Source of the DNA: Candidatus Latescibacterota bacterium
GTDB taxonomy: Bacteria; Latescibacterota; UBA2968; GCA-2709665
Assembly: GCA_965237675.1 (NCBI GenBank)
Contig: OZ250150.1
Location: forward strand, 1,408,001-1,472,000
Reading direction: 5' to 3'
Length of the DNA: 64,000 nt
The notes beneath the pieces are model-generated. The model saw only the letters and a list, made by a program, of their open reading frames with translations. It ran no database searches and was not told where the DNA came from. Both the position numbers and the translations under genes were made by a program. This document shows, piece after piece, positions 1 through 64,000 of this stretch (positions are counted from its first letter, which is position 1; every line of letters starts with the position of its first letter).

Positions 1-121
1 GATGCTCAGCCAGAGCGGCGGGTGTGGCGTGCGCCGCTGCCGGCGCGCCGAGCAGGCTCGGGAGGAGGATATAGCCGTCGAGCTCGAAGGCCCACCTCTG
101 CTCCTCGGTCATCAGCGCCAT
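1..121 (-). CDS. Phytanoyl-CoA dioxygenase (PhyH)-like protein, N-terminus; runs off the window edge
   Basis: Manual translation MALMTEEQRWAFELDGYILLPSLL matches the PhyH N-terminal pattern (compare 17242 MTDDEKYLFDLTGYLVL). Confidence 0.6.
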   Translation of the reverse strand, partial: MALMTEEQRWAFELDGYILLPSLLGAPAAAHATPAALAEH

Positions 122-168
122 GGACCCGCTCCGTGGACATCGAAGAGGTATTTTTCCGTTTCGGTCAT
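112..168 (-). pseudogene. Collapsed PhyH-like remnant (18 aa)
   Basis: Reads MTETEKYLFDVHG-AGPWR*: a PhyH start followed almost at once by a stop overlapping the next gene. Confidence 0.5.
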
Positions 169-323
169 GAGGCAACCCTTTCTCTCACAGATCGTCGCAT
201 TTGCGATTTGAGTTTGTTAGTGGGATGTGACAATCATCGGAACGAAATGGTTCGGTAAGCCCGCTGTGGCGTTCTCTGTTTGCTTCGTGATATTGATTCA
301 CACCGATGCTCTCTTTTCTATTG

Positions 324-411
324 CCGATAACGTTTTCCGTGCCCCCGAACCGCGAAGCGGTTGCGCGGAGGGCCGAATGGCCCGAAGCCGGGGGCACGGT
401 CGTGTTATGTG
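324..411 (-). mobile_element. attC-like integron recombination site
   Basis: Minus strand ACATAAC...GTTATCG enclosing the stem CCGTGCCCCC/GGGGGCACGG; 328-400 is identical to 4212-4284. Confidence 0.75.
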
Positions 412-529
412 TTGTGCCAGCCGGGGGGCGAGGGCGGCCTTGCCACGGATGGCAAGGCCGCTTTGTCGCTGAAACAGAATTCCCGCTAAATGAATTATTC
501 AGCGGAAATCTTGAAAGAAGAACGAGGGA

Positions 530-700
530 TTATGTCTCCTGTTTCACCGATTCTTCTCTACTTTTCCGCACCAGCTTTTCAGGATGCTCTTTCTGGCGTC
601 TTATGTAATACGCCACCAATTTCTTTGGGTCGTGATCACATTGCTCCGAAATCCTATGACGCACTTCACGAATCCTACGAATGGTCGGATCATCTTTCAT
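530..700 (-). CDS. Putative antitoxin, 56 aa (below ORF-track cutoff)
   Basis: MKDDPTIRRIREVRHRISEQCDHDPKKLVAYY...; start overlaps the end of the PIN gene. Confidence 0.65.
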   Translation of the reverse strand: MKDDPTIRRIREVRHRISEQCDHDPKKLVAYYIRRQKEHPEKLVRKSREESVKQET

Positions 701-1175
701 CTTCAATACCCCCCAGGAGTTCCAGCGGAGTCACCAACGTGGGCACATATAAGCCAAGAATAGTGTTGACTCGCTTGATGTGGGCAAACTTATTCGCGTT
801 AGCCAGATGATTGCAATTCCATGTGAGCAAAAATTCACACTTATGATAAGAGGCTGTAGCAAGATGGAGTGCATCGCCCAGGGGATCATTAGGCATCATC
901 TGGTGTTGGATATATGCTTCTACAATCTCAGCGATTTCTGGTTCAATTGGCAGCAGTGGCAAAGGAGCAACCAGGGCCAATACTCGGTCCTTGTTAGGAT
1001 ACTCTCCTACACTGAGTTCATCGATAACCGCTTCACTGGTGAAAATCTCATAACCCTCACGCCGTTCGTCCCACCATTGGCGTGTCCAAGTCCGCTTTGC
1101 AGCCATCTCGGGTTCTGTACGTGTTTCGTAATAGAAACTGGGAATAGATGTCTCGATGTAGACCTTAGGGATCAT
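690..1175 (-). CDS. PIN-domain (VapC-like) toxin
   Basis: VYIETSIPS, SEAVIDEL, DALHLATA and FLLTWNCNHLAN motifs. Confidence 0.85.
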   Translation of the reverse strand: MIPKVYIETSIPSFYYETRTEPEMAAKRTWTRQWWDERREGYEIFTSEAVIDELSVGEYPNKDRVLALVAPLPLLPIEPEIAEIVEAYIQHQMMPNDPLGDALHLATASYHKCEFLLTWNCNHLANANKFAHIKRVNTILGLYVPTLVTPLELLGGIEDER

Positions 1176-1363
1176 TATATATCATATTGTTTTTAATATG
1201 GTAAAGACGGTTCAATCCTGCTGCGATTGGTCACCTATTGACCTGCTATAAATCTACATATCTTAATCAAGTTCTTCAAGCGAAATTTCCGCTACTGAAG
1301 AACGTAGTGAGATTCTCTTGGGCGGCCAGGACGGCCGCCTGCTTTTGGAGGAAGGCTGGCATT

Positions 1364-1453
1364 GCACATAACGTTCTTGGGCCTTGCGAACCCGCGTCAG
1401 CGGGTTGTGTCGAAGCCCGACAGGGCTGAGCCGCAAGCGGACCTGTTAGCAGC
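1364..1453 (-). mobile_element. attC-like site
   Basis: Minus strand GCTGCTAAC...GTTATGTG, ~90-bp imperfect palindrome between genes; each core matches the far end of the adjacent cassette. Confidence 0.75.
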
Positions 1454-1583
1454 CGGTGCTTCGGAGAAGGCATTCGACTGCCCCTCTACTCCAGGAATTG
1501 ACCTCTGTGCCTTTGTGGTGCGCCTTACGTTCCGCTTCCGGGAAGGACGTTGGCATAACAGCCTGGCCAGGTCGATCATTGAA

Positions 1584-3857
1584 TCAGAACTCGGCGGCAA
1601 TCATCGCGTACTGTCCGATGTTCGTTAATGTGGTTTCCAAGTGGTTTCCGTCGAACGTGACCTCCAGGTCATCTCCCGTGCAAACGTCCCATACGCGACG
1701 AGGAGTGCCCCGCTCCGTGAGCCACCAGCGCAGGTTCACTTCGGGTATCGTGGTCACATAGTCAAACTGTGGGCTGAAGCGCGGCCAGATCTCCGGCAGA
1801 TGCTCGACGCGCTCGCCGGTGTGATTGATCAGAAACAACACTTGGCTTCCTGGTTTTTCATTCGGAATCATCACGAGTTGGTTCGGGCCATCGGTCATCA
1901 GAGGCCGGCCCTCCGGGTAGAGCCAATCCACCACGGCGCCTAGAAGATCGCGGACCACCAGCAGGCGATATTCAAAATGAAGCTCCTCCACCGGCGCGGC
2001 CAGATAGACGACGCGCCCCTTGCCGACCGACCGGCAGGTGACGGCGGGACACAGAGCGTCGTCCGCGCGCCCACCGAAGACGATGTTCGCCACCACGTCG
2101 GTTCCCGGCCGCGCTTGGACGAACTCGAACCGATTGAGCGGCCACAGCTCATGCGAGCACCCCTCGGCCAGCCATTGACCCGGAACGCAGCGACCGTACG
2201 TGTCGAACGTCCCCGCGGCCCAGAGGTGTTGTTCGTAATCAGCGAATTGGTCGGGGTTCGGGTCCACGCGGTCCACGCCCAGAAGGTCCGCCAAGGCGAA
2301 GTTATCGCGCATCTCCTCAGGCTCGGCACCGTACAGGCTCGTCCGGTACGTTGCCAGGAGCCGCCCGCCCACCTTCACATATTCCGTGATGCCCTCGACT
2401 TCCTCCCGCGTGAGATGGCCGACGTTGGGCAGAAACAGAACAGGATACTTTGCCAACGCCGCTGGATCGGAGAGAACCCGCTCCTCGATCACCGATGTCG
2501 GCAAATGGTTGGCCAGCATGGTCGAGAAAGCCCCGCGACGGCAGGATTGCTGCGGGGGCGTGCGCACGAGATAGCCCGCCTCGGAGAGCGGGGCCTCGAG
2601 TTCCCCCGGACGGTCGGCGAGGTCCTGCTTGAACTGGCCGATGACATCGCGCGGACGATCGCGCATCACCAGGGGCTCGGCGCGGAACCGCACCCGCTCG
2701 AGCATCTCATACACCCGCACCGGCAAAACAAATGGAATAGCAACAAACGGTGACGGGTGGAGATCTTCGAAGAGTGATTCATTCGTCTCCAGGATCTCAA
2801 GGAGCTCCGCCAGCTCACGATTGGCTTTGTGGGGAGGCGACAGCCAAAGGTTCACGCCGCACGCCACCAGGACGCCCCCTCCGGAAGCAAAGCTGGCTGC
2901 CGCTTCCTCGACGAGTTCCATGCCGAAGCACTGCGTCCGAGACCAGCCCGTCAAGGCGCCGACGTATTGCCACATAGCCCAACCCGACGACTCGGCCAGA
3001 CTGGCCGCCTCGAGCCGATGAAGGAAGTCGCCCCCGGCCTCGTAGAGAAATCCATTGTGCACCTCCACGATCCTGCGTTCGGGCCAGTTGCCCACACCCA
3101 GGCCGTGCGTCAGCACCGGGATGTCCTTCTTCTTTCGCGTCGCGGCGGCGAATTCGAGAAAGACATCGCCGACGATCCTGCCGTACTGCAGGCTCCACTC
3201 TTCCAGCATCTCCTGGTCTTCCCGAGGCAGGCTGTGCGGATCGGGTGCATACGGCATTGGGCAGCCGAATTGCCTCTCGAACTTCTCGAGGCAATAGTCG
3301 CAGTAGCACAAGGGCGACTGCGGGGTGTGGTGCGAATGGTAAGGACAGGCAGAATCGGTGTAGATCGCGTCGACGTCGTGGTCCACCACTTGTGCGATGA
3401 AAGCGCAGATGGCCTCTCGGTACGGTGTGTTGAAGCAGACGTGCCGGTGAAATCCGCCGCCGTGGTGCCTCAGGACAGGAGCGTCGCCTTCGGGGCTGGG
3501 GCGGTACATCCACTCCGGATGATGGATCAGCATGTTGTCTTCGGGAATAATGTGCCCCACGGGAATGTACCCGATGACGCGCACGTCCCGCGCATGGGCC
3601 TCGGCGATGGTCTCGGCGAGCAGGTCGCGCTCACTTAATTGAGGGTGCGGGGGAAAGAACTCATTGGGGAAGACCGCCCATTTGCCCGCGCTGCCGAACC
3701 AAATGGCGTTGGCGTGGTATTTCCGCACGACATCGACGAGCTGCTTCGCGTCAAAGTCGATGTCGGGCCAGAAGGGCGGGTGGTATTGCTCTATCTGAAA
3801 GGTGCGCGCCCGCCGTACCCACTCGTGACTTGGCTTGATCATAGCGATGACCTCCAA
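1584..3857 (-). CDS. Glycoside hydrolase-like protein (TIM barrel plus beta-galactosidase trimerisation/GATase-like domain)
   Basis: DLLAETIAEAHARDVRVIGY, VCFNTPYRE, CYCDYC, YPVLFLPN, GGRLLAT and GKGRVVYLA motifs; 757 aa. Confidence 0.75.
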   Translation of the reverse strand: MEVIAMIKPSHEWVRRARTFQIEQYHPPFWPDIDFDAKQLVDVVRKYHANAIWFGSAGKWAVFPNEFFPPHPQLSERDLLAETIAEAHARDVRVIGYIPVGHIIPEDNMLIHHPEWMYRPSPEGDAPVLRHHGGGFHRHVCFNTPYREAICAFIAQVVDHDVDAIYTDSACPYHSHHTPQSPLCYCDYCLEKFERQFGCPMPYAPDPHSLPREDQEMLEEWSLQYGRIVGDVFLEFAAATRKKKDIPVLTHGLGVGNWPERRIVEVHNGFLYEAGGDFLHRLEAASLAESSGWAMWQYVGALTGWSRTQCFGMELVEEAAASFASGGGVLVACGVNLWLSPPHKANRELAELLEILETNESLFEDLHPSPFVAIPFVLPVRVYEMLERVRFRAEPLVMRDRPRDVIGQFKQDLADRPGELEAPLSEAGYLVRTPPQQSCRRGAFSTMLANHLPTSVIEERVLSDPAALAKYPVLFLPNVGHLTREEVEGITEYVKVGGRLLATYRTSLYGAEPEEMRDNFALADLLGVDRVDPNPDQFADYEQHLWAAGTFDTYGRCVPGQWLAEGCSHELWPLNRFEFVQARPGTDVVANIVFGGRADDALCPAVTCRSVGKGRVVYLAAPVEELHFEYRLLVVRDLLGAVVDWLYPEGRPLMTDGPNQLVMIPNEKPGSQVLFLINHTGERVEHLPEIWPRFSPQFDYVTTIPEVNLRWWLTERGTPRRVWDVCTGDDLEVTFDGNHLETTLTNIGQYAMIAAEF

Positions 3858-4206
3858 AATCTGTACCGTCTTTTTTTACCCGCAGAGCCCGCGGAGAACG
3901 CAGAGAACGGCCTTCCATGATTCACGGCCGCTCATCATGATCGAGAAGCCGAGAAATATCAGGCTGAACCCCAGCCAGCAGCCCAAGCTCGGCTGTCGGC
4001 ACCAACTCAGGACCCGAGCTAACAGGAGCAACGTCGAGAATGGACGAAGAACGCTTTGGTTGCCGGCGGAAGGTCCGCTCCCACGTTTAACCCGAGGACC
4101 TCAACGACCCTCCCCGCTGTCATGAGAATGGGAAGCAGGAGTGCAGGTAACGCCGCAACCAGAGCAGCACGGAGGTCATTCGCAGTCATTGGTTTCGACT
4201 GGCATG

Positions 4207-4293
4207 GCTGCTAACGTTTTCCGTGCCCCCGAACCGCGAAGCGGTTGCGCGGAGGGCCGAATGGCCCGAAGCCGGGGGCACGGTGTTAGAGGC
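4207..4293 (-). mobile_element. attC-like site
   Basis: Minus strand GCCTCTAAC...GTTAGCAGC; 73 bp identical to the site at 324-411. Confidence 0.8.
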
Positions 4294-4323
4294 TGTGTGG
4301 CAGGGGTGGGGTTGAGTGGTTGC

Positions 4324-4614
4324 TCAAGCGCTTAACGACCGAGCCACGGTTTCTGGGTTTTCCGAAGCAATCTTGAGTAGGGCCCGAGCAGGACCCTCGG
4401 GACGGCGCCGTCCCTGTTCCCAATTTTGCAAAGTAGAGACGCTGACGCCAATCATCAGGGCGAATTCAGATTGCGACTTATCCAGTTTCTTTCGGATCAT
4501 CCTGATATCGGCGGGATCCATCTGGGTCGTGCGCCCTGGCTTCAACTTGCCGCGCTTGATCGCGCCAGCTTGCTTGACGCTGGCTACAAGTTGGTCAAAG
4601 TCACGCTCATTCAT
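4324..4614 (-). CDS. HTH (HigA/NadS-like) antitoxin
   Basis: SQSEFALMIGVSVSTLQNWEQGRRRPEGPARALL; overlaps the toxin stop. Confidence 0.88.
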   Translation of the reverse strand: MNERDFDQLVASVKQAGAIKRGKLKPGRTTQMDPADIRMIRKKLDKSQSEFALMIGVSVSTLQNWEQGRRRPEGPARALLKIASENPETVARSLSA

Positions 4615-4928
4615 GCCAGATACTCCCTTACGAGTTTGCTAAGCAGATTGCACTGTCGAGAGGTGAGATCTTCCTGCCGGCTCTTCCGATACACCCAGAG
4701 CATATAGACAACCTCGGCCGGCTTGTCCCAATAGTAGATCACACGAAGACCGCCCCGTTTGCCAGCGTGCGGCAATTTCCATCTCAGTTTTCGCAATCCA
4801 CCTGTATGCGGAATCAGCTCTCCTGATTCTGGCCGGAATAGGAGCGCCAGCTGTATTGCCCGGTAGTCCTCATCCGATAGTAGGGTCAAGATCTCCTTTG
4901 TGAAGATTGGCGTCTCGACGAAGATCAT
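4611..4928 (-). CDS. RelE/HigB-family toxin
   Basis: MIFVETPIF, TGGLRKLRW and GKRGGLRVIYY motifs; start taken at ATG 4928. Confidence 0.88.
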   Translation of the reverse strand: MIFVETPIFTKEILTLLSDEDYRAIQLALLFRPESGELIPHTGGLRKLRWKLPHAGKRGGLRVIYYWDKPAEVVYMLWVYRKSRQEDLTSRQCNLLSKLVREYLA

Positions 4929-4934
4929 ACGCAC

Positions 4935-4963
4935 AATATACGCCAATGACGTATAGCACGCAA
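4935..4963 (-). promoter_or_regulatory. Sigma70-like promoter with palindromic operator for the TA operon
   Basis: TTGCGT-17 bp-TATATT, with palindrome TATACG-N7-CGTATA (4937-4955); -10 box lies 6 nt before the ATG. Confidence 0.6.
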
Positions 4964-4986
4964 GGTCTTTACTTTGGCCACATGGC

Positions 4987-5056
4987 CTCTAACTACGGTA
5001 TTACCGAACAGTTACGGTAACGCGTACCTAATGCGAAGATCTGCGAACATTCGGGA
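4987..5056 (-). repeat. attI-like motif, copy 1
   Basis: Top strand TAACTACGGTATTACCGAACAGTTACGGTAA; GTT core on the minus strand directly before a cassette; related copies at 7542, 10006, 14970. Confidence 0.5.
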
Positions 5057-5374
5057 ACATGTTGCTTCGAAGCGTGTAGTCCGAACATGCTCAGGAATGC
5101 ATCCTATAGTCTTCACGATTGTACCAGAGTCTGATCTCGCGCTTAATTTCCCTGCAGCATATATATGAGGGTTTGTTGCCCTCGTTGGAAGAATTAAGTC
5201 GCGGTCGCGAGATATGTAGAAACGTGGGCGTATGAATTATACCTGCAAAGGAAGGCGACGGCAAGAGCGTGGGCGACTTCAGATCCACAAACTCATATGA
5301 TGTCGGCCGCAGAGCCGCTCCCTGAGCCGTCGAGCAGCAGCAGGCACGCCGTGCAGGTTGAAGTCATCGCAAAT

Positions 5375-6084
5375 TCAGGCTCGTGGCGTTAGGCGAGACT
5401 TGTACGTCGGTTCCCAGTGTTTCTCGCCCGGCCACTCCCGGTACTGGATGTCCGTTCCGAAGGCACTCAACGCGGCAAACAGCTCCTGTTCTGTCGGGAA
5501 ATTCTTCACGATGTCGTACTCCTGTCCATCCGAGAGAACCGCCGCTCGATGGTATCGCCGTTGGAATCCTCGTGACGTTGCGCGGCCATTCCGTCAACTC
5601 TGGGAACGTCATATTCGAGCTGGTCCGAAAACAGCACCAGCGCTCCGGGAATCAACCTGCGGTGAAGCGATTGCAGAAACTGCCGCACGCGGGACCTGGG
5701 AATGTGCGACCACCACCAGACAGCGAACGCTGCCGTGAAGGCGCCCGCCTCGGGGCCGAGGGAATACGCGTCTGCAAGGCGGAATTTCACATGCGGGAAA
5801 TGTTCACACCTCGATTGAGCCCGGGAGATCATTTCAGGATTGACGTCAATTCCGACAACCGACTTTGCAGTTTCCGCAAGGACCTCCGTCCAGTATCCGG
5901 TTCCACACGCAATTTCGAGGACGTCGTGGCCGAGAAAGAGCTGCTGATATCTTCTCTTTTTCGCAACGCGGAGAGTTTCTGCGTCGTGAGTCAGATACCC
6001 CGCGCTAACGTCGTATTCCGGAGCGCGCGCGGCATAGTATCGGGCCGTTTCTTCGGATGTCCCATCGCTGGAATGAGGCGTCAT
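5375..6084 (-). pseudogene. Class I SAM methyltransferase, frameshifted near 5540
   Basis: VLEIACGTGYWT motif; the C-terminus LSDGQEYDIVKNFPTEQEL continues in another frame; ends at GCCTAAC (5388-5394), an attC R''-like core. Confidence 0.7.
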
Positions 6085-6091
6085 CTCGACC

Positions 6092-6517
6092 CTATTCGCA
6101 GTTCTGTCTCTCGAAATTCCGAACAACCATTCCCACGCACTCCGAGAAACCCTGCTTGACGTAGAATTCAGCCACATCCCGGTCGCACACCAGGTCTACC
6201 ATATAAAGATGCCCGACCTGATCGAGCATTCGCCTGACAAGTTCGGCGCCAATGCCCATACCCTGGTATTCCGGGAGTACGCTGAGGTGAGGAATATATG
6301 CACAGGACACACCGTCCGAGATGGCGGAAATCCAACCGACGACCTGTCCTTCCGGCGAAATAGCCAGAACATGGAAATCGCTGCCCTGTAAAATTCGGAG
6401 ATGCGCCTCCGGGGAGGGAGGATCAGGCCAGTTTTCGAAGTGACCCTCAAGATTGTCGGGCCGGATTCCCTCAAGGGTACTCTGGTATCTGATTGACATC
6501 GGGTCGTGTGCGTTCAT
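6092..6517 (-). CDS. GNAT acetyltransferase
   Basis: LSVLPEYQGMGIGAELV and FYVKQGF motifs. Confidence 0.88.
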   Translation of the reverse strand: MNAHDPMSIRYQSTLEGIRPDNLEGHFENWPDPPSPEAHLRILQGSDFHVLAISPEGQVVGWISAISDGVSCAYIPHLSVLPEYQGMGIGAELVRRMLDQVGHLYMVDLVCDRDVAEFYVKQGFSECVGMVVRNFERQNCE

Positions 6518-6565
6518 GTGGATTTTTCACTGGCCATGTGGTCTGGCGTCTTGCCGCGCCTCAGC

Positions 6566-6635
6566 CGCGAATGCAGATGGGCGAAGGGGGTCTGCCCGAA
6601 GGCACATCCCGTCGGGTCGCTCGCCTGTGTTGGTC
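6566..6635 (-). mobile_element. Degenerate attC-like site
   Basis: Minus strand GACCAAC...ATTCGCG with imperfect arms and an internal hairpin, between two cassette-type genes. Confidence 0.3.
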
Positions 6636-6692
6636 TCCGCAACTGAAAACGCGCTGCGCAGTCAACGGGACGTGGCTCGTTCCGCCGTATGA

Positions 6693-7457
6693 TCAGGCAG
6701 CTGTCAGTGCGGGTCTTCTGGCGACCGCCACAAGACGATTGGATTCCCTGCCGTATTCCTCCCCCTCGAAACTCCCGTAGAGTTTCACATCGCCAAATCC
6801 AACGGCAAGCAGTCTGTCCTTCAGTTCCTGGCCGGAATATACGGTGTGGTGAAACTCGAAGGTGCGGACCTCCGGACCCTTGATGATGATCCATTCATTT
6901 CTGATGCGAGACCATTCGTCGAAGATCTCGTGGCGCTGCACCATCAGCGTACCGTCTTCAAGCTTCTCGGACGTCGTCGGCTGGAAAATCCTCGCCAGCT
7001 TCTCCTTGCCGATGATATCCATCACAAGACGTCCACCGGGCTTCAGACTGCCAAAAATCCTCCTCAACACCCTGACGTCCTCGTCCTTGTCATCAAAGTA
7101 GCCAAAGGAGGTGTTGAGGTTGAGAACAAGATCGAAGGATGCGGGGCGCTCAAACCCCCGCATGTCTTTCTCGACCCATTCGATGTCCGGATTCCATTGC
7201 GCCGCCCTTTCCGCCCCCTTGCCCAGCAGAAACGGGCTCCTGTCCACCGCTGTGACCTGAAACCCGCGCTGCGCCAAGGGGATCGCAAAGCGGCCGGGGC
7301 CGCAACACAGGTCGAGGACCGACCCTGAGTCCACACCGACCAGATTGAGGATGTCGTCAAGGTGCTTCTCGGCAGCCTCAAACCTTGCCTTAGAAAAAAG
7401 AAACGGATAAATCGCGGTCCAGAAGGACTCGTCTTCAAACCATTCCAAATGCCTCAC
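6693..7457 (-). CDS. Class I SAM methyltransferase
   Basis: VLDLCCGPGRFA, SFGYF and LKPGGRLVMD motifs. Confidence 0.9.
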   Translation of the reverse strand: MRHLEWFEDESFWTAIYPFLFSKARFEAAEKHLDDILNLVGVDSGSVLDLCCGPGRFAIPLAQRGFQVTAVDRSPFLLGKGAERAAQWNPDIEWVEKDMRGFERPASFDLVLNLNTSFGYFDDKDEDVRVLRRIFGSLKPGGRLVMDIIGKEKLARIFQPTTSEKLEDGTLMVQRHEIFDEWSRIRNEWIIIKGPEVRTFEFHHTVYSGQELKDRLLAVGFGDVKLYGSFEGEEYGRESNRLVAVARRPALTAA

Positions 7458-7538
7458 CTCCTGGACTTACCAACTCAATACAATTCGACTTCCCGTTTAG
7501 CGGGCGTGTCCTCACAGTTCTCAGGAAACGAATACTTT

Positions 7539-7600
7539 GCGTAACTTTGGTTTTGCCAAACAGGGACGGAAATACGGACCGGACCGGAAAACGCCCGAAC
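7539..7600 (-). repeat. attI-like motif, diverged copy 2
   Basis: TAACTTTGGTTTTGCCAAACAGGGACGGAAATACGGACCGGACCGGAAA aligns without gaps to the 14970 copy. Confidence 0.4.
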
Positions 7601-7630
7601 GCTCGCGACAGGTCACTCCTGGCCCGATCA

Positions 7631-7867
7631 TCAAGCTCGTAGATGCGCTTTCCATCCGACCACAACAATTTCACGTTCCGCCTCGGCAGGCACAGCGCGA
7701 AGTCCATCCGCTCGCCGATCCTCAAGGATGAGCGATATCGCATCCCGTAGACTCATAAGGGCTTCATCCTTAGACTTTCCCTGGCCATTGGCACCCGGAA
7801 TCTCAGGGCAATAGGCAATGATCCATTCGTTGTCATGTTCGATCACTGCGGTGAATTCGTTTCTCAT
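7631..7867 (-). CDS. hicB: HicB-like antitoxin; partner HicA apparently eroded
   Basis: FTAVIEHDNEWIIAYCPEIPGANGQGKSKDEAL motif. Confidence 0.8.
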   Translation of the reverse strand: MRNEFTAVIEHDNEWIIAYCPEIPGANGQGKSKDEALMSLRDAISLILEDRRADGLRAVPAEAEREIVVVGWKAHLRA

Positions 7868-7971
7868 ATTCGACCCTCCTGGAATCCTGATTCAAGGCTC
7901 ACTGCTCAAATCAATATATCCTCTTCCATTGGGAAAATACAGAAAAGATATCTGTTTCATCCCAGCCGATG

Positions 7972-8032
7972 TCATTTAACGTTCTCCGGTTTGCGAACCC
8001 AGAGCTCGGCCGCGGAGCCTACGCGCTGAGCC
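7972..8032 (-). mobile_element. Truncated attC-like site
   Basis: Shares GGCTCAGC...GGGTTCGCAA...AGAACGTTA with the attC at 1364-1453; the R'' arm is replaced by the end of the ankyrin gene. Confidence 0.45.
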
Positions 8033-9782
8033 GTTCCTGATTTTGCGATCTGGCACCTGCTTGCCGAAGCATCTCGGCGATTTCCATATGCCCACGTTTT
8101 TCAGCCCAGGCTAAAGGCGTTGCCCATTTCGGTGTGTTGGAAATATTCGCGGAAGCCCCACGTTCAAGCAAAAAAGCAACCACATCTTTGTGGCCCGCGC
8201 GGACATGCCAGCCCAGTGGCGTCGAACACAGTTCGTCATCTTGAACATTCAAATCAGCCATATAATCGAGCAACAATTCTGCCATCTCAATCATCACGGC
8301 TTCACTATTGTTCCATACTTCCTCACGTTCATGATAGCTTCCCCCGATCCAATGCAATAAGGTTGAGTTTTCCGGCCCCCGGATGTTAACATCAACACCA
8401 TAATCCAAAATCATCCGTACGGTTTCTCCGGCGCCGCTTTGCAGCCCCCAGCGTAAACACTCAAACCAATAATCCGCATCAAAATCGGGTTCACAGCGCA
8501 AGCACATTCTTACGACATTGACATCTTCAAAGCTCAATCCCGAACGCATGGTTTGTCGAACCACGCCTTCACTACGATCCTGTGGCAAATAGCCGGCTTC
8601 CCGAACAGCCGTGGCACGATCCAGTAACTCACCTATCACGCAATATTGTCTTGCCTTCACGTATGTCCACATCATCGGGTGCCCACCATTTACATAGATG
8701 CGATCCGCCAAACCCTGGTTGCCAGACAGCAACGCCTCGTCAGCTACGCCCAATTCCGAATCATTCGCGGGTGCATCCGTGCGCGCACCGCGATCCATTA
8801 ACCGTTCGGCCACATCAAAGTGTTTGCGTTCCAGTGCATAAATCAATGCACCGCAAATATGGACCACCTTACCACTGCGTTCACATTTTGTATCCACGTC
8901 GGCTCCAAAATCCAAGAGCAAATCTACGACCTCCAAATGCCCCTCGCGCGCCGCCATCGCCAGGGGATAGGTCGATGCATTTTTGTTATTCGCACGCCCG
9001 CACTGATAATTCACCAGACTGGCGTCCGCTTCCAGCATCTTCTTGACACCTTCCAGATCACCAAGAGCACTGGCTACCCAGATGTCGTAATTTGCCCCAT
9101 GTTCAAGCAACAATTCAGCCATCTTTCGATACGCCGGCTTATCACGGTTGGGGTCGTTGCCTTTAAATAGAGCGCGGTGGATGGGTAATTCATTTTCGGC
9201 GTTCTTGATATTCACATCAGCGCCAGCGGTGAGCAAGTCGGTCACAAGTTTAAACTGCATATGCCACACCGCATAATGAAGGGCTGTATTGCCGGCTGTA
9301 TCGCATTCGTTTATGATTGCCGGTTCCTTTTCCAATATGAAGCGCACTTTCTCAAGCTCCTGCATCCGGGCCGCATCACAGAATTCCACCCCACGAGATG
9401 TTGTCCCATGTTGTGTGTTCAACCACGCGTCAATTAAAGCGACGACCTCCGTATGCCCTCGGTCCCGTGCCAATGTCAACGGTTGCGACGCCTCCCGGTT
9501 AGGCCAAATCCCAACGGTCGGACCGGCGCCCGCTTCGAGCAGTATCTTCACTACCTCTGCATGACCTTCCCGAGCGGCATAGTGAATGGGGCGTCGTCTG
9601 TGTTGCTGATGGTTTTTGGCAGTTGCCAAATCCGGATTCTTCTTCAACAGCATCTTTACCCTTTCCACGTCTCCCGCTTGCGCAGCGTGGCATATTCTGA
9701 TAGCATCTGCAAACACATCGTCTCTTGAAGGGGCTTCATTTCTAAAAGTCTTCTTTGCCATTATTGGAAACCGTTCATTCAA
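8019..9782 (-). CDS. Ankyrin-repeat protein
   Basis: Multiple PIHYAAREGH, TALHYA, PLAMAAREGH and TPLAWA repeats; lower GC than the catabolic cluster; start may be 9761. Confidence 0.92.
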   Translation of the reverse strand: MNERFPIMAKKTFRNEAPSRDDVFADAIRICHAAQAGDVERVKMLLKKNPDLATAKNHQQHRRRPIHYAAREGHAEVVKILLEAGAGPTVGIWPNREASQPLTLARDRGHTEVVALIDAWLNTQHGTTSRGVEFCDAARMQELEKVRFILEKEPAIINECDTAGNTALHYAVWHMQFKLVTDLLTAGADVNIKNAENELPIHRALFKGNDPNRDKPAYRKMAELLLEHGANYDIWVASALGDLEGVKKMLEADASLVNYQCGRANNKNASTYPLAMAAREGHLEVVDLLLDFGADVDTKCERSGKVVHICGALIYALERKHFDVAERLMDRGARTDAPANDSELGVADEALLSGNQGLADRIYVNGGHPMMWTYVKARQYCVIGELLDRATAVREAGYLPQDRSEGVVRQTMRSGLSFEDVNVVRMCLRCEPDFDADYWFECLRWGLQSGAGETVRMILDYGVDVNIRGPENSTLLHWIGGSYHEREEVWNNSEAVMIEMAELLLDYMADLNVQDDELCSTPLGWHVRAGHKDVVAFLLERGASANISNTPKWATPLAWAEKRGHMEIAEMLRQAGARSQNQERLSA

Positions 9783-10002
9783 ATGTCGGCGTGCTGAACG
9801 ACGCAGGCCGTATTGGCAAACCCAATCCGAAATCTCAACCTCGCAAACCTCTTACTACCAAAATTACGCCGATCGTCTCACATTGAAATAGGCAAGACAA
9901 AAGAGCCATGCAGATACTTTTCGAAAGGTCAATTGGAAGAGAAGAGGAGGGTGGGAAAAGGGATTTGGTTTGGGAGTTTCTTTAGGGGATGGCGGAAATT
10001 GC

Positions 10003-10072
10003 GTGTAACTACGGTATTACCGACAGGTTACGGTAAAACGCATCAGGTCCGAACATCTCCCAACGTTTGGAA
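10003..10072 (-). repeat. attI-like motif, copy 3
   Basis: TAACTACGGTATTACCGACAGGTTACGGTAA; similarity to copy 1 extends ~65 bp. Confidence 0.5.
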
Positions 10073-10253
10073 TGGTCAGAATGCGCACCCCTTCTGTCAT
10101 AATAATGTGCTTACCCTGGCGTGCAATGTGAAAACCGGCTTTCTCCAATGCACGTACGGAATCCAAACCTGCCATATCGGACACCTCGTCTAGTTTTTCG
10201 GAGAGCGTCGCGCTAACAAATAACCACGGCAGTTCTCGGAAAACCGCTCGCCA

Positions 10254-10440
10254 GTGTTCTGTCCCGGAAATTGGTTGCCAAAATTCGGCCGATCAGAAGC
10301 AGCAATAACAGCTATCAGCTCTCAGCCGTCAGCTTGAACCAAAAACCCAATCAGTTGACATCAGCGCCGTGAAGAGACGAGACCAGAACGGGCGCCGCGA
10401 GACGGGATGAATCGGCGGCCGAATGGTGAGATATTTTCGG
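10254..10440. mobile_element. MITE (family A), damaged copy with an internal heptamer-repeat segment
   Basis: AGTGTTCTGTCCCGGAAAT and GCCGCGAGACGGGATGAATCGGCGG shared with 28303-28471; CAGCTAT-CAGCTCT-CAGCCGT at 10310-10334. Confidence 0.65.
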
Positions 10441-11286
10441 CTAATTGGCCACGAAGTGCCGGTAGAGCGGTTTCACTTCCTCCGGAAGCCCCTCGTACAC
10501 GTCGCGGCGCAGGGGCTCCATCTCGTAGTTCTTCCCGCCGGTCTCCACCACCATCATTTCGTGCTCCGGCGTGCCTACGTGCGTCGGATTCAGGTTCAGC
10601 CACCAGGGAGCGTAGCGCACGATCAGGGCCACCCGGGGGCTGCCGCTCCGGTTGGGGGCAACCGCGTGCCACTGCCGGCTGTCGTAGAGCAGCACCGAAC
10701 CCGCCCTGCCCTCGGTGTTGATCTCGGCCGGCTGGGGTGCCTCGTTGTCGAAGCCGGGGAGGTCTCCCGTCGCCGGATTGTGGTCCTTCCGGTGCGTGCC
10801 CGGCAACAGCAGCGTCCCTCCGTTGGAGGCGGAGAAATCGGTCAGCATCCACAGCGACGACGCGTGCATCATCACGTCCGGGTAGGGGGCGGCGACATTG
10901 GAGGCGTTCGTCTGGTTGAACGGCCAGTCCGCGTGCCAGTAGCCGCGCTCGTTCCCCGGGTGGTTCACCACGGCGTCGGTGCAGGAGATCCGCAGCCAGG
11001 GACCGAAGAAGATCTCGAGGGCCCCGACGATCCGCCGGTCGGCCAGGTACGGCGCGAACGACTGGTCGTGGTTGACCGCCTGCTTGAGCACGCGGACGCC
11101 GCGGGCTCCGACGCGGTGGCCCCTGGCTCGAGTCGCCCTTTCCCTGGCCTGGTTGGCGGCGTCGTTGGCGGCGTGCGCCCGCACGACGCGCTCGCGGATC
11201 CTGCCCACTTCCCCTGAGGGGATGACGTCCTCGACGATGCAGTAGCCGTTTTCCCTGATATGGTGCGCTATTTCAGCTGGTTCCAT
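10441..11286 (-). CDS. Phytanoyl-CoA dioxygenase (PhyH) family
   Basis: WHADW, NGGTLLLPGTH and WHAVAPN Fe(II)/2OG motifs. Confidence 0.9.
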   Translation of the reverse strand: MEPAEIAHHIRENGYCIVEDVIPSGEVGRIRERVVRAHAANDAANQARERATRARGHRVGARGVRVLKQAVNHDQSFAPYLADRRIVGALEIFFGPWLRISCTDAVVNHPGNERGYWHADWPFNQTNASNVAAPYPDVMMHASSLWMLTDFSASNGGTLLLPGTHRKDHNPATGDLPGFDNEAPQPAEINTEGRAGSVLLYDSRQWHAVAPNRSGSPRVALIVRYAPWWLNLNPTHVGTPEHEMMVVETGGKNYEMEPLRRDVYEGLPEEVKPLYRHFVAN

Positions 11287-11433
11287 GTCGTTGTCCTTTG
11301 CCCAGGTGCCGGTTCGGTTGTCCGGACCGGAAGGAATGGCAGGGAGCATTTCCCTGGCAAGGTGGATGGTCCAGGGTGACCGTCATCGGTACTTCCCGGA
11401 TCGCCTTGGTCCACCTGCATATGTACTAATGTA

Positions 11434-12504
11434 CTAACCGTAGACCGCCTGTATCATGGCATTGATGTAGCCGAAGCAGTACGCGTAGGACTGATAGGAG
11501 CGCATCGGATCGTCGTCAGTCCACGGAACGTGGTCCGGATCGATGCCGTAACAGTAGCCCGTGTCCTTCAGGGCCCTTAATACCCGGTGGAAGTCCATAT
11601 CTCCTTCATCGGGCAGCGCCTCGCGGAAGCTGTAGCGCCCCCCAAGGAGGTTACGATAGTGAACCAGGAAGATCGTGTTACGGCTGCCAAAGTATTCGAT
11701 GGTGGGGTAGATTTCAGTGGCCGGATCTTCCAGCCCTTCAGCGATGGAGCCGACGCAGAAGTTCCAACCGTGATACGGACTGCGCTGAATCTCGATGAAA
11801 CGCTTCATGCCCTCAAAGTCGTTGAGGACTTTGTCAACGCCCATATAACCGGGGGGTGTGGCAGGGTCTTCCTGGGAATTGCCCATCCGAACCTTGAATT
11901 CTTCTGCCACCGGAATCATGCGTTCGAGCAGATAATCAATTCGTTCCCAGTGCATGTCGGCCGTGACGCGTCCGGCATCAGTCAGCCTGGCCTGTTCTTC
12001 TGCCGGGATCTTGTCCAGGCGGAACGCGGTGTGGTAGAAGCCGCCGCGACCTTCCTCCGGTTCCGTACGGTCGATGGGAAGGACGCAAGTGTTATAGCGC
12101 AGAGAATCGATGCCGGCGCGCGCAGCGGTCCGGATCATTTCGCATACGAGGTCGATTTCCCGGTCGCGCTCCGGGCTTTTGCCGAAATAGATGATGTTGG
12201 GAAATCTCTCGTATATGGGCAGCGAGCTCATATCCAGTGTTATCCCGAAGGCCTCGTGGCGCTCTCGTACCTGGACCAGTTCCTCATGGTCCCAGCCCCT
12301 TCCGGGGTGGAACGGAAAGACAACGGCCTTGTGACGCACGCCGCAGCGCTGCAGAAAACGCAACTCCGCATCGGTTGACCCGAAACTCTGTGTGCGCACG
12401 TACATACGCCCGCCGTTCGACGATGACTGTGATGCGCCTCCGGTGGCGGAAGCGGCCGCCTCACCGGCTGCGAGGCCTTTTTCAAATGGATCGGATTTCG
12501 TCAT
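11434..12504 (-). CDS. Mannonate dehydratase (UxuA)-like protein
   Basis: WERIDYLLERMIPVAEEFKVRM, NFCVGS, IFLVHYRN, DEGDMD and PDHVP motifs. Confidence 0.8.
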   Translation of the reverse strand: MTKSDPFEKGLAAGEAAASATGGASQSSSNGGRMYVRTQSFGSTDAELRFLQRCGVRHKAVVFPFHPGRGWDHEELVQVRERHEAFGITLDMSSLPIYERFPNIIYFGKSPERDREIDLVCEMIRTAARAGIDSLRYNTCVLPIDRTEPEEGRGGFYHTAFRLDKIPAEEQARLTDAGRVTADMHWERIDYLLERMIPVAEEFKVRMGNSQEDPATPPGYMGVDKVLNDFEGMKRFIEIQRSPYHGWNFCVGSIAEGLEDPATEIYPTIEYFGSRNTIFLVHYRNLLGGRYSFREALPDEGDMDFHRVLRALKDTGYCYGIDPDHVPWTDDDPMRSYQSYAYCFGYINAMIQAVYG

Positions 12505-12603
12505 TTGGTTCCTTTCGTTGGTACGGCGCCGATGAAGGAATACAGAAAAAAAAGCCCGGAAGCTGGATGAGCCGCCTCCGAAACCCTTTCGTTACACTGG
12601 ACG

Positions 12604-12843
12604 TCATTGCCGAGATGGATCAGCTGGAAAAACATCATCAAATGCAATCGTTTCGCTCTCAGCAGTCTCTCTTCTTGCTGCTTCGGCCAGACGGTCCCAC
12701 TGCTCATCGGCTGTGGCATTAAAACGTGCTGTCCAAATATGCTCATCTTTCAGGTCGGCCAGAATACGTGTGGCAATGGCATCCTGCTTGTCTGGCGGCA
12801 GCTTCTGAATTTCTGAAAATGCCTGCTGAAGCAAGTCGGTCAT
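12604..12843 (-). CDS. Small putative antitoxin followed by a truncated toxin start
   Basis: MTDLLQQAFSEIQKLPPDKQDAIA; an overlapping ATG gives MTSSVTKGFRRRL and then loses toxin-like character. Confidence 0.6.
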   Translation of the reverse strand: MTDLLQQAFSEIQKLPPDKQDAIATRILADLKDEHIWTARFNATADEQWDRLAEAARRETAESETIAFDDVFPADPSRQ

Positions 12844-12994
12844 TTCTGCAGCTCCTTGTGTGAGTGCGCAGTTTTCTGAAAATATAACTCCAAATGGCGA
12901 TATTGGTTGGATTGACTTCTGCTCATTCGCTCTTTCGATTGCTCACTTATTTACGGGGGACCGCTGTCTCATTAATATAGGCACAGAGGGTCCC

Positions 12995-13339
12995 TCATTT
13001 CAGTGCATCCGTCTCCAAGACATCGGCGAGTGTTTCAGTCGCCCACTGATTGATACTCTTTCCGCTGACTTCAGCCGCCATGGCAATGGCTGCGTGGACC
13101 TCTGGTGGGATGCGCAACATCAGATTGCCGGAATAGGGCTTTTGAGGGGACCTGTTGAGCTTTTCACAGGTTTCAAGATAGTCGTCAACCGATTCTCCAA
13201 AAGCATCACGCAGTTCTTCGACCGATTCGCCGTGAAAGCCTACCACATCATTGATCCCTGCAATATGACCAATGAAGCAGCCGTCTTCATGGCTATAGTC
13301 AATTCGAGCCGCGTATCCTCTATGGGTCATTGTGTTCAT
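12995..13339 (-). CDS. hicB: HicB-family antitoxin with C-terminal RHH; HicA reduced to a few codons
   Basis: GYAARIDYS, VVGFHGESVEEL, PYSGNLMLRIPPEVH and GKSINQW motifs; upstream QQAGVAP* remnant. Confidence 0.88.
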   Translation of the reverse strand: MNTMTHRGYAARIDYSHEDGCFIGHIAGINDVVGFHGESVEELRDAFGESVDDYLETCEKLNRSPQKPYSGNLMLRIPPEVHAAIAMAAEVSGKSINQWATETLADVLETDALK

Positions 13340-13566
13340 GGGGCTACTCCTGCCTGTTGTCTGCAGATCGCTCTCGCTGTCTTGCCCATTGTGTCTCTGC
13401 GTCTTTGTGTGAGCCGGCTTTTTCGTGACGACGCGAGGCCCGGGGGTCTCCCCTGCGAAATCCAGGCATCCGCGAATTGATATCGCAAGGCCATATCGAT
13501 GTCCGGCGGGGTGCGGCGTGGTCCTCTTCCCTCTCCCGTTTACCTTCTCACTGCTTCTTGTGCTAC

Positions 13567-13797
13567 CCCTACGCGCCTTTTTCGTGTCGGCCGAGAAGGT
13601 GCTGGGCGATGAATCGCTGGCTGTAGACGACGGGACCCACGTATCGGACCTGGACGGAGTTGTTCCGCGACCCGCAATGCCAGATCTGGTTGTGGAACAT
13701 GTAGACGTCGCCCGGTTTCGCGACCAGGGATACCGGCTGCCGGCCTTCAAAGGTCGGAATCTTGCGGTCGTTCGGGTTTCTGCCGGCGTAGTGGCAA
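13567..13797 (-). pseudogene. PhyH 3' fragment, paralog of 15095-15919, internally deleted
   Basis: Strong nucleotide similarity to ~15100-15395 with ~69 bp missing. Confidence 0.8.
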
Positions 13798-13822
13798 CTG
13801 AGTGTTATGGTAAGCTGGACTA

Positions 13823-13996
13823 TCAGCCCGTGCTCGTGTCTATTGATGGTTCCTTATGATCATCCGGTTTTTGTCCCGATCTTTCTTCAATATACTCAAT
13901 TTGTTGTTGAGGAGTCATCCCTTGCATCTCTTCGCTCATTTGATCACGAAGAGTCCGCATGAGTTGAACCGCATTAGTCTGCTGTTTCGTCTTCAT
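13823..13996 (-). CDS. Putative antitoxin, 57 aa
   Basis: MKTKQQTNAVQLMRTLRDQMSEEMQGMT...; GGAGG RBS; follows a PIN remnant. Confidence 0.55.
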   Translation of the reverse strand: MKTKQQTNAVQLMRTLRDQMSEEMQGMTPQQQIEYIEERSGQKPDDHKEPSIDTSTG

Positions 13997-14147
13997 AATA
14001 CACCTCCTGAGGAGAGCGAATCTCCAAGGGGTGGGTGTCTTAAAAGGGCTTGCACGGCATCCGGGGCCTGGCGCAGTTCAGCAAGGGTAACGTCCGATAG
14101 TACGGCTGTCAATCGACCCGCTTGAAAGTCGGCAAAAAGACGTCCAG
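13990..14147 (-). pseudogene. PIN toxin remnant
   Basis: SGRLFADFQAGRLTAVLSDVTLAELRQAPDAVQALL joined out of frame to PLEIRSPQEV. Confidence 0.55.
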
Positions 14148-14205
14148 AATGTGGTCGCAGCCCCGAAAGGCGCGAAGCGCCTGGAGCACAAACATGCTGT
14201 TAAGC
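14143..14205 (-). mobile_element. attC-like site (R' degenerate)
   Basis: Minus strand GCTTAAC...ATTCTGG with hairpin AGGCGC-GAA-GCGCCT. Confidence 0.5.
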
Positions 14206-14334
14206 GAAGTCACAGTCTTGGGCGGTTGAGCTGCTTTTCATATTCGACTTGAACTATTCGGCAAATTACTGTAGTTTTTTTCAATCAATGAATAATTCTG
14301 ACAGTGGCTGGTGTTTGCCATAGGAGATTTATGG

Positions 14335-14619
14335 ATGCTTAAAATCTCGTCTGCAAAAGCATTACCTGATTATAAGATTTGGATTCAATACTCAGATGGC
14401 GTTGAGGGTGAAGTAGATTTATCCCATCTTGTTGGCAATGGTGTATTCTCCGCTTGGAAAGATGCAAATGTGTTTCAGGCTTTCCGGGTTGAAAACGGCA
14501 GATCTATTACTTGGACAGACGAAATCGATCTGTGTGCAGATTCGCTCTATTTGGAGATGACAGGAAAAGCTCCCGAGGATATTTTCCCTGCGTTGAGGAT
14601 GGAAGATGTGAATGCCTGA
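14335..14619 (+). CDS. DUF2442-family protein
   Basis: YKIWIQYSDGVEGEVDLS and ITWTDEIDLCADSLY motifs. Confidence 0.85.
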   Translation: MLKISSAKALPDYKIWIQYSDGVEGEVDLSHLVGNGVFSAWKDANVFQAFRVENGRSITWTDEIDLCADSLYLEMTGKAPEDIFPALRMEDVNA

Positions 14620-14872
14620 GATATGTCGGTTTTATGGAATTATTATCAAGATGTACGTGAATGATCATCCACCCCCGCATTTCCATGCGGAATACGCAGA
14701 ATATGCGGCTGTGATCAATATTGGGACATTGGCCGTCATCGCAGGAAATCTCCCTTCACGGGCGCTGGGTTTGACAGTCGAATGGGCATCGTTACACCAA
14801 GACGAAATGAGAAATCTATGGGAGCGAGCACGAAATCATGAATCCTTGGGCAAATTAGATCCTCTGCAATAG
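14612..14872 (+). CDS. DUF4160-family protein
   Basis: MPEICRFYGIIIKMY and DHPPPHFHAEY motifs. Confidence 0.9.
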   Translation: MPEICRFYGIIIKMYVNDHPPPHFHAEYAEYAAVINIGTLAVIAGNLPSRALGLTVEWASLHQDEMRNLWERARNHESLGKLDPLQ

Positions 14873-14966
14873 AGATCCGATCATAACCCGGTACTTCTAC
14901 CGCAATGACCAAAGCTAAAGCTTCCGGTTGTTGCGGTTTTTGTCTGGGGGGGTAGACTGTGATTTT

Positions 14967-15032
14967 GCTTAACTACGGTATTAACGAACAGGTACGGCAA
15001 TACGGACCGGAACGGAAATTCCCGATCAGTCG
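14967..15032 (-). repeat. attI-like motif, copy 4
   Basis: TAACTACGGTATTAACGAACAGGTACGGCAA abutting the DUF2442/DUF4160 cassette end. Confidence 0.5.
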
Positions 15033-15094
15033 GCATGTTGAATTACGCCGACCAGTGAAAGCGTTGGCAGGAGCCCGGGCGACTCAAAGTGCGC

Positions 15095-15919
15095 TTAACC
15101 GTACGCGCCCTTTTCGTGTCGGCCCAGGAGGCGCTGAAGGCGGGGTCTGGCGTCTTCCCAGACGTGGTCGGGCATGCGGTAGTCGATGAACGGATAGAGG
15201 CGCTGGGCGATCATCCGCTGGCTGTAGACAATGGAACCCACGTACCGGACCTGGTCGGAGTTGTTTCGGGACCCGCGGTGCCAGACCTGGTTGTGGAACA
15301 TGTAGACATCGCCCGGTTTCGCGACAAGGGACACCGGCTCTCGGCCTTCGAAGGTCGGATTTTCGCGGTCGTTCGGGTTTCTGCCGGCGAAGTGGCTGCC
15401 CGGAATGACCTGGGTGACGCCGTATTCGATGGAATCGGCCCTGCTGAGCGGGATCATCACGTTGATCACGAAACAGGGGATGGGGATATCCGGATTGTGG
15501 CGCGGGACGCCATCGGGAAGCGGGAACTGGATCTTATCGTCCAGGTGCCACCCGCCGCCCTGGCCGGGTTCGTAACGCAGGGCGTTCTGAGACATCATGT
15601 GGCAATCTTCGCCCAGGATGGCCTCCGCCAGGCTGACGATGGGCTCGCGTTCGATAAGGTCCCGGTAGTTGCGGTCATACTCGTACATGCGCATCATGCT
15701 GATTCCGCGGATGTGATCGCCCGCTTCGTCCGCCTGAATCCGGGGGTCGTTCCACTTGCGTTCCATGCCGTCCCTGAGCGCGTCCACTTCCTCGGGGGTG
15801 AGCACGTTTTCCAGGAAACAATAGCCGTCCCGGTTGAACTGTTCCACGATCTTCCGGGTGGTTTCTTCGTCGAGGGCCTGCGCGTTTTTTTCGATAACGC
15901 TGCTGTCTCGGGTATGCAT
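15095..15919 (-). CDS. PhyH-family dioxygenase
   Basis: FNRDGYC, WHLDD, TQVIPGSH and VWHRG motifs. Confidence 0.9.
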   Translation of the reverse strand: MHTRDSSVIEKNAQALDEETTRKIVEQFNRDGYCFLENVLTPEEVDALRDGMERKWNDPRIQADEAGDHIRGISMMRMYEYDRNYRDLIEREPIVSLAEAILGEDCHMMSQNALRYEPGQGGGWHLDDKIQFPLPDGVPRHNPDIPIPCFVINVMIPLSRADSIEYGVTQVIPGSHFAGRNPNDRENPTFEGREPVSLVAKPGDVYMFHNQVWHRGSRNNSDQVRYVGSIVYSQRMIAQRLYPFIDYRMPDHVWEDARPRLQRLLGRHEKGAYG

Positions 15920-16141
15920 CGGGATCTCCTCAATTGTGTGGTCTGGCAAAAAATATAGGGATCTGCCGGTGAGGAGACAATTGATTTGAAGGGAGGCGCA
16001 CAACGCCATTTTTCTTTGACTTCCGGGGGAAACTGTGCCATCATGCCATCGTTGCCGCCCGTCGCGGGGTCGGAGTGCTGAATGAACGGCATTCGCCGTA
16101 GATCCGCGACGCTTGCGTCCACATTCTATATGGAGGAATCC

Positions 16142-17191
16142 ATGGCTGTAACTATCCAGGATTTACAGGCCGCTATCGAACGGTTTCCACGTACGGCCCT
16201 GGCGGAACTCCCCACGCCGCTCCACGATTGTCCGCGTTTCTCGGAAGCGTTGGGAGGTCAGGTGCGGGTGATGGTGAAGCGAGATGATTTGACAGGTCTG
16301 GCATTCGGAGGGAACAAGACCCGAAAGTTCGATCTCGCCCTGGGAGACGCGCTGGCGCAGGGGGCTACGGCCGTGGTGACGGGCGCGGCCTCCCAGTCGA
16401 ACCACGCGCGGCAGGCGGCTGCTGGGGCCGCGAAGCTGGGGATGAAGTGCGTGCTGGTGAACCGGCACGATCATCGAAGCCTGATGGGCATCCAGGGAAA
16501 CCAACTCCTTGACAATATTCTTGGCGCGGACGTCAGGCTGGTCGCCGATGGCGTAAACCAGGAAGAGGTGAAGAACAGGGTATTGGAAGAATTGCGGGCG
16601 CAGGGGGAGAAGCCCTATCTCATCGGGCGGCGGGCGGTGGTGCTGGGTACGGTGGCGTACGTCGGCTGCGTGCTGGAGATTGCCGCGCAACTCGAGGCCA
16701 TGGACGCACGGACGGATTTCATCTGTACGGCGTCCGGGCATGGAACGCACGCGGGGCTGGCATTGGGCGTGAAGGCGCTGGGACTGCCGGTTCGAGCGCA
16801 GGGATTTTCGCCGAGCAGGGGAGATGACGCGCGGCGGAAGGAGCAACTTGCGGAAGTCGCCAACGAAGCGGCGGCGCTCATGGAACTGGATGTTCGAATG
16901 ACGGCTGGTGAAATGGAGAATACGGATGCCTACGTGGGCGAAAACTACGGAATTGTGACCGAAGCCGGCCTCGACGCGTTGCACCTTCTGGCGCGGACGG
17001 AGGGGATTCTGCTGGATCCCGTATATACGGGCAAGGCCATGTCCGGGGTCATCGACCGGATTCGGTCGGGGGAGATTCCGGAGGGATCCACAGCGGTGTA
17101 TGTGCATACCGGAGGAAACCCGGCGCTGTTCGCCTATGCACCCGAACTCATTGCCCACGGCGATTATCGCCAGAACATCGTAAGTCGGTAA
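16142..17191 (+). CDS. PLP-dependent D-cysteine desulfhydrase / ACC deaminase family
   Basis: KRDDLTGLAFGGNKTRK, QSNHARQ, LDPVYTGKA and HTGG motifs. Confidence 0.92.
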   Translation: MAVTIQDLQAAIERFPRTALAELPTPLHDCPRFSEALGGQVRVMVKRDDLTGLAFGGNKTRKFDLALGDALAQGATAVVTGAASQSNHARQAAAGAAKLGMKCVLVNRHDHRSLMGIQGNQLLDNILGADVRLVADGVNQEEVKNRVLEELRAQGEKPYLIGRRAVVLGTVAYVGCVLEIAAQLEAMDARTDFICTASGHGTHAGLALGVKALGLPVRAQGFSPSRGDDARRKEQLAEVANEAAALMELDVRMTAGEMENTDAYVGENYGIVTEAGLDALHLLARTEGILLDPVYTGKAMSGVIDRIRSGEIPEGSTAVYVHTGGNPALFAYAPELIAHGDYRQNIVSR

Positions 17192-17241
17192 GACGCCTGT
17201 CAGATGGCAGGCGGCGGCCTCTCGCCTTAAGGAGGATTGAG

Positions 17242-18027
17242 ATGACGGATGACGAGAAGTATCTTTTCGATTTGACCGGGTACCTGGTGCTGAGGGATGT
17301 CCTGAAGCCGGAGGAAGTCGAGCGCTGCAATGCGGCCATCGACAGACACATCGATCAGCTCAAGGAGAGGGAGGGGTCGCTCACGGTGGGCGCGCCGGCG
17401 CTTGGGGGTACGTCGAACAGGAAGGATCTGGGCGGAATGCTGGCATGGGAGCGACCGTGGTGTGAACCCTTCAGGGCGATGCTCGTGCATCCCCGTGTGA
17501 TGCCTTGTCTGCACGTGATTCTGGGCAAAGGATATCGGCTGGATCACGGGCCCGGTCTGATTGCCATGGACAAGGGCTGCGAAGGGGGCACGTTGCACGG
17601 GGGCGGTGTGGAACGTCCGGATCTTTCAGAGGCGTATTTCTTCAAGAACGGACGTATCTATTGCGGATTGACCGTCGTGGAATATCTATTGGCGGACGAG
17701 GGGCCGGGAGACGGGGGCGTGGCCGTGGTTCCTGGCAGTCATAAGGCGAATCTGGCGTGTCCGCGCGAGATGAACCGGGGCGAGAAGTACGGCGAGCATG
17801 TGGTGGAGGTGAACGGACGGGCCGGAGACGCGGTGATCTTTACCGAGACTCTGACACACGGGACGTTGCCGTGGGAGGCCGAACACCAGCGGCGGGCGCT
17901 GTTGTACAAGTTCAGTCCCTCATTCCAGGCCTACGGGGTGGGCGCGCATACGGTGACGTATCCGGACTACATCATGGACATGACGGATGCGGAGCGGGCG
18001 GTGATGGCGCAGGCGCACATGCGGTAA
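17242..18027 (+). CDS. PhyH-family dioxygenase
   Basis: EKYLFDLTGYLV, LHGG, VPGSHK and FTETLTHGTLPW motifs. Confidence 0.9.
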   Translation: MTDDEKYLFDLTGYLVLRDVLKPEEVERCNAAIDRHIDQLKEREGSLTVGAPALGGTSNRKDLGGMLAWERPWCEPFRAMLVHPRVMPCLHVILGKGYRLDHGPGLIAMDKGCEGGTLHGGGVERPDLSEAYFFKNGRIYCGLTVVEYLLADEGPGDGGVAVVPGSHKANLACPREMNRGEKYGEHVVEVNGRAGDAVIFTETLTHGTLPWEAEHQRRALLYKFSPSFQAYGVGAHTVTYPDYIMDMTDAERAVMAQAHMR

Positions 18028-18149
18028 AACTGTTGTGTGCAAGCGAAACATCGAAACAAAGGCTTGAAAGGGTGGAGCGGACATTCTTGTCTGCTCATAG
18101 ACATCAATTCGGAACCTCGGAATCCTGTGTCCGGGAACGCGGGTGGACC

Positions 18150-19004
18150 ATGATTGAAGCCGAGGGTTTGACCTACGCCTATCCGGGCGCGGAAGATCCG
18201 GCGGTGCGGTCGGTTGACTTCAAGGTTGGGAAGGGGGAGATCTTTGGTTTTCTCGGGCCCAACGGCGCGGGAAAGAGTACAGCCCAGAAAGTGCTCATCG
18301 GATTGCTGCGGGAATATACCGGCCGGGTTCTGGTTTTCGAGCGGGATCTCAGGACATGGGACAACAGCTATTACGAGAGGATTGGGGTTTCCTTTGAGTC
18401 TCCCAACCACTATTTGAAGTTAACGGCGCTTGAGAATCTCCGGTATTTCCGAACGCTCTATGACGGAGAGACGGAAGCGCCACGGCGTCTGCTGGAACTG
18501 GTGGGGCTTCATAAGGACGGTGACAAATACGTCGGTGAGTTCTCCAGGGGTATGCGCGCAAGGTTGAATTTCGCGCGGGCGCTTTTGAACAAACCGGAAC
18601 TGCTTTTTCTGGATGAGCCCACGGCGGGTCTGGACCCTGTGAGCAGCCGCCGGATCCGGGATCTGATCCGGGAGCGGCGCGAGACCGGTGCCACGGTCTT
18701 CCTGACAACCCACAATATGGCCGTGGCCGATGAACTCTGCGATCGCGTGGCTTTTATCGTGGATGGCGGCATTCGGCTTGTGGATGCGCCGCGGGCGTTG
18801 AAGTTGCGTTACGGCCGGCGAACGCTGCGCGTCGAGTTCGTTGCGGATGGCAGCCTCAACCAGAAGGATTTTCCTCTGGACGGCCTGGCGGATCGCACGG
18901 AGTTCCTGGAAATCCTGCGCGCCGCGTCGATTCAGACGATGCAGACCCAGGAGACCACGCTGGAAGACATCTTTGTCCAGGTGACGGGGAGGGTGTTGAC
19001 ATGA
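18150..19004 (+). CDS. ABC exporter ATP-binding protein
   Basis: GPNGAGKST, FSRGM and LFLDEPTAGLD motifs. Confidence 0.93.
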   Translation: MIEAEGLTYAYPGAEDPAVRSVDFKVGKGEIFGFLGPNGAGKSTAQKVLIGLLREYTGRVLVFERDLRTWDNSYYERIGVSFESPNHYLKLTALENLRYFRTLYDGETEAPRRLLELVGLHKDGDKYVGEFSRGMRARLNFARALLNKPELLFLDEPTAGLDPVSSRRIRDLIRERRETGATVFLTTHNMAVADELCDRVAFIVDGGIRLVDAPRALKLRYGRRTLRVEFVADGSLNQKDFPLDGLADRTEFLEILRAASIQTMQTQETTLEDIFVQVTGRVLT

Positions 19005-19711
19005 AACGCCTGTTGTCGGTTCTCCGTTGGGACGTGACGCTGCAGTACAGGTACAAATTCCTCTCGGTAGGCGTTGGCATGGTGTTGTTCTGGGGAGCGC
19101 TGTTCAGCCTGATACCCGGTATCGGGCGCGTGGACGCCGGCGTCGTGGTGCCGGCTTTTTTCGTCATCAATCTGTACGTGACCACGTTCTATTTCATCAG
19201 CGGCCTTGTGTTGCTCGAGAAAAGCGAAGGGATCCTCACGAGGTTGGCGACGACGCCGCTCCGAGACGTGGAATACCTGCTCTCGAAGGTGGTGTCACTG
19301 ACACTGCTCGCCCTGGTCGAGAGCCTGTTGATCGTCCTCGCGGTTCTCGGAGCAGGAGGGGAGTGGGTGCCGCTGCTGTCGGGCGCGTTCCTGTTGGGAG
19401 CGCTCTTCGCGCTGGCTGGATTTATCGTGGTTGTTCGGTACGACTCGATCAATTCATTCCTGATTCCGTCCGTCCTCTATGTGACGGCGCTGCTGCTTCC
19501 TTTGCTGCCTCACTTCGGGCTCGCAGACAGAACGATTTTCTACCTTCATCCTGCGGAGCCGGCCCTGGCGTTGATGCGCGCGGCATATATGCCGAAGGGT
19601 GTCTGGGAAATGGTTTACGCGGTGGCGGCCGCTCTCGGATGGGTCGGTATCGGTTTTATTGTAGCACGGCGGCGGTTCTACAGATTCGTTGTCCGCGAAG
19701 CGGGCACATAG
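19001..19711 (+). CDS. ABC-2 type permease (fluoroquinolone-exporter-like)
   Basis: Multi-TM; LLEKSEG and TPLRDVEYLLSK; translationally coupled to the ATPase. Confidence 0.85.
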   Translation: MKRLLSVLRWDVTLQYRYKFLSVGVGMVLFWGALFSLIPGIGRVDAGVVVPAFFVINLYVTTFYFISGLVLLEKSEGILTRLATTPLRDVEYLLSKVVSLTLLALVESLLIVLAVLGAGGEWVPLLSGAFLLGALFALAGFIVVVRYDSINSFLIPSVLYVTALLLPLLPHFGLADRTIFYLHPAEPALALMRAAYMPKGVWEMVYAVAAALGWVGIGFIVARRRFYRFVVREAGT

Positions 19712-19726
19712 CCGGAGCCTCGATTC

Positions 19727-20461
19727 TTGCAGATCTTGGCAGTCTATCGATCCCTCGGGTGGGTGGATTTCAAGAACGTGAAGCGCGACAGGTTATTGGC
19801 CTGGATGGTGGCCATGCCGCTGATGATCGCGGCCCTGTATCGTTTCGGCCTGCCGCCGCTGGCCGATTGGCTGCTCGATGGCTACGGGTTTGATCTGAGG
19901 CGTTATTATCCACTGCTGATGAGCTTTTACGTGATGACGGCGCCGGGCATGATCGGCACGGTGATCGGTTTTCTGCTTCTGGACGAACGGGATGATCGGA
20001 TGTTGACGGCGCTGCTGGTAACGCCGTTGTCGTCGGCGAGATACCTTGGCTATCGGATAACGATACCCATGGTGTTCGGGTTCATCCTTACGATTCTCGG
20101 TTACCGGCTCACCGGCCTGACGCACGTTCCCTTGCCGGACCTGATGGCGGTGGCGCTCCTGGCTTCCTTCAACGGGCCGATCACGGCCCTCGCGTTGGCG
20201 GGATTCACGGCGAACAAGGTAACCGGGTTTGCCTTCGTAAAGCTCCTGAACGTGATCAACATGATTCCGGTGGTCGCTTTTTTCGTTTCGTCAGACTGGC
20301 AGGTCGTCGCCGGGTTGGTGCCCACGTTCTGGCCGATGAAGATGCTCTGGCTGGTTGCATCCAACGAAGGGTACGTATTGTACGGACTCGGGGGACTGGC
20401 GGTAAACGCCCTGGCGGTGCTGCTGCTGCTGAAGCGGTTTCATGCGGTCATGCACCGGTGA
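19727..20461 (+). CDS. ABC-2 type permease
   Basis: Multi-TM; LLDERDDRMLTALLVTPLS and ANKVTG. Confidence 0.85.
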   Translation: MQILAVYRSLGWVDFKNVKRDRLLAWMVAMPLMIAALYRFGLPPLADWLLDGYGFDLRRYYPLLMSFYVMTAPGMIGTVIGFLLLDERDDRMLTALLVTPLSSARYLGYRITIPMVFGFILTILGYRLTGLTHVPLPDLMAVALLASFNGPITALALAGFTANKVTGFAFVKLLNVINMIPVVAFFVSSDWQVVAGLVPTFWPMKMLWLVASNEGYVLYGLGGLAVNALAVLLLLKRFHAVMHR

Positions 20462-20522
20462 GGGACGGCCGGTTCCGGAAGGGATACTGGAAAACGGGCA
20501 TGTTGCGAAGGGGATACCAAGA

Positions 20523-21746
20523 ATGACCTATGACCTGGTGCTGAAGGGGGGCACCGTGATCGACGGCGCGCAGGGATTGAACGGGATATATGACGTCGCG
20601 GTTCACGGAGAGACGATTGCCGCCGTGGAGAAGGAGATTGTCGAGCCTGCGAACGAGACGGTGGACCTTTCCGGCAGATTTCTCACGCCTGGCTGGGTCG
20701 ATATTCACACACACATCTATGCCGGGGCTACCACGTGGGGGATTCAGGCGGATGCGCTCTGCCTCGCAACGGGGGTGACTACCGTTGTGGACGCGGGCAG
20801 TCCGGGATGGGCGAACTTCATGGGGTTCCGGGACTACGTGGCGGCGCCGGCGCGGACGCAGGTGTTGACGTTTGTGCATATCAGCGGCATCGGGTTGACC
20901 TATGGGCCCGTGGGCGAGATGCATGATTTGCGTTATGCGGATCCGGAGCGGACCGCGTTCGTGATTGGCCGGTGGCCTGAACTCTGTGTGGGCGTGAAAG
21001 TGCGCGAGGGCAGACACCAGGTCGGCGACAACGGGGTGGCGCCCCTGAAATTGGCCGTGAGGGCCGCCGAGCTTTCGAATTCGAGGGTGATGGTACACGC
21101 AGGTGCCGGCGTTCCTCTGCCGGACGTACTGGGGGAAGTTCGACCGGGCGATATCGTCACACACTGTTATCACGGCGGCGGCGATACGATCCTTGGTGGC
21201 GAGGACATAGTTATTCCGGAGGTCTGGGCGGCACGGGAGCGGGGTGTCTTGTTCGACCTGGGCCACGGAGGGGGCAGTTTCTTGTTTGAAATTGCCAGAA
21301 AAGCCCTGGCTCAGGGGTTCCCCTCGGATGTGATCAGCACCGATCTGCATGTTCACTCTTTAAACGACCCGGTCTACAGTTTGCCCGAGACGGCCTCCAA
21401 GCTACTGAACCTGGGGATGGAGTTGCCGGAAGTCGTCTACCAGACGACAGCTGCACCCGCCGCGGCGATTGGACGGGACGATGAACTGGGAACGTTAAAG
21501 GTCGGGACAGTGGCGGACCTGGCGGCATTCGAAGTACAGGAGGGTGCGTTCGAGTTCCGGGACGTGGGTGACAACCTGGAGGTGGGCTCGCGGTTGATAG
21601 AGCCCGTACTGACCGTTCGCAAGGGGAAGGTGTACAGGCCGGCGGACCTGAAAGAGGAAGTCGCGGAGACATTCCTCAGGGCGCGCGAGATGAATGCGCT
21701 GGTGAGGGGCAATCTCCACAAGCTAAGCCCAGGTCCGAAGAGGTAG
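20523..21746 (+). CDS. Amidohydrolase/deacetylase, dihydroorotase-like
   Basis: PGWVDIHTH, TGVTTVVDAGS, FDLGHGGGSF and ISTDLH motifs. Confidence 0.9.
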   Translation: MTYDLVLKGGTVIDGAQGLNGIYDVAVHGETIAAVEKEIVEPANETVDLSGRFLTPGWVDIHTHIYAGATTWGIQADALCLATGVTTVVDAGSPGWANFMGFRDYVAAPARTQVLTFVHISGIGLTYGPVGEMHDLRYADPERTAFVIGRWPELCVGVKVREGRHQVGDNGVAPLKLAVRAAELSNSRVMVHAGAGVPLPDVLGEVRPGDIVTHCYHGGGDTILGGEDIVIPEVWAARERGVLFDLGHGGGSFLFEIARKALAQGFPSDVISTDLHVHSLNDPVYSLPETASKLLNLGMELPEVVYQTTAAPAAAIGRDDELGTLKVGTVADLAAFEVQEGAFEFRDVGDNLEVGSRLIEPVLTVRKGKVYRPADLKEEVAETFLRAREMNALVRGNLHKLSPGPKR

Positions 21747-21795
21747 ATCAATACGGATGGGCGCCGATGTTGGAGATTCAGGAAGGACGCGTTTC

Positions 21796-23385
21796 ATGTC
21801 AATGACCGGTGCGGAGGTGCTCGTTGACGGGCTGATATCGGCCGGGGTGAAGCATCTGTTTTCGCTGTCGGGCAATCAGATCCTCTCGGTCTACGATGCG
21901 ACGATCGGGCGGGAAATCGGGTTGATCCACACCCGCCACGAAGCGGCGGCCGTCCATATGGCGGACGGGTGGGGGCGGTTGACGGAGGAACCCGGCGTAG
22001 CGCTGCTGACAGCCGGGCCCGGTCATTGTAATGGGCTGGGGGCGCTTTACGTGGCGTTGATGGCGGAGTCTCCGCTGTTGATGCTGAGCGGCCATTGCCC
22101 GGAGGCGCAGATCGGGAAAGGCGCGTTTCAGGAAATGGATCAGGTGGCCGCGGCCCGACCAGTGGCCAAGGCATCCTGGCGGGTGGCGAGATGCGAAGAT
22201 CTGGAAAATGACCTGTCCAGGGCGCTGGAACTGGCGGTATCCGGGCGGCCCGGGCCGGTGCACTTGAGTCTGCCGGCCGATGTGCTGGAGGCATCCGCAC
22301 CGTGCTTGCGTGGTGTTCGTTCCAAACCTAAGGGCGACGTGGTGGACGGTGATCCGGACGCAGTGCTGACTTTGTTGAGTGAGGCGGAGCGGCCGCTGAT
22401 CCTGGCGGGACCCGCGATGGGGCGGGCCGGGCGGTGGATAGCCGTGGAGAAGCTGGTGGAGGCAACCGGGATTCCGGCACTGCCGATGGAAAGCCCGCGC
22501 GGCGTGAACGATCCGTGGCTTCGGGGGGCCACGGCATGTCTGGCCAGGGCCGACGTGGTGCTGCTTCTGGGGAAGAAACTGGATTTTTCGCTGCGATTTG
22601 GTCAGCCGCCGTTTTTCTCTGAGGAGCGACGGTTTATCCAGATCGACGCGGACCAGGGTGAGTTGCGGGCCGACGCCAGCGTGGCGCTGCGGCTGTGTGC
22701 GGATCCGTTGAAAGCGGCGCGGCGGCTTGCGGACAAAGCCCGGTCACGGTCCTGGCATTACGGGACGTGGCGGTCGGAGGTGGCAAGGTTGCGGGGCGCC
22801 ACGCCTCCGGACTGGGACGCGATGCGGCGCGGAACCGGTGCCCCCGTGCATCCTCTGGGGGTGTGCGAGGCGGTGCAGCCATTTCTGGACGCGGGTGGGA
22901 TTTTTGTGAGCGATGGAGGGGAGTTCGGGCAGTGGGCGCAGGCGGGATTGACGGCGGATACCAGGTTGATCAACGGGCCATCGGGCGCAATCGGGAGCGC
23001 GCTGCCGATGGGTCTGGCGGCAAAGCTGGCGCATCCGGGAAGGGCGGTATTCGTGTTGCTGGGGGATGGGACGTTTGGTTATCATGCCCTGGAATTGGAT
23101 ACGGCGCTGCGCTATGGGCTGCCTGTCGTCGCAATCGTCGGCAACGATGCCAGGTGGAATGCGGAGCATCAACTCCAGGTCACAACCTACGGGCCGGATC
23201 GGATCGTCGGGTGCGATCTGCAGGAGACAAGATACGATCGGGTGGCTGAGGCTCTGGGCGGGTACGGCGCATTTGTGGACCGGTCGGAGGATCTTCCCGC
23301 CGCGCTGAACGATGCGGTGGCGTCCGGCCTTCCCGCGTGCGTAAACGTGGCGATTGAAGCGGCGGCGGCGCCCATGTTTCGATGA
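21796..23385 (+). CDS. ThDP-dependent enzyme (acetolactate synthase-like / 2-hydroxyacyl-CoA lyase-like)
   Basis: RHEAAAVHMADG, TAGPG and GDGTFG...GND motifs. Confidence 0.88.
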   Translation: MSMTGAEVLVDGLISAGVKHLFSLSGNQILSVYDATIGREIGLIHTRHEAAAVHMADGWGRLTEEPGVALLTAGPGHCNGLGALYVALMAESPLLMLSGHCPEAQIGKGAFQEMDQVAAARPVAKASWRVARCEDLENDLSRALELAVSGRPGPVHLSLPADVLEASAPCLRGVRSKPKGDVVDGDPDAVLTLLSEAERPLILAGPAMGRAGRWIAVEKLVEATGIPALPMESPRGVNDPWLRGATACLARADVVLLLGKKLDFSLRFGQPPFFSEERRFIQIDADQGELRADASVALRLCADPLKAARRLADKARSRSWHYGTWRSEVARLRGATPPDWDAMRRGTGAPVHPLGVCEAVQPFLDAGGIFVSDGGEFGQWAQAGLTADTRLINGPSGAIGSALPMGLAAKLAHPGRAVFVLLGDGTFGYHALELDTALRYGLPVVAIVGNDARWNAEHQLQVTTYGPDRIVGCDLQETRYDRVAEALGGYGAFVDRSEDLPAALNDAVASGLPACVNVAIEAAAAPMFR

Positions 23386-23436
23386 TAAAACATCCTGTGA
23401 CCTGAGTTCGACGAAGGGTAACGGAATAGGGGACGT

Positions 23437-23533
23437 TAGCAGTCCGTTGATAAAGTCGCTCTGCAGGCGAGGCCGAGTCATTCGGCCACAAGGGCCGGAC
23501 GTAGCCCGGATGGACTTTTTCAACGGGCTGTTA
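23437..23533. mobile_element. MITE (family C), internally deleted copy
   Basis: TIRs TAGCAGTCCGTTGATAAAGTC / GACTTTTTCAACGGGCTGTTA; longer inverted copy at 57347-57511. Confidence 0.8.
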
Positions 23534-23583
23534 GGGCGGAGGTGGAATTTCAACCTCGAAAGGACAGTTGAGTTGGGGGAATT

Positions 23584-24807
23584 GTGCGCGCAGAGATCGT
23601 CATGATTGGTACCGAGCTTCTGCTTGGAGAGATCGTGGATACCAATGCGAATCTGCTGGCCGTGGCGTTGCGGAATATTGGCCTGGATCTCTACTACAAG
23701 ACCACCGTGGGGGACAACGAGGAACGAATTACACAGGTGCTTAACCTTGCGTTGGATCGGTCTGACGTAGTGATTACGTCTGGGGGCATCGGGCCGACGG
23801 TGGATGACGTGACCCGGCAGGCGATTGCCCGGGCAACGGGGCGGAAGCTGGTATACAGCAAGGAACTGGAAGGGCAGATTGCGGCGCGCTTCCGCGGCTT
23901 CGGACGGAAAATGGCCGCGAATAACAAGCGGCAGGCGTATCTTCCTGAGGGAGCGCTGCCGCTGGAGAATCCCGTCGGAACGGCGCCGTGTTTTCTGAGC
24001 GAAGACACGAAGGGGCGGGGGTTCATTGTCTGCCTGCCCGGTGTTCCCCGGGAGTTGGCGCATATGATGGAGCATACCGTCCTCCCGATACTCGCGGAAA
24101 GGATGGGCGGGGTGAAGGTCATCCGGGTGCGGGTACTTCGTACCTGCGCGGTAGGGGAGAGCAATATCGACCGGGGGATCGGGGACCTGATGGCGTCGTC
24201 GAACCCGACGGTAGGTCTGGCAGCGCATGCGGGGCAGACGGACGTTCGCGTGACAGCCAGAGCCGAATCGGAGGCGGAAGCGGATGCGCTGATTGCCGGT
24301 ATGGAACTCGAACTCCGGAATCGGTTGGGTGTGGCGGTCTATGGTGAGGAGAAAGAAACGGTGGCCGAGGTTGTGGGCAGGCTGCTGGCGCAACGGGATC
24401 TGAAGCTTGGGGTGGTGGATACACTTACCGGGGGACAAATCTGCCGGGAGTTGAATGAAGCTGGATTCGGAAGCGTGGTTTTGGCGGACCTTAATGGGCG
24501 CGACGCCGAGCAGGCGCTGGCGGCCGCGCGCACCGACTTGTCACAAGGGATCGACGACCCGACGCTGGCGGGACTGCTGGCGGCGAGAGTCGCGCCTGAA
24601 GGCGGCGTTGGGCTGGCGATGATCGGACCTTGTAACGGGAAATCTACGGTAATTGCGATCCACGGGCCTGGAGATCTGCGGACGAACGAGGCGGGGCGGC
24701 GCTTTGAGGATACAGACCTTATGCGGCGGTGGCTGGTGATTCAGGGCTTGGACCGTGTGCGGCGGGCGCTGCTGGGTGAGATGCATTCGCCGGTGGATTG
24801 GAATTAG
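23584..24807 (+). CDS. cinA: CinA-family competence/damage-inducible protein
   Basis: IGTELLLGEIVDTN, VGDN, GGIGPTVDDVTR and LPGVPREL motifs; C-terminal PncC domain looks degenerate. Confidence 0.88.
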   Translation: MRAEIVMIGTELLLGEIVDTNANLLAVALRNIGLDLYYKTTVGDNEERITQVLNLALDRSDVVITSGGIGPTVDDVTRQAIARATGRKLVYSKELEGQIAARFRGFGRKMAANNKRQAYLPEGALPLENPVGTAPCFLSEDTKGRGFIVCLPGVPRELAHMMEHTVLPILAERMGGVKVIRVRVLRTCAVGESNIDRGIGDLMASSNPTVGLAAHAGQTDVRVTARAESEAEADALIAGMELELRNRLGVAVYGEEKETVAEVVGRLLAQRDLKLGVVDTLTGGQICRELNEAGFGSVVLADLNGRDAEQALAAARTDLSQGIDDPTLAGLLAARVAPEGGVGLAMIGPCNGKSTVIAIHGPGDLRTNEAGRRFEDTDLMRRWLVIQGLDRVRRALLGEMHSPVDWN

Positions 24808-25030
24808 CCGGCAAGTCGGCGGGACGCCGCAATACATGGTCGTCTTGCGAGATCGACACTCACGGTAGTGATTTGGGCGACCGGATGTGAGTTTGGGAAG
24901 GACCCCGTCTGTGTGATAGATGGCCGGATGTCCGTGGCCGCCGCGGGGGACTTGACCGCCGATCCGCCACAAGTTAAGGCATCGGCGTGTATCATAATGA
25001 GCCATCAGCGGCGTATCAGGAGGATGATCC

Positions 25031-26413
25031 ATGGCTGGCACCAGAGACATACGCTCCAGGCTTGAGCTATTCGTCGACGACTGGCTGATCGACACGATGA
25101 CGGACACAAGCCTCAAGCTCCATCCTCCGGTGCCGGCTGAGGTCGTCCTCGATTTCGACCAACCCTGGGAAGGGGAGACGTCGTGGGTCGCCAACGTCAT
25201 CCTCGACGACGGGCGCTACCGCCTCTGGTACCGCGCCACCGGCCCTGAGGGAACGAACCGGACGACCTGTTACGCCGAAAGCCCCGACGGCATCCACTTC
25301 GAGCGTCCAACCCTCGGGCTGCACGAGTTCGAGGGCTCGAAGGAGAACAACATCGTCATGGGGGCCGCGCACTGGAACGCCTGCGTCTTCAAGGATCCCA
25401 ATCCGGCCGCGCCAGACTCACAGCGGTACAAGGGCTTCCTGAGGGGCGAAAAGCTGGACAAGCGCGCCACGATTTACGGCTATGGTTCGCCCGACGGCAT
25501 CCATTGGGAGCTGATCCAGGACGGGCCGATCCTACATGCGCCACCCGACGACCACCCCAGCTTCGACTCACCCAACGTGGCCTTCTGGGACGTCAATATT
25601 CGCAAGTACGTCAGCTACTTGAGGGGTTTCACGCCCGATTGCGATCGTAGCGGAGCCCCCGCTCAGGGTGGCGTATACCGGTCGATTCGGAGGGCCGAGT
25701 CGGACGACTTCCTGGACTGGACCGTGCCGGAGCTGATCGACATGGGCGGAAGGCAGAAGGAGCACCTGTACACCAACGCAGCGACCCTATACTTCCGCGC
25801 TCCCCACGTCTACCTGATGTTCCCCAAGCGGCTTAGGCTTGGCCGGAAGTTCCACAAGGACTGGGTGTCCGACGGCCTGTCCGAGGGGGTCTTGATGACC
25901 AGCCGGGACGGCGTCCGGTGGGACCGCCGGTTTATGGGTCCGTTCATCCGTCCAGGCCTTGACTCAAGGAACTGGAATGAGCGGAATATGGCCGCCGGCG
26001 TCGGCGTTGTGCCCACCGGGGCCGAGGAGATCTCGATCTACTACGTAGAGAACTACCGGAACCCGACGTGCCGGCTCCGTCGAGGCGTCCTTCGGACCGA
26101 CGGTTTCGTCTCCGTCAACGCACCCTTCGGCGGCGGCGAGTTCGTAACCAAGCCCTTCACCTTCGCTGGCAGTGAGCTGGTCATCAACTACTCGACCTCG
26201 GTGGCCGGCGAAATCCGGTTCGAGATGCAGGACGAGCAGGGCAGCCCCATCGAGGGCCACACGCTCTCCGAAAGCGCCGAGATCTTTGGAGACGAGATTG
26301 CGCGGGCGGTCAGCTGGGACAGCGGCTCCGACGTGTCTGCGCTGGCCGGAAGGCCGGTGCGTCTTCGCGTGGCGATGAAGGAGGCCGACCTCTACGCCAT
26401 ACGCTTCCGGTAG
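25031..26413 (+). CDS. Beta-propeller glycosidase-like hypothetical protein
   Basis: ELFVDDWLI, YAESPDGIHF, SPDGIHW, SRDGVRW and LRTDGFVSV motifs. Confidence 0.7.
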   Translation: MAGTRDIRSRLELFVDDWLIDTMTDTSLKLHPPVPAEVVLDFDQPWEGETSWVANVILDDGRYRLWYRATGPEGTNRTTCYAESPDGIHFERPTLGLHEFEGSKENNIVMGAAHWNACVFKDPNPAAPDSQRYKGFLRGEKLDKRATIYGYGSPDGIHWELIQDGPILHAPPDDHPSFDSPNVAFWDVNIRKYVSYLRGFTPDCDRSGAPAQGGVYRSIRRAESDDFLDWTVPELIDMGGRQKEHLYTNAATLYFRAPHVYLMFPKRLRLGRKFHKDWVSDGLSEGVLMTSRDGVRWDRRFMGPFIRPGLDSRNWNERNMAAGVGVVPTGAEEISIYYVENYRNPTCRLRRGVLRTDGFVSVNAPFGGGEFVTKPFTFAGSELVINYSTSVAGEIRFEMQDEQGSPIEGHTLSESAEIFGDEIARAVSWDSGSDVSALAGRPVRLRVAMKEADLYAIRFR

Positions 26414-26436
26414 CGGATGGTACTTGCGCCCCTAGT

Positions 26437-28301
26437 CTCTAATTAAGCGGGTTTTTTGAGATTTTTATGTACAAAAGTACCGGAAAGACTTATCTTTGTT
26501 GAAGATAGCAGTATCCGACGAGAAATTGCTACTCCAACGAAGGAGGCCTTTCCGGTGAAAAGAATATCGGTAAAAGAAAGCCGCAGGAACAGTGTTAATT
26601 GTGGGCGCAAGGTACGTGCTCGGCATCAGCTTGGCGGTCGTTTTTGTGCGCAAGGCAAGCCAATGTTTGGCAGCACCTATGTGCATTACGAGGTCAGCGC
26701 CCAGCCGGAAGGGATGAGTTACGGTGGCATAGCGGCCGTGCATCGTCTGGTGACGAAGTTGGGCTTGGTCGAAGGCATCGACGCGACGTTGAAGTTGCTG
26801 AAGGTGCATCTGCCGTATCATGAGTCGGATCACGTGTTGAACCTTGCCTACAACGTGATGTGCGGCGGCACGCGTCTGGAAGACATCGAGCGTTTGCGGC
26901 ATGACGGGGCCTACATGAATGCCTTGAGCGCGAAGCTGATCCCGGACCCGACGACTGCGGGCGACTTTACGCGTCGCTTCACGGAAGCGGACGTGATCGG
27001 GCTGATGGACTGCATTAACGCGGTACGGTCTAAGTTGTGGCGCACGCGGGCTGCCAGTTTGCTTTCTCCGGTGGCGTACATCGACGTGGATGGCACAAGC
27101 GCCCCAACGTATGGGGAGAAGAAGGGCGGCATGGACATCTCCTACAAGGGCGTGTGGGGGTATGCGCCCCTGATCGTATCGTTGGCCAATACCAAAGAGG
27201 TGCTGTATATCGTCAACCGTCCGGGCAACGCGTCTTCTCACCAGGGGGCCGCCCCCTGGATCGATGCGTCCATCCGGGTGGTGAAGCCCCACGCGGGGCG
27301 CGTGTGCCTACGCGGCGACACGGACTTTTCGCTTACGGCTCACCTCGATCGCTGGGCGAAGGACGTCGATTTCATCTTCGGGATGGACTGCAATGACGCC
27401 TTACGAACACGCGCCGAGGCCCTTGACGAAGCCAACTGGCAGCGCCTGCACCGACCTGTAGCACCCCAGAAAAGGCGGCGGCGCGACAATGAGAAGCAGC
27501 GTATCGTCAAGGCGCGGGGCTACCTCAAGCTGGCGCTGAACTTCGAAGACGTGGCTGAGTTTGACTATCAGCCCGGCAAGTGCGAACGGTCCTACCGCGT
27601 TGTGGCGCTGCGAAAAAACATCAGTAAGGCCAAAGGTGAGCAGACCCTCTTCGACGAAATCCGCTATTTCTTCTACATCACCACGCGCGACGACCTGACC
27701 CCCGCCGAGGTCGTCTTTGCTGCCAACAAACGATGCGACCAGGAAAACGTCATCGAACAGCTCAAGAACGGCGTCAATGCCCTGCGCGTGCCCTTGTATG
27801 ACTTGATCAGCAACTGGGCCTACATGGTCATCGCCGCGCTGGCCTGGAACATCAAGTCGTGGTTTGCCTTGATGATGCATCGAAAAAACCATCGCCGACA
27901 CTATATCCGTATGGACTTTCGGACCTTCCTCTCACACATCATCCTTTTTCCCTGTCGTGTCGTGAGACACGCACGAAGCACCACCGTGCGCATCATCGGC
28001 TATCAGCCGTCACTGAATAGACTCTTGAGCGCCTGGGCCACCATCGAACGCACCGGCTTCACCTGACACCGGTACGGACCGTGACCATAGACCACCAGAC
28101 CCACGACGCCTACCGCGACGCAACGGACAAATACGCCCACCCCACAAATAATGGGTCGCTTTACGACTCATACATACACGCAACAAACCGCAGAACGACC
28201 TCCCGTCGACCCCATTAGGCGGCACCGATACTTCTATCAACCAAACCGCAACACAAATTGGCCTTTCTGTTCAGCAAACAACAATACTCGCTTATTTAAG
28301 G
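26437..28301 (+). mobile_element. IS1380-family insertion sequence
   Basis: Imperfect IRs CTCTAATTAAGCG / CGCTTATTTAAGG, flanked by direct repeats CCTAGT at 26431-26436 and 28302-28307. Confidence 0.8.
26456..28066 (+). CDS. IS1380-family DDE transposase (true start probably downstream)
   Basis: PDPTTAGDF, IDVDGT, LRGDTDFS and RCDQENVIEQLK motifs. Confidence 0.9.
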   Translation: MRFLCTKVPERLIFVEDSSIRREIATPTKEAFPVKRISVKESRRNSVNCGRKVRARHQLGGRFCAQGKPMFGSTYVHYEVSAQPEGMSYGGIAAVHRLVTKLGLVEGIDATLKLLKVHLPYHESDHVLNLAYNVMCGGTRLEDIERLRHDGAYMNALSAKLIPDPTTAGDFTRRFTEADVIGLMDCINAVRSKLWRTRAASLLSPVAYIDVDGTSAPTYGEKKGGMDISYKGVWGYAPLIVSLANTKEVLYIVNRPGNASSHQGAAPWIDASIRVVKPHAGRVCLRGDTDFSLTAHLDRWAKDVDFIFGMDCNDALRTRAEALDEANWQRLHRPVAPQKRRRRDNEKQRIVKARGYLKLALNFEDVAEFDYQPGKCERSYRVVALRKNISKAKGEQTLFDEIRYFFYITTRDDLTPAEVVFAANKRCDQENVIEQLKNGVNALRVPLYDLISNWAYMVIAALAWNIKSWFALMMHRKNHRRHYIRMDFRTFLSHIILFPCRVVRHARSTTVRIIGYQPSLNRLLSAWATIERTGFT

Positions 28302-28302
28302 C

Positions 28303-28471
28303 CTAGTGTTCTGTCCCGGAAATAAGTTGCCAAAATTCGGCCGTCGAGTCGCCCGTCTCGCAAGACGCCTGAACGCAGGCGACCTGCGTAAGTTCGGCGA
28401 GCGAAGGCAACGCCGCGAGACGGGATGAATCGGCGGGAGAATGGTGAGGTATTTTTGGGACAGGACACTAG
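28303..28471. mobile_element. MITE (family A), full copy
   Basis: TIRs CTAGTGTTCTGTCCCGGAAATA / TATTTTTGGGACAGGACACTAG. Confidence 0.8.
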
Positions 28472-28517
28472 ATTCCCTTCATGGCCGAGATGCCGCCCAT
28501 GATGTCACGAATGTGAG

Positions 28518-28773
28518 CGACGACCCGACGCTGGCGGGACTGCTGGCGGCGAGGGTCGCGCCTGAAGGCGGCGTTGGGCTCGCGATGATCGGTCCTTGCA
28601 ACGGGAAATCCACAGTTATTGCGGTGCGTGGGCCCGGAGATCGGAGTACGGATGAGCAGGGGCGACGTTTCGATGATTCCGACCTGGTTCGACGCTGGAA
28701 CGTGATTCAGGGTCTGGATCGGGTGAGGAGGGCGGTGTTGGGTGTGATGAAGTCACCGGTAGATTGGAATTAG
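28518..28773 (+). pseudogene. Diverged duplicate of the cinA 3' end
   Basis: 256 bp colinear with 24552-24807; both end SPVDWN*. Confidence 0.88.
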
Positions 28774-28832
28774 TCGGCGGGCCGGTCTGAACGTCGGGCT
28801 CCGGCATCGCTTTTTGCTGGGAGAAAAACAGC

Positions 28833-30101
28833 ATGGCCGAATCGGGTAAGCCGGTATTTCGGAAGCCGATTCCAGATGGCGTTATGGAGCACGTCGGGGT
28901 GGGCGCCGGAAGCGCAACGGCCGTTGTAGAGGTGCAAAACGGGCTGTTGATGATTGCGGGACGCCGTTGTTACCTGTCCGGAGACTCAGGGCTGACCTGG
29001 GAAAAAGTGGATGCGCCGGACTGGGAAATGCTTGGAGAAACCTCCTGCCTGTCTTGCCTCCGGTTGCAGTCGGGCCGGCTTGCCCTCGCGCACCTCGGGG
29101 GCAGGAATAGGCATCATGGTTCGGAGATGTTCAACTGGAATCCGTTTTATCTGTCGGTGTCGGACGACGAGGGCCGGTCCTGGTCAGGAGAATGGCCGAT
29201 GAATCTGCTCGGGGGGCCGTATTACGATACGATGATTCAGATGCCGAACGGGCGGATGGTGATGCCGAGCCGGATCTGTCACAGCAACAACCATCACTCC
29301 GGGTTGGAATACGAACGGGTGAGCAGTTATGGGGTTTGGAAAGGCCGGCGCATCCAGGTGAGTGGACACTACCATTACCCGGAGGTGGATATTGCCTCGG
29401 TGAGTTATTCGGACGACGAAGGCCGCACATGGAAGATGTGCCGGGGCCAGTTGATGGGGTGGTTCGACGCCGAGGGTATTCCGAACGGTCGTGGAGGCAT
29501 TACCGCGGTGGATGAGCCGGGCGTGGCCGTGTGTCCCGACGGACGGTTGATGATGATGGCGAGGTCCACGGTGGGGCGACTGGTGCAGAGTTACAGCGAG
29601 GACGGTGGTGAGACCTGGACGCCCGTGATGCCAAACGATCTTGCCGCTTCGTATTCGCCGCCCAGGCTCAGGCGGATTCCGGGTACTGGGGATTTGTTGT
29701 GCGTCTGGAACCAGACATCCCGTGAGGAGATCTTGAGAGGGTATCGGCGGGGAAGATTGTCGGCGGCGGTTTCGAGCGATAGTGGGGCCAGTTGGTCTCA
29801 CTTCAGGACGATCGAACTCAGCGGCGGGATGGAAGACGTGGCACGGGTTTCGCCTCAGTATCCGGTCAGCCCCGTCGTTGCGCTCCCGGAGCTGGGGACG
29901 CTGCCCGAGGATTTTGCGACCTTCGATTACGCAAACGTGTGGTTTCACGGCGACAGGGTGCTGCTGATGTATCATCGGAGTTGGGTGGAGGCGGACGAGG
30001 ACACAGGTGAGGCCGTGACGCTGGGGGAACGGGAGCGTACGGCCAGAAAGCCCGGAGAATTGGTGCTGCGCGTTTATCCACTTGCGTGGTTTTACGATTG
30101 A
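28833..30101 (+). CDS. Sialidase-like BNR/Asp-box protein
   Basis: Repeated SDDEGRSW, SDDEGRTW, SEDGGETW and SSDSGASW boxes. Confidence 0.85.
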   Translation: MAESGKPVFRKPIPDGVMEHVGVGAGSATAVVEVQNGLLMIAGRRCYLSGDSGLTWEKVDAPDWEMLGETSCLSCLRLQSGRLALAHLGGRNRHHGSEMFNWNPFYLSVSDDEGRSWSGEWPMNLLGGPYYDTMIQMPNGRMVMPSRICHSNNHHSGLEYERVSSYGVWKGRRIQVSGHYHYPEVDIASVSYSDDEGRTWKMCRGQLMGWFDAEGIPNGRGGITAVDEPGVAVCPDGRLMMMARSTVGRLVQSYSEDGGETWTPVMPNDLAASYSPPRLRRIPGTGDLLCVWNQTSREEILRGYRRGRLSAAVSSDSGASWSHFRTIELSGGMEDVARVSPQYPVSPVVALPELGTLPEDFATFDYANVWFHGDRVLLMYHRSWVEADEDTGEAVTLGERERTARKPGELVLRVYPLAWFYD

Positions 30102-30117
30102 GTAGACGGATAGGCCG

Positions 30118-31218
30118 ATGGCGCGACGTGGATTCATTGAACAGGTGGGCGACTATGTGATCCGCGAACAGGGGTTCGGGGAGATCCAGAGGGATCCCGA
30201 GGTGCAGTTCACACTGTGCGGGGTCGATCCGTACGGCTATTTTGAAAACATCCGGCGGTTTGTGGCGGAACTGGATGGAAAGATCGTCGGCGAGGGTTGG
30301 ACGCTGACGTCCCGTCACGGGCCGTGGGGGAGGTTGGGGCACTATGGGATGTTTGAGGAGGAGCACAAGCGGAAAGGGTTGGGCGGGCGGTTGCTGAAGC
30401 TGTGCATCGACGCGGTGAAAGAGACGGGTGTGGAGGCGATGTTCATCGATACCGGGCCGAGCATCGCGCACCGTGTATACGAAAAGTACGGGTTTCGTGA
30501 CGTAGTGCAGGACCATCCGGAGTGGCTGGGATTGGATTATGGCGGCAGGACGATCCACGAGTACCTTGAAGTTTTTTACCGGGTTCGCGACGGCGACTCA
30601 TTGAAGGTGCGACCCCTGGATTTCAGCCATTTAAACGAGATTCAGGTACTGTTGAACTCGGCTTTGGAACCGGACGTTCTGGTGAAGAACTATCTGCTGA
30701 CGCTGTTTGCGGACGATCAACTTCACGAGGGTCAGATTCTTGTGGAAATCCCGAAGGTGTCGGAGGGGCGGTCCGAAGTGCGGCAGGTCCGGATGCTGGG
30801 GCTGTTTGCGGGATCGAAGCTTATTGGATTTTCAACGCTGGCGCCATGGCGCACAACAAGGTGGGACAACCGGCACGAGGCCCATATCGGACTGATGGAT
30901 ATGTACCTGCGCCGGGGGATGTGGCGCCTCGACAGGTGCCGCGTTTTGTTCGATGGAATCCGGGATTCGGCCCTGGACATGGGATTCTGCCGTTTGCGTA
31001 CGATGGAAACGCCTCGGGAAACGGTGAAGACCGGAATTTTGCAGGCTCTGGGGTTCCGGGCGGGTTACGAGATGCCGGCGGCGCTGGTGATGGGGGTCGG
31101 CGCGCCGGAGAGGGGCGCCTATCCGGGGGTGCGAACGGAGAACCTGGCCGCTTACGAAATCGCGCTGGACGAACCGGGAGAGTTTACGCATCCGTATCGG
31201 ATTCCGTGGGACTATTGA
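30118..31218 (+). CDS. GNAT acetyltransferase (probably two GNAT domains)
   Basis: HKRKGLGGRLL and AHRVYEKYGF motifs. Confidence 0.75.
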   Translation: MARRGFIEQVGDYVIREQGFGEIQRDPEVQFTLCGVDPYGYFENIRRFVAELDGKIVGEGWTLTSRHGPWGRLGHYGMFEEEHKRKGLGGRLLKLCIDAVKETGVEAMFIDTGPSIAHRVYEKYGFRDVVQDHPEWLGLDYGGRTIHEYLEVFYRVRDGDSLKVRPLDFSHLNEIQVLLNSALEPDVLVKNYLLTLFADDQLHEGQILVEIPKVSEGRSEVRQVRMLGLFAGSKLIGFSTLAPWRTTRWDNRHEAHIGLMDMYLRRGMWRLDRCRVLFDGIRDSALDMGFCRLRTMETPRETVKTGILQALGFRAGYEMPAALVMGVGAPERGAYPGVRTENLAAYEIALDEPGEFTHPYRIPWDY

Positions 31219-31457
31219 ACGGCAATGGGTCGAAGGCGGGCGTTAGGAGTTGGCCGGTCACAAGGCACAGAGGTGCGCGCTGGAATGACAACCTGTAGCG
31301 TCCATGGTTCACGGCGGTAGGCGAATGTACGCCCGCCAGGTCCCGAGCGGGTCGGAAAATTTCTCCAGACAGTGTAACATAAATGCAATCTACGGATATA
31401 TCTTATTTATTTTCAAGGATTACGCACGCCTCTTCTCGACAAACGCAACCAAATGCA

Positions 31458-31486
31458 TTGACTAAACTGATGCTTTGCATTATAAA
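31458..31486 (+). promoter_or_regulatory. Candidate sigma70 promoter
   Basis: TTGACT-17 bp-TATAAA in an AT-rich intergenic region. Confidence 0.4.
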
Positions 31487-31745
31487 TTAGGGGTTCTTGG
31501 GAGATTCCGACCAAAAGGCGATTTTGTGGGGATCTGCCTCAAGTGCCCGTTTTTGTTTGCAAATCTCGCCTTGGGAGGAATGCGAACCCACGACACTGCC
31601 GCGAATTCCCAGGTATTCATTCGTCATTGGCACCCTGAAAATCATGAGCTAAAAATGACCGGGTCTCGCCACTGGCGTCCGGTTTGGTAATTCTGGGCAG
31701 TACGATAGCCACGATCACTCACCGTGAACCGACGAGGAGGCTTCC

Positions 31746-31979
31746 ATGGATCGCAATGCAGATACCGCAGGACTGTGTCTTAGTGTATTCAGCGCCGGCG
31801 TGTTGGCGGGCATCGCCCTTGGACTGACAGCCGGCGTTTTGCTGGCGCCCCGGAGCGGCGTCGAATCCCGCGAATCCGTTCGCCGCAGTGTCGATAAGGC
31901 CGTCAAAAAGGGCCGATCATACGTTGAACGAACCCGCGTTCAAGACGACGACGGGGCGGAAGAGGCCACAGAAGAATAG
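31746..31979 (+). CDS. YtxH-like small membrane protein
   Basis: GVLAGIALGLTAGVLLAPRSGVESRE motif; GAGGAGG RBS. Confidence 0.75.
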   Translation: MDRNADTAGLCLSVFSAGVLAGIALGLTAGVLLAPRSGVESRESVRRSVDKAVKKGRSYVERTRVQDDDGAEEATEE

Positions 31980-32135
31980 ACCCTTTGGGCAGGAGTCGAA
32001 AGGAATTTCAGGTAATGCCGGCATTTCGTTGCTGGCGTCCGACCCTTCCTCTCCCTTCTCGCCAGGAGGAATTCGACGCTCGGAGCGCATACGGTCCGTC
32101 TCAGCACAGGAACGTTATTTGTTAAGGGGCGATAC

Positions 32136-32417
32136 TTGAAAAAGGTAATTGCCGCAGCTGTACTGGGCTGCCTGCTGGGTGTTGTGGATCAGGCTCTTGC
32201 CGGAGAATTCACGATCTACGGATTCGTCCGTTTCGACGCCGTTATCGACGATTCCAGGATGCAAAGTCACCAGTTCGGTTTCTGGGTAAAGCCGGAGCCG
32301 CCTGACGCCGAAGACGATGGCAATTTGACCATGTACCCGCGTCTCACCCGCCTGGGGCGCCCCACGCTGGCGAGCACGTTACACCGATATGGGATTCCGG
32401 TACATGAGAAGATGTGA
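32136..32417 (+). pseudogene. Truncated DcaP-like outer-membrane porin N-terminus
   Basis: Signal peptide followed by FTIYGFVRFDAVID...TRLG, then an abrupt end. Confidence 0.55.
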
Positions 32418-32605
32418 ACGCGATCGAGCGTCGACCGGCGTATGGCGATGCCGGCGCGTAACGTGGATGTACAGTGCATTGTCGTAAACGTAATATCGAA
32501 GGATCCATATTCCTTGAGTTGAAACATCACGGACCGAAACCCGAAATCTCAAAATCAGACCTGCGGAATACCACCCCCTGAATGTTCGGCCTTACAATCC
32601 CCGTA

Positions 32606-33388
32606 CTATTTTTCCTCTCCGATAGCAACAAGAATCTCGCGGCCGTTCAGCGCCTGTACCGGCCGGTTATTTTTGTGAACAATTGCTTCGAATGCGGCAA
32701 TCTGCGCCTCTGAGATTTCAATGGGCGTTGCCAGCACGAACCACCTGACCCCCTCAGAGCAGGGTGGGGTCGTCAGGGAACCTTCGTATCGATAGGCGCG
32801 CCCGTCCCGCGGAAGCCAATCGCCGGGGTTAACGGAGACACCTTCGATGCGTTTCATTTCGCCCGGCGCGCGCGGCAAATGCTCCGACACAAGATTGAAT
32901 GCGACGTGGTGGCTTCCCCGCTCGATCAGCACACCAATTACGTGCAACGCGCCGTCCTCGTTTCGGTGAACGAGGTGCATCTCCATGTCAAATGACTTGC
33001 CGTCCATCGTATGTTCGGATGGCGCATGGAAATGGCACTGTAGCAGGTTGTATTTATTACCGGCAATCTCGATCCAGTTCTCCCCGGTGAATGCCATTTT
33101 TATGGTGTGGCCGTTATTGCGGATATTCAGGGCCGTTGGCTGGTAGTTGAAGACGATGGCAGGAAGTCTTGCCGGCGTCGGGTTCCGGAGGTCAATGGGG
33201 GATTGGCCCGACCCTTCGGCGCAAAGCGCATATTTCCGGCTCAGCCGGCCCCAGGAGTCCGGTCCGTTCTCGGCATCGTACCCCCACGCAACCTTATCCA
33301 ATCAGGATGGCGAATCCTCCGGCTCTGAACAGGCAATCATCAAAATACACACTATACACATCAAGATGGTAGGTTTGATAACTGTCAT
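32606..33388 (-). pseudogene. Alpha-carbonic anhydrase lipoprotein with in-frame TGA at 33302-33304
   Basis: QSPID, NNGHT, QCHFHAPSEH, EMHLVH and YEGSLTTPPCSEGV motifs; signal peptide (LMIAC) is in frame upstream of the stop. Confidence 0.85.
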
Positions 33389-33624
33389 GTTTTTGCGTTC
33401 TCTAGGAGTCTGCGCCGCAGGAAAATTCATTTCAATGGACAGGTAATGGTAGGTATAATGGGTCGTGTCGTTCAGAAATGTCAAGCAGGAATAGGGTTGT
33501 GAGTTGTGTCAACGGGGGGAGCTATCGATGCCAACGACCTTTCGTGCGTATCACCCGGACCAGATATTGCTGTTGGTCTGGCGCCTGTAGTCGGGTTGTT
33601 ACGCGGATCGACCGGGAGAGATAA

Positions 33625-35367
33625 ATGCCTTCGGAAAAAACCCGTACAAACGAAACCATCCGGTACGAGCCGGACGAGCGGCCCCCCCACTCAGTCGCCG
33701 CTGCGGTCGGCTTTCAGGCCGCCGTTGTGGTCCTGGCGCCGGTTGTGCTCAGCGCGGTGATTATTGGCCGGGCGGCCAATCAACCGGAAAGCTATCTGAA
33801 CTGGATCGCCTTCGCGGCACTGGTGGTCAGTGGCGTGAGTACGGTTCTGCAAGCGGCCAGGGTTGGACGTATAGGGGCCGGGCACGTACTCATCATGGGC
33901 ACCTCGGGCGCCTTCATCGCGGTGTGCATCACGGCCCTGGTGAAGGGTGGGCCGGCCCTGATGGCGAGCCTGATCGTTGTTTCCTCGCTGTTTCAGTTCG
34001 CGCTGGCCGCGCGGCTTTCACTTCTGCGCAGGATTATCACGCCGGTCGTTTCCGGAACGGTGATTATGCTGATCGCCGTTACCGTGATGCCGATTGTTTT
34101 CGGATTGTTGACGGATGTGCCGGAGGGAACGCCTGTGGCCGCGCCGCCGGCCGCGGCCGGCGCGACGTTTGTTACCCTTGTCGTGCTGGCGTTACGCGCT
34201 CCTGCAGCCTGGCGGCTGTGGGCGCCGCTGATCGGGATTGTGGTGGGTTGCGCGGTGTCCGCAGCCTTCGGGCTGTACGACATTCGTCCCGTTTTGGAGG
34301 CTTCCTGGATCGGTCTTCCCAATTACGGCTGGCCGGGATTGGATCTCACTTTCAGCGCTGAGTTCTGGGCGTTGCTGCCGGCATTTGTGGTGGTTACGAT
34401 CGTCGGGGCGATCGAGACCGTTGGCGATGGTGTTGCCATTCAACGGGTCTCGCGCCGCCGGCCGCGGGCAACCGACTTCCGCCTGGTGCAGGGCGCCCTC
34501 AACGCCGACGGGATGGGCAACCTCCTTTCCGGTCTTTTCGGGACGCCCCCCAATACGACCTATTCCACCAGCATATCGCTTGCCGAACTCACCGGGGTCG
34601 CGGCGCGCCGCGTCGGGGTATATATCGGGATCCTATTTGTATTGCTGGCCCTGTCCCCCAAGGTAACGGCCCTCGTGATTGCCATTCCCAATCCTGTGGG
34701 CGCGGCCTATGTTACCGTCTTGATCGGTCTGTTGTTTGTGCAGGGGATGAAGCTGATTGTGGAGGATGGCATCGATCACCGGAAGGCCACAGTGGTGGGG
34801 CTGTCATTCTGGCTGGGTGTGGGTTTTCAGAGTCAGGTGATCTTCCCCGACTTGCTTGGCGGGACGTGGGGCATGTTGCTCGGCAACGGGATGACCGCAG
34901 GCGGTCTTGCAGCAATCCTTCTGACCGCGTTCATGGTACTGACGGCCCGACGGCGGAAGCGTCTGGAGGTCGAGTTGGCTACCGCCTCGCTGCCCGGGAT
35001 CGACGAGTTCCTCCGCAAGTTTGCGGCAGGTAACGGCTGGAACGACCCGGAAACCGGGCGGCTGTGCGCCGCGGGGGAAGAAACCCTGGCGATTCTGATA
35101 CAACAGGCGCAGGAGAGTGCGCCGGAGGGAGGACGGCTACTGGTCCTCACCGCACGGCTTATGGAAGGGACGACAGAACTGGAGTTTCTGGCCGCTCCGG
35201 CGGGAGAAAACCTCGAAGACAGGCTGGCGTATCTGAGTGAACAGCCCGAGATAATGGACGAACACGAAATCTCGTTTCGCCTGTTGCGCCATTACGCTTC
35301 GTCGGTGCGCCACCAGAAGTATCACGATATGGACATTATCACGGTGCGGGTCGAGGGTACGTCGTAG
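33625..35367 (+). CDS. NCS2 xanthine/uracil permease with C-terminal soluble extension
   Basis: PVVSGTVIMLIA, AIETVGD and PPNTTYSTS motifs; ~135-aa tail. Confidence 0.85.
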   Translation: MPSEKTRTNETIRYEPDERPPHSVAAAVGFQAAVVVLAPVVLSAVIIGRAANQPESYLNWIAFAALVVSGVSTVLQAARVGRIGAGHVLIMGTSGAFIAVCITALVKGGPALMASLIVVSSLFQFALAARLSLLRRIITPVVSGTVIMLIAVTVMPIVFGLLTDVPEGTPVAAPPAAAGATFVTLVVLALRAPAAWRLWAPLIGIVVGCAVSAAFGLYDIRPVLEASWIGLPNYGWPGLDLTFSAEFWALLPAFVVVTIVGAIETVGDGVAIQRVSRRRPRATDFRLVQGALNADGMGNLLSGLFGTPPNTTYSTSISLAELTGVAARRVGVYIGILFVLLALSPKVTALVIAIPNPVGAAYVTVLIGLLFVQGMKLIVEDGIDHRKATVVGLSFWLGVGFQSQVIFPDLLGGTWGMLLGNGMTAGGLAAILLTAFMVLTARRRKRLEVELATASLPGIDEFLRKFAAGNGWNDPETGRLCAAGEETLAILIQQAQESAPEGGRLLVLTARLMEGTTELEFLAAPAGENLEDRLAYLSEQPEIMDEHEISFRLLRHYASSVRHQKYHDMDIITVRVEGTS

Positions 35368-35442
35368 TTGAACGCCTGGCAGGGACAGGCTTTTTGTCAA
35401 TCGCCGGCCGAGGATCGACGTGTGAAGCCGGCGCGATTCGAC

Positions 35443-36099
35443 CTAGTAAGGCCTCATCTGGACGGCCAGGGCGAGCGAAAGTTCGATTTCCGTGATTGCC
35501 CGGAACGTAGCCTGGCCGATCAGGTCGAGCCGCCGCACCTGGTTAATTCGCGGGGCAACGCGCGCGAGTTCGCGGGAAGACAGGATCTGGTTGAACAGGT
35601 TACAGGCGTGCGCCAGACTGATGATCACCACGTCGCGCGGGTCGGGTATCTCATCGCTGAACAGGATTTCCATAATCCTGAGCTTGACCTCCCGTTCAGC
35701 CTGGTCGTCGATGACGGGATAGCGCCTCGTCCGGAAAACCCACATGAACCGGTCGTCCCGACGTTCAAGGACGCCTCGCTCTACCAGCCGGTCGAGCGAT
35801 CCTTCGCGAATGCGCTCCGCGCTGCGAATGGCGGTGCGTTCCACCCAGAAACGCGCGTCGTGCGTTTCGGTTGCCCGCGATATGTCGGCAAGCGTCGGAT
35901 CGAGAAGGTTGTCCTGAACGGGTGTCGAATCCACGAGGACAAGCTGCTTCGGATCGGTGTCGATACGGTTCTCCATCGCCAGGTCCATCAGCACCCCGCC
36001 GGCAAGCGCATACCGCAACGACGGGTCCGGCACCCGGGCGAATTTCCCGTTCTCGTCGTCGAGAATGAGGAGCATGAGTTCTTCGGGGAATCTCAGCAT
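35443..36099 (-). CDS. GPP34/GOLPH3-family protein
   Basis: EELMLLILDDENG, ALAGGVLMDLAMENRI, LVERGVL and PDPRDVVIISLA motifs. Confidence 0.85.
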   Translation of the reverse strand: MLRFPEELMLLILDDENGKFARVPDPSLRYALAGGVLMDLAMENRIDTDPKQLVLVDSTPVQDNLLDPTLADISRATETHDARFWVERTAIRSAERIREGSLDRLVERGVLERRDDRFMWVFRTRRYPVIDDQAEREVKLRIMEILFSDEIPDPRDVVIISLAHACNLFNQILSSRELARVAPRINQVRRLDLIGQATFRAITEIELSLALAVQMRPY

Positions 36100-36336
36100 T
36101 GACCTTTCCTTTCGTGTAATCGGGCTAATATCATGATACGGCATGTTCGGCTTCAGTCAAGCCCGGCTGCCGTTTTACGGCGACAGGAAGGCGGCGCGAA
36201 GTCATTGCACCCCGACAAGGGTGAGCAGAGACATGAACGGGTTTGATGAAAACCGGGAGGGGCCTCGCGTTCCGGAATTCACCTGTACCGCACGTCAATC
36301 CATTAATGTGTCCCAACGCCACTGAGAATCGGAGGC

Positions 36337-36564
36337 ATCGATTTCTCCGAAGCCACCTATCTCGATGACAGCGCGGCCGTGGTAATAGGGGAACTCATGG
36401 ATCTCGCCGAAAGCGAACAGACCGAATGCATCGTGATGGGACTGTCCGGTCTGACGGCGAGAACGCTAAATACACTCGGCATCCTGCAGCATGTTCCGAA
36501 GCGTCGCATTGTCGAAACACTCGATGACGCACGACAGGCCGCAAGAGGGATCCTTGGCGCATAG
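36337..36564 (+). pseudogene. Orphan STAS-domain fragment (SulP C-terminus)
   Basis: IDFSEATYLDDSAAVVIGEL; no upstream TM domain. Confidence 0.65.
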
Positions 36565-36632
36565 AACGAAATTTCGGGAATCGCTACCGAAAACTTCCGT
36601 GACTACGATCCGTCGGCGCAGACAATCGATAT

Positions 36633-37268
36633 TCAGTCGAGACGGAGCGCGCCATGCGTCCCGGTTTTTTTATCCATGCGCCTTGCACAGAAGTATCCCC
36701 CGGTGCGCAATGATCGCAGGCCGCTGCGCCAACTCCCGGCGAAACCGCCTCTGTAGATCGCATGTACTTCTAGCACGGTAAAGGCCCCGTCGAAGAGCAT
36801 TGAATCCCGCCGATTGGCGTCCGCGCCGAGGCGCAGCAGGATGCGGCGCTTGCCGTCGTGGAGGCTTTCAAGAACGAGCACGCCAGGGGCCTCCGGATCC
36901 GTGCTGGCGGGATCACCGACCCGGTGCGCGCCCACGGCGCGGAGGTCGACGTCGGTAAAACCGTACAGAGGAGTCGACGCTGTTTTCAGCATCTCGAATC
37001 CCGGAGGCTGGCGGCGCAGGTTGAGAACGCCCTGTGCCCGACGAGCGTCGGCACCGTCGACCACCTGTATAAGGGTAAGGATATAGGTACCTTCCCGGCC
37101 GGCCAACGTCGCTCGGGCATTCAGGCGCCTGGAGGCGGGTTTGCAGAAAGGCGTCTGCGCCGCCGATTCAGAGAGTGCCTGTTTCCGCGGCCGCTCCACG
37201 GACAGGCACACGGTAAACAGAGCCAGAATGGCCATTGGTACGACTACAGTCCTGTTCAGTCTTGTCAT
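36633..37268 (-). CDS. Hypothetical secreted/membrane-anchored protein
   Basis: N-terminal hydrophobic stretch; start overlaps the stop of the giant gene (ATGA). Confidence 0.6.
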   Translation of the reverse strand: MTRLNRTVVVPMAILALFTVCLSVERPRKQALSESAAQTPFCKPASRRLNARATLAGREGTYILTLIQVVDGADARRAQGVLNLRRQPPGFEMLKTASTPLYGFTDVDLRAVGAHRVGDPASTDPEAPGVLVLESLHDGKRRILLRLGADANRRDSMLFDGAFTVLEVHAIYRGGFAGSWRSGLRSLRTGGYFCARRMDKKTGTHGALRLD

Positions 37269-40200
37269 TCGCTCTCCGAGACTCTGCGCAGATTCAGGAT
37301 GACGGGCCCAGGCCTATCGGGTCCGGCCTCGGGGTGCGTTATAACACAGTTGAGCAGGATCAGACCTTCAGATCCGGTTGCAATCTTGGAAGACGACGTG
37401 GAAGGCAACGTGTAGGCGTCCGCCTGTGTCGCGTCCACGGTGTAGCCTATATCGGCCAGCGACTGGATCGTGATCGCGCTGAGCGGATGCCGAACGACGT
37501 CTCCCACCCTGGGCGTCATCAGTTCGCTCTGCATCACCGATTCCCGCCAGTGGCCGTCCTGGCTGCCCGATCCGCCCCAGGTGTTCTCCACGGGCACCTT
37601 CGCGCCCATGTAGCTGGACCCGCCCGCGGCATTGAAAGCGGCAATTGCGTTCGCGCCCGAGAAATACGTATCCGGGGCGGGGACAATCGGATCGTCGTTC
37701 ATATCGAGGGAGGGGTCCTTCAACAGGTTGTGATCTATCCACGGTCCCAGACCGAATCCCAATGTGTGGCCCAATTCATGCAGGGCGAGGACTTCCAGTT
37801 CGTTGTTCGACATCGTCCTCAGGTCGTCCCGGTCGAGTGCGATTCCGGATGCGATCGGCAAAGAGGAAGGAACCCGCCAGACCAGGCGCCACGCCTGTCC
37901 GAGCGTGCCTCCGAAGCCGTCAATTTCGGTGACTTCTACGTAGACCAGGAGGTCATCAACAACCTCGGGGGCGGTGGTCCCCGGATAAAGCCCGTCAAGC
38001 AGACTGCGCCCTCTGGCTGACAGGCGGTGGTTGGGGATGTCCTGGGCGATAATACGCTCCCAACGCGCGACGGCATTCTCAAAGGCCAACTGAACCCTCC
38101 TGGCCGGTGTGCCGCCGGCGTAGACGAGGTCAATATTGAACGCGGGGGTCCCCGGTATCGTCGCCTCGGCTGCCGCGGAGCGTACGCCCGTCAGGCTGCC
38201 GCCGCAGGCCGCCCCGAGGTATCCGTAATCCGCCTCGTATGTGTTACCGGGCACGAAGAAATCGGAGACCAGGTCCTGCACCGTTAATGTGACGGAACTG
38301 GCGGTATTCTCATCGTTGGTTGCCGTGAGGCACCCTGTCGCCCACTGCCCGATTGGCTCCTCTTGCCGAATTCTGACCTCGTAGGCCCGGGTTTCATTAG
38401 CGGCGAAGTTATCAATGAATACGAGGGTGAAGAGATTTCCAGTGATGCTCAGGGTGGGCGCCGAGAGGGTCGGCGACTGGATATTGACGTCGAACGATTC
38501 CGTGGCGGATGCGCCCCATGGATCGCTCGCCGTTACTGTAATCCTCGCGCTGCCCACCGTGAGGGGATCGACCAATACCTCCGCATCGATCACCTGAACG
38601 GACGCGGCGGACGAGTTGCTCGAAGAAGCCGTGTAAGTCAGTCTGTCAAAGTCTGGGTCGCCGAAGACGTCGTCCGCGGACACGATCTCAACGACGCCCC
38701 CAACCGGGAGGGTCAGGTCGTCGAAGGCGCCGTCGGCAACCGGTGACTGATTGGGGATCGCTGCCTCGGCCGACGGAGACCACTCGCTCTCCCCTTCGTC
38801 GTTCTTCGCACGCACCTGCACTTCGTACGTTGCGTCTCTGTCCAGGCCCGTGATTTCCGTCTTCCAGTCCGGTTGAGTCCAGTCCGGCTCCGGGTCCGGG
38901 CTATGGGTTGTAAAATCGCCGGTATTCCCTATGCGATACTGGACATCCCAGTTGGTTATTGCCGGGCCGGTATTCGTCGGTTGTCGCCGGCCGGGGCTAA
39001 CCCCGATCCTGCGGTAAGATGCGTATGAGAGATCCAATATGGGCGCGGGAGGCCGTCCCGGCGGTTCGTCATCGTCGGTAACGGACACCTGGATCGTCTG
39101 TCGGGCGGTCCGTTTCCGAACTTCGATGCCGCTCTTCGCCGTGACCGCGACGACATACGTATTGCTGCTCACGGATGGACGTTCGAAATCGGGGGCGGTT
39201 ACGAAGGTCAGTACGCCATCGCCCGTGACTGCAAAATGCGTCTGTTGGGCGCCGCCGGTAATCTCGTAGCCGGTGATGTAGTCTCTGTCATCATCATCCG
39301 TGGCTATGACCGTGGCCACGCCGGTTTCATTTTCCTTTACGTCATACCTGCTGGCGCTGGTAAAGGTTGGCAACTGGTTGCCCGTGGCGTCGTCGATGAA
39401 CGTCACGTCCACGTCGTCGGCCGACACGTTCTGGTAGTCTCCGCCGCTGACCATGTGACTCAACGTGACCATATCGCTCGTCACCGCGCCGGTATCCGCG
39501 ATCACGGTCACCGTTTGGGACATGTCGTAGGTGTCGGCCGCGAACATCCGTTCCATGGGGTTCACCGAAACGTCGGAGCCCGCGGGCACATCCACCGTGA
39601 CCGTCACGTCCATCGTCGGCCGGGAGTTCAGAGCCATCGTATAGGTATTGCTGTCGCCCACGGCTACGGATAGCGCCGTCGGGTATATATTCACTTCCGG
39701 CAGCCCCGGGATGACTTCGAGCGGCAGGTCGTCGGACTTGACCAGCGCGTATCCATTGTCGTTCCCGGGAAGGGCCGGAAACGTGCCGATGTCAACCGTG
39801 ACAGCGGCGGACGTGCCCGTCGTACGGGTTAAAATGAGTATGTTGCTTTCCAGGCTGCCCTGGGAGATTTCAATGCTGCCTGCGCCGCCATCGATGGCGC
39901 CATTGACTATGTCGACTGGCAGGATCATATCAAAGGGTGCGCCGGTGTGCACTGTGGCCTTGAATAGGCCAGACCCGACCCGTTCCAGCGATACATTGAC
40001 GGGCAGAGGGTCAACCGTGTTGTTCTCAAAGTTTAGCGTTGTCAGCGAGTTGAGCCCTGAAAATATGCCATCGGGAAGGCTGCTCAGGCTGTTGTCGTCC
40101 ATCCGGAGCGTTTCCAGGTCGGTCAACCCGGAGAAGAGCCCTGCGTCCAGGCCGCTGATATCGTTGTGTTCCAGCCGTAGCGTTGTCAACGCGGTGAGGC

Positions 40201-43200
40201 CGGAGAATATATCGGCGTCCAGGCTGCTGAGTTCGTAGCCGGATTGCTGTTCGTAAAGATGGAGCGTTTCCAGCGATGACAGACCGGTAAATATATCCTC
40301 TGGCAGGCTGCTGAGTTGGTTTTTGCTCAGGTCGAGGCCTTCCAGTTTCGTCAGGTTTGAGAAGACAGTCTGCGGCAGACTGCTGAGTTCGTTGCCGTCC
40401 AGATCGAGGCCTTCCAGCGCCGAGAGGTTGGAGAATATGTTTGCGTCCAGACTGCTGAGTTGGTTTCCGTCCAGGTCGAGGCCCTCCAGTGCCGTGAGGC
40501 TGGAGAAGATATTTGCATCCAGGCTGCTGAGTTTGTTGCCGTTCAGGTCGAGGATTCTCAGCGCCGAAAGGTTGGAGAAGACACTCGCATCCAGGCTGCT
40601 GAGCTCGTTGCCGTCCAGATCGAGGCCTTCCAGCGCCGAGAGGCTGGAGAAGGTACTCGCATCCAGGCTGCTGAGTTCATTACCGTCCAGGTCGAGGATT
40701 CTCAGCGCCGCGAGGTTGGAGAAGACATTCTGCGGCAGGCTGTTGAGCTCGATGCCGTTCAGATCGAGGGCTTCCACCGCCGAGAGGTCGGAGAACAGAT
40801 CTGTATGCAGGCTGTCGAGGTGGTTGCCGTCCAGCAAAAGGATTCTCAGGTCTGACAGACTCGAAAAGAGATTCGCGTTGAGGCTCGAGAGATCGTTGTC
40901 ACGGAGGGAAAGCGTTTCCAGTGCTGACAGCGCGGAGAAGAGGTCCTGCGGCAGACTGCTGATCTGGTTGTCTCTCAAAAAGAGTGTCTCCAGAGCCGTC
41001 AGCCCTGTAAAGTCATTGGCCTTCAGCGTTGAGATGTTCTTCTCGCTCAGCGAGAGCCGGGTGATTGCCGACAAATGGTCCCCGGTTACCTCGCCGCACG
41101 TGCTTACCCCTGCCGCATCCATGATCGCGTCGCGCACCTGCTGGGTGCGGACGCAGACGTTCAAAGTCTGGTCCTGAGTGTTGTTTCTGACCGTCAGGTT
41201 TGTGAGCGCGATGGCGGGGTTCTGCGCCAGGTCTTGGATCGGATTGGTCCCCGGCGTGTAGGCCAGCGTCACCGTCTGTCCGGGCGTTACGACGGGGTCG
41301 AGGGTGAGCGCCACGTCGCTGGTGTGGATCGTAACCGCAGTGACGCCAAGTGTCGAGTCGTCCGCCGTCACGGTAAAGTCCCCCGCTGCCGGCCTGGGAT
41401 CTCCGTCGAGTCCCTCGCCGAAGGTCAGCGTCAACTCGTCTTCCTTCACTTCGGTGTCGGTAAGCGGAGGGGCAATGCCGTCGACCTTTTGGTTCGAGAC
41501 ATTGTTGCGTGCAGGGTGGGCAAGGTCTGCGTTCACGGCAACGTTGTTCTTGAGGATGTAGATGCGGCCGTTGTTCAGCTTCAGGCCGTTTTCGTTGATG
41601 GTCGCGCCGTCTTTGTCCTCGTCGGTTTCGGCTACCTTGTATTGGAACAATAGCCGGGTTGTGGTTGAGCCGCTTTCGTAGTCGGCCTTGCGCTCGGCGG
41701 TGCCAATCGTCAGGTCGACCTGGGGCGCGCCTGTGACGGTCACCGCTTCGCTGAAGGTCGCGGTCACGTCTATCACGTCGTCCCGCTTGTAGGCGCCGTT
41801 CTGCCCCGTGGCCGGCGTGGAGGTGAACGCGACGCTTGAAACGGTGGGCGCGGTGAGCGTCGTTCCGTTCGCCCGTCCGGACCTCGGTCCCTTGCCTTCA
41901 TCGTTCCTGGCCTGCACCTGGATCTGGTAGGTTCGACCCGAGCGCAGGCCGGTGATCGTGCGCGTCCGGGTCAGTCCACTGTCCGGCGAGTCGATGAACG
42001 CGCCGCTCTCGCGGTATTGCAGAAAATAGTTCGTAATGGCGGGACCGGGGTTGTCCGGCTCGACCCAACTCACCGTCAGACTGCTTTCCGTTTCGTCGCT
42101 CACCGTCGGGGGATCCGGTTCGCGCGGCGGTTCGACGTCGTCCTCCACGGTAACGGTTATGGACTGCGTTGCCGTCAGCTCCCTTGTATCCGCCCCGCCC
42201 GTCACCTCAACCACAACGATGTATTCGTTGTTCCCTCCGGAGTCCGCCGGCCGCTCGAAGTCAGGTTTATTCTTGAAGTGCAACTCCCTGGTGTTCTCGA
42301 TCTCGAACCGATCTCCGTCAAGCCCGGCGTTGACCTCGTAGCCCGTGATCCCGTCGTCTCTATCCACGTCGTCCGCGGCCATCCTGGCTGCCAGAAGGAC
42401 GTTTTCCGTAACCGTGAAGGTATCCACACTGGTGAAACGGGGCGGTTCGTTCTCGTCCGTGACGGTGACGGTAAAGTTCTGCTCGGCGGTCAGCGCGCCT
42501 GTGCCGTTGATGTCGAACTTGCCGCGGTCGCCGCCTCCGGTAAGGGTGTAATCCGTGATGGCGTCGTCGCGGTCGAGGTCCTCGGCGGCGACCGTTCCGG
42601 CGAAGGACTGGTTCTCCGACGCCTCGAGCGTCGCCTCGCTGGTAAACGCGGGAACTTCGTTCACGTCGGTCAGGTCGATGGACACGGGGATGCTGCGGTC
42701 GCCGCCGTGTCCGTCTGTTGCTTTCACTTTTACGGAAAAGCTGGACTGTGTCTCATAGTCATATGTCTTCCCCGTCCGGGTGCGCAACTGCCCGCTGCGC
42801 GTGTCGATGGAGAAGGAATCCGGGTGCGTGCCTTCAAGGGCGTAGGTCAGCGTTGTGTTCTCCGGGTCGGTGGCGCCCACCGGATCGCCGACATTATGCA
42901 CGCCCGTGGTGTTCTCGGCCAGCGCGCGCGTGGCGCTGGATCCATCGGTGAATATCGGCAGCTGATTCGGGTTGGTTCTTCCCTCGCCGGACTCCGACCA
43001 CGAACTCGCGCCTTCGTCGTTGCGCGCCAGCACCTGCACCTGGTGGGTGGTGTCCGGTGTCAGGCCCGTGATGGTCGTCGTACGTTCCGCGCTGTTGAAG
43101 CGCCACGAGGTGAACCCGCCGGTGTCTCCTTCCCGGTATTGGACGTCGTAGTCGCTGATGTCCGGACCGGTGTTGACCGGCTCGTTCCATGTCACGTCCA

Positions 43201-43903
43201 GCCGGGTCGACGAGGCCGGGACAACACCCGGCGCCGCGGGTGCCTCCGGCGGTTCGCGTTCATCGATCAGGTTGACGGTCACCGCAATGGTGTTGCTGCC
43301 GCCCTGGCCGTCTTCGACGCGAACCGTCACGTCGTAGCTGGGCTTCTCCTCAAAGTCGTAGGTGAGGCCCGCTCGTGTCTGAAGCTGGTCGCCATCCAGC
43401 GCGAAGGAGGCCTGATCCGTACCTTCAAGGTCGTAGTTCAATGTCCCTCCATCGCTGTCCCTCGCGGTTATCGGGTTACCGATATCATCTGTGCCCGTGG
43501 TATTCTCGGCAAGACTGCGCGTGGTGCGCGTGCCCTCGTTGAACGTCGGCGCCCGGTTGGCGACGGTTCTCACATCAACCGACTCGGACCAGGGGCTTGC
43601 GCCTTCGTCGCTGCGTGCCAGCACCTGCACTGCGTAGGGCGTGTTGGCCTTCAAGCCCGTGATGGTCGTGGTCGTGCCGGGACCCGTGTGCGGCCACTCG
43701 GTAAAGGCGCCGCCGTCCTCACTGTACTGCACGTCGTAGTCGTTGATGTCGGGACCGGTGTTGGCCGGGGCCGTCCACCGAATGGAAAGACTGTTCAACG
43801 TCGAGGCCGTGACCGTCGGCTTGTCGGGTGTCTCCGGCCGTTCGTTGTCGTCGTCGGTGACGTCAATGGTCACGGAAATGGTTGAGTGTCCTCCCTGTTC
43901 GTC
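37265..43903 (-). CDS. Giant surface protein, C-terminal part: FN3, cadherin, LRR, Ig-like and zinc metallopeptidase (M8 leishmanolysin-like) domains
   Basis: YDVQY...VQVLARNDEG FN3 repeats; YDFE cadherin motifs; HELGHTLGFG and GHWRESV; in frame with the upstream ORF across a TAG. Confidence 0.88.
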   Translation of the reverse strand, partial: DEQGGHSTISVTIDVTDDDNERPETPDKPTVTASTLNSLSIRWTAPANTGPDINDYDVQYSEDGGAFTEWPHTGPGTTTTITGLKANTPYAVQVLARSDEGASPWSESVDVRTVANRAPTFNEGTRTTRSLAENTTGTDDIGNPITARDSDGGTLNYDLEGTDQASFALDGDQLQTRAGLTYDFEEKPSYDVTVRVEDGQGGSNTIAVTVNLIDEREPPEAPAAPGVVPASSTRLDVTWNEPVNTGPDISDYDVQYREGDTGGFTSWRFNSAERTTTITGLTPDTTHQVQVLARNDEGASSWSESGEGRTNPNQLPIFTDGSSATRALAENTTGVHNVGDPVGATDPENTTLTYALEGTHPDSFSIDTRSGQLRTRTGKTYDYETQSSFSVKVKATDGHGGDRSIPVSIDLTDVNEVPAFTSEATLEASENQSFAGTVAAEDLDRDDAITDYTLTGGGDRGKFDINGTGALTAEQNFTVTVTDENEPPRFTSVDTFTVTENVLLAARMAADDVDRDDGITGYEVNAGLDGDRFEIENTRELHFKNKPDFERPADSGGNNEYIVVVEVTGGADTRELTATQSITVTVEDDVEPPREPDPPTVSDETESSLTVSWVEPDNPGPAITNYFLQYRESGAFIDSPDSGLTRTRTITGLRSGRTYQIQVQARNDEGKGPRSGRANGTTLTAPTVSSVAFTSTPATGQNGAYKRDDVIDVTATFSEAVTVTGAPQVDLTIGTAERKADYESGSTTTRLLFQYKVAETDEDKDGATINENGLKLNNGRIYILKNNVAVNADLAHPARNNVSNQKVDGIAPPLTDTEVKEDELTLTFGEGLDGDPRPAAGDFTVTADDSTLGVTAVTIHTSDVALTLDPVVTPGQTVTLAYTPGTNPIQDLAQNPAIALTNLTVRNNTQDQTLNVCVRTQQVRDAIMDAAGVSTCGEVTGDHLSAITRLSLSEKNISTLKANDFTGLTALETLFLRDNQISSLPQDLFSALSALETLSLRDNDLSSLNANLFSSLSDLRILLLDGNHLDSLHTDLFSDLSAVEALDLNGIELNSLPQNVFSNLAALRILDLDGNELSSLDASTFSSLSALEGLDLDGNELSSLDASVFSNLSALRILDLNGNKLSSLDANIFSSLTALEGLDLDGNQLSSLDANIFSNLSALEGLDLDGNELSSLPQTVFSNLTKLEGLDLSKNQLSSLPEDIFTGLSSLETLHLYEQQSGYELSSLDADIFSGLTALTTLRLEHNDISGLDAGLFSGLTDLETLRMDDNSLSSLPDGIFSGLNSLTTLNFENNTVDPLPVNVSLERVGSGLFKATVHTGAPFDMILPVDIVNGAIDGGAGSIEISQGSLESNILILTRTTGTSAAVTVDIGTFPALPGNDNGYALVKSDDLPLEVIPGLPEVNIYPTALSVAVGDSNTYTMALNSRPTMDVTVTVDVPAGSDVSVNPMERMFAADTYDMSQTVTVIADTGAVTSDMVTLSHMVSGGDYQNVSADDVDVTFIDDATGNQLPTFTSASRYDVKENETGVATVIATDDDDRDYITGYEITGGAQQTHFAVTGDGVLTFVTAPDFERPSVSSNTYVVAVTAKSGIEVRKRTARQTIQVSVTDDDEPPGRPPAPILDLSYASYRRIGVSPGRRQPTNTGPAITNWDVQYRIGNTGDFTTHSPDPEPDWTQPDWKTEITGLDRDATYEVQVRAKNDEGESEWSPSAEAAIPNQSPVADGAFDDLTLPVGGVVEIVSADDVFGDPDFDRLTYTASSSNSSAASVQVIDAEVLVDPLTVGSARITVTASDPWGASATESFDVNIQSPTLSAPTLSITGNLFTLVFIDNFAANETRAYEVRIRQEEPIGQWATGCLTATNDENTASSVTLTVQDLVSDFFVPGNTYEADYGYLGAACGGSLTGVRSAAAEATIPGTPAFNIDLVYAGGTPARRVQLAFENAVARWERIIAQDIPNHRLSARGRSLLDGLYPGTTAPEVVDDLLVYVEVTEIDGFGGTLGQAWRLVWRVPSSLPIASGIALDRDDLRTMSNNELEVLALHELGHTLGFGLGPWIDHNLLKDPSLDMNDDPIVPAPDTYFSGANAIAAFNAAGGSSYMGAKVPVENTWGGSGSQDGHWRESVMQSELMTPRVGDVVRHPLSAITIQSLADIGYTVDATQADAYTLPSTSSSKIATGSEGLILLNCVITHPEAGPDRPGPVILNLRRVSESE
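40020..41070 (-). repeat. Leucine-rich repeat array, ~14 units of 72 nt
   Basis: 24-aa unit LEGLDLDGNELSSLDASVFSNLSA. Confidence 0.9.
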
Positions 43904-46429
43904 CTATGCCTCTACCCTCACCGTATAGCGATCCTTTGTTTCGAAATCGTAGGTGACACCCGTCCTGGTCTTCAGTTGACCGGTGTTCGGGTCGATGGCA
44001 AAACTCTCCGTATCCCCGCGGTCGAAGCGGTAACTCACTGCGCTACCTTCCGGATCGGTTGCCGTGACTGAGCCGCCGATGTTTCGATCGGACGGTGTGT
44101 TCTCGCCGAGGCTGCGCGTGGTGCTTCCTCCCTCGTCGAACACCGGCGGCAGATTGGCGCTGGTCGTCCCGAAGCCCGAAGGGGACCAGAGGCTCTCACC
44201 TTCGTCGTTGTGCGCGCGCACCTGCACCTCGTACCGCTTGTTCACGTCCAGGTCCGTGATCGTCGCGGTCGTGCCGGTGTTGTTGTGCGGCCACGGATCG
44301 AAGTTACCGCTGCCCGTCCGATACTGTACGTCGTAATCGAATATGTCCGGGCCGGTGTTGGCCGGCACGTCCCACGTCACCGTCAGGCTGGTGGATGAAG
44401 CCGGCTGGACCCGCGGCCTGTCAGGGACGTTGGGCGGTTCGTCGACGTCGGAAATGTGGATGGTGACGTCAATGGTGGCGTTGCCACCGTAAGGGTCGTC
44501 GGCTTCCAGGTCAACTGCATAACGGTCGTTATCCTCGAAGTCATACGTGACCCCCGACAGGGTGCGCAACTGGCCGCTGCCCGTGTCCACGGCGAAGCTG
44601 GCGGAATCCGGGCCCGTGAGATTATACGTCAGCCGGTGTCCGTCCGGATCGGTGGCGCGTACCGGATGCTGTATGGGCTGCCGCGCCCGGGTGTTCTCGG
44701 GCACGGTGCGTGAGGTGTTGGCCCCGTCGTCGAAGGTCGGGGATCTGTTGTTCGCTGGTGGGGGAGGGGGTGGCGGTGGCGGCGGAGGGCGAAACGGCCC
44801 GATCGGCCCGACGGGTCCGGGCGGCGGCGGCGGTGGCGGCGGTGACGTCACGACAACGGGGATGGTCGTCTGCGCGGTGTTGCCGTACGTGTCGCTGGCA
44901 GTTGCGGTGATGGTCGCGCGCCCCACGGCAACGGCGCGCACCGTCGCCATCGAATCCGACACAGTGACCGTGGCGATGGCGTCATTGGACGATGCCGCGC
45001 CGTACGTCAACGTCCCCAGCGCCGGTCGGGTGAACAGGCTTGCGACGTTCACCCGAAGGTCGCTGCCCAGGATCACCGACTGATCGCCGATGATGCCCAA
45101 CGCTCTCGGCCCGACCGTGGGCGCGCCGACAAAGGGTTCCGACCATTCGCTTGCGCCCTCGTCGTTCAACGTGCGCACCCGCACGTGATACGGTTGTTCG
45201 TTGGCCAGACCGGTCAGCGTGACGCTGGTATCCGCGCGGCTGCTCTGGAAGAGCCCCTCGAGCCAATCCTCGCTATCCACCGGCCGATACGCCACTTCAT
45301 ACCCGCTCACCGGGGGCTTGCCGGCTTCGTCGAGCGCCGCATTCCAGGTCACGGTCAATGCGGTGTCGCGCGGCGCGACCACCACCCCCGCAGGCGGCGC
45401 GCCGGGCGGTTCATCGACGTCCGTGACAGATACGCCAACGACAACGGTGGCGCGGCCCCCCTGCCCGTCGTTGACGCGCACGGTGACGGAGTACGTATCC
45501 CTGCCTTCGTGGTCGTAGTCGATTCCGTCCTTTGTGATAAGCTGACCCGTGCCCGCCTCAATGGAAAAACGGTCCGCATACAGGCCGCGCAGGCGGTAGG
45601 TGAGGGAGTCGCCATCGGCGTCATTGGCGGAGACGGGATCGCCGATGGGCTGATCCGCCGGTGGGTTCTCTTCCACGGAGCGCGTGACCGGAGGGGCGGC
45701 GGCGAACGCGGGTGCGCGGTTGGCTGTTTCGCCAAAGCTCGTGGCGAAGATTACGAAATCGTCGAAGGCGATCATGCCGTCGTTGTTCAGGTCGTATGCC
45801 GCCACGTATTTCCGATCCACCTTCCGGGCACCGAACGCGCCGGCAAAGGCCACAAAGTCGGAAAACCCCACAAGTCCGTTGCCGTCGAAGTCCGGCGAAG
45901 GCGGCGCGGAGATCTGTAGAGCCACGCCGAGGGCGGGCGATATTGTCTCGACCTGTCCGCCCCGGACAAGCTCAGCGTGCACCAGCCAGATCTCCGTGTC
46001 TGAAAACGAAGCCGTTGAGCGGAAACGCATCGTACCGACCCAACCGGCGTTCTTCGTTGTCGATCCACTCAAGGACGAAACGCCGATACGGATGGACGTG
46101 GAATCCTGCCTTACAAGCACATGGGCGCTGGGCAGCGCGTTGCCCGCATCGAACCCCTCGTAGACAAGCTGGGTGGTGTCGTATGTGAAGCGCGTGGAAA
46201 TACTGCTCGAGTTCTGAATATCTGCGCCGAAAATCTGAGCGGAAACAGTCTGTTCGGGCGAGACATCGAGTGACGAGACGGCCTGGTTGCCGTCGGCATC
46301 ATCCAGGTCCAGGGCGAGGGTAAAGCCGCTGGGTTGCGTGGATGGCGACCACGGGAAGATGAACAACGCCAGGCACAGGAGGCCGGAGACGCCAAGCGCA
46401 AGGGTGGATGATTTAAAATGGCGTTTCAT
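43904..46429 (-). CDS. Giant surface protein, N-terminal part: signal peptide, cohesin-like, dockerin/EF-hand pair, cadherin, FN3, poly-Pro
   Basis: PDFDGNGLVGFSDF and YDLNNDGMIAFDDF; poly-Pro at ~44755-44845; stops mid-cadherin at TAG 43904-43906. Confidence 0.88.
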   Translation of the reverse strand: MKRHFKSSTLALGVSGLLCLALFIFPWSPSTQPSGFTLALDLDDADGNQAVSSLDVSPEQTVSAQIFGADIQNSSSISTRFTYDTTQLVYEGFDAGNALPSAHVLVRQDSTSIRIGVSSLSGSTTKNAGWVGTMRFRSTASFSDTEIWLVHAELVRGGQVETISPALGVALQISAPPSPDFDGNGLVGFSDFVAFAGAFGARKVDRKYVAAYDLNNDGMIAFDDFVIFATSFGETANRAPAFAAAPPVTRSVEENPPADQPIGDPVSANDADGDSLTYRLRGLYADRFSIEAGTGQLITKDGIDYDHEGRDTYSVTVRVNDGQGGRATVVVGVSVTDVDEPPGAPPAGVVVAPRDTALTVTWNAALDEAGKPPVSGYEVAYRPVDSEDWLEGLFQSSRADTSVTLTGLANEQPYHVRVRTLNDEGASEWSEPFVGAPTVGPRALGIIGDQSVILGSDLRVNVASLFTRPALGTLTYGAASSNDAIATVTVSDSMATVRAVAVGRATITATASDTYGNTAQTTIPVVVTSPPPPPPPPGPVGPIGPFRPPPPPPPPPPPANNRSPTFDDGANTSRTVPENTRARQPIQHPVRATDPDGHRLTYNLTGPDSASFAVDTGSGQLRTLSGVTYDFEDNDRYAVDLEADDPYGGNATIDVTIHISDVDEPPNVPDRPRVQPASSTSLTVTWDVPANTGPDIFDYDVQYRTGSGNFDPWPHNNTGTTATITDLDVNKRYEVQVRAHNDEGESLWSPSGFGTTSANLPPVFDEGGSTTRSLGENTPSDRNIGGSVTATDPEGSAVSYRFDRGDTESFAIDPNTGQLKTRTGVTYDFETKDRYTVRVEA

Positions 46430-47444
46430 TGTGGCAATTCGTACGTGAATTAGAAATGAAGTCAACCGCGATCGGAGATCAACCCAGGAGTGAAGGACTG
46501 GCAATCGCGGCTTTCTCGCCTCGTAGTCGACCCCGTGCGGCCGGCTGGATGCTTCAACGTCGGGCGGGCGCCTGATGGACTTCGTTACGATTCAGTCGGC
46601 AACCCAACCGTTTTCGAACTCTGTTGAATCATCCACAAACCATTTTGTCCGACCATTCCGTCGAGCCCTGACTCAGGACCACAATACGATACACGCGCGA
46701 ACTGTGTCCGTCAGCGGCTTCCCGTCGTCACCCATCCCATATGTAGCAAAATACGACATTTGGGCAATATTGCAAAATTCCACCATTGACTTATTACGAT
46801 CCTTCCTATAACTATATTAAAAAATGTATAGTTGCAGGATTTCTTCCACATGCGCTTTTTCTCCGTACCGGGTTTGCATGTTGCAACCCGGTCTTGATCT
46901 CCGAGAACTCCACAGGGCTCCCACATTGTGCCCTGCCCGTTCATCATGAACGAGTTGGCCCGCTCATTTCAAGAGTTGGACCGAATTTCCATATAGGAAG
47001 ACCCTATATGGTCTCACCAGACGCGCTTCATTTTACCCGGTACTCCATAAGCCGTTTCGGGGCCGGAAATTACCTTCGCAGCACGCATACCCGTGGGCGA
47101 CGGGGAGATTTTTTTGGGCGGTAATTGTCGACACCCGGATATGGAACGCGATGAATCGCATGCGCATTTAAATTCACCCGGGAAATTGCCGTTTTTTTTT
47201 TTGGAAAAGAAATCCAGATATGCCCTTGTGTACATGCGAAATGGACTTATATTCTATATTAAGCATAAGCAGGTCGGCTCATTCGAACGCTGAAGCCGGG
47301 AGGTTCGTTGTTTAGTTCGTGATCTTCATTATATATATGTTAACGAGTCAGGGGCCAATTGGGACGGGCGCGTTTTTTGCGCGCGTTGCTTACAGCTTTC
47401 TGGCTCTTTTTCGCTGGCAATCCACAACATTGGGAGGGTTCGCT

Positions 47445-49049
47445 ATGTTTGGAAGTTTTCGCAGCGTGTTCTTGTTGGCGCTTTCCGCAGGCTTGACCTG
47501 GGGATGCGGCAGCGAACGCCTGACAACGTCGCACGTCCCCGAGGCAGGGGACCGCACCGGCCAACCCCTCGGTAAACTGGCCCTCAATGGGATGGCGCGG
47601 GCCGTGGTCGTTGCCCGCGTCCAGGAGGGTGAGACGCCCGTAAGCGGGGCAACCGTCGAGTTCGCGCGTTCCGTTTCAGGTCGGGCTCCGAATTATGAGT
47701 GGTCGGGCACAACCGATGCGCAAGGCCTGGCGCGGGTAGAAATTGAGGGTACCGGTTACTATCGGGCGCGCGCAATGATGGACGGAAGCGTCCTGGGGTC
47801 GTGGTCGAGCATACCCATTAACGGTGACTACGATGTAATGCTCGACTTGCCCATTGGCGGAAGTGCGCGCGTGACGGGTTCATCCCTTCGTGGCGTCGTC
47901 ACGATTGGCGAAGGCGAGGCCGTTCAGATCCGTACATTGCTATCGCACACCGTTGTGCCCGGGCTTGCCGACGCATCGCGGTACAGCATCGAGTTAGCTG
48001 TCCGGGACTTCGGCGCCATTCACGGTCACGAGATCGAACTAGGTGCGGCTATAGACGCCATGTGTTCGGCTGCCGGCGGACGTACGGGTGCCGAGCAGAT
48101 CCTCAACGACCTGCGGGTCGTCGGCGTCATTGGTACGAACTGTTCGGGCGCGGCCGTGGCGGCCTCACCGCTGCTGAGCGAAGCGGGGTTGGTCACGATC
48201 TCGCCGTCCAACACTGCGCCTGCGCTCACGTCCGACCTCGCCGGCAATGCGGGTCCCAACTACCATCCGGGCTATTTCCGCACGTCTAACAACGACCTCT
48301 ACGAGGCGAACGCAGTCGCCGATTTCGCCTATAATGAATTGGGCCTGAGGCGTTTCGTGACGATTGACGACGGCGACCCGTACACCATGGGCCTCACCGT
48401 CGCCTTCGGCAATGCGTTCCGCGCTCTCGGCGGTGAAGTAGCAGTCGCTGCCAGGATCGAGAAGGGCGCAACGGACATGGCGGACATCCTCGCGGAATTC
48501 ACGGAAGCCGGGCCGGACGGCATCTTCTTCCCGCTCTTCGATATCGAAGGCGCTCCCTTCGCCGCGCAGGTGAAGGAGTCCGAAGACCTGAAGGATGCGA
48601 CGCTTATCACGAGTTCAGCCCTTCTCCTGTCGGAGTTTCTCGCCATGCCGCAGTCAGAGGGGATCTACTTTGCCGGCCCGGAGCCGGTGGAGGGTTCAAA
48701 CGTCAACGATGCCACCGGCAAGAGTGTCGACGAGGTGCTCGCCGCGTACGCAGCCACGTACGGCGGGATTCCGAACACGGTCTACTGGGCGCATTCATAC
48801 GATGCCACAACGCTGCTGCTCAGCGCCATACAGTCTGTCGCAAGGGCCGACGGCGGGAAGGTGCATATCGATCGTGACGCGTTGCGCAAGGTGCTCCACA
48901 CTGCGTCCGGCTTTCAGGGTCTGCTCGGTACGCTCACCTGCGACGAATTCGGAGACTGCGGCACCGGACGCATAAACATCTATCACCACACGGACACGAG
49001 CATCACGGATCCCGCCCAATTGACGGTCGTCTATCGGTTCACGCCATGA
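47445..49049 (+). CDS. Lipoprotein: Ig-like domain plus LivJ-type solute-binding domain
   Basis: Lipobox TWGC; VIGTNCSGAAVAA, ISPSNT and YDATTLLL motifs. Confidence 0.85.
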   Translation: MFGSFRSVFLLALSAGLTWGCGSERLTTSHVPEAGDRTGQPLGKLALNGMARAVVVARVQEGETPVSGATVEFARSVSGRAPNYEWSGTTDAQGLARVEIEGTGYYRARAMMDGSVLGSWSSIPINGDYDVMLDLPIGGSARVTGSSLRGVVTIGEGEAVQIRTLLSHTVVPGLADASRYSIELAVRDFGAIHGHEIELGAAIDAMCSAAGGRTGAEQILNDLRVVGVIGTNCSGAAVAASPLLSEAGLVTISPSNTAPALTSDLAGNAGPNYHPGYFRTSNNDLYEANAVADFAYNELGLRRFVTIDDGDPYTMGLTVAFGNAFRALGGEVAVAARIEKGATDMADILAEFTEAGPDGIFFPLFDIEGAPFAAQVKESEDLKDATLITSSALLLSEFLAMPQSEGIYFAGPEPVEGSNVNDATGKSVDEVLAAYAATYGGIPNTVYWAHSYDATTLLLSAIQSVARADGGKVHIDRDALRKVLHTASGFQGLLGTLTCDEFGDCGTGRINIYHHTDTSITDPAQLTVVYRFTP

Positions 49050-49490
49050 CGCGATGTCCGGTGCTCCGGATTTGGATTCGACTCCGGACTCGTTCTCTTC
49101 CGATGCCAACGGAGACGCGGCGTATGACCCGATTGTAGTGATTGTCCTGGACGGTGAATTCCAGATGTTTGAGTGATCGCTTTGCGGAAGTCTCCGCCAG
49201 GTGGGACGTATTTATCCAAAATGACAGGCAGTTTTCACTGCCTGTCATTTTGGGGTCTGGCTGGATGTGTGCCAATGCCACGTCTTTCGCATTTCCGCAA
49301 ACGACTGTATCATTCACCGGCATTTACCGAATTGTTGAGGAGGCCCGGTATGTATCGTAGTATCCGAAGTGTGTCGGAAGTCCATTCGGCCGGATTGGGT
49401 TGTTTTGGAAATCACAGGTAGGCCCGTAAGGCGATCTGCTTGGTTTTCATGTTTGTTTCGCCGGTAACATCCAGAAAGGAGGGACTCGCT

Positions 49491-51101
49491 ATGTACAGCA
49501 GAATTCGCAGTGTGTTTGTGCTGGTGTTTGCCGCGAGCGTGACTTGGGGCTGTGGCGGTGAACGCGTGACAACGTCGCAGATGCCAGAGGCCGAGGGACA
49601 GATGCCACCGCCGCTGGGCAAACTGGCTGCCGGTGGAAGCATGACGCCTGCCCTCGTCGTGGCCAGGGTACTGCAGGGTCAGACCCCACTGAGCGGTGTC
49701 AACGTGGCGTTCGCACGTTCCATTTCCGGGCGCACGGCGAACTACGAGTCGTCGGGCGCCACCGACACGAACGGCCTGGCGCAGGTGGAAATCGAGTCCG
49801 GCAGCGGCTATTATCAGGCCCTGGCGACGAGGGACGGGAACCAGGTCGGTTCCTGGTCGAGCATACCCATTAATGCAGGCTACGAAGTGATGCTCGACCT
49901 GCCCGCTGGCGGCAGGGCGCGCCTGACGGGTTCATCCGTGCGGGTCCTGGTTACGATTGACGAGGGCGAGGCCGTCCATATCCGTTCTTTGCTCACACAG
50001 ACCATCGCGGCGTCGCTCGGCGTGCCGTCGCGTAACGCCGTTGAACTTGCCGTTCGGGACTACGGGACGATACACGGTCACCCGGTCGAACTCGGCGAGG
50101 ACGTAGACGGAATGTGCGGGCCGGAAGGCGGACGCATGGGCGCCGAGCAGATTGTCGCCGACCCGCGCGTGCTCGGCGTTATCGGCACCTCGTGCTCCGG
50201 CGCTGCGGTGGCGGCTTCGCCGGTGATCAGTGCGGCGGGTCTCGTGATGATCTCGCCGTCCAATACCTCGCCCGCACTCACATCCGACCTTGCCGGCAAC
50301 GCAAGTTCCGACTATCGCCCCGGCTATTTTCGCGTTGCGGTAAACGATCTTTACCAGGCGCGGGCCGTTGCAGACTTCGCATACAATGAATTGGGCCTGC
50401 GGCGCATGGCGGCGATCGACGATGGCGACCCGTACACCATGGGTCTGACCATCGCGTTTGGCGACGCGTTCAGCGCCCTTGGCGGTGTGGTCGCGGCCAC
50501 TGCCCGGATCGAGAAGGGCGAAACCGATATGATCACCGTCCTTACAACATTCGCGGAAGCCGGGCCGGACGGCATCTTCTTCTCGCTTTTCGACGAGGAA
50601 GGAATACCCTTCGCGAAGCAGGCGAAGGAATTCGACGGACTGGAAGGCGTGACACTCATCACGGGCGCGGCCCTCCTGGATTCGGAGTTCCTCGCCACCC
50701 CGCAGTCGGAAGGCGTCTATGCGGCTGGCCCGGAGGCGGATCTGGGCACAAATGTGAATGCCGTAACGGGCAAGAGCGTGGACGAAGCGCTGGCCGCCTA
50801 TGAAGCCGCGTACGGCGGGATTCCAGGCACACCGTACTGGGCGCACTCTTACGACGCCACAACGCTGCTGCTCAGCGCCATCGAGTCCGTTTCGAGGCAG
50901 GATGGCGGACAGCTGATCGTAGACCGCAACGCGTTGCGCAGGGAACTCCATGCGACGTCCGGCTTTAAGGGCCTCGTCGGCACGCTTTCCTGCGACGAAT
51001 TCGGAGACTGCGGCACCGGCCGAATCAACATATACCATCACACGGATCCGAGCATCACGGATCCCGCCCAATTGAACGTCGTCTATCGATTCGTGCCGTG
51101 A
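49491..51101 (+). CDS. Tandem paralog: Ig-like plus LivJ-type solute-binding lipoprotein
   Basis: Colinear with 47445-49049; both end CDEFGDCGTGRINIYHHTD. Confidence 0.85.
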   Translation: MYSRIRSVFVLVFAASVTWGCGGERVTTSQMPEAEGQMPPPLGKLAAGGSMTPALVVARVLQGQTPLSGVNVAFARSISGRTANYESSGATDTNGLAQVEIESGSGYYQALATRDGNQVGSWSSIPINAGYEVMLDLPAGGRARLTGSSVRVLVTIDEGEAVHIRSLLTQTIAASLGVPSRNAVELAVRDYGTIHGHPVELGEDVDGMCGPEGGRMGAEQIVADPRVLGVIGTSCSGAAVAASPVISAAGLVMISPSNTSPALTSDLAGNASSDYRPGYFRVAVNDLYQARAVADFAYNELGLRRMAAIDDGDPYTMGLTIAFGDAFSALGGVVAATARIEKGETDMITVLTTFAEAGPDGIFFSLFDEEGIPFAKQAKEFDGLEGVTLITGAALLDSEFLATPQSEGVYAAGPEADLGTNVNAVTGKSVDEALAAYEAAYGGIPGTPYWAHSYDATTLLLSAIESVSRQDGGQLIVDRNALRRELHATSGFKGLVGTLSCDEFGDCGTGRINIYHHTDPSITDPAQLNVVYRFVP

Positions 51102-51124
51102 AGCGCTTGGAAATCGCTCAATTG

Positions 51125-51563
51125 GCGGGAAACACGGGAACATCTATATTATCATTCTCTTCCGAGACGGTACCGTGGTCTTTCACGGAGATGACATAGG
51201 CGCGCGGGGCAAGAACATCTTCGCCGTCGAAGACGACAGGGGAACAAGGTTGTGCAAGAACTCATCGCGGCTGCGGGCAAGGGCGGAGGCTTTGTGGAAT
51301 ACTATTGGGACGATCCGGATCAAGAGGGCGTCGAGGACGATGCAAAAGTTGCCTACGCCGTCGGCTTTACTGGCAATATAACCGGGCAGGAGACGGTCAT
51401 CGTCAGCGGCTACTATCAGGATCTCTCAAAAGTCGGCCAGACGACGCTCGATCCGTCTGCCATTCCGATTCCCGCCGTCACAGCCTCCGAGGTCGTGGAC
51501 CGTGAGACGCTGAAGGCCTTTGTGAGAGGCGTTTTGCCGTCGTCCGAGCGAGGTCCCACGTAG
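51125..51563 (+). pseudogene. Cache-domain fragment, frameshifted near 51242
   Basis: GNIYIIILFRDGTVVFHG then GGGFVEYYWDDP...KVAYA in another frame. Confidence 0.65.
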
Positions 51564-51570
51564 GCAGCCG

Positions 51571-51957
51571 CTATCCGCCCATTTCCGCGATACGCCGGGC
51601 CATCCACTCTACGTACGCCTTACGGGTCATACCGCGCCTTCGCGCCTCGCTGTCGATGAAGGCTGCGACGCCTTCGTCCAGCGTCATATGGGCGCGTACG
51701 TTCCGGCCCGAGATGCGGATCAACGGGACGGACACAAGGGCCTGCCCGGTCGGAACGTCCACTTGCTCGAGAGCGCTGGGCAGCGCGATTGCCTCGCCGT
51801 CTTTTCCCGCCTCGATCATATAATCGCGAAGTGCTTCTTCGGCGTTTATCAACGCTGCGTCAACGGTGTTTCCCATGGCGACGACACCGGGGAGATCGGG
51901 AAACGTAACGCCGTAGGCGCCTTCTTCGCCATCGATCAGTGCGGGATATCGAGCCAT
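51571..51957 (-). CDS. hicB: HicB antitoxin
   Basis: YGVTFPDLPGVVAMGNTVDAALINAEEAL motif. Confidence 0.88.
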   Translation of the reverse strand: MARYPALIDGEEGAYGVTFPDLPGVVAMGNTVDAALINAEEALRDYMIEAGKDGEAIALPSALEQVDVPTGQALVSVPLIRISGRNVRAHMTLDEGVAAFIDSEARRRGMTRKAYVEWMARRIAEMGG

Positions 51958-51981
51958 ATGTGAGTCCTCCGTCGGAATCGA

Positions 51982-52170
51982 TTATTCCGGCCAGCCCGCC
52001 TTTCTCGCGATGGAGCGGGCAACGCCGGGAGATACTGTTCTGTGCCTTGGGAGAGTAATGATTCCCCTGATGCATGGGTGCCGATAGATGTCGTGACCGG
52101 AGCCGTGGCGCGCCAGGTACCACCCGTCCTTTTCCAGCAAGCGCCTGATCCGCTCCGTTCTGGTTTGCAT
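51982..52170 (-). CDS. hicA: HicA toxin
   Basis: LEKDGWYLARHGSGHDIYRHP and SIARKAGW motifs. Confidence 0.88.
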   Translation of the reverse strand: MQTRTERIRRLLEKDGWYLARHGSGHDIYRHPCIRGIITLPRHRTVSPGVARSIARKAGWPE

Positions 52171-52357
52171 TACCGCGCTTCCCTTCCGATATATATGCAC
52201 CTTTTCCAGGGAGGTGTCAACTCGTTTCGTGCAAATAAATGAACTTTTCGAGTGACGTGGCCAGGATTCCTATCCAAGAAGCGGTTACGTACAATTGACA
52301 ACGTGCAATTGTGGGCGGTGCGAAGGCGGTGTGAACGACACAAATAAACGGGTATAA

Positions 52358-52976
52358 ATGGCTGAACCCAACCGGCGAGACAAAGGAAACCGCGCCGTTG
52401 AGAATGAGGCGGGATCGGGCGAAATCGCGGACCTGCGGATGCCGCCCGAAATGATGCTCGACCTCGCGCGAAGGGCGGCGGGATTCAACACCAACGTGTG
52501 CACATGGCTGGTTGCCAGCGGCCCGAGCCAACTTGAACTGGTGGTAATCGACTGGCTGTGTCGCTGGATTGGCTATCCGGACGGTGCGGGCGGCCTGCTC
52601 ACGAGCGGGGGTTCGGCCGCCCGCCGCGACGCGTTTGTTCCGGCGCGCCGTGTCGAAGGGAATCGAGCTTGCCGCCCGTGCCGGGGAATACGTGGAAGCC
52701 AGCCGGAACCTGGAACTGTTGACGCCGGTGTCACTGGGAATTGTGTGTTTCCGTGTCAATCCTTGTGACGGCGACCTGGACGAGGCCGCCCTGGAAGAAA
52801 TCAACAAGAAGGTGCTGGCGCGCGTGTTCTGGGAAGATCGCGCGTTTTTCTCGTCAACGCTTCTTCACGGGACGTTTTCGCTTCGGTTTTGCATCATCAA
52901 CCATAACACGACGTGGGACGACGTGCGGGAAACCCTGGAGACCGCCGAAGGGTTCGGGATGGCGGCGTTTCGATAG
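52358..52976 (+). pseudogene. PLP-dependent (group II) decarboxylase with large internal deletions
   Basis: LELVVIDWLCRWIG..GLLTSGGS joined out of frame to LGIVCFR..LRFCIINHNT; catalytic core absent. Confidence 0.8.
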
Positions 52977-53090
52977 AAAACGAGGGTGCGGCGGGATGTG
53001 CGCCATCTGGTAGACAGCCGTCAATCTGACCGACCGGCGACGGACCGGTACGATCGCGCAAGCGACCGGTGGCCGGTCGAGTTGCGAATG

Positions 53091-53791
53091 TTACGGATAC
53101 AGCGGCGCCAGTTCACGGTTTATCAATTCAGTTTGTTGAGGATATTTGTCCTTTGCTATTTGAATAATCCGGCCGCTTCTGGCGTTTTCAATAAACTGTC
53201 GGGTTGTCAGATTCAGACCTCTCGTACATCGGTAAGCAACGGCGGTTCTGCGGACCCCCAATTTTTCCGCAACCATCTGGAAAGCCTCCAAATGGCTTTT
53301 CCCCTTTTTCATTTGTTGTAGAACCGGAATCAGGCAATCCTCAAGGTTGTCATATCCTCTTGCGTACGTCTTGGGCCCGTTGTTGCAGGGCGGCCCGACG
53401 ATCAGCGTCTCCCGCAGCAACAGGCGCATGACTTTGTTGCGCGCGCTCGTCAATATCGCCTGGTCATCATTGGCCTGGTTTTCCAGTTTAGCCAATTCCA
53501 TTCTCCAGGCGCCCAGTTCTGACCTTAGCATGCCTTCCCAATTGTAATACAAACGGCGTTCCTGCACCCGGCTCTCCGGCCGTTCCGTTTCCGACATGGC
53601 AGCTTTATATTCTTCGAACAGGGCATCCAATCCGCCGTCGTCTTTCAGTTCCGTTTCCCGCGCTTCAATTTTCGCAAGCAGTTCCCGCTTTCGCGCTTCG
53701 GTTGCCCGTTTAACGCTTCGCAGTTCCCGTTCAAGCAACTCATTGAACAGTTTGGCGATCTGATGGGCGAGTCCGTTTTCGGAAAACCGCA
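53091..53791 (-). CDS. Hypothetical protein (coiled-coil N-terminus, possible DNA-binding C-terminus)
   Basis: Long ORF with GGGAGG RBS before MRFSENG; no recognised family. Confidence 0.55.
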
Positions 53792-54450
53792 TAGTATCCC
53801 TCCCTATCGTCTTCATTACAAATCGAATTTCATAGTGGCTCCTTAACGGACAGATCGGCATCTAAACGAGGTCAGCGGAATTGCGGGCTGCCCGCCGTAT
53901 GGCCGCCATCGCCGCTGTGGTTATTTTCAATTCCGTTCCTGGTATGTGGGCGAATGACTGGCGTTACCGGCACTGAAGAAGCGACACCGTGCATCGGAGG
54001 GAGGGCTCTTGAATACGCGCAAAATCCGTGCCGATGCCGGGGTGGAATGCCAAACTATTGAAAATCAACATGTTATTCTTTAAGGAGACTGAATGGCGGC
54101 GGGCGGACGTGTCGCAGAATGCATCTCACAGGACACCCGGCGAAACGGGTCCAAACGCCGAAAAACGAAATAAATATAGATTAGTAAAGGAATTAAGTGA
54201 CAATTCGGAGATGAGGACAAGGATACGCCGCAATTTGCGACGCAAGTCACATTTTGCAACAGAGGTCGCCTGCGCCACGACATAGGCGCCGCAGGGCGAT
54301 GCGGAGGCTGGCTGGCTGTGAGCAGACGGATGAACGGCTTCTAACATCTTCCCGCCGGGGGGCGGCTGTCAACATTGACCGGGTTCGACGTATTCGATTA
54401 TTTCGCCACGCCTGAAAGATTGGTTTGAACTCACACACAGGAGGAGAAAC

Positions 54451-54966
54451 ATGAAGGGTCCCGGAATTGCAGCAGCAGTCGTTGCAGGAATCGCCATCGG
54501 CGTTATCGCCGTCGCCCACGAGGACCGCGACAAGGGTTCGGGGTCCGAATCCACGGCGTTCACCGCGACCACACCGATCCTGAACGTGGGAAGTGTCGAA
54601 GCGAGCATCCAGCACTACACCTCGGTTCTCGGCTTCAAAAAGGACTGGGATTGGCCTGCCAAGGAAGAGGACAAGACCTTTGCTTCTATTTCAAATGGCG
54701 ACGTGCACATCTTTCTCGCCGAAAATGCGCAGGGTGCCCGACCTGTGTGGATTTACTATAGCGTTGGTGATGTTGACGAGTTGCACGAGGAGTACGCGAA
54801 GGCGGGGGCGGACATAAGGGAGAAGCCCGCTGACCAGCCCTGGGGTGCGCGGGAAATGCTGGTTGCGGACATGGATGGCCATGTTCTGCGCATCGGCGGG
54901 CCGAGCAAGAAAGAGCACGGTGAGGGTAAGGAAAAACACGGTGAGACCGAGGAAGGGCACCATTAG
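54451..54966 (+). CDS. Secreted VOC/glyoxalase/bleomycin-resistance family protein
   Basis: SIQHYTSVLGF and QPWGAREMLVADMDGHVLRIG motifs; AGGAG RBS. Confidence 0.88.
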   Translation: MKGPGIAAAVVAGIAIGVIAVAHEDRDKGSGSESTAFTATTPILNVGSVEASIQHYTSVLGFKKDWDWPAKEEDKTFASISNGDVHIFLAENAQGARPVWIYYSVGDVDELHEEYAKAGADIREKPADQPWGAREMLVADMDGHVLRIGGPSKKEHGEGKEKHGETEEGHH

Positions 54967-54995
54967 AGCGATAAGCAGGCGCGTGTAGAAGGGGA

Positions 54996-55330
54996 ATGTT
55001 AGAATCTTTACTGCCCCTCTCCCGTCATCTCACATTTTTTATTTTTTTACGCCCTTTTTCTTTCTCGCCAAAGAAAAAGGGCCAAAAAGAACGGCGTTGC
55101 TCAGACGCCGCAGGGCTGGTTTTTCCACGAATCTCTCCAGTAAATGGAACGTGAGACTGTGCCCTGAGACCCACAAAGCATGCACGCGACGGCGGTGCTG
55201 AACGGATCAGCGCGGAAAAACCCCCAACCCCCAGACCGTTCGTGTGACAGGAGAACCTATGAAGCCGGGGGCTATTCCGCGCCGTCGTTGCATTTGTAGG
55301 GGCAGCACTTAGGTTTGCCCACGTCACGGC
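54996..55330. repeat. Structured non-coding repeat (family B), copy 1
   Basis: 13-bp stem at 55051-55082 and conserved blocks shared with 63030-63345 and 63829-64000. Confidence 0.75.
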
Positions 55331-55448
55331 GCAAATATCGCTGGTTGACATCGCCGGTCCGTATCGCTAACCGGTGTTGGCTGACCGCTATCTGCTGACG
55401 GCTGCTTTACCCCGCCGGGCGGTCCTCTTGCTTCTCCCGTCTTCCGTC

Positions 55449-55477
55449 TTGCCTTCGTTTTTGAAATAGTTTATCTT
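55449..55477 (+). promoter_or_regulatory. Candidate promoter of the Phd/VapC operon
   Basis: TTGCCT-17 bp-TATCTT. Confidence 0.4.
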
Positions 55478-55500
55478 AAGTTAATCTCTAGAAAGGATCC

Positions 55501-55749
55501 GTGATGCCAGAGATAATCAACGCCAAACAGCTGCGAGCGCGTTTGAAGGAGGTCGTCGCAAAGGTGCGGCACGGTGAGCGCTTTACGGTCCTGTATCGCA
55601 GTCGTCCGGCTTTTGACATCGTCCCCGTTGGCAGTCCAACGATGGGAAGCACGCCGCTCGAATCCGATTCACTCTACCAGGCCCCGCCCGTAGGCGCATC
55701 GGAATCGGGAGACGTTGCCGCACGGCATGACGAGGTGTTGTACCGGTGA
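55501..55749 (+). CDS. Phd/YefM-family antitoxin
   Basis: INAKQLRARLKEVVAKVRHGERFTVLYRSRP motif. Confidence 0.85.
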   Translation: MMPEIINAKQLRARLKEVVAKVRHGERFTVLYRSRPAFDIVPVGSPTMGSTPLESDSLYQAPPVGASESGDVAARHDEVLYR

Positions 55750-56153
55750 AAGAAATGTTCGCGGATACCGCGGGATGGGTTGCGGCGGCGGATAGCCGCG
55801 ATGCGAAGGGCTCAGCAGTACGGGAAGCGCGGGACCGCTGGCTGTCGTCCGGAGGCCTGTTGACGACGACCGACTACGTCATCGACGAGACGCTCACGAC
55901 CATCCGGTTCCGTCTTGGTCTCGATGCCGCCGAGGCCTGGTGGGTGCAAATCGACGGCTCATCCCGTCTGAGGATCGAGTCCATCGACGAAACGCGAAGA
56001 GAACGGGCGCGGTCACTCTTCTTCGGATATCGGGACAAGAAATTCTCCTTTACGGATTGCTGCAGCTTCGTTCTCATGCGAGAGTTGCGAATACAACGGG
56101 TGTTGACGCTGGACCATCATTTCCTACAGATGGGGTTTGAGGTAATTCCATGA
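55746..56153 (+). CDS. vapC: VapC PIN toxin
   Basis: FADTAGW, VIDET, SFTDCCSF and TLDHHF motifs. Confidence 0.9.
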   Translation: MKEMFADTAGWVAAADSRDAKGSAVREARDRWLSSGGLLTTTDYVIDETLTTIRFRLGLDAAEAWWVQIDGSSRLRIESIDETRRERARSLFFGYRDKKFSFTDCCSFVLMRELRIQRVLTLDHHFLQMGFEVIP

Positions 56154-56534
56154 ACCGGCTAGACGTAAGAGGGTAGAGGTGAGACGCGGAAAAATTCCCA
56201 ACAACAGCGGGCGGGTGAGAGGTAAGACCTGTGGGGACGTGAGAAAACCGGACCCATGGAACGGCCTGGAATTGAGTTGGCATTCGCACGAGTGTTTCGT
56301 AACAAGTGGACTCACCAGTTCGACCATCACATCTAAGGCGCTATTGTCGAGATCACATTGAAAGCGACCTCAAGGAAGCCCTCTTGCCGTCGTTTTTTTC
56401 TTGCCATTATCCCCCATTTCCGCGATCATATAGTTGGTTGCCTGCTGACGGCACGCGTCCTCAATGAAACATTCGGTATACTTGAATGTAAGCAAACTCA
56501 ATCCGTCTCCAACCCTTCATCGAAGGGCTGCACA

Positions 56535-56759
56535 ATGCCGATCATGCTCTCCAAAACCTACGCAGCCTTTGTCGCCGCGGGCACTCCGGACGCGCACGCC
56601 CGCGAAGCCGCCGAAGAAATCGCAGACTTCGAACACCGCCTAACGGGTATAGAGTCCCGCCTGCAGAACATCGAAGGCGACATCAGGCTTGTGAAGTGGA
56701 TGCTTGGTGTTGTCCTGGCATGTGTCGCCATTCCGCTGGTAAAGTCGTTGATCGGCTAA
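56535..56759 (+). CDS. Small coiled-coil protein with C-terminal TM helix (DUF1640-like)
   Basis: TYAAFVAAG..AREAAEEIA...IRLVKWMLG pattern. Confidence 0.65.
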   Translation: MPIMLSKTYAAFVAAGTPDAHAREAAEEIADFEHRLTGIESRLQNIEGDIRLVKWMLGVVLACVAIPLVKSLIG

Positions 56760-57346
56760 ACCCATCCGCCTGTGGTGCCCGCCTGTTGGTAGACAAGTGC
56801 CCGGCATTGCAGGCAGTTCTACCGTGCGCCCTCCAATAATTGTGCCCGATCGCAAGGCGTCGCGCAATTAACACCACCACCGAACCCCTCGAAGTTCGCG
56901 CCCCTTCTGCTGGCCTCCCTTCCGGTGCCCGTACACTCCCGCCATATACAACTAATTCCGCAATCATACTGATCGCCTGCCCTGTTAGATTCGGAGTGTA
57001 GGTTGTCTCTCCCCGAATCTTACTGATAGAGGCGTTTTTGCATCTTAGTCGGAGTGTCTCAGTGGATGTCGTCACACGTTTGTGCTCAGCCAATCGTCTT
57101 CTGGGTTATCCGACTCTTGCATTTGTATCACTTCGCGGATTTCGTCTCGAAGCTCTTCATTGTCATTTTTCATTATATGTCTCCTGACATTCCAGCTTAA
57201 GTACCGGAATCGAAATGCATTGGAGAAGCCTCTGCGAAGAAGATCAACGCCAATACCCGTAACTCGCGGGGTTGTTTATCGGTATTTTTCGTTTCTTCAC
57301 TCAATTCTCTTCGGGCTGTAGTCGTCCCGCATGTAGTCAACAGGCC

Positions 57347-57511
57347 TAACAGCCCGTTGAAAAAGTCCATCCGGGCTGCATCCGGCCCTTGTGGCCGAAT
57401 TACTGCGTTGCACTCCCTCTCCGAATCCCCGATTCGACGCGGTCGCGCGCCTTGTCTTCGGCCACAATGACTCGGCCTCGCCTGCAGAGCGACTTTTTCA
57501 ACGGACTGCTA
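57347..57511. mobile_element. MITE (family C), full copy with TA ends
   Basis: TAACAGCCCGTTGAAAAAGTC / GACTTTTTCAACGGACTGCTA; removal restores the host reading frame. Confidence 0.85.
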
Positions 57512-58044
57512 AGGCCGTTATCAATGAGACTGTGGTTTCCTCGTGCACGTATCCATGCACGCACACATTTCAGCAAATTGCCGACGTTCTGAAGACTTGA
57601 GACCTCAAAGATCATGTGTTTCTGAAAGAGGAAGCCGAAGTGCTCCTGTAAAACAGCGCTGATAAGATGCATGATGTCATCGATTTCATCGTTGCTCAAC
57701 GGATAATCCGTTTGAATTGACTTCGTTTCGTCGAATTACTTTTTGTCCATATGGGCTATCGTTTTGTCCCTGTGCGCCTTGATTCGATCAATGACATCTT
57801 TCTGAGCTTCCAGTTGGGCAATCTGATCATCAATTGTGGCGCGATACTCTTGGGGTTGGATGGGTTCGTAGTCAGAATGGGTTGCATTGTAGCGAGTTGG
57901 CTTCATTGATGCTGCGTGCTCCTTCGCTTTTCTCAGCCAGTCAAGCAGCGATCTGTCCTCTGCCTCCGACAGGAACATTGACATTTCGACCAGGACTATT
58001 CGCGAAATGCTGTAGGTGGCAAGCTGAAAGAAGTAATGACCTAG

Positions 58045-59732
58045 CCCGATTAATTCATGAATCGTCAGATAGAGCATTTTAAGGAAGCAGAAAGAGCTTC
58101 CGAGTGAGACAAGAAACGAAAGCGCATGGGCTGTGACGGATTTGGCGTGTTCAAGCCGTTTGGGCGGCGCCTGCTTTGCCTCGTGACGTCAGGTTGACCT
58201 CGATGCCCGTGTCAAGCGCACAGACTTCTCCATGACCTTTGGTGGTGGTCGATGCAAATGTGAAGGCGGGGTCAGCACGTCGATGGGTTATGGAACACCC
58301 GTTGCCAGATTATAGAGGATCTTGCCATAAAGGTGTTTGAGTGGAAACGCCGTTGGCAGATGGAACTTGATTTTAGTTTTCAACTCACAAACGCGCCCGG
58401 CGACTTTCAAGAGACGATTTTGCAGGGTATTGAACTGTGCGTTGGTCCACTTCGTGCCGCGCAATCCGATTGCAGCCAGGCTGTGCATCAGGACATAGGC
58501 GGCGCTGTGGAGAAAGAGACGGAAGTGATTGGCCTGGAAGGTGTGACAAGAGGTGCGATCGGAATGGAGAAAGGTCTTGTGATTTTTGATGAAGTTTTCC
58601 ATCCTGCCGCGTGTGCAATAGGCGGTTTTGTAGATGAATGACGGTTGGGCGCGCTTCAGGTTGGTGACCACGAATCGGATATTGACACCTTGCGGTGTCA
58701 CTTCCGCCTTGCAGACGATGCGTTGTGGACACGCCCAGGTGCCGGCCTGATAGGCCCAACAGCGATAAAGGCGCACGGTTTCTCCGGAATCGGCATACCG
58801 CGTTTTGGCCTGGTCTATCAAGGACTGTGCCTTCCGCAGGAGTTTGGCGTTGCCGTTCTGTCCGAGGACAAAATACACATCTTCTTCCTCACACAACACG
58901 TGCACTTCCGGACACGAAAAATGCGCATCGCCACGTAACAGGATCTCCACGTCGGGCCAGGCTTTACGCAGGTAGGCGATCACCCGTTTGAGGATGGTGA
59001 CGATCTCTTTACCCGCAGGCCGCCTGCCAGGACGCAAGACCGTCGTGATCAACTTGCCGGTTTGGCCTTCATAGATATGCAGGGGCTGGTAGCAATAGCC
59101 ATTGAAATACGCATTGAACAACGACAACTGTTGAGACCCATGCACCTTGTCTTCGGTGTCATCGATGTCCAACAGAATGGCTTCCGGCGGTTCCTCATAC
59201 GAGGCGACAAACACATCCGCAAAGGCCTTGGCGATCCGATACAAATCGGTTCTGCTGATGCGGTTCTCGAACCGACTCATCGTGGGCTGACTGGCCAGGT
59301 CCGCGCCAGACAACGGCAACCGATCACAGGCCGCCTTGAAGCCGGGGTCCTCGCGTAACGTCTTGCAATCATTCGCATCCTCATACCCACAGGCCATCTG
59401 AAAGACACGTTGTTTGATCAGGTCCATCATCGAATGATGTACGTAACTTTGATGTCGATGATCGGTGAGCGCCGCAACCATCCGATGCAAAATGCCGACA
59501 TTGGCCTCGACCTCACGAAGCAGCATCACCCCGACGTCGGTCGTCAGCACGCCCCCGTCGAACGTGGCTTCTACCTGCCTACCAGAAAGACTTGCGAAAG
59601 ACAACCTGTGATGTTTATCTTGAACTCCCACGGTAGTTTCCTCCTGTTTCATTGTTATTAGGTTATTTGCGTAACCATAATATAATACAATGACTTGGGT
59701 ATGGAAACTACCTTTTTTGTGAATTATTCAGG
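58045..59732 (-). mobile_element. IS1380-family insertion sequence
   Basis: IRs CCCGATTAATTCA / TGAATTATTCAGG; CTAG duplication at 58041-58044 and 59733-59736. Confidence 0.88.
58288..59652 (-). CDS. IS1380-family DDE transposase
   Basis: GYEDAND, LASQPTMSRFEN, LDIDDT, LRGDAHF and RGRMENFIK motifs. Confidence 0.93.
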   Translation of the reverse strand: MKQEETTVGVQDKHHRLSFASLSGRQVEATFDGGVLTTDVGVMLLREVEANVGILHRMVAALTDHRHQSYVHHSMMDLIKQRVFQMACGYEDANDCKTLREDPGFKAACDRLPLSGADLASQPTMSRFENRISRTDLYRIAKAFADVFVASYEEPPEAILLDIDDTEDKVHGSQQLSLFNAYFNGYCYQPLHIYEGQTGKLITTVLRPGRRPAGKEIVTILKRVIAYLRKAWPDVEILLRGDAHFSCPEVHVLCEEEDVYFVLGQNGNAKLLRKAQSLIDQAKTRYADSGETVRLYRCWAYQAGTWACPQRIVCKAEVTPQGVNIRFVVTNLKRAQPSFIYKTAYCTRGRMENFIKNHKTFLHSDRTSCHTFQANHFRLFLHSAAYVLMHSLAAIGLRGTKWTNAQFNTLQNRLLKVAGRVCELKTKIKFHLPTAFPLKHLYGKILYNLATGVP

Positions 59733-60024
59733 CTAGGTTAAATGCCTCGATGTTGTCCGGTGATTTTGCATTTGTGGTCCATTCAGAGATACTGTTGAGT
59801 TGTTGACGCAAGCTGTTGATATTGAGATATCGATTAACCAGCTTCTCAAGATAGCTCCGAAGTTCATCAGGCGGATTTTTCATCGAAAACGACCTCCCAA
59901 ATGTGATTCGGGCTGCAATGAGATGTGCCCTATTGGCCTTCATGCCCTGCAAATTTGGTTCTGTTGAATTGTCAGGTTTCGGTTTTCATCCTGTCCATCC
60001 TGTTTATCCATGTTACCCTGCTCT

Positions 60025-60288
60025 TCATTTCACCAGCCCCTTTCCCCGTCCCCGGCGCAACGCCAGTTTCTGATCCGCGCGACGTGACGGATAGGCCGTG
60101 ACGACCCGATCGTCGCGGATAACGACCTTGCGATTCTTGATTTGGCGGATGGCATCCCGGTTACGCATCAGCCAGGTGTCGTTGTCAACCCGTGTTCCGT
60201 ACTTCTCAATGAGCCGGATATCTCTCTCGCGAATACCGCGCTGCTGCATGCGCGTCCGGCCATGTTTTGTGCAATCGATATCGTTCAT
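60025..60288 (-). CDS. DUF4258-like small basic protein
   Basis: TKHGRTRMQQRGI and VVTAY motifs. Confidence 0.65.
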   Translation of the reverse strand: MNDIDCTKHGRTRMQQRGIRERDIRLIEKYGTRVDNDTWLMRNRDAIRQIKNRKVVIRDDRVVTAYPSRRADQKLALRRGRGKGLVK

Positions 60289-60888
60289 TCGTCGTCTTTT
60301 TCGTTGTCTGGATCTTTCCCCAGAGTATAAATTTCCTCCAACATCCTTGTTATCCTCATTAATTCACACAAAAGGAAGTCTCCTTGCTCAAGTCATTGTA
60401 TTCTGGTTACTTAATTAACCTTATAACAATGAACCTGGAGCAACCTGGCGTGGAGGCTCAAGATAATCATCACAGAATCCTTTTCGCGAGTCTTTAGTGA
60501 GGACCTCTCCTCCCGGCCCCGTCTCCTGCGAGGAGAGGGGGAGTTGAACCAGGCGTTGCGTAAATACTGTTTTTTTACGCTCTGATTGATCGGAGAATGT
60601 CACCTCGTCACTTTCTCGATCGCAACACGCTGACCTATTACAATATTTCGCCGGGATTTTTTCAACAATGGAAACGTCTTCAGCCAATCCAACGGTTCAT
60701 TAACCGATCACGGTTCCCCCTTCCTCTCAGGAAGGGGGTTAGGGGGTAGGTCTCGCAGGTCTCGCCAGAGCTGTCGTTCTTCTTCTAACATGTCAGCCCG
60801 CAAACCTCACGCCGACTTCACTTTCTCGATTCACTCGGAAGCTGTTTCTGCTTCCTGATACCGCTATCCGTGACAATTCATGAATTAA

Positions 60889-61827
60889 TCAGGTTATTTT
60901 GTTCGATGGATCACTGGACACGCTACGTACTAATACTTCGCTCAGTTCCTTGTAGATGTTTGGCAGTTTCCCTTCAAGCCACTTCTGACGCTCCTCGGCT
61001 TGGTCATCCGCCATCAGGTCTTCTGGGATCTCGGACAGCCGCGCACATCCGGTTTCAAGAGTTCTTCTGGCATTGGAGGAGCCATTTGTCACGCGTTCGA
61101 TCTCATCATGCCAGAGGTTATAGTCGGGGAATTCCGCCGGTGAGCCAAAACTGAGATCGCCTTTGTCCAGGTCTACAACGCCAGGGATCGCGAGTTCGGC
61201 CGCCAACTTGTACAAATAGCTTGCGAATGGATTGTTTTCTGTGGGATCGAAGGCTTGGTCTGTCATTCCACCGCTATCATCGAGCAGATGTTCGCCGAAG
61301 AGATCGTTCTCGTGAATAGAGTTATGTTCTGCGCCTCCATTCATATCCGCGACCACGAGGGCACTCACGAATACGCCATGCCCAGACGCGATTTGCTCGA
61401 AATGGCTATTTGCTTCGTGCAATTCCTTGCGCCTATGGGCGAGACTTCCTTCGGCCAGAAGAACGAAGAAGAGCGGCGCCATCGTGATAATATCGGTGGC
61501 GTTAACGCCGTATCGGCGTTTGATCAGATCGTACGCCAGTCGGACCTTCGGCGGGATCTGCGCGCCGATCTGGATGGGGTCCGGATCGGCCTCGGGCGCC
61601 TTGTCGGACTCCGGAAGCGGCAATTCACCCTTGAGCACACCCGGTTCGACGTCAAGCGCTTTGGCCAAGAGATTCACGGTGTCCTCCCGAGTGTTCTGGC
61701 ACCGTTCCGGTTCGTTTTCCAGCCGCTGAATCGTGCGGGCGGAGATTCCGGACCGGTCGGCCAGATGCCGACGTGACAGCCGTTTTCCCTTGCGTAGGTT
61801 GAGGAGGCGATCATGTTCGATTTTCAT
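60889..61827 (-). CDS. XRE-family HTH protein with acidic C-terminal domain
   Basis: LSRRHLADRSGISARTIQRLE..LAKALDV; AAGGAG RBS. Confidence 0.85.
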   Translation of the reverse strand: MKIEHDRLLNLRKGKRLSRRHLADRSGISARTIQRLENEPERCQNTREDTVNLLAKALDVEPGVLKGELPLPESDKAPEADPDPIQIGAQIPPKVRLAYDLIKRRYGVNATDIITMAPLFFVLLAEGSLAHRRKELHEANSHFEQIASGHGVFVSALVVADMNGGAEHNSIHENDLFGEHLLDDSGGMTDQAFDPTENNPFASYLYKLAAELAIPGVVDLDKGDLSFGSPAEFPDYNLWHDEIERVTNGSSNARRTLETGCARLSEIPEDLMADDQAEERQKWLEGKLPNIYKELSEVLVRSVSSDPSNKIT

Positions 61828-62061
61828 GGCGTAGCTCCTTTATTTTTTCAAGGCGGGTTGCCTTGCAATCGAGACGCCATGAATATATCTGAATATTGTT
61901 TGTATTATAAGAGGCTATATAGAGAAATATCTACAATATTATTATATATAAATAGGAAATATTGCCTATAATGACCGTTTTAGCTTGTGAAAATCCGCTT
62001 CTGTCTGCCAACCCGATGCAAGAGATTAGACAAATGCGGACATTGCGCCGGGGACCCCTCA

Positions 62062-62427
62062 CGCGGGCGACCACAAGGGTCGCCCCTACAAATGCAACAT
62101 GAGCGCGGACATCGGCAAATTGATATGGCACGGTTGATGCTGGCCGCTATTTGCTGCCCGGGAGCGGTCTCGATACGAACTTCCGGGAAGGTCCGTGACG
62201 TCCGGCCTGCATGCGCTTCCACCAACGCGATGGTATACCACCTCTACGCTTCCCTTTGTGCTTGCAAGGCGACATGATTATGGCTTTAATGACAGGCATG
62301 GCGCATCCATATCAACATACGGGCGGTTCACGAACCGCCCCTACGAGAAACCGTGACGACGGTCATCGAAACCGACGACGGCGTTGATTTTGGTGCCGCC
62401 CGGGCGACCACAAGGGTCGCCCCTACA
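62062..62427 (-). repeat. Cluster of three GTAG-type REP palindromes
   Basis: GGGCGACCACAAGGGTCGCCCCTAC twice (~62065, ~62402) and GGGCGGTTCACGAACCGCCCCTAC (~62320). Confidence 0.8.
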
Positions 62428-62580
62428 AAAACGAAACATCCGTGAATTGATATCACCGCCGTTGAGCTGACCGCTGAATGCTGTAAGCTATTCGCTGTAT
62501 TCCCCTTTGTGTATACGTATGAGTACAGTTCCGTACGCTCGCAAACAGGAAGCCAATGTAAATTCGGTTTGTAGTACCAA

Positions 62581-62930
62581 CCGGAGGACCACCAGAGCAG
62601 AGCGCGCTATTCCGTTCATCTCGGAGATCGGGTACCCGCCCTCGCTGGTAGGGCAACGGGTTGTGTGCATCCTGTGAGGGTGTTCGCGCTGTGCATAAGT
62701 ACGGCCCCGCGCCCAGCGGCGACTTTTGGTTACATAATGCGGTAAGAAGAAAGAGGCAAGAAGGGAGAGGGGTTGGTAACTTTGTCATATGACACCCTCG
62801 GAGCCGGACTTTCGCTAAAGGGAATACAGAAGTGGATCGCGAAAGAGGGCGCGTAACCGGTGGGTGGCTGAGTGGCCTTCTTACCTCTACCGTCTTACGT
62901 CTCACGGTTTTAAGGAACCCTCCGGAGGCA
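62581..62930. repeat. 350-bp direct repeat, copy 1
   Basis: Identical by eye to 63459-63808. Confidence 0.92.
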
Positions 62931-63029
62931 TGGAATCTGGGGAGATGTGGGTTTTGTTTTTGTCTTTTGCTTCTCGCTTCCCGCCGAAGGCAGGAAACTT
63001 GGGGAGAGGTTGTGATTTTGGAGTTAAAT

Positions 63030-63345
63030 TCTTATTTATTATTTTCACGCCCTTTTTCTTGTACGCCCAAGAAAAAGGGCCAAAAAGAACGGCGCCGCTC
63101 AAACGCCGCGGGGCTGCTTTTCCGCGAAACCCCTCAACAGTGTCGACACGCTTTGGTGCCCTTTGTCCCTTCCATCCGTTCCTGAACCATGGTGCTGGAC
63201 GGAATAGCGCGGAAAAGCCCCCCACGCAGCCACCGGGCGGGTTAGAGTGAAGCGCGAGGGACCGCGGGGTGCTCTGACCGTTGTACGCAGGACATTTCGC
63301 GCCGTTGTTGGAATTGTAGGGCCACCCACGGGTCGCCCACGTCAG
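63030..63345. repeat. Structured repeat family B, copy 2
   Basis: Stem at 63049-63080; blocks shared with 55040-55330. Confidence 0.7.
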
Positions 63346-63458
63346 GGCAATGTTATGGGTAATGGTCTTCGCCAAGCCATATTGCAACGGACTCTCGCCG
63401 AGTTGAAGTTGACCGCTCATCTTCCGAAAGCCAGTCGGTTTTCGATCGCGAGCCCTGT

Positions 63459-63808
63459 CCGGAGGACCACCAGAGCAGAGCGCGCTATTCCGTTCATCTC
63501 GGAGATCGGGTACCCGCCCTCGCTGGTAGGGCAACGGGTTGTGTGCATCCTGTGAGGGTGTTCGCGCTGTGCATAAGTACGGCCCCGCGCCCAGCGGCGA
63601 CTTTTGGTTACATAATGCGGTAAGAAGAAAGAGGCAAGAAGGGAGAGGGGTTGGTAACTTTGTCATATGACACCCTCGGAGCCGGACTTTCGCTAAAGGG
63701 AATACAGAAGTGGATCGCGAAAGAGGGCGCGTAACCGGTGGGTGGCTGAGTGGCCTTCTTACCTCTACCGTCTTACGTCTCACGGTTTTAAGGAACCCTC
63801 CGGAGGCA
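63459..63808. repeat. 350-bp direct repeat, copy 2
   Basis: Offset 878 bp from copy 1. Confidence 0.92.
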
Positions 63809-63828
63809 GGGAATTTGGGGAGAGGTGG

Positions 63829-64000
63829 AATGGTAGAATCTTTACCATTCCTCCTCCCCTCATCTCACATTTCTTATTTTTCTCCGCCCTTTTTCTTTCT
63901 CGCCAGAGAAAAAGGGCCAAAAAGAACGGCGCTGCCCAGACGCCGCAGGGCTGGTTTTTCCGCGAATTACCTTTGGGGCATAACCTGGTCCGGTGCCCTG
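63829..64000. repeat. Structured repeat family B, copy 3 (runs off the window edge)
   Basis: Close match to 54996-55135. Confidence 0.75.

Follow-up and report, generated by a model that had tools for sequence, protein, structure and literature searches.

Cury et al. 2016, describing IntegronFinder, define a CALIN formally as at least two attC sites without an integron integrase close by (within 4 kb), and say of recombinases near attC sites without the additional domain that they 'are not IntI'. The additional domain is necessary for IntI activity according to the title of Messier & Roy 2001, as cited, and complete integrons are reported by Cury et al. 2016 to be absent from Firmicutes. Archaeal integron integrases have been reported to carry the domain (in a 2022 paper), whereas the array-adjacent recombinases of the relatives discussed below do not. 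In a limited literature search, neither integrons of Latescibacterota nor cassette arrays with a recombinase that lacks the additional domain were the subject of any paper.

The locus that we describe lies in a 64,000-nucleotide stretch of DNA from a Candidatus Latescibacterota bacterium, which we analysed as a whole and call the window. Like the sedentary chromosomal integrons and CALINs as described by Cury et al. 2016, it has co-oriented, mostly promoterless ORFs, each with an imperfect palindrome with AAC/GTT cores behind it, as well as matched cassette ends, attCs that are alike within the lineage, toxin-antitoxin cargo and no integrase within 4 kb. It differs from them in that the recombinases adjacent to such arrays in relatives have no IntI-specific region, an attI-type site survives at the head of the array, and there are more attI-type copies inside the cassette-like region. 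Compared with the class 1 integron of plasmid R100 (IntI1, NC_002134), the relatives' recombinases are 33–40% identical to IntI1 over the catalytic and core-binding domains and conserve the RKHRH-Y residues, but IntI1 has a 31+10-residue insertion and intI1 is divergent from its own cassettes.

There is also a likeness to XerCD acting on the folded single-stranded site of CTX-phi, as described by Escudero et al. 2016, because here too we infer a Xer-sized enzyme with no I2-like domain working on a folded hairpin. The stem of the CTX-phi hairpin largely mimics duplex DNA, and in the window the stems of the kind that we call type A are perfect duplexes of 11 bp without extrahelical bases. CTX-phi, however, hijacks the host XerCD and integrates at dif, while the arrays of this type have a dedicated recombinase gene beside their own attI-type site and cassettes. 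Xer/dif-type (pdif-like) modules have dif-like sites of about 28 bp in alternating orientation, unlike the hairpins of about 85 nt in a single orientation seen here.

We consider it likely that positions 1 to about 5,110 of the window are the attI-proximal section of an integron-like array of cassettes in the chromosome, a kind of array that occurs mainly in Candidatus Latescibacterota. The array is a real set of mobile gene cassettes that has lost its own recombinase gene.

Layout and cargo of the array

The array is read on the minus strand, and the cassettes, genes and sites given below all lie on that strand. Each attC therefore comes after its own ORF and belongs to the cassette on its right in plus-strand coordinates, which reverses the segments as they were drawn in an earlier note on this DNA, made from its letters alone. 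Three observations support the orientation. The plus strand is the more stable fold in most copies of the attC family (see below), the attC at 324–411 is kept with the PIN cassette in a related locus (L024; loci in other records are given by such numbers) where the other adjoining attC differs, and the recombinase gene is on the GTTA side of the array in 12 of 12 distinct loci with a gene of at least 700 bp. Starting from the attI-type site (5110 to 4990) and the G|TT crossover, the order is a RelE/HTH cassette, a glycoside-hydrolase cassette, a PIN cassette and then one more, which extends beyond the window. All follow the same plan, an ORF or a toxin-antitoxin pair and then an imperfect palindrome of about 85 nt.

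Cassette 1, the first behind the attI-type site, is 778 bp long (4215–4992, read 4992 to 4215) and has matched ends. It encodes a RelE-like protein of 111 aa (4611–4946; PF06296, E 2.1e-4), which is a weak match at 21.9 bits, under the 27-bit cutoff, and an HTH_3/MqsA-type antitoxin of 96 aa (4324–4614; PF01381, E 4.9e-11; PF15731, 33.3 bits, over the cutoff). The antitoxin half of the RelE/HTH pair proposed in the earlier note thus stands, and the RelE half is below the cutoff. Cassette 2 is 2,843 bp long (1372–4214, read 4214 to 1372), with matched 10-nt ends and a 757-aa GHL6/Glyco_hydro_42M protein (1584–3857; Pfam E 7.9e-18 and 2.3e-9), in agreement with the glycoside hydrolase that had been named from the translation. 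Cassette 3 is 1,041 bp long (331–1371, read 1371 to 331), again with matched ends. It has a PIN-domain protein of 161 aa (690–1175; PF01850, E 9.5e-7) and a 58-aa ORF (530–706) that overlaps the end of the PIN gene and may encode a partner protein. The PIN assignment was right, but the smaller ORF, which had been labelled an antitoxin, matches no Pfam family at E up to 0.05. Toxin-antitoxin pairs make up the cargo of two of the three cassettes, with the 58-aa partner of PIN only a putative antitoxin.

The earlier note had described an intact array of three cassettes, but the array is not closed at either end. On the left, the next downstream cassette begins at the crossover of the attC at 324–411 (1–330), its ORF at 2–175 runs off the end of the window, and the array continues past it. 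On the right, cassette-like DNA with degenerate attCs extends to about 15.1 kb. It includes a half attC at 7969–8002 (positions 1–35 of the family model described below, E 4.2e-4), which the 3' end of an ankyrin ORF overlaps. No additional strong hairpins turned up from 5.3 to 14.2 kb in seven further intergenic stretches, of which one lies partly inside an ORF (z -1.24 to +1.54). A repeat at 10250–10440 and 28301–28458 was considered as an IS end that might have truncated a recombinase gene, which found no support: the middle varies between its two conserved blocks, and it does not pair convincingly, as a terminal inverted repeat, with the other side of the transposase. For annotation, the array is larger than in the first reading, has the opposite orientation and ends in an attI-type site instead of an attC.

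attC-like sites in the window and across genomes

The three TAAC...GTTA palindromes listed in the earlier note are all present where it placed them, as are its three pairs of matched segment ends. The sites at 324–411 (of the PIN cassette; z -4.3, family HMM E 2.9e-16) and 4208–4292 (of the RelE/HTH cassette; z -5.8, E 1.6e-13) are what we call type A. They are near-identical (96% over 81 nt), fold far better than shuffles and rank first and second by energy per base among 1,407 AAC..GTT-bounded segments of the window. The type B site at 1365–1452, of the glycoside-hydrolase cassette (z -2.0, E 1.9e-12), has the same three-way architecture with compensatory stem changes. On the plus strand, the first site has the frame C-NNN-TAAC (324–331) ... 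GTTA-NNN-G (404–411), and it is about 90% conserved in its counterpart behind this cassette in L024.

The rule that a cassette start complements the inverse core of its own attC holds for three of three cassettes in the window. The matched ends are GTTATGTG (404–411) with CACATAAC (1365–1372), GTTAGCAGCC (1445–1454) with GGCTGCTAAC (4206–4215), and GTTAGAGGC (4285–4293) with GCCTCTAAC (4985–4993). Over and above the common GTTA/TAAC, this comes to 4+6+5 = 15 matched bases in three consecutive segments. As a bare pattern, TAAC-N45-75-GTTA is no commoner in the window than expected (6 vs 6.4), so the signal is in the structure and the matched ends. There were no Rfam matches in the window; the attC covariance model of IntegronFinder is no part of Rfam.

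A degenerate attC pattern search found 77 loci, of which 63 are in records titled Latescibacterota or Latescibacteria, and we examined 10 kb on either side of each match, about 1.5 Mb of array-flanking DNA. No attC identical to one in the window was among the 77 loci. A family HMM gave 512 matches in 76 sources, 367 of them full-length and 243 distinct, with up to 16 sites within 20 kb in one array (L045). The family frame is C-NNN-TAAC | GTTYT | stem / two small hairpins / stem | (A)CGT | GTTA-NNN-G, with AAC and GTT invariant or nearly so in an alignment of 76 sequences. As expected of an attC, each site is an imperfect palindrome that has ...AAC as its inverse core and GTT... as its core, with paired L boxes around a variable centre and a spacer that stays unpaired. 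Most have one extra A in the 3' arm and an asymmetric spacer of 5 vs 1 to 4 nt, and the plus strand is the more stable fold in 188 of 243 copies.

Because indels misalign the outer stem, RNAalifold on a MAFFT alignment of the 76 sequences missed it and returned no more than an inner hairpin of 3 pairs (which has 23 CG->UA double changes among the sequences). The covariation of the outer stem was therefore judged from an arm-swap control instead, where a Watson-Crick run of at least 7 was formed by a copy's own arms in 96 of 214 cases and by swapped arm pairs in 334 of 4,255.

Across the family, the NNN at the start of a cassette is complementary to that of its own attC. Of 199 pairs of adjacent attCs, 132 match perfectly, as do 8 of 11 pairs of an attC with the attI-type repeat, compared with 232 of 4,979 random pairings (4.7%).

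The attI-type site and the recombinases of relatives

The fourth boundary of the array, GCCTCTAAC at 4985–4993, is the junction with an attI-type site and has no attC. This makes the array end a decapitated platform and more than an orphan cluster. The site itself, which we call r (4990–5110), is a non-hairpin repeat that starts at the crossover TAAC| and is homologous to the DNA that, in related genomes of Candidatus Latescibacterota, separates the stop codon of a recombinase gene from the first cassette, and for that reason we take it as attI-type. It adjoins the 3' end of the recombinase in four independent records (L002, L013, L057 and L059), and on platforms of this type it is found 130–146 nt 3' of the stop codon. 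Judged by position only, r would be an attI: it is non-palindromic, it is beside the integrase gene and it ends at the G|TT crossover. There are three more copies in the window, at 7542–7620 (E 5.4e-21, without a recombinase), 10006–10085 (E 1.4e-22) and 14970–15044 (E 3.5e-22, the right-hand limit of the cassette-like region), all more diverged than the first. Two other identities for r were rejected. A second class of attC is contradicted by the folding of the four copies, which is no better than that of shuffles on either strand tested (z -0.16 to -0.75). A MITE with a target-site duplication does not serve as a general explanation, since a 7-nt repeat (GCTTAAC) flanks the 14970 copy and no such duplication was found at the other three.

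The earlier note saw no tyrosine recombinase in the 64 kb, and our searches agree. There was no PF00589 match among the 60 window ORFs scanned and no IntI1-like ORF of at least 100 aa in the six frames of the window, and tblastn found no recombinase fragment apart from a 24-residue stretch at 5110–5039. We rejected this stretch, which matches a frame in L057, as a coding remnant and claim none in the window. Since the stop codon is 130–146 nt from the crossover in L013 and L002, 5110–5039 corresponds to the non-coding attI region there, and the L057 extension is probably a read-through frame. A complete integron as IntegronFinder defines it (a tyrosine recombinase with PF00589 plus an IntI-specific region near patch III, within 4 kb of an attC) is therefore absent from the window. 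The array does have the formal makeup of a CALIN, as had been suggested, with three full attCs by the family's own HMM and no recombinase, and it ends in an attI-type site.

Beside arrays of this attC family in relatives, there are 12 distinct recombinase genes, co-directional with the cassettes in 8 of 12 loci. The proteins resemble IntI most closely and have catalytic and core-binding domains, with R146, K171, H277, R280, H303 and Y312 invariant in those aligned. The L013-type recombinase also has an N-terminal extension of ~90 residues, for which Pfam gives no confident match. TIGR02249 ranks first or second among the models for each of the 12 full or near-full genes (179–241 bits, below the 265-bit cutoff; E 1e-52 to 1e-71), beats XerC/XerD and matches in two pieces that skip profile positions ~179–235. 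A fragment in L059 matches in one piece at 72 bits, and NF040815 (XerA/integron integrase) scores comparably for the array-adjacent proteins. The 31+10-residue insertion of IntI1 is missing from nine of nine aligned proteins. The best PDB match is VchIntIA (IntI4; 2a3v, E 1e-41), with 25 residues where VchIntIA has 67. By TIGR02249, the alignment and the 2a3v comparison, these Xer-sized recombinases are without the additional domain by which IntI is defined. Of the IntI-integrated circular cassettes in the earlier note, the integron-type cassettes with attC-like sites stand, and integration by IntI finds no support in the recombinases of relatives. Databases list 6,250 members of this very large recombinase family at E<=1e-30, under generic names only (XerD or 'tyrosine recombinase/integron integrase'). 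Membership alone does not imply cassette recombination.

Recombinase remnants in relatives are graded (577, 507, about 335 and 129 bp, then none), although several relatives are MAGs and some 'truncated' genes may be assembly errors. One record, CBDDDZ010000005.1, has r with a recombinase region of 1,288 bp (L002), r with a remnant of ~337 bp (L024) and r with none (L034). This mix makes service in trans plausible.

Proposed mechanism, alternatives and meaning

We read the array as the platform of a non-canonical integron lineage, like a CALIN in formal terms and with no recombinase gene of its own, that is probably serviced in trans. A circular cassette inserted by one crossover at G|TT would leave the NNN complementarity between its start and its own attC. 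The plus strand of each attC would fold and recombine with the double-stranded attI-type site, and the enzyme would be a tyrosine recombinase of the IntI-like family seen beside arrays in relatives, without the additional domain. The window genome is outside the collection that was searched, so the cognate enzyme is taken from relatives only, and that such an enzyme processes folded attCs is a prediction from sequence. With the gene absent and about 120 nt of the attI region left, the array is either serviced in trans or recently orphaned. We prefer a recombinase copy elsewhere in the genome, which seems to us about as probable as its opposite.

The core of r at 4990–5110 is 95% identical to the copy in L022, which retains a 333-bp recombinase remnant, and over 18 copies of r the core is far better conserved than its flanks, with a mean majority fraction of 0.81 compared with 0.48 towards the cassette and 0.62 deeper in what was once the recombinase side. 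Cassettes have also moved, as the earlier note had suggested checking. L024 and L022 have the PIN cassette in a different neighbourhood, at 95% identity over 1,152 aligned bases; in L024 its start matches its own attC over GTTAT only. The glycoside-hydrolase cassette is 97% identical to L033, where it has no attC on its 3' side, and 96% identical to L046, where homology ends at the crossover (...GCTAAC|GTT). L033 and L022 are in one chromosome record, where the L033 locus starts about 32 kb away, and the same two cassettes are adjacent in the window. The short match in L024 and the missing attC in L033 speak against our reading. The conserved core of r, the presence of the cassettes at 95–97% identity in other contexts and three intact attCs, of which two are near-identical, count against an array that was built as we propose but is now frozen, with no working recombinase in the genome and toxin-antitoxin cassettes that only stabilise it. 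A frozen array would nevertheless fit the complete deletion of the recombinase gene in the window, the decayed or half attCs to the right and the toxin-antitoxin pairs in two of three cassettes, and the closest relative record (OZ244744.1) has only 577-bp and 333-bp remnants at the four loci seen. We regard this as quite possible, and lean against it.

A classical CALIN, with a canonical IntI that carries the additional domain and is elsewhere or lost, would make the nearby recombinases of relatives bystanders. The AAC/GTT cores, unpaired spacer and matched ends are classical attC architecture, and a canonical gene could sit elsewhere in these genomes, as our view is 10 kb either side of each match. 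In the ~1.5 Mb from 77 loci, though, there is no canonical IntI and every IntI1-like match is without the insertion. The direct contact between r and recombinase genes in four independent records, the fit of that junction to the cassette rule and the constant place of the recombinase at the start side of the array also speak against bystanders, and we think a classical CALIN unlikely. REP/MITE-like intergenic repeats or transcription terminators with coincidentally matched ends would suit GC-rich hairpins behind ORFs and the chance frequency of the bare pattern, but the 15 extra matched bases, the cassette rule across the family, the movement of cassettes as units with breaks at the crossover and the linkage to tyrosine recombinase genes leave this reading next to no probability and, within the limits of sequence analysis, refute it.

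Returning to a platform serviced in trans, we would extend it tentatively, at slightly less than an even chance for the joint claim. Latescibacterota, at least one cultured Paenibacillus and MAGs titled Poribacteria, Gemmatimonadota and Chlorobiota may share a separate integron lineage, whose IntI-like recombinase never had or has lost the 'essential' domain and whose arrays would be scored as CALIN by current tools. Their attI-type sites may persist without the gene, several per array (four in the window), as docking points serviced in trans. The full arrangement is present in the record of an isolate, Paenibacillus camelliae TA 29 (L012), and this makes the system testable at the bench.

The literature and standard software define integron integrases by the additional domain; here 12 recombinases without the domain are at the start side of arrays. 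If they do recombine cassettes, cassette capture does not always need the domain. The reported lack of complete integrons in Firmicutes, and many of the 'CALINs' of little-studied phyla, may then be due in part to the definition. These arrays would also be a natural system between Xer-type and IntI-type recombination, which bears on the origin of integrons as discussed in Escudero et al. 2016.

Hairpins, matched ends and the attC family

Three imperfect TAAC...GTTA palindromes lie at 328-407, 1369-1448 and 4212-4288, within attC-like sites at 324-411, 1365-1452 and 4208-4292. The first and third (type A, PIN and RelE/HTH cassettes) are 96% identical over 81 nt and make up repeat family D13; the second (type B) belongs to the hydrolase cassette. 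Each of the three segments has reverse-complementary ends (GTTATGTG / CACATAAC, GTTAGCAGCC / GGCTGCTAAC and GTTAGAGGC / GCCTCTAAC), with 15 matched bases in all, not counting the common GTTA/TAAC. The bare TAAC-N45-75-GTTA pattern occurs 6 times in the window against 6.4 expected, no excess over chance, so the evidence rests on structure and matched ends. Folded as single + strands, the hairpins at 324, 4208 and 1365 have z-scores of -4.3, -5.8 and -2.0 against shuffles, and the type A copies rank first and second in energy per base among 1,407 AAC...GTT-bounded segments of the window. The palindromes and matched ends described in the earlier note are borne out by these results.

As to the cargo, Pfam supported the PIN protein, the glycoside hydrolase and the HTH protein that had been read from the sequence; the hydrolase is a 757-aa protein of GHL6/GH42M type, and the HTH protein an antitoxin of HTH/MqsA type. 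The antitoxin's partner is RelE-like by a weak match only, and the 58-aa ORF beside PIN, taken earlier for an antitoxin, had no family match.

We ran a degenerate pattern fitting both types on a genome collection without the window's own genome and found 77 loci. Sixty-three are titled Latescibacterota or Latescibacteria, and the others are Poribacteria (3), Gemmatimonadota/Gemmatimonadetes (2), Chlorobiota (2), Paenibacillus camelliae (2) and singletons (5), some probably chance matches. A family HMM gave 512 matches (367 full-length, 243 distinct), and in the window it found only the three sites and a half site at 7969-8002. The C-NNN-TAAC ... GTTA-NNN-G frame is nearly invariant. The stems compensate: a Watson-Crick run of at least 7 is present in 96 of 214 copies with their own arms versus 334 of 4,255 swapped pairings, and one inner-hairpin pair has 23 CG->UA double changes (76 sequences). 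Of 199 adjacent pairs, 132 have a variable triplet at the cassette start that is complementary to the triplet of the cassette's own attC, versus 232 of 4,979 random pairings.

Orientation and movement of the cassettes

The matched-end rule is symmetric between strands and so carries no orientation information. Three results point to an array that reads on the minus strand, where all the cargo ORFs lie. For the other two we used related loci (L-numbers), taken as 10 kb either side of each match; many of the relatives are MAGs. The PIN cassette is found again at 95% identity in L024 and L022, and attC 324-411 is kept with it there (~90%, with compensating indels in both stem arms), while the attC on its other side is a different family member. 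A recombinase gene of at least 700 bp is on the GTTA side of the array in 12 of 12 distinct related loci, which puts the array head on the right-hand side in the window's numbering. Of 243 family members, 188 fold more stably as the + strand (mean difference -1.41 kcal/mol); this is expected of the strand that recombines if coding runs on the minus strand.

Read this way, the minus strand carries the RelE/HTH cassette (4992->4215), the hydrolase cassette (4214->1372) and the PIN cassette (1371->331). A fourth cassette starts at 330 and leaves the window, so the array is not the intact set of three that had been proposed.

The earlier note had suggested looking for reordered cassettes in related genomes, and homologues of the window's cassettes do have different surroundings there. 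For the hydrolase cassette, identity is 97% with L033 and 96% with L046. In the window this cassette is next to the PIN cassette, but L033 and L022, which holds the PIN cassette, are loci on one chromosome record that start ~32 kb from each other. Homology with L046 stops at ...GCTAAC|GTT, which is the crossover (G|TT at the TAAC| boundary), and a different attC then follows. Two observations count against mobility: the hydrolase gene in L033 has no attC 3' of it, and the PIN cassette start in L024 matches its own attC over five bases only.

The attI-type repeat and its surroundings

The boundary GCCTCTAAC (4985-4993) adjoins not a hairpin but a repeat, r, at 4990-5110. Judged by position, this fourth boundary of the array is an attI-type site. 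Further copies, in families D12 and D14, lie at 7542-7620, 10006-10085 and 14970-15044, all without a recombinase gene, and none of the four folds better than shuffles. A profile of the four copies found r in another 13 loci, all titled Latescibacterota or Latescibacteria; as L010/L011 and L018/L033 are overlapping pairs, 11 of the loci are distinct.

In L002, L013, L057 and L059, r immediately adjoins the 3' end of a gene for a tyrosine recombinase, and this gene is oriented toward the cassettes. The left edge common to all copies is the TAAC crossover, and the extent toward the recombinase differs. The repeat runs into a full-length gene in L002, L013 and L057; a remnant is left in L018/L033 (577 bp), L059 (507 bp), L022/L024 (~335 bp) and the second copy in L013 (129 bp); and the window's four copies, L008, L028, L034, L049 and L010/L011 have none. 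In L013 and L002, 130-146 nt separate the stop codon from the crossover, so the window copy at 4990-5110 keeps ~120 nt of non-coding attI region and no coding sequence. A 24-residue tblastn match in the window is to what is probably a read-through frame of L057.

Of 11 cassettes adjoining r, 8 obey the matched-end rule, and the window's is one of them. The r core of the copy at 4990 is 95% identical to that of L022. The window's four copies share 58-75% identity in the 62-column core and so are not recent local duplicates. Over 18 copies, the mean majority fraction is 0.81 in the 62 crossover-side columns, 0.48 on the cassette side and 0.62 on the former gene side, which fits selection on the site itself.

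The cassette-like DNA at 5.1-15.1 kb may be a run of older arrays that have decayed. Its genes (methyltransferases, GNAT, HicB-type ORFs, PhyH paralogues and an ankyrin protein) are mostly on the minus strand; exceptions are a DUF2442/DUF4160 pair (14311-14872) and an 89-aa ORF without a family (13856-14125). The half attC at 7969-8002 covers family-model positions 1-35, and the ankyrin ORF, which encodes a 587-aa protein (8019-9782; Ank_2 E 1e-45), overlaps it with its 3' end. A probable decayed attC at ~6540-6640, between the GNAT and methyltransferase genes, was seen by eye and by a match to loci L067/L063; the family HMM did not detect it at E<=0.01. There are two PhyH-family dioxygenase genes (10441-11349 and 15095-16009). 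A 3' fragment of one, within this region (13564-13795), is 88% identical over 199 nt to 15198-15396, and homology between the two copies stops at the TAAC-type boundary. A bipartite repeat at 10250-10440, 28301-28458 and L028 13583-13725 has two conserved blocks, ~43 and ~48 nt long and 92-95% identical, separated by a variable middle part; it matches no Rfam family and is not an evident IS end.

Elsewhere, the window has two DDE_Tnp_1_4 transposase genes (26456-28066 and 58288-59652), a eukaryotic-type carbonic anhydrase (32606-33301) and, at 37265-46504, a 2,202-aa ORF next to an 866-aa cadherin/FN3 protein. This ORF contains 72-nt tandem repeats (40244-40891, 7 phased copies, and another at 40016), and the region also has internal ~590-nt repeats (42866-44269). 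A perfect 300-nt direct repeat (62581-62880 and 63459-63758, 878 nt apart) is near the right end. The 64 kb contains neither a tRNA gene nor any Rfam family that reaches the gathering score.

Recombinases of the related loci and a proposed mechanism

That the 64 kb lacks a tyrosine recombinase, as first read, held up in a Pfam scan of 60 ORFs, in an IntI1 (plasmid R100) search of stop-to-stop frames of at least 100 aa (0 matches) and in tblastn with the 13 recombinases of related loci. In the related loci, the IntI1 probe matched these 13 distinct proteins (E 1e-13 to 1e-51) and one weak fragment. Their top NCBIfam models are TIGR02249 (integron integrase) and NF040815 ("XerA / integron integrase"). 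On the 12 full or near-full genes TIGR02249 scores 179-241 bits and never reaches its 265-bit cutoff; its alignment is split in two every time, with profile positions ~179-235 left out. NF040815 aligns unbroken. The L059 fragment scores 72 bits with TIGR02249, in one piece. All nine aligned recombinases lack the 31+10 extra residues of IntI1; they are 33-40% identical to it and keep the catalytic residues. Among solved structures, 2a3v, the integron integrase of Vibrio, is nearest (E 1e-41), with 25 query residues opposite a stretch of 67 in it. Archaeal XerA structures align continuously. We take the missing segment to be the location of the IntI-specific additional domain.

In published work, including Cury et al. 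and Escudero et al., this domain is the defining feature of IntI and is required for its activity. Cury et al. (Supplementary Figure S1) place 21 recombinases that lack the specific domain close to attC sites, and relatives of the family described here may be among them. That family is very large (of 8,000 proteins scored, 6,250 have E<=1e-30), and its members are named "XerD" or "site-specific tyrosine recombinase/integron integrase" in the sources. In the array-oriented frame, the recombinase gene points with the cassettes in 8 loci and away in 4, and only the L013/L057/L002 subtype carries r. Ahead of their SAM-like domain, the r-type recombinases (L013 213-1340; L012) have an N-terminal extension of ~90 residues. 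It had no confident Pfam match, and may be an additional module that binds DNA at the ACGGTA-type words repeated in r.

A cultured Firmicute, Paenibacillus camelliae TA 29, has a complete integron-like unit (L012 380-5130). Its recombinase also lacks the additional domain and is oriented toward an attI-like junction and five cassettes; these have attC-like sites of ~128-150 nt and ends matched over 9-10 nt. Cury et al. reported CALINs in Firmicutes but no complete integron.

We found no published description of this array and recombinase system within the limited literature searched. At the level of sequence, the sites and their fold, covariation, matched ends, cassette movement and the attI-type junction are established. 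From these we propose that the attC + strand would fold, with an R duplex of 8 bp (C-NNN-TAAC / GTTA-NNN-G), then an unpaired spacer in which GTTYT faces 1-4 nt, and then an L duplex. The recombinase would then swap one strand at G|TT with a double-stranded r site, and replication would resolve the product, as in classical integrons. In that a recombinase lacking the additional domain would act on a hairpin much like duplex DNA, this is also similar to the reaction of XerCD on CTX-phi described by Escudero et al.

Follow-up and report, generated by a model that had tools for sequence, protein, structure and literature searches.

The window analysed is a 64,000-nt stretch of DNA from Candidatus Latescibacterota bacterium (GCA_965237675.1 OZ250150.1:1408001-1472000). 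It contains cassette-type genes, attC sites and copies of a non-coding motif (Table 1). A sequence-only reading had placed four co-oriented copies of this motif at 4990, 7542, 10006 and 14970, and all four were confirmed. A pattern search allowing up to three mismatches matched those at 4990, 10006 and 14970, all on the plus strand, where shuffled sequences gave an expectation of 0.00; the diverged copy at 7542 was detected by alignment, by a search for repeats, by nhmmer (E 4.5e-28) and by a sequence-only model. Scanning the genome and its relatives with a profile, as that reading had proposed, gave 13 copies in this genome, all on a single strand, and 52 copies that were surveyed in other genomes.

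Table 1. Motif copies, attC sites and cassettes, in coordinates of the window
Feature	Position	Strand	Remarks
attC closing PIN-domain cassette	318..414	-	82 bits
attC closing 757-aa glycosyl-hydrolase-like cassette	1359..1455	-	75.4 bits
Glycosyl-hydrolase-like cassette	1456..4201	-	also directly after motif at C1:4757696
attC closing RelE/XRE toxin-antitoxin cassette	4202..4295	-	88.5 bits
RelE/XRE cassette, first after copy 1	4296..4989	-	RelE-like toxin 4611-4946, XRE/MqsA-like antitoxin 4324-4614
Motif copy 1	4990..5107	-	orphan attI-like site; heads RelE/XRE cassette and attC array to the left; 87% identical to C1:4757695-4757821
Unit between copies 2 and 1	5108..7541	-	methyltransferase, GNAT, methyltransferase; no internal attC; genus-conserved
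Motif copy 2	7542..7652	-	most diverged; closes hicB-like unit 7984-7545
Weak attC overlapping ankyrin gene 3′ end	7967..8052	-	17.3 bits, E 0.014
Ankyrin-repeat cassette	8053..10005	-	between copy 3 and weak attC
Motif copy 3	10006..10116	-	truncated hicA-like ORF fused upstream; ankyrin cassette follows
Motif copy 4	14970..15045	-	5′-truncated (~75 nt); ~50 nt (15046-15094) downstream of PhyH gene

The motif, in minus-strand orientation, is a non-coding block of 75-140 nt that ends in ...CCGTAG|TTA. The conserved block exceeds the 31 nt originally described, extending over approximately 118 nt in copy 1, 110 nt in copies 2 and 3, and 75 nt in copy 4. The GTT core claimed for each copy was present: every minus-strand end reads G|TTA (4993-4990, 7545-7542, 10009-10006 and 14973-14970), and conservation breaks off exactly there. 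The same G|TTA was read in 50 of 55 copies, among which mean pairwise identity was 0.78 over the 40 nt before the G|TT and 0.33 after it. DNA downstream of the motif shares a TTAnnnGCAAT-like cassette start with the DNA that follows attCs. Short repeats lie upstream of the crossover, TACCGTA twice and GTTCGG three times, and the TTACCG/CGGTAA inverted repeat and TACCGTA direct repeat noted earlier are present in most copies. The hicA-like ORF at copy 3 matched HicA_toxin at 24.6 bits, below the cut-off. The PhyH gene by copy 4 is kept across the genus, and orthology with congeners begins at its stop codon, at window position 15096.

attC sites and cassette joins

attC sites were detected by iterated nhmmer and a covariance model, which replaced a hairpin-based finder that missed known attCs. 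The genome contains 27 attCs, 26 of them in two minus-strand clusters and four in the window. As in integrons, they form arrays of hairpins in one orientation, with R″/R′ cores. The sequence-only reading had each motif copy heading its own mini-array. This was borne out for copy 1, the only copy at the head of a clear attC array; copy 3 is followed by a single cassette. Copies 1 and 2 also occupy the position of an attC, closing cassette-like units at their 3′ ends, and the hicB-like unit (7984-7545) starts right after the attC at 7967-8052 and ends in copy 2. The genes between the window copies were collinear in all eight congeners examined, and are therefore not fast-turnover mini-arrays.

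Comparison between loci showed that cassettes are exchanged at the motif. The glycosyl-hydrolase cassette (1466-4215) is 96.7% identical to C1:4754960-4757707; it lies after an attC in the window and after a motif at C1:4757696, with an identical G|TT join. Different cassettes next to orthologous copies, which the earlier reading had put forward as a check, were found at copy 1, where the first cassette differs between two species: the RelE/XRE cassette follows it here and in G009, and three other cassettes follow it in G014, all joined at G|TTA. A 2.45-kb unit, consisting of DUF4160, DUF2442, orf110, a recombinase gene and the motif, is bounded on both sides by G|TTA, and follows a motif in this genome and an attC in OZ244744.1. 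The alternative offered with the sequence-only reading, the end of an element with attC cores as its target, is partly borne out by this unit. Units consisting of the motif only were found directly after an attC at two further loci (L083 and L090). The hicB unit, the recombinase unit and the motif-only units all have the make-up of Delta-attI-type cassettes, with G|TT at the 5′ end, an apparently attI-derived site at the 3′ end, and a place in an array.

Contigs of four public runs were compared with window positions 1-16100. Strain variants included a 9800>10437 joint, as in G008, a hicB unit with a different neighbour, and a 254-nt deletion within the relE-like gene. None of the joints seen in these contigs, which cannot show absence, fell at the G|TT of a motif.

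The recombinase adjoining the motif

A tyrosine recombinase gene or its remnant, in the same orientation, immediately precedes the motif in related genomes. A search with the recombinase yielded 13 loci in records labelled Latescibacterota or Gemmatimonadota; the motif was at or just past the end of the match in 11 of them, and this genome has one near-complete recombinase and three remnants directly 5′ of motif copies. A copy beside an integrase gene, which had been named as expected support, was therefore found, the enzyme being IntI-like. No recombinase remnant was detected in the window by tblastn; the statement that no intI follows any copy holds for the window and fails for the genome, and the four window copies are orphans. 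Starting from the motif, the survey of 52 copies in other genomes showed co-oriented attCs downstream of 39, an anti-oriented attC at none, and adjacent recombinase remnants at 11. A common head arrangement, comprising a syntenic upstream gene, the recombinase, the motif and attCs, was shared by this and four other assemblies. Integrase and cassettes are co-oriented and the attI-like site is 3′ of the integrase gene, as in reverse integrons.

Homologues were also followed beyond these genomes. In G017, which belongs to another genus, all three recombinase homologues (45-50% identity) are followed by co-oriented attCs, and in G016 recombinase and attCs are convergent. Alignment revealed no shared attI-like block downstream of the distant homologues in G017 and G016, where IS3-like and IS91-like sequences intervene. 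Next to the homologues of other phyla (L013, L014, L019 and L024-L029) the attC model matched nothing, a result that is uninformative as the model is clade-specific.

The closest solved relative of the recombinase is VchIntIA (PDB 2a3v), which together with archaeal XerA (5hxy) gave the best sequence and fold matches. The 376-aa form scored 222.7 bits against NF040815 (cut-off 220). Against TIGR02249 (cut-off 265) the recombinase scored 213-214 bits, in a two-piece match that skips model positions 175-234. VchIntIA residues ~171-239 are faced by only 27 residues of the recombinase, and alignment to a canonical IntI of G017 placed 45 gap columns at the IntI-specific region. The recombinase therefore lacks the IntI-specific domain of about 35 residues near patch III. 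This insert (I2) is thought to be essential for reading folded attCs. At its N terminus the recombinase has an extra domain of about 95 residues, and a beta-alpha domain of about 70 residues is confidently predicted there; for the N-terminal domain the ESM Atlas gave only unnamed clusters under 0.9, and Pfam only sub-threshold HARP matches. The wider family includes IS91-linked members. A search of this genome and of 14 congeners detected no canonical IntI; among 31 related genomes it was above cut-off in one, with no attC within 16 kb.

Interpretation of the motif and its copies

An attI site adjoins intI and receives cassettes at its G|TT, and genome comparison suggests that the motif has both properties. 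We consider it probable that the motif serves a chromosomal reverse integron of Latescibacterota as its attI-type site, a double-strand, non-hairpin recombination site that has been multiplied within its own arrays. The earlier attI reading, placed in a reverse-integron layout, is largely right: site behaviour, recombinase linkage and cassette joins at G|TTA agree with attI-type docking, but the integrase is upstream and co-oriented, and is not a canonical IntI. The proposed layout would comprise a tyrosine recombinase gene, about 140 nt of conserved non-coding DNA on the same strand, the G|TTA crossover point, and co-oriented attC cassettes. The recombinase gene immediately precedes the site, and multiplication could occur if its product, as the presumed catalyst, recombined the G|TT of the site with another G|TT farther upstream, located either in an attC or at a secondary site. 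The released circle would keep a working attI-type site, together with whatever lay between the two crossover points, for example the 3′ end of the recombinase gene. If the circle re-inserted at another attC or attI site of the arrays, it would yield internal copies accompanied by recombinase fragments of varied length, accompanied by other genes, or alone, and later decay would yield orphans such as those in the window. Such orphans might still receive cassettes; as the window copies have no adjacent integrase, any present-day activity would require one in trans.

Several observations count against this reading. The recombinase lacks the IntI-specific region of ~35-45 residues, the sole copy here with a whole catalytic domain misses the first ~106 residues of the family, and the copy in G012 is frameshifted. 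Most motif copies, and most genomes holding them, are without an adjacent recombinase, and the convergent arrangement in G016 is not the one proposed. The collinearity of the genes between copies 2, 3 and 4 also counts against it, and a search of the orthologous positions in the same eight congeners revealed none of these three copies. Junction comparisons in relatives resemble deletion there more than clean excision. The promoter platform that had been proposed was not recovered, as no sigma-70-like site was found inside the motif, although this consensus may not be the promoter type of the phylum; by the same sigma-70-like consensus, which carries the same caution, the best promoter-like site of the region (5264-5236, minus strand, 10 of 12 matches) lies about 130 nt upstream of copy 1.

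Two alternatives concern the nature of the motif itself. An unusual attC, acting as a folded single strand, or else a structured RNA, a terminator or the 3′ UTR of the recombinase gene, might be suspected from the attC position that the motif takes at the 3′ end of some units and from the 6-7 bp inverted repeat in many copies. RNAalifold, however, gave no consensus structure for the motif (-0.03 kcal/mol, 3 pairs), whereas the local attCs, used as a control, folded into a consensus of 19 pairs at -22.5 kcal/mol, with compensatory changes in 14 of the pairs. Among diverged motif copies no compensatory change preserving the inverted repeat was found, Rfam at gathering thresholds had no match in the window, and at none of the copies was a terminator-like site called. 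The motif lacks the conserved imperfect hairpin (R″-L″ with L′-R′) and is therefore not an attC, as the sequence-only reading had held; this group of explanations is very improbable. It is harder still to credit an IS, MITE or group II intron end; that reading had listed an IS or intron end among its own refutations. The multiple copies and the one sharp end would fit such an element, but a second conserved end, a terminal inverted repeat and a target duplication are all absent, the 5′ limits vary, no transposase adjoins the motif, and neither an intron nor another RNA family was matched. The junction partners are, moreover, attC-type cassette starts.

The other two accept the recombinase linkage or the array context and differ on function. 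Recombinase and motif could form a separate self-mobile integrative element, the motif being its att end, that parasitises attC arrays built by a canonical IntI, an enzyme that has since disappeared or is encoded on a replicon outside the sample, with the orphans as insertion scars. The G|TTA on both sides of the recombinase unit, its different array positions in two genomes, the failure of the recombinase as an IntI and its IS91-linked relatives would fit. This explanation is nevertheless unlikely: the one genome of 31 with canonical IntI above cut-off has no attC near it, the syntenic head is common to five assemblies, ordinary attC cassettes have turned over at orphan copy 1, and the G017 homologues head attC arrays too. 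Alternatively the copies may be inert remnants of an old array that underwent segmental duplication and deletion, their site function gone. Copies 2 and 4 show divergence or truncation, flanking genes are conserved, recombinases are decayed and the public-run contigs, which cannot show absence, gave no excision joint at the motif. We regard this as quite improbable, since a non-coding block of ~85 nt is retained at E 1e-18 in another family of the same order, where orthologous genes are 70-80% identical, the boundary is exact to the base in 55 copies, and cassette content differs after orthologous copies.

A broader form of the attI-type reading can be put forward only tentatively. The widespread recombinase of ~370 aa, related to IntI and XerA, without the I2 insert and with the N-terminal beta-alpha domain, may represent a second integron-integrase lineage that runs Latescibacterota reverse integrons, in which attI and the enzyme's own gene are mobilised as cassettes, giving a self-propagating, distributed integron. 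If true, this would explain many arrays filed as CALINs in IntI-less genomes.

Comparison with known integron systems

According to PMC4889954, attI sites are known for few integron classes only and a general search for them was not yet possible. The attI-type site proposed here belongs to an uncultured phylum and would be delimited with single-base precision by comparative data alone. Like attI1, it is a putative double-strand site beside an integrase gene, with a G|TT crossover in a GTTRRRY-like box where cassettes are inserted, and its TACCGTA and GTTCGG repeats are comparable in kind to the upstream repeats DR1, DR2, L and R described for attI1 in PMC12901181. In contrast to attI1, it lies 3′ of the integrase gene and is conserved over ~140 nt rather than 65 bp; a genome can hold as many as 13 copies of it, most of which have no integrase. 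Integrases of Treponema denticola-type reverse integrons have been reported as IntI, whereas the recombinase here has no IntI-specific insert and carries the extra N-terminal domain.

In Delta-attI-type cassettes, as described in PMC12901181, the 3′ site is derived from attI and not from attC, and IntI1 can excise and insert them. The units here likewise appear to end in an attI-derived site. The remnants described there can be as short as 11 nt and come from clinical mobile integrons, whereas those found here are near-full sites of 75-140 nt in sedentary chromosomal arrays. An attI multiplied up to 13-fold in such arrays would have two roles, closing cassettes at their 3′ end and offering an additional point of insertion, and one cassette-like unit carries the recombinase gene itself.

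With at least two attCs and IntI not nearby, the arrays qualify as CALINs under the IntegronFinder definition given in PMC4889954, in a genome without IntI; that source reports half of all CALINs from IntI-less genomes. They differ in having a conserved head formed by an IntI-like recombinase and an attI-like site. Arrays whose attCs show strong compensatory evidence of folding persist genus-wide without canonical IntI, in linkage with an IntI-like enzyme from which the attC-reading insert is missing, and this bears on the origin of CALINs in IntI-less genomes. As two substrates and a candidate enzyme are now defined, that origin is directly testable. With respect to the solved structures, the recombinase differs from VchIntIA in the region that it spans with 27 residues, and from XerA in being linked to attC arrays.

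The repeated motif and its boundary

The motif proposed in the sequence-only reading was present at window copies 1, 3 and 4 with at most two mismatches (0.00 expected from shuffles), and the diverged copy 2 was regained by alignment, repeat search and profile search. All four carry the pattern on the + strand, as claimed. The 31-nt motif itself exists, but the conserved block is longer, at 75–118 nt. When a profile built from the four window copies was run against the 5.6-Mb genome, 11 clear copies were obtained, every one on the + strand: the four in the window and seven at C1:4.611-4.760 Mb (C1 coordinates are those of this genome). A sequence-only model of the motif gave 13. The observation of a repeated motif is confirmed.

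Read on the minus strand, the motif terminates ...CCGTAG|TTA, and this 3′ limit is base-exact. Out of 64 copies found with nhmmer, 55 had a recognisable end and were used for boundary statistics. Their mean pairwise identity was 0.78 over the 40 nt before G|TT, the putative crossover point, and 0.33 over the 38 nt after it; G|TTA was found in 50. The DNA that follows starts TTAnnnGCAAT-like, as do cassettes after attCs. RNAalifold found no structure in 18 diverse copies (-0.03 kcal/mol, 3 pairs), in agreement with the earlier statement that the motif is not an attC, and compensation in the TTACCG/CGGTAA inverted repeat was absent in diverged copies. By these comparisons the motif is a putative recombination junction, not an attC.

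The local attC family forms a conserved hairpin (-22.5 kcal/mol), in which 14 of 19 pairs show compensatory changes. Genome-wide, 27 attCs were detected at E up to 0.001. All but one (26/27) lie in two minus-strand clusters, 1.4056-1.4123 Mb and 4.6088-4.7531 Mb, which coincide with the motif-bearing regions, strand included. Genes in window 1-16000 are mostly on the minus strand.

An associated recombinase

The earlier statement that no intI follows any copy stands for the window, which contains no recombinase remnant, but not for the genome. A tyrosine recombinase gene (C1:4757838-4758836, minus) has its stop 19 nt before a motif copy, so a copy does lie directly beside an IntI-like recombinase gene. 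C-terminal recombinase fragments adjoin copies at C1:4731775 and 4760139, and a small remnant adjoins that at C1:4611071. A recombinase-seeded search gave 13 loci, in Latescibacterota or Gemmatimonadota-labelled records; at 11 the motif lay at or just past the end of the recombinase match on the same strand, most with attCs further downstream. We also surveyed 52 motif copies, comprising matches of the sequence-only model outside this genome (E up to 1e-10) and extra copies in fetched loci. Co-oriented attCs were present downstream of 39, within 3 kb in 35 of these, and an anti-oriented attC at no locus. Seventeen copies had attCs upstream as well and are therefore internal; a recombinase remnant adjoined 11. 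In this genome and four other assemblies the head is conserved: a syntenic gene encoding a 248-aa protein, next the recombinase (complete, or shortened by varying amounts), and then the motif. This layout is that of a putative sedentary chromosomal integron with co-oriented integrase, an orientation termed 'reverse integron' in the literature (PMC7691350).

By its alignments the recombinase resembles IntI without being one. Among solved structures it is closest to VchIntIA (2a3v, E 2.8e-43), then to XerA; the VchIntIA match falls in two pieces, with only 27 residues opposite VchIntIA 171-239. TIGR02249 reached 213-214 bits, short of its cut-off of 265, and model positions 175-234 were skipped, where alignment with the sole canonical IntI found in the order has 45 gap columns. 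A domain of ~35 residues near patch III sets IntI apart, according to Cury et al. (PMC4889954). Full-length family members have ~370 aa and an N-terminal beta-beta-alpha-beta-beta-alpha-beta domain (residues 12-71), confidently modelled in the predicted structure (block-mean pLDDT at least 90) and matched in Pfam only by HARP, below threshold. The first ~106 residues are missing from the recombinase of this genome, and the one in the related genome G012 is frameshifted; the genomes being long-read MAGs, assembly errors may account for some frameshifts.

Neither this genome nor any of the 14 congeners searched gave a canonical IntI above the cut-off; among 31 related genomes of the order, only G017, from another genus, did. 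At its locus there (L056, G017:C1:2484000-2499999) the immediate downstream neighbours are a 314-aa member of the motif-linked recombinase family and an IS91-like transposase ORF, and the local attC model gave no attC within 16 kb. G017 has three family members (45-50% identity), each followed by co-oriented attCs; a convergent arrangement in G016 is the exception. That the family is a second lineage of integron integrase is a tentative proposal, a little short of an even chance. The 314-aa recombinase occurs at three places in G017, two of them beside a canonical-IntI match.

Cassette exchange and the window copies

Three comparisons show cassette logic at the motif 3′ end. The 757-aa glycosyl-hydrolase-like (GH) cassette at window 1466-4215 has a second copy at C1:4754960-4757707 (96.7% identity); it is preceded by an attC in the window and by the motif at the second site, with the same join, ...G|TTAGCAGCCATGCC. 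A 2.45-kb unit (DUF4160, DUF2442, 110-aa ORF, recombinase, motif) is preceded here by a motif copy and in OZ244744.1 by a long attC, its homology running from one G|TTA to the next. Different cassettes also occur at orthologous copies, which the earlier reading had named as support: in G014, copy 1 has the same upstream flank and heads three other attC cassettes in place of the RelE/XRE cassette, which G009 shares with the window.

In the order of units, the boundaries are formed by motif copies and attCs in alternation.

Features of the window; ordered units are read on the minus strand, right to left
Order	Feature	Window position	Strand	Remark
1st	PhyH gene, then copy 4	14970 (copy 4)		PhyH conserved in genus
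2nd	4.8-kb stretch, then copy 3	10006 (copy 3)		DUF4160/DUF2442 (other strand), duplicated PhyH 3′ fragment, HicB, UxuA-like, second PhyH, MITE, truncated hicA
3rd	Ankyrin cassette, weak attC	7967-8052 (attC)	as classic attCs
4th	hicB-like unit, closed by copy 2	7542 (copy 2)
5th	Methyltransferase, GNAT, methyltransferase block, closed by copy 1	4990 (copy 1)
6th	RelE/XRE, GH and PIN cassettes, each with attC
	Two more attCs	left of window
	attC, classic	4202-4295	minus
	attC, classic	1359-1455	minus
	attC, classic	318-414	minus
	Best sigma-70-like match of region	5236-5264	minus	TTGCCG-17-TATAAT; ~130 nt upstream of copy 1; stretch conserved in G014 and at C1:1403593-1403667
	PhyH 3′ end, duplicated	13564-13795, 15096-15396		88% identity; internal 69-nt deletion
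	MITE-like repeat, ~190 nt	10245-10436, 28300-28478		at least 30 genomic copies; first lies between two TAG copies, immediately after second PhyH stop
	1.88-kb repeat, probably insertion sequence	26428-28306		four other genomic places, 90-99.8% identity
	Short repeats	18040-18140, 23424-23540		tens of genomic copies each
	72-nt tandem and ~594-nt repeats	40016-40891, 42000-44600		probably within large repetitive-protein genes

That each copy heads its own mini-array was not borne out; the larger genes between copies are collinear at 82-97% identity in all eight congeners examined. Copy 1 is at the orthologous place in two of the eight congener loci (G014, G009), and its flank is common to survey loci L091 and L093. 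Orthologous placement of copies 2 to 4 was not found in these eight; G008 and G001 have partial motif copies elsewhere in the block. At copies 2 and 3 the junction comparisons point less to clean excision than to deletion or replacement in the relatives. Such strain variants were confirmed in contigs of other samples, and these contigs showed no joint at any motif. Nor was a promoter found inside the motif.

Homology of the duplicated PhyH end runs as far as the stop codon, inside ...ACGG|TTAAGC, which may be a secondary GTT crossover site. Contigs of two public runs holding the strain have a 254-nt deletion within the relE-like toxin gene (window 4661-4914), a variant covered less deeply than the intact version.

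Proposed route of motif multiplication

The attI-platform, or distributed-integron, interpretation is partly supported; functional claims for motif and recombinase draw on comparative sequence evidence throughout. Titles and opening lines of abstracts gave no Latescibacter integron system of this kind, and the non-subscription literature searched yielded nothing on multiplied attI sites within arrays of the chromosome, nor on an insert-less integrase at the head of attC arrays.

The motif lies 5′ of its own putative crossover point, and ordinary attI x attC exchange therefore could not move it. Mobilisation would require a second crossover further upstream, where in a reverse integron the DNA would be the recombinase gene and another attC may lie beyond. 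Such a two-crossover scheme would predict the copy types observed: copies carrying recombinase 3′ ends that differ in length, a unit holding the whole recombinase gene, motif-only units right after an attC (loci L083, L090) and co-orientation of every copy within arrays. An analogue is offered by the 'delta-attI-type' cassettes of class 1 and 2 mobile integrons, which are excised and inserted by IntI1 (PMC12901181).
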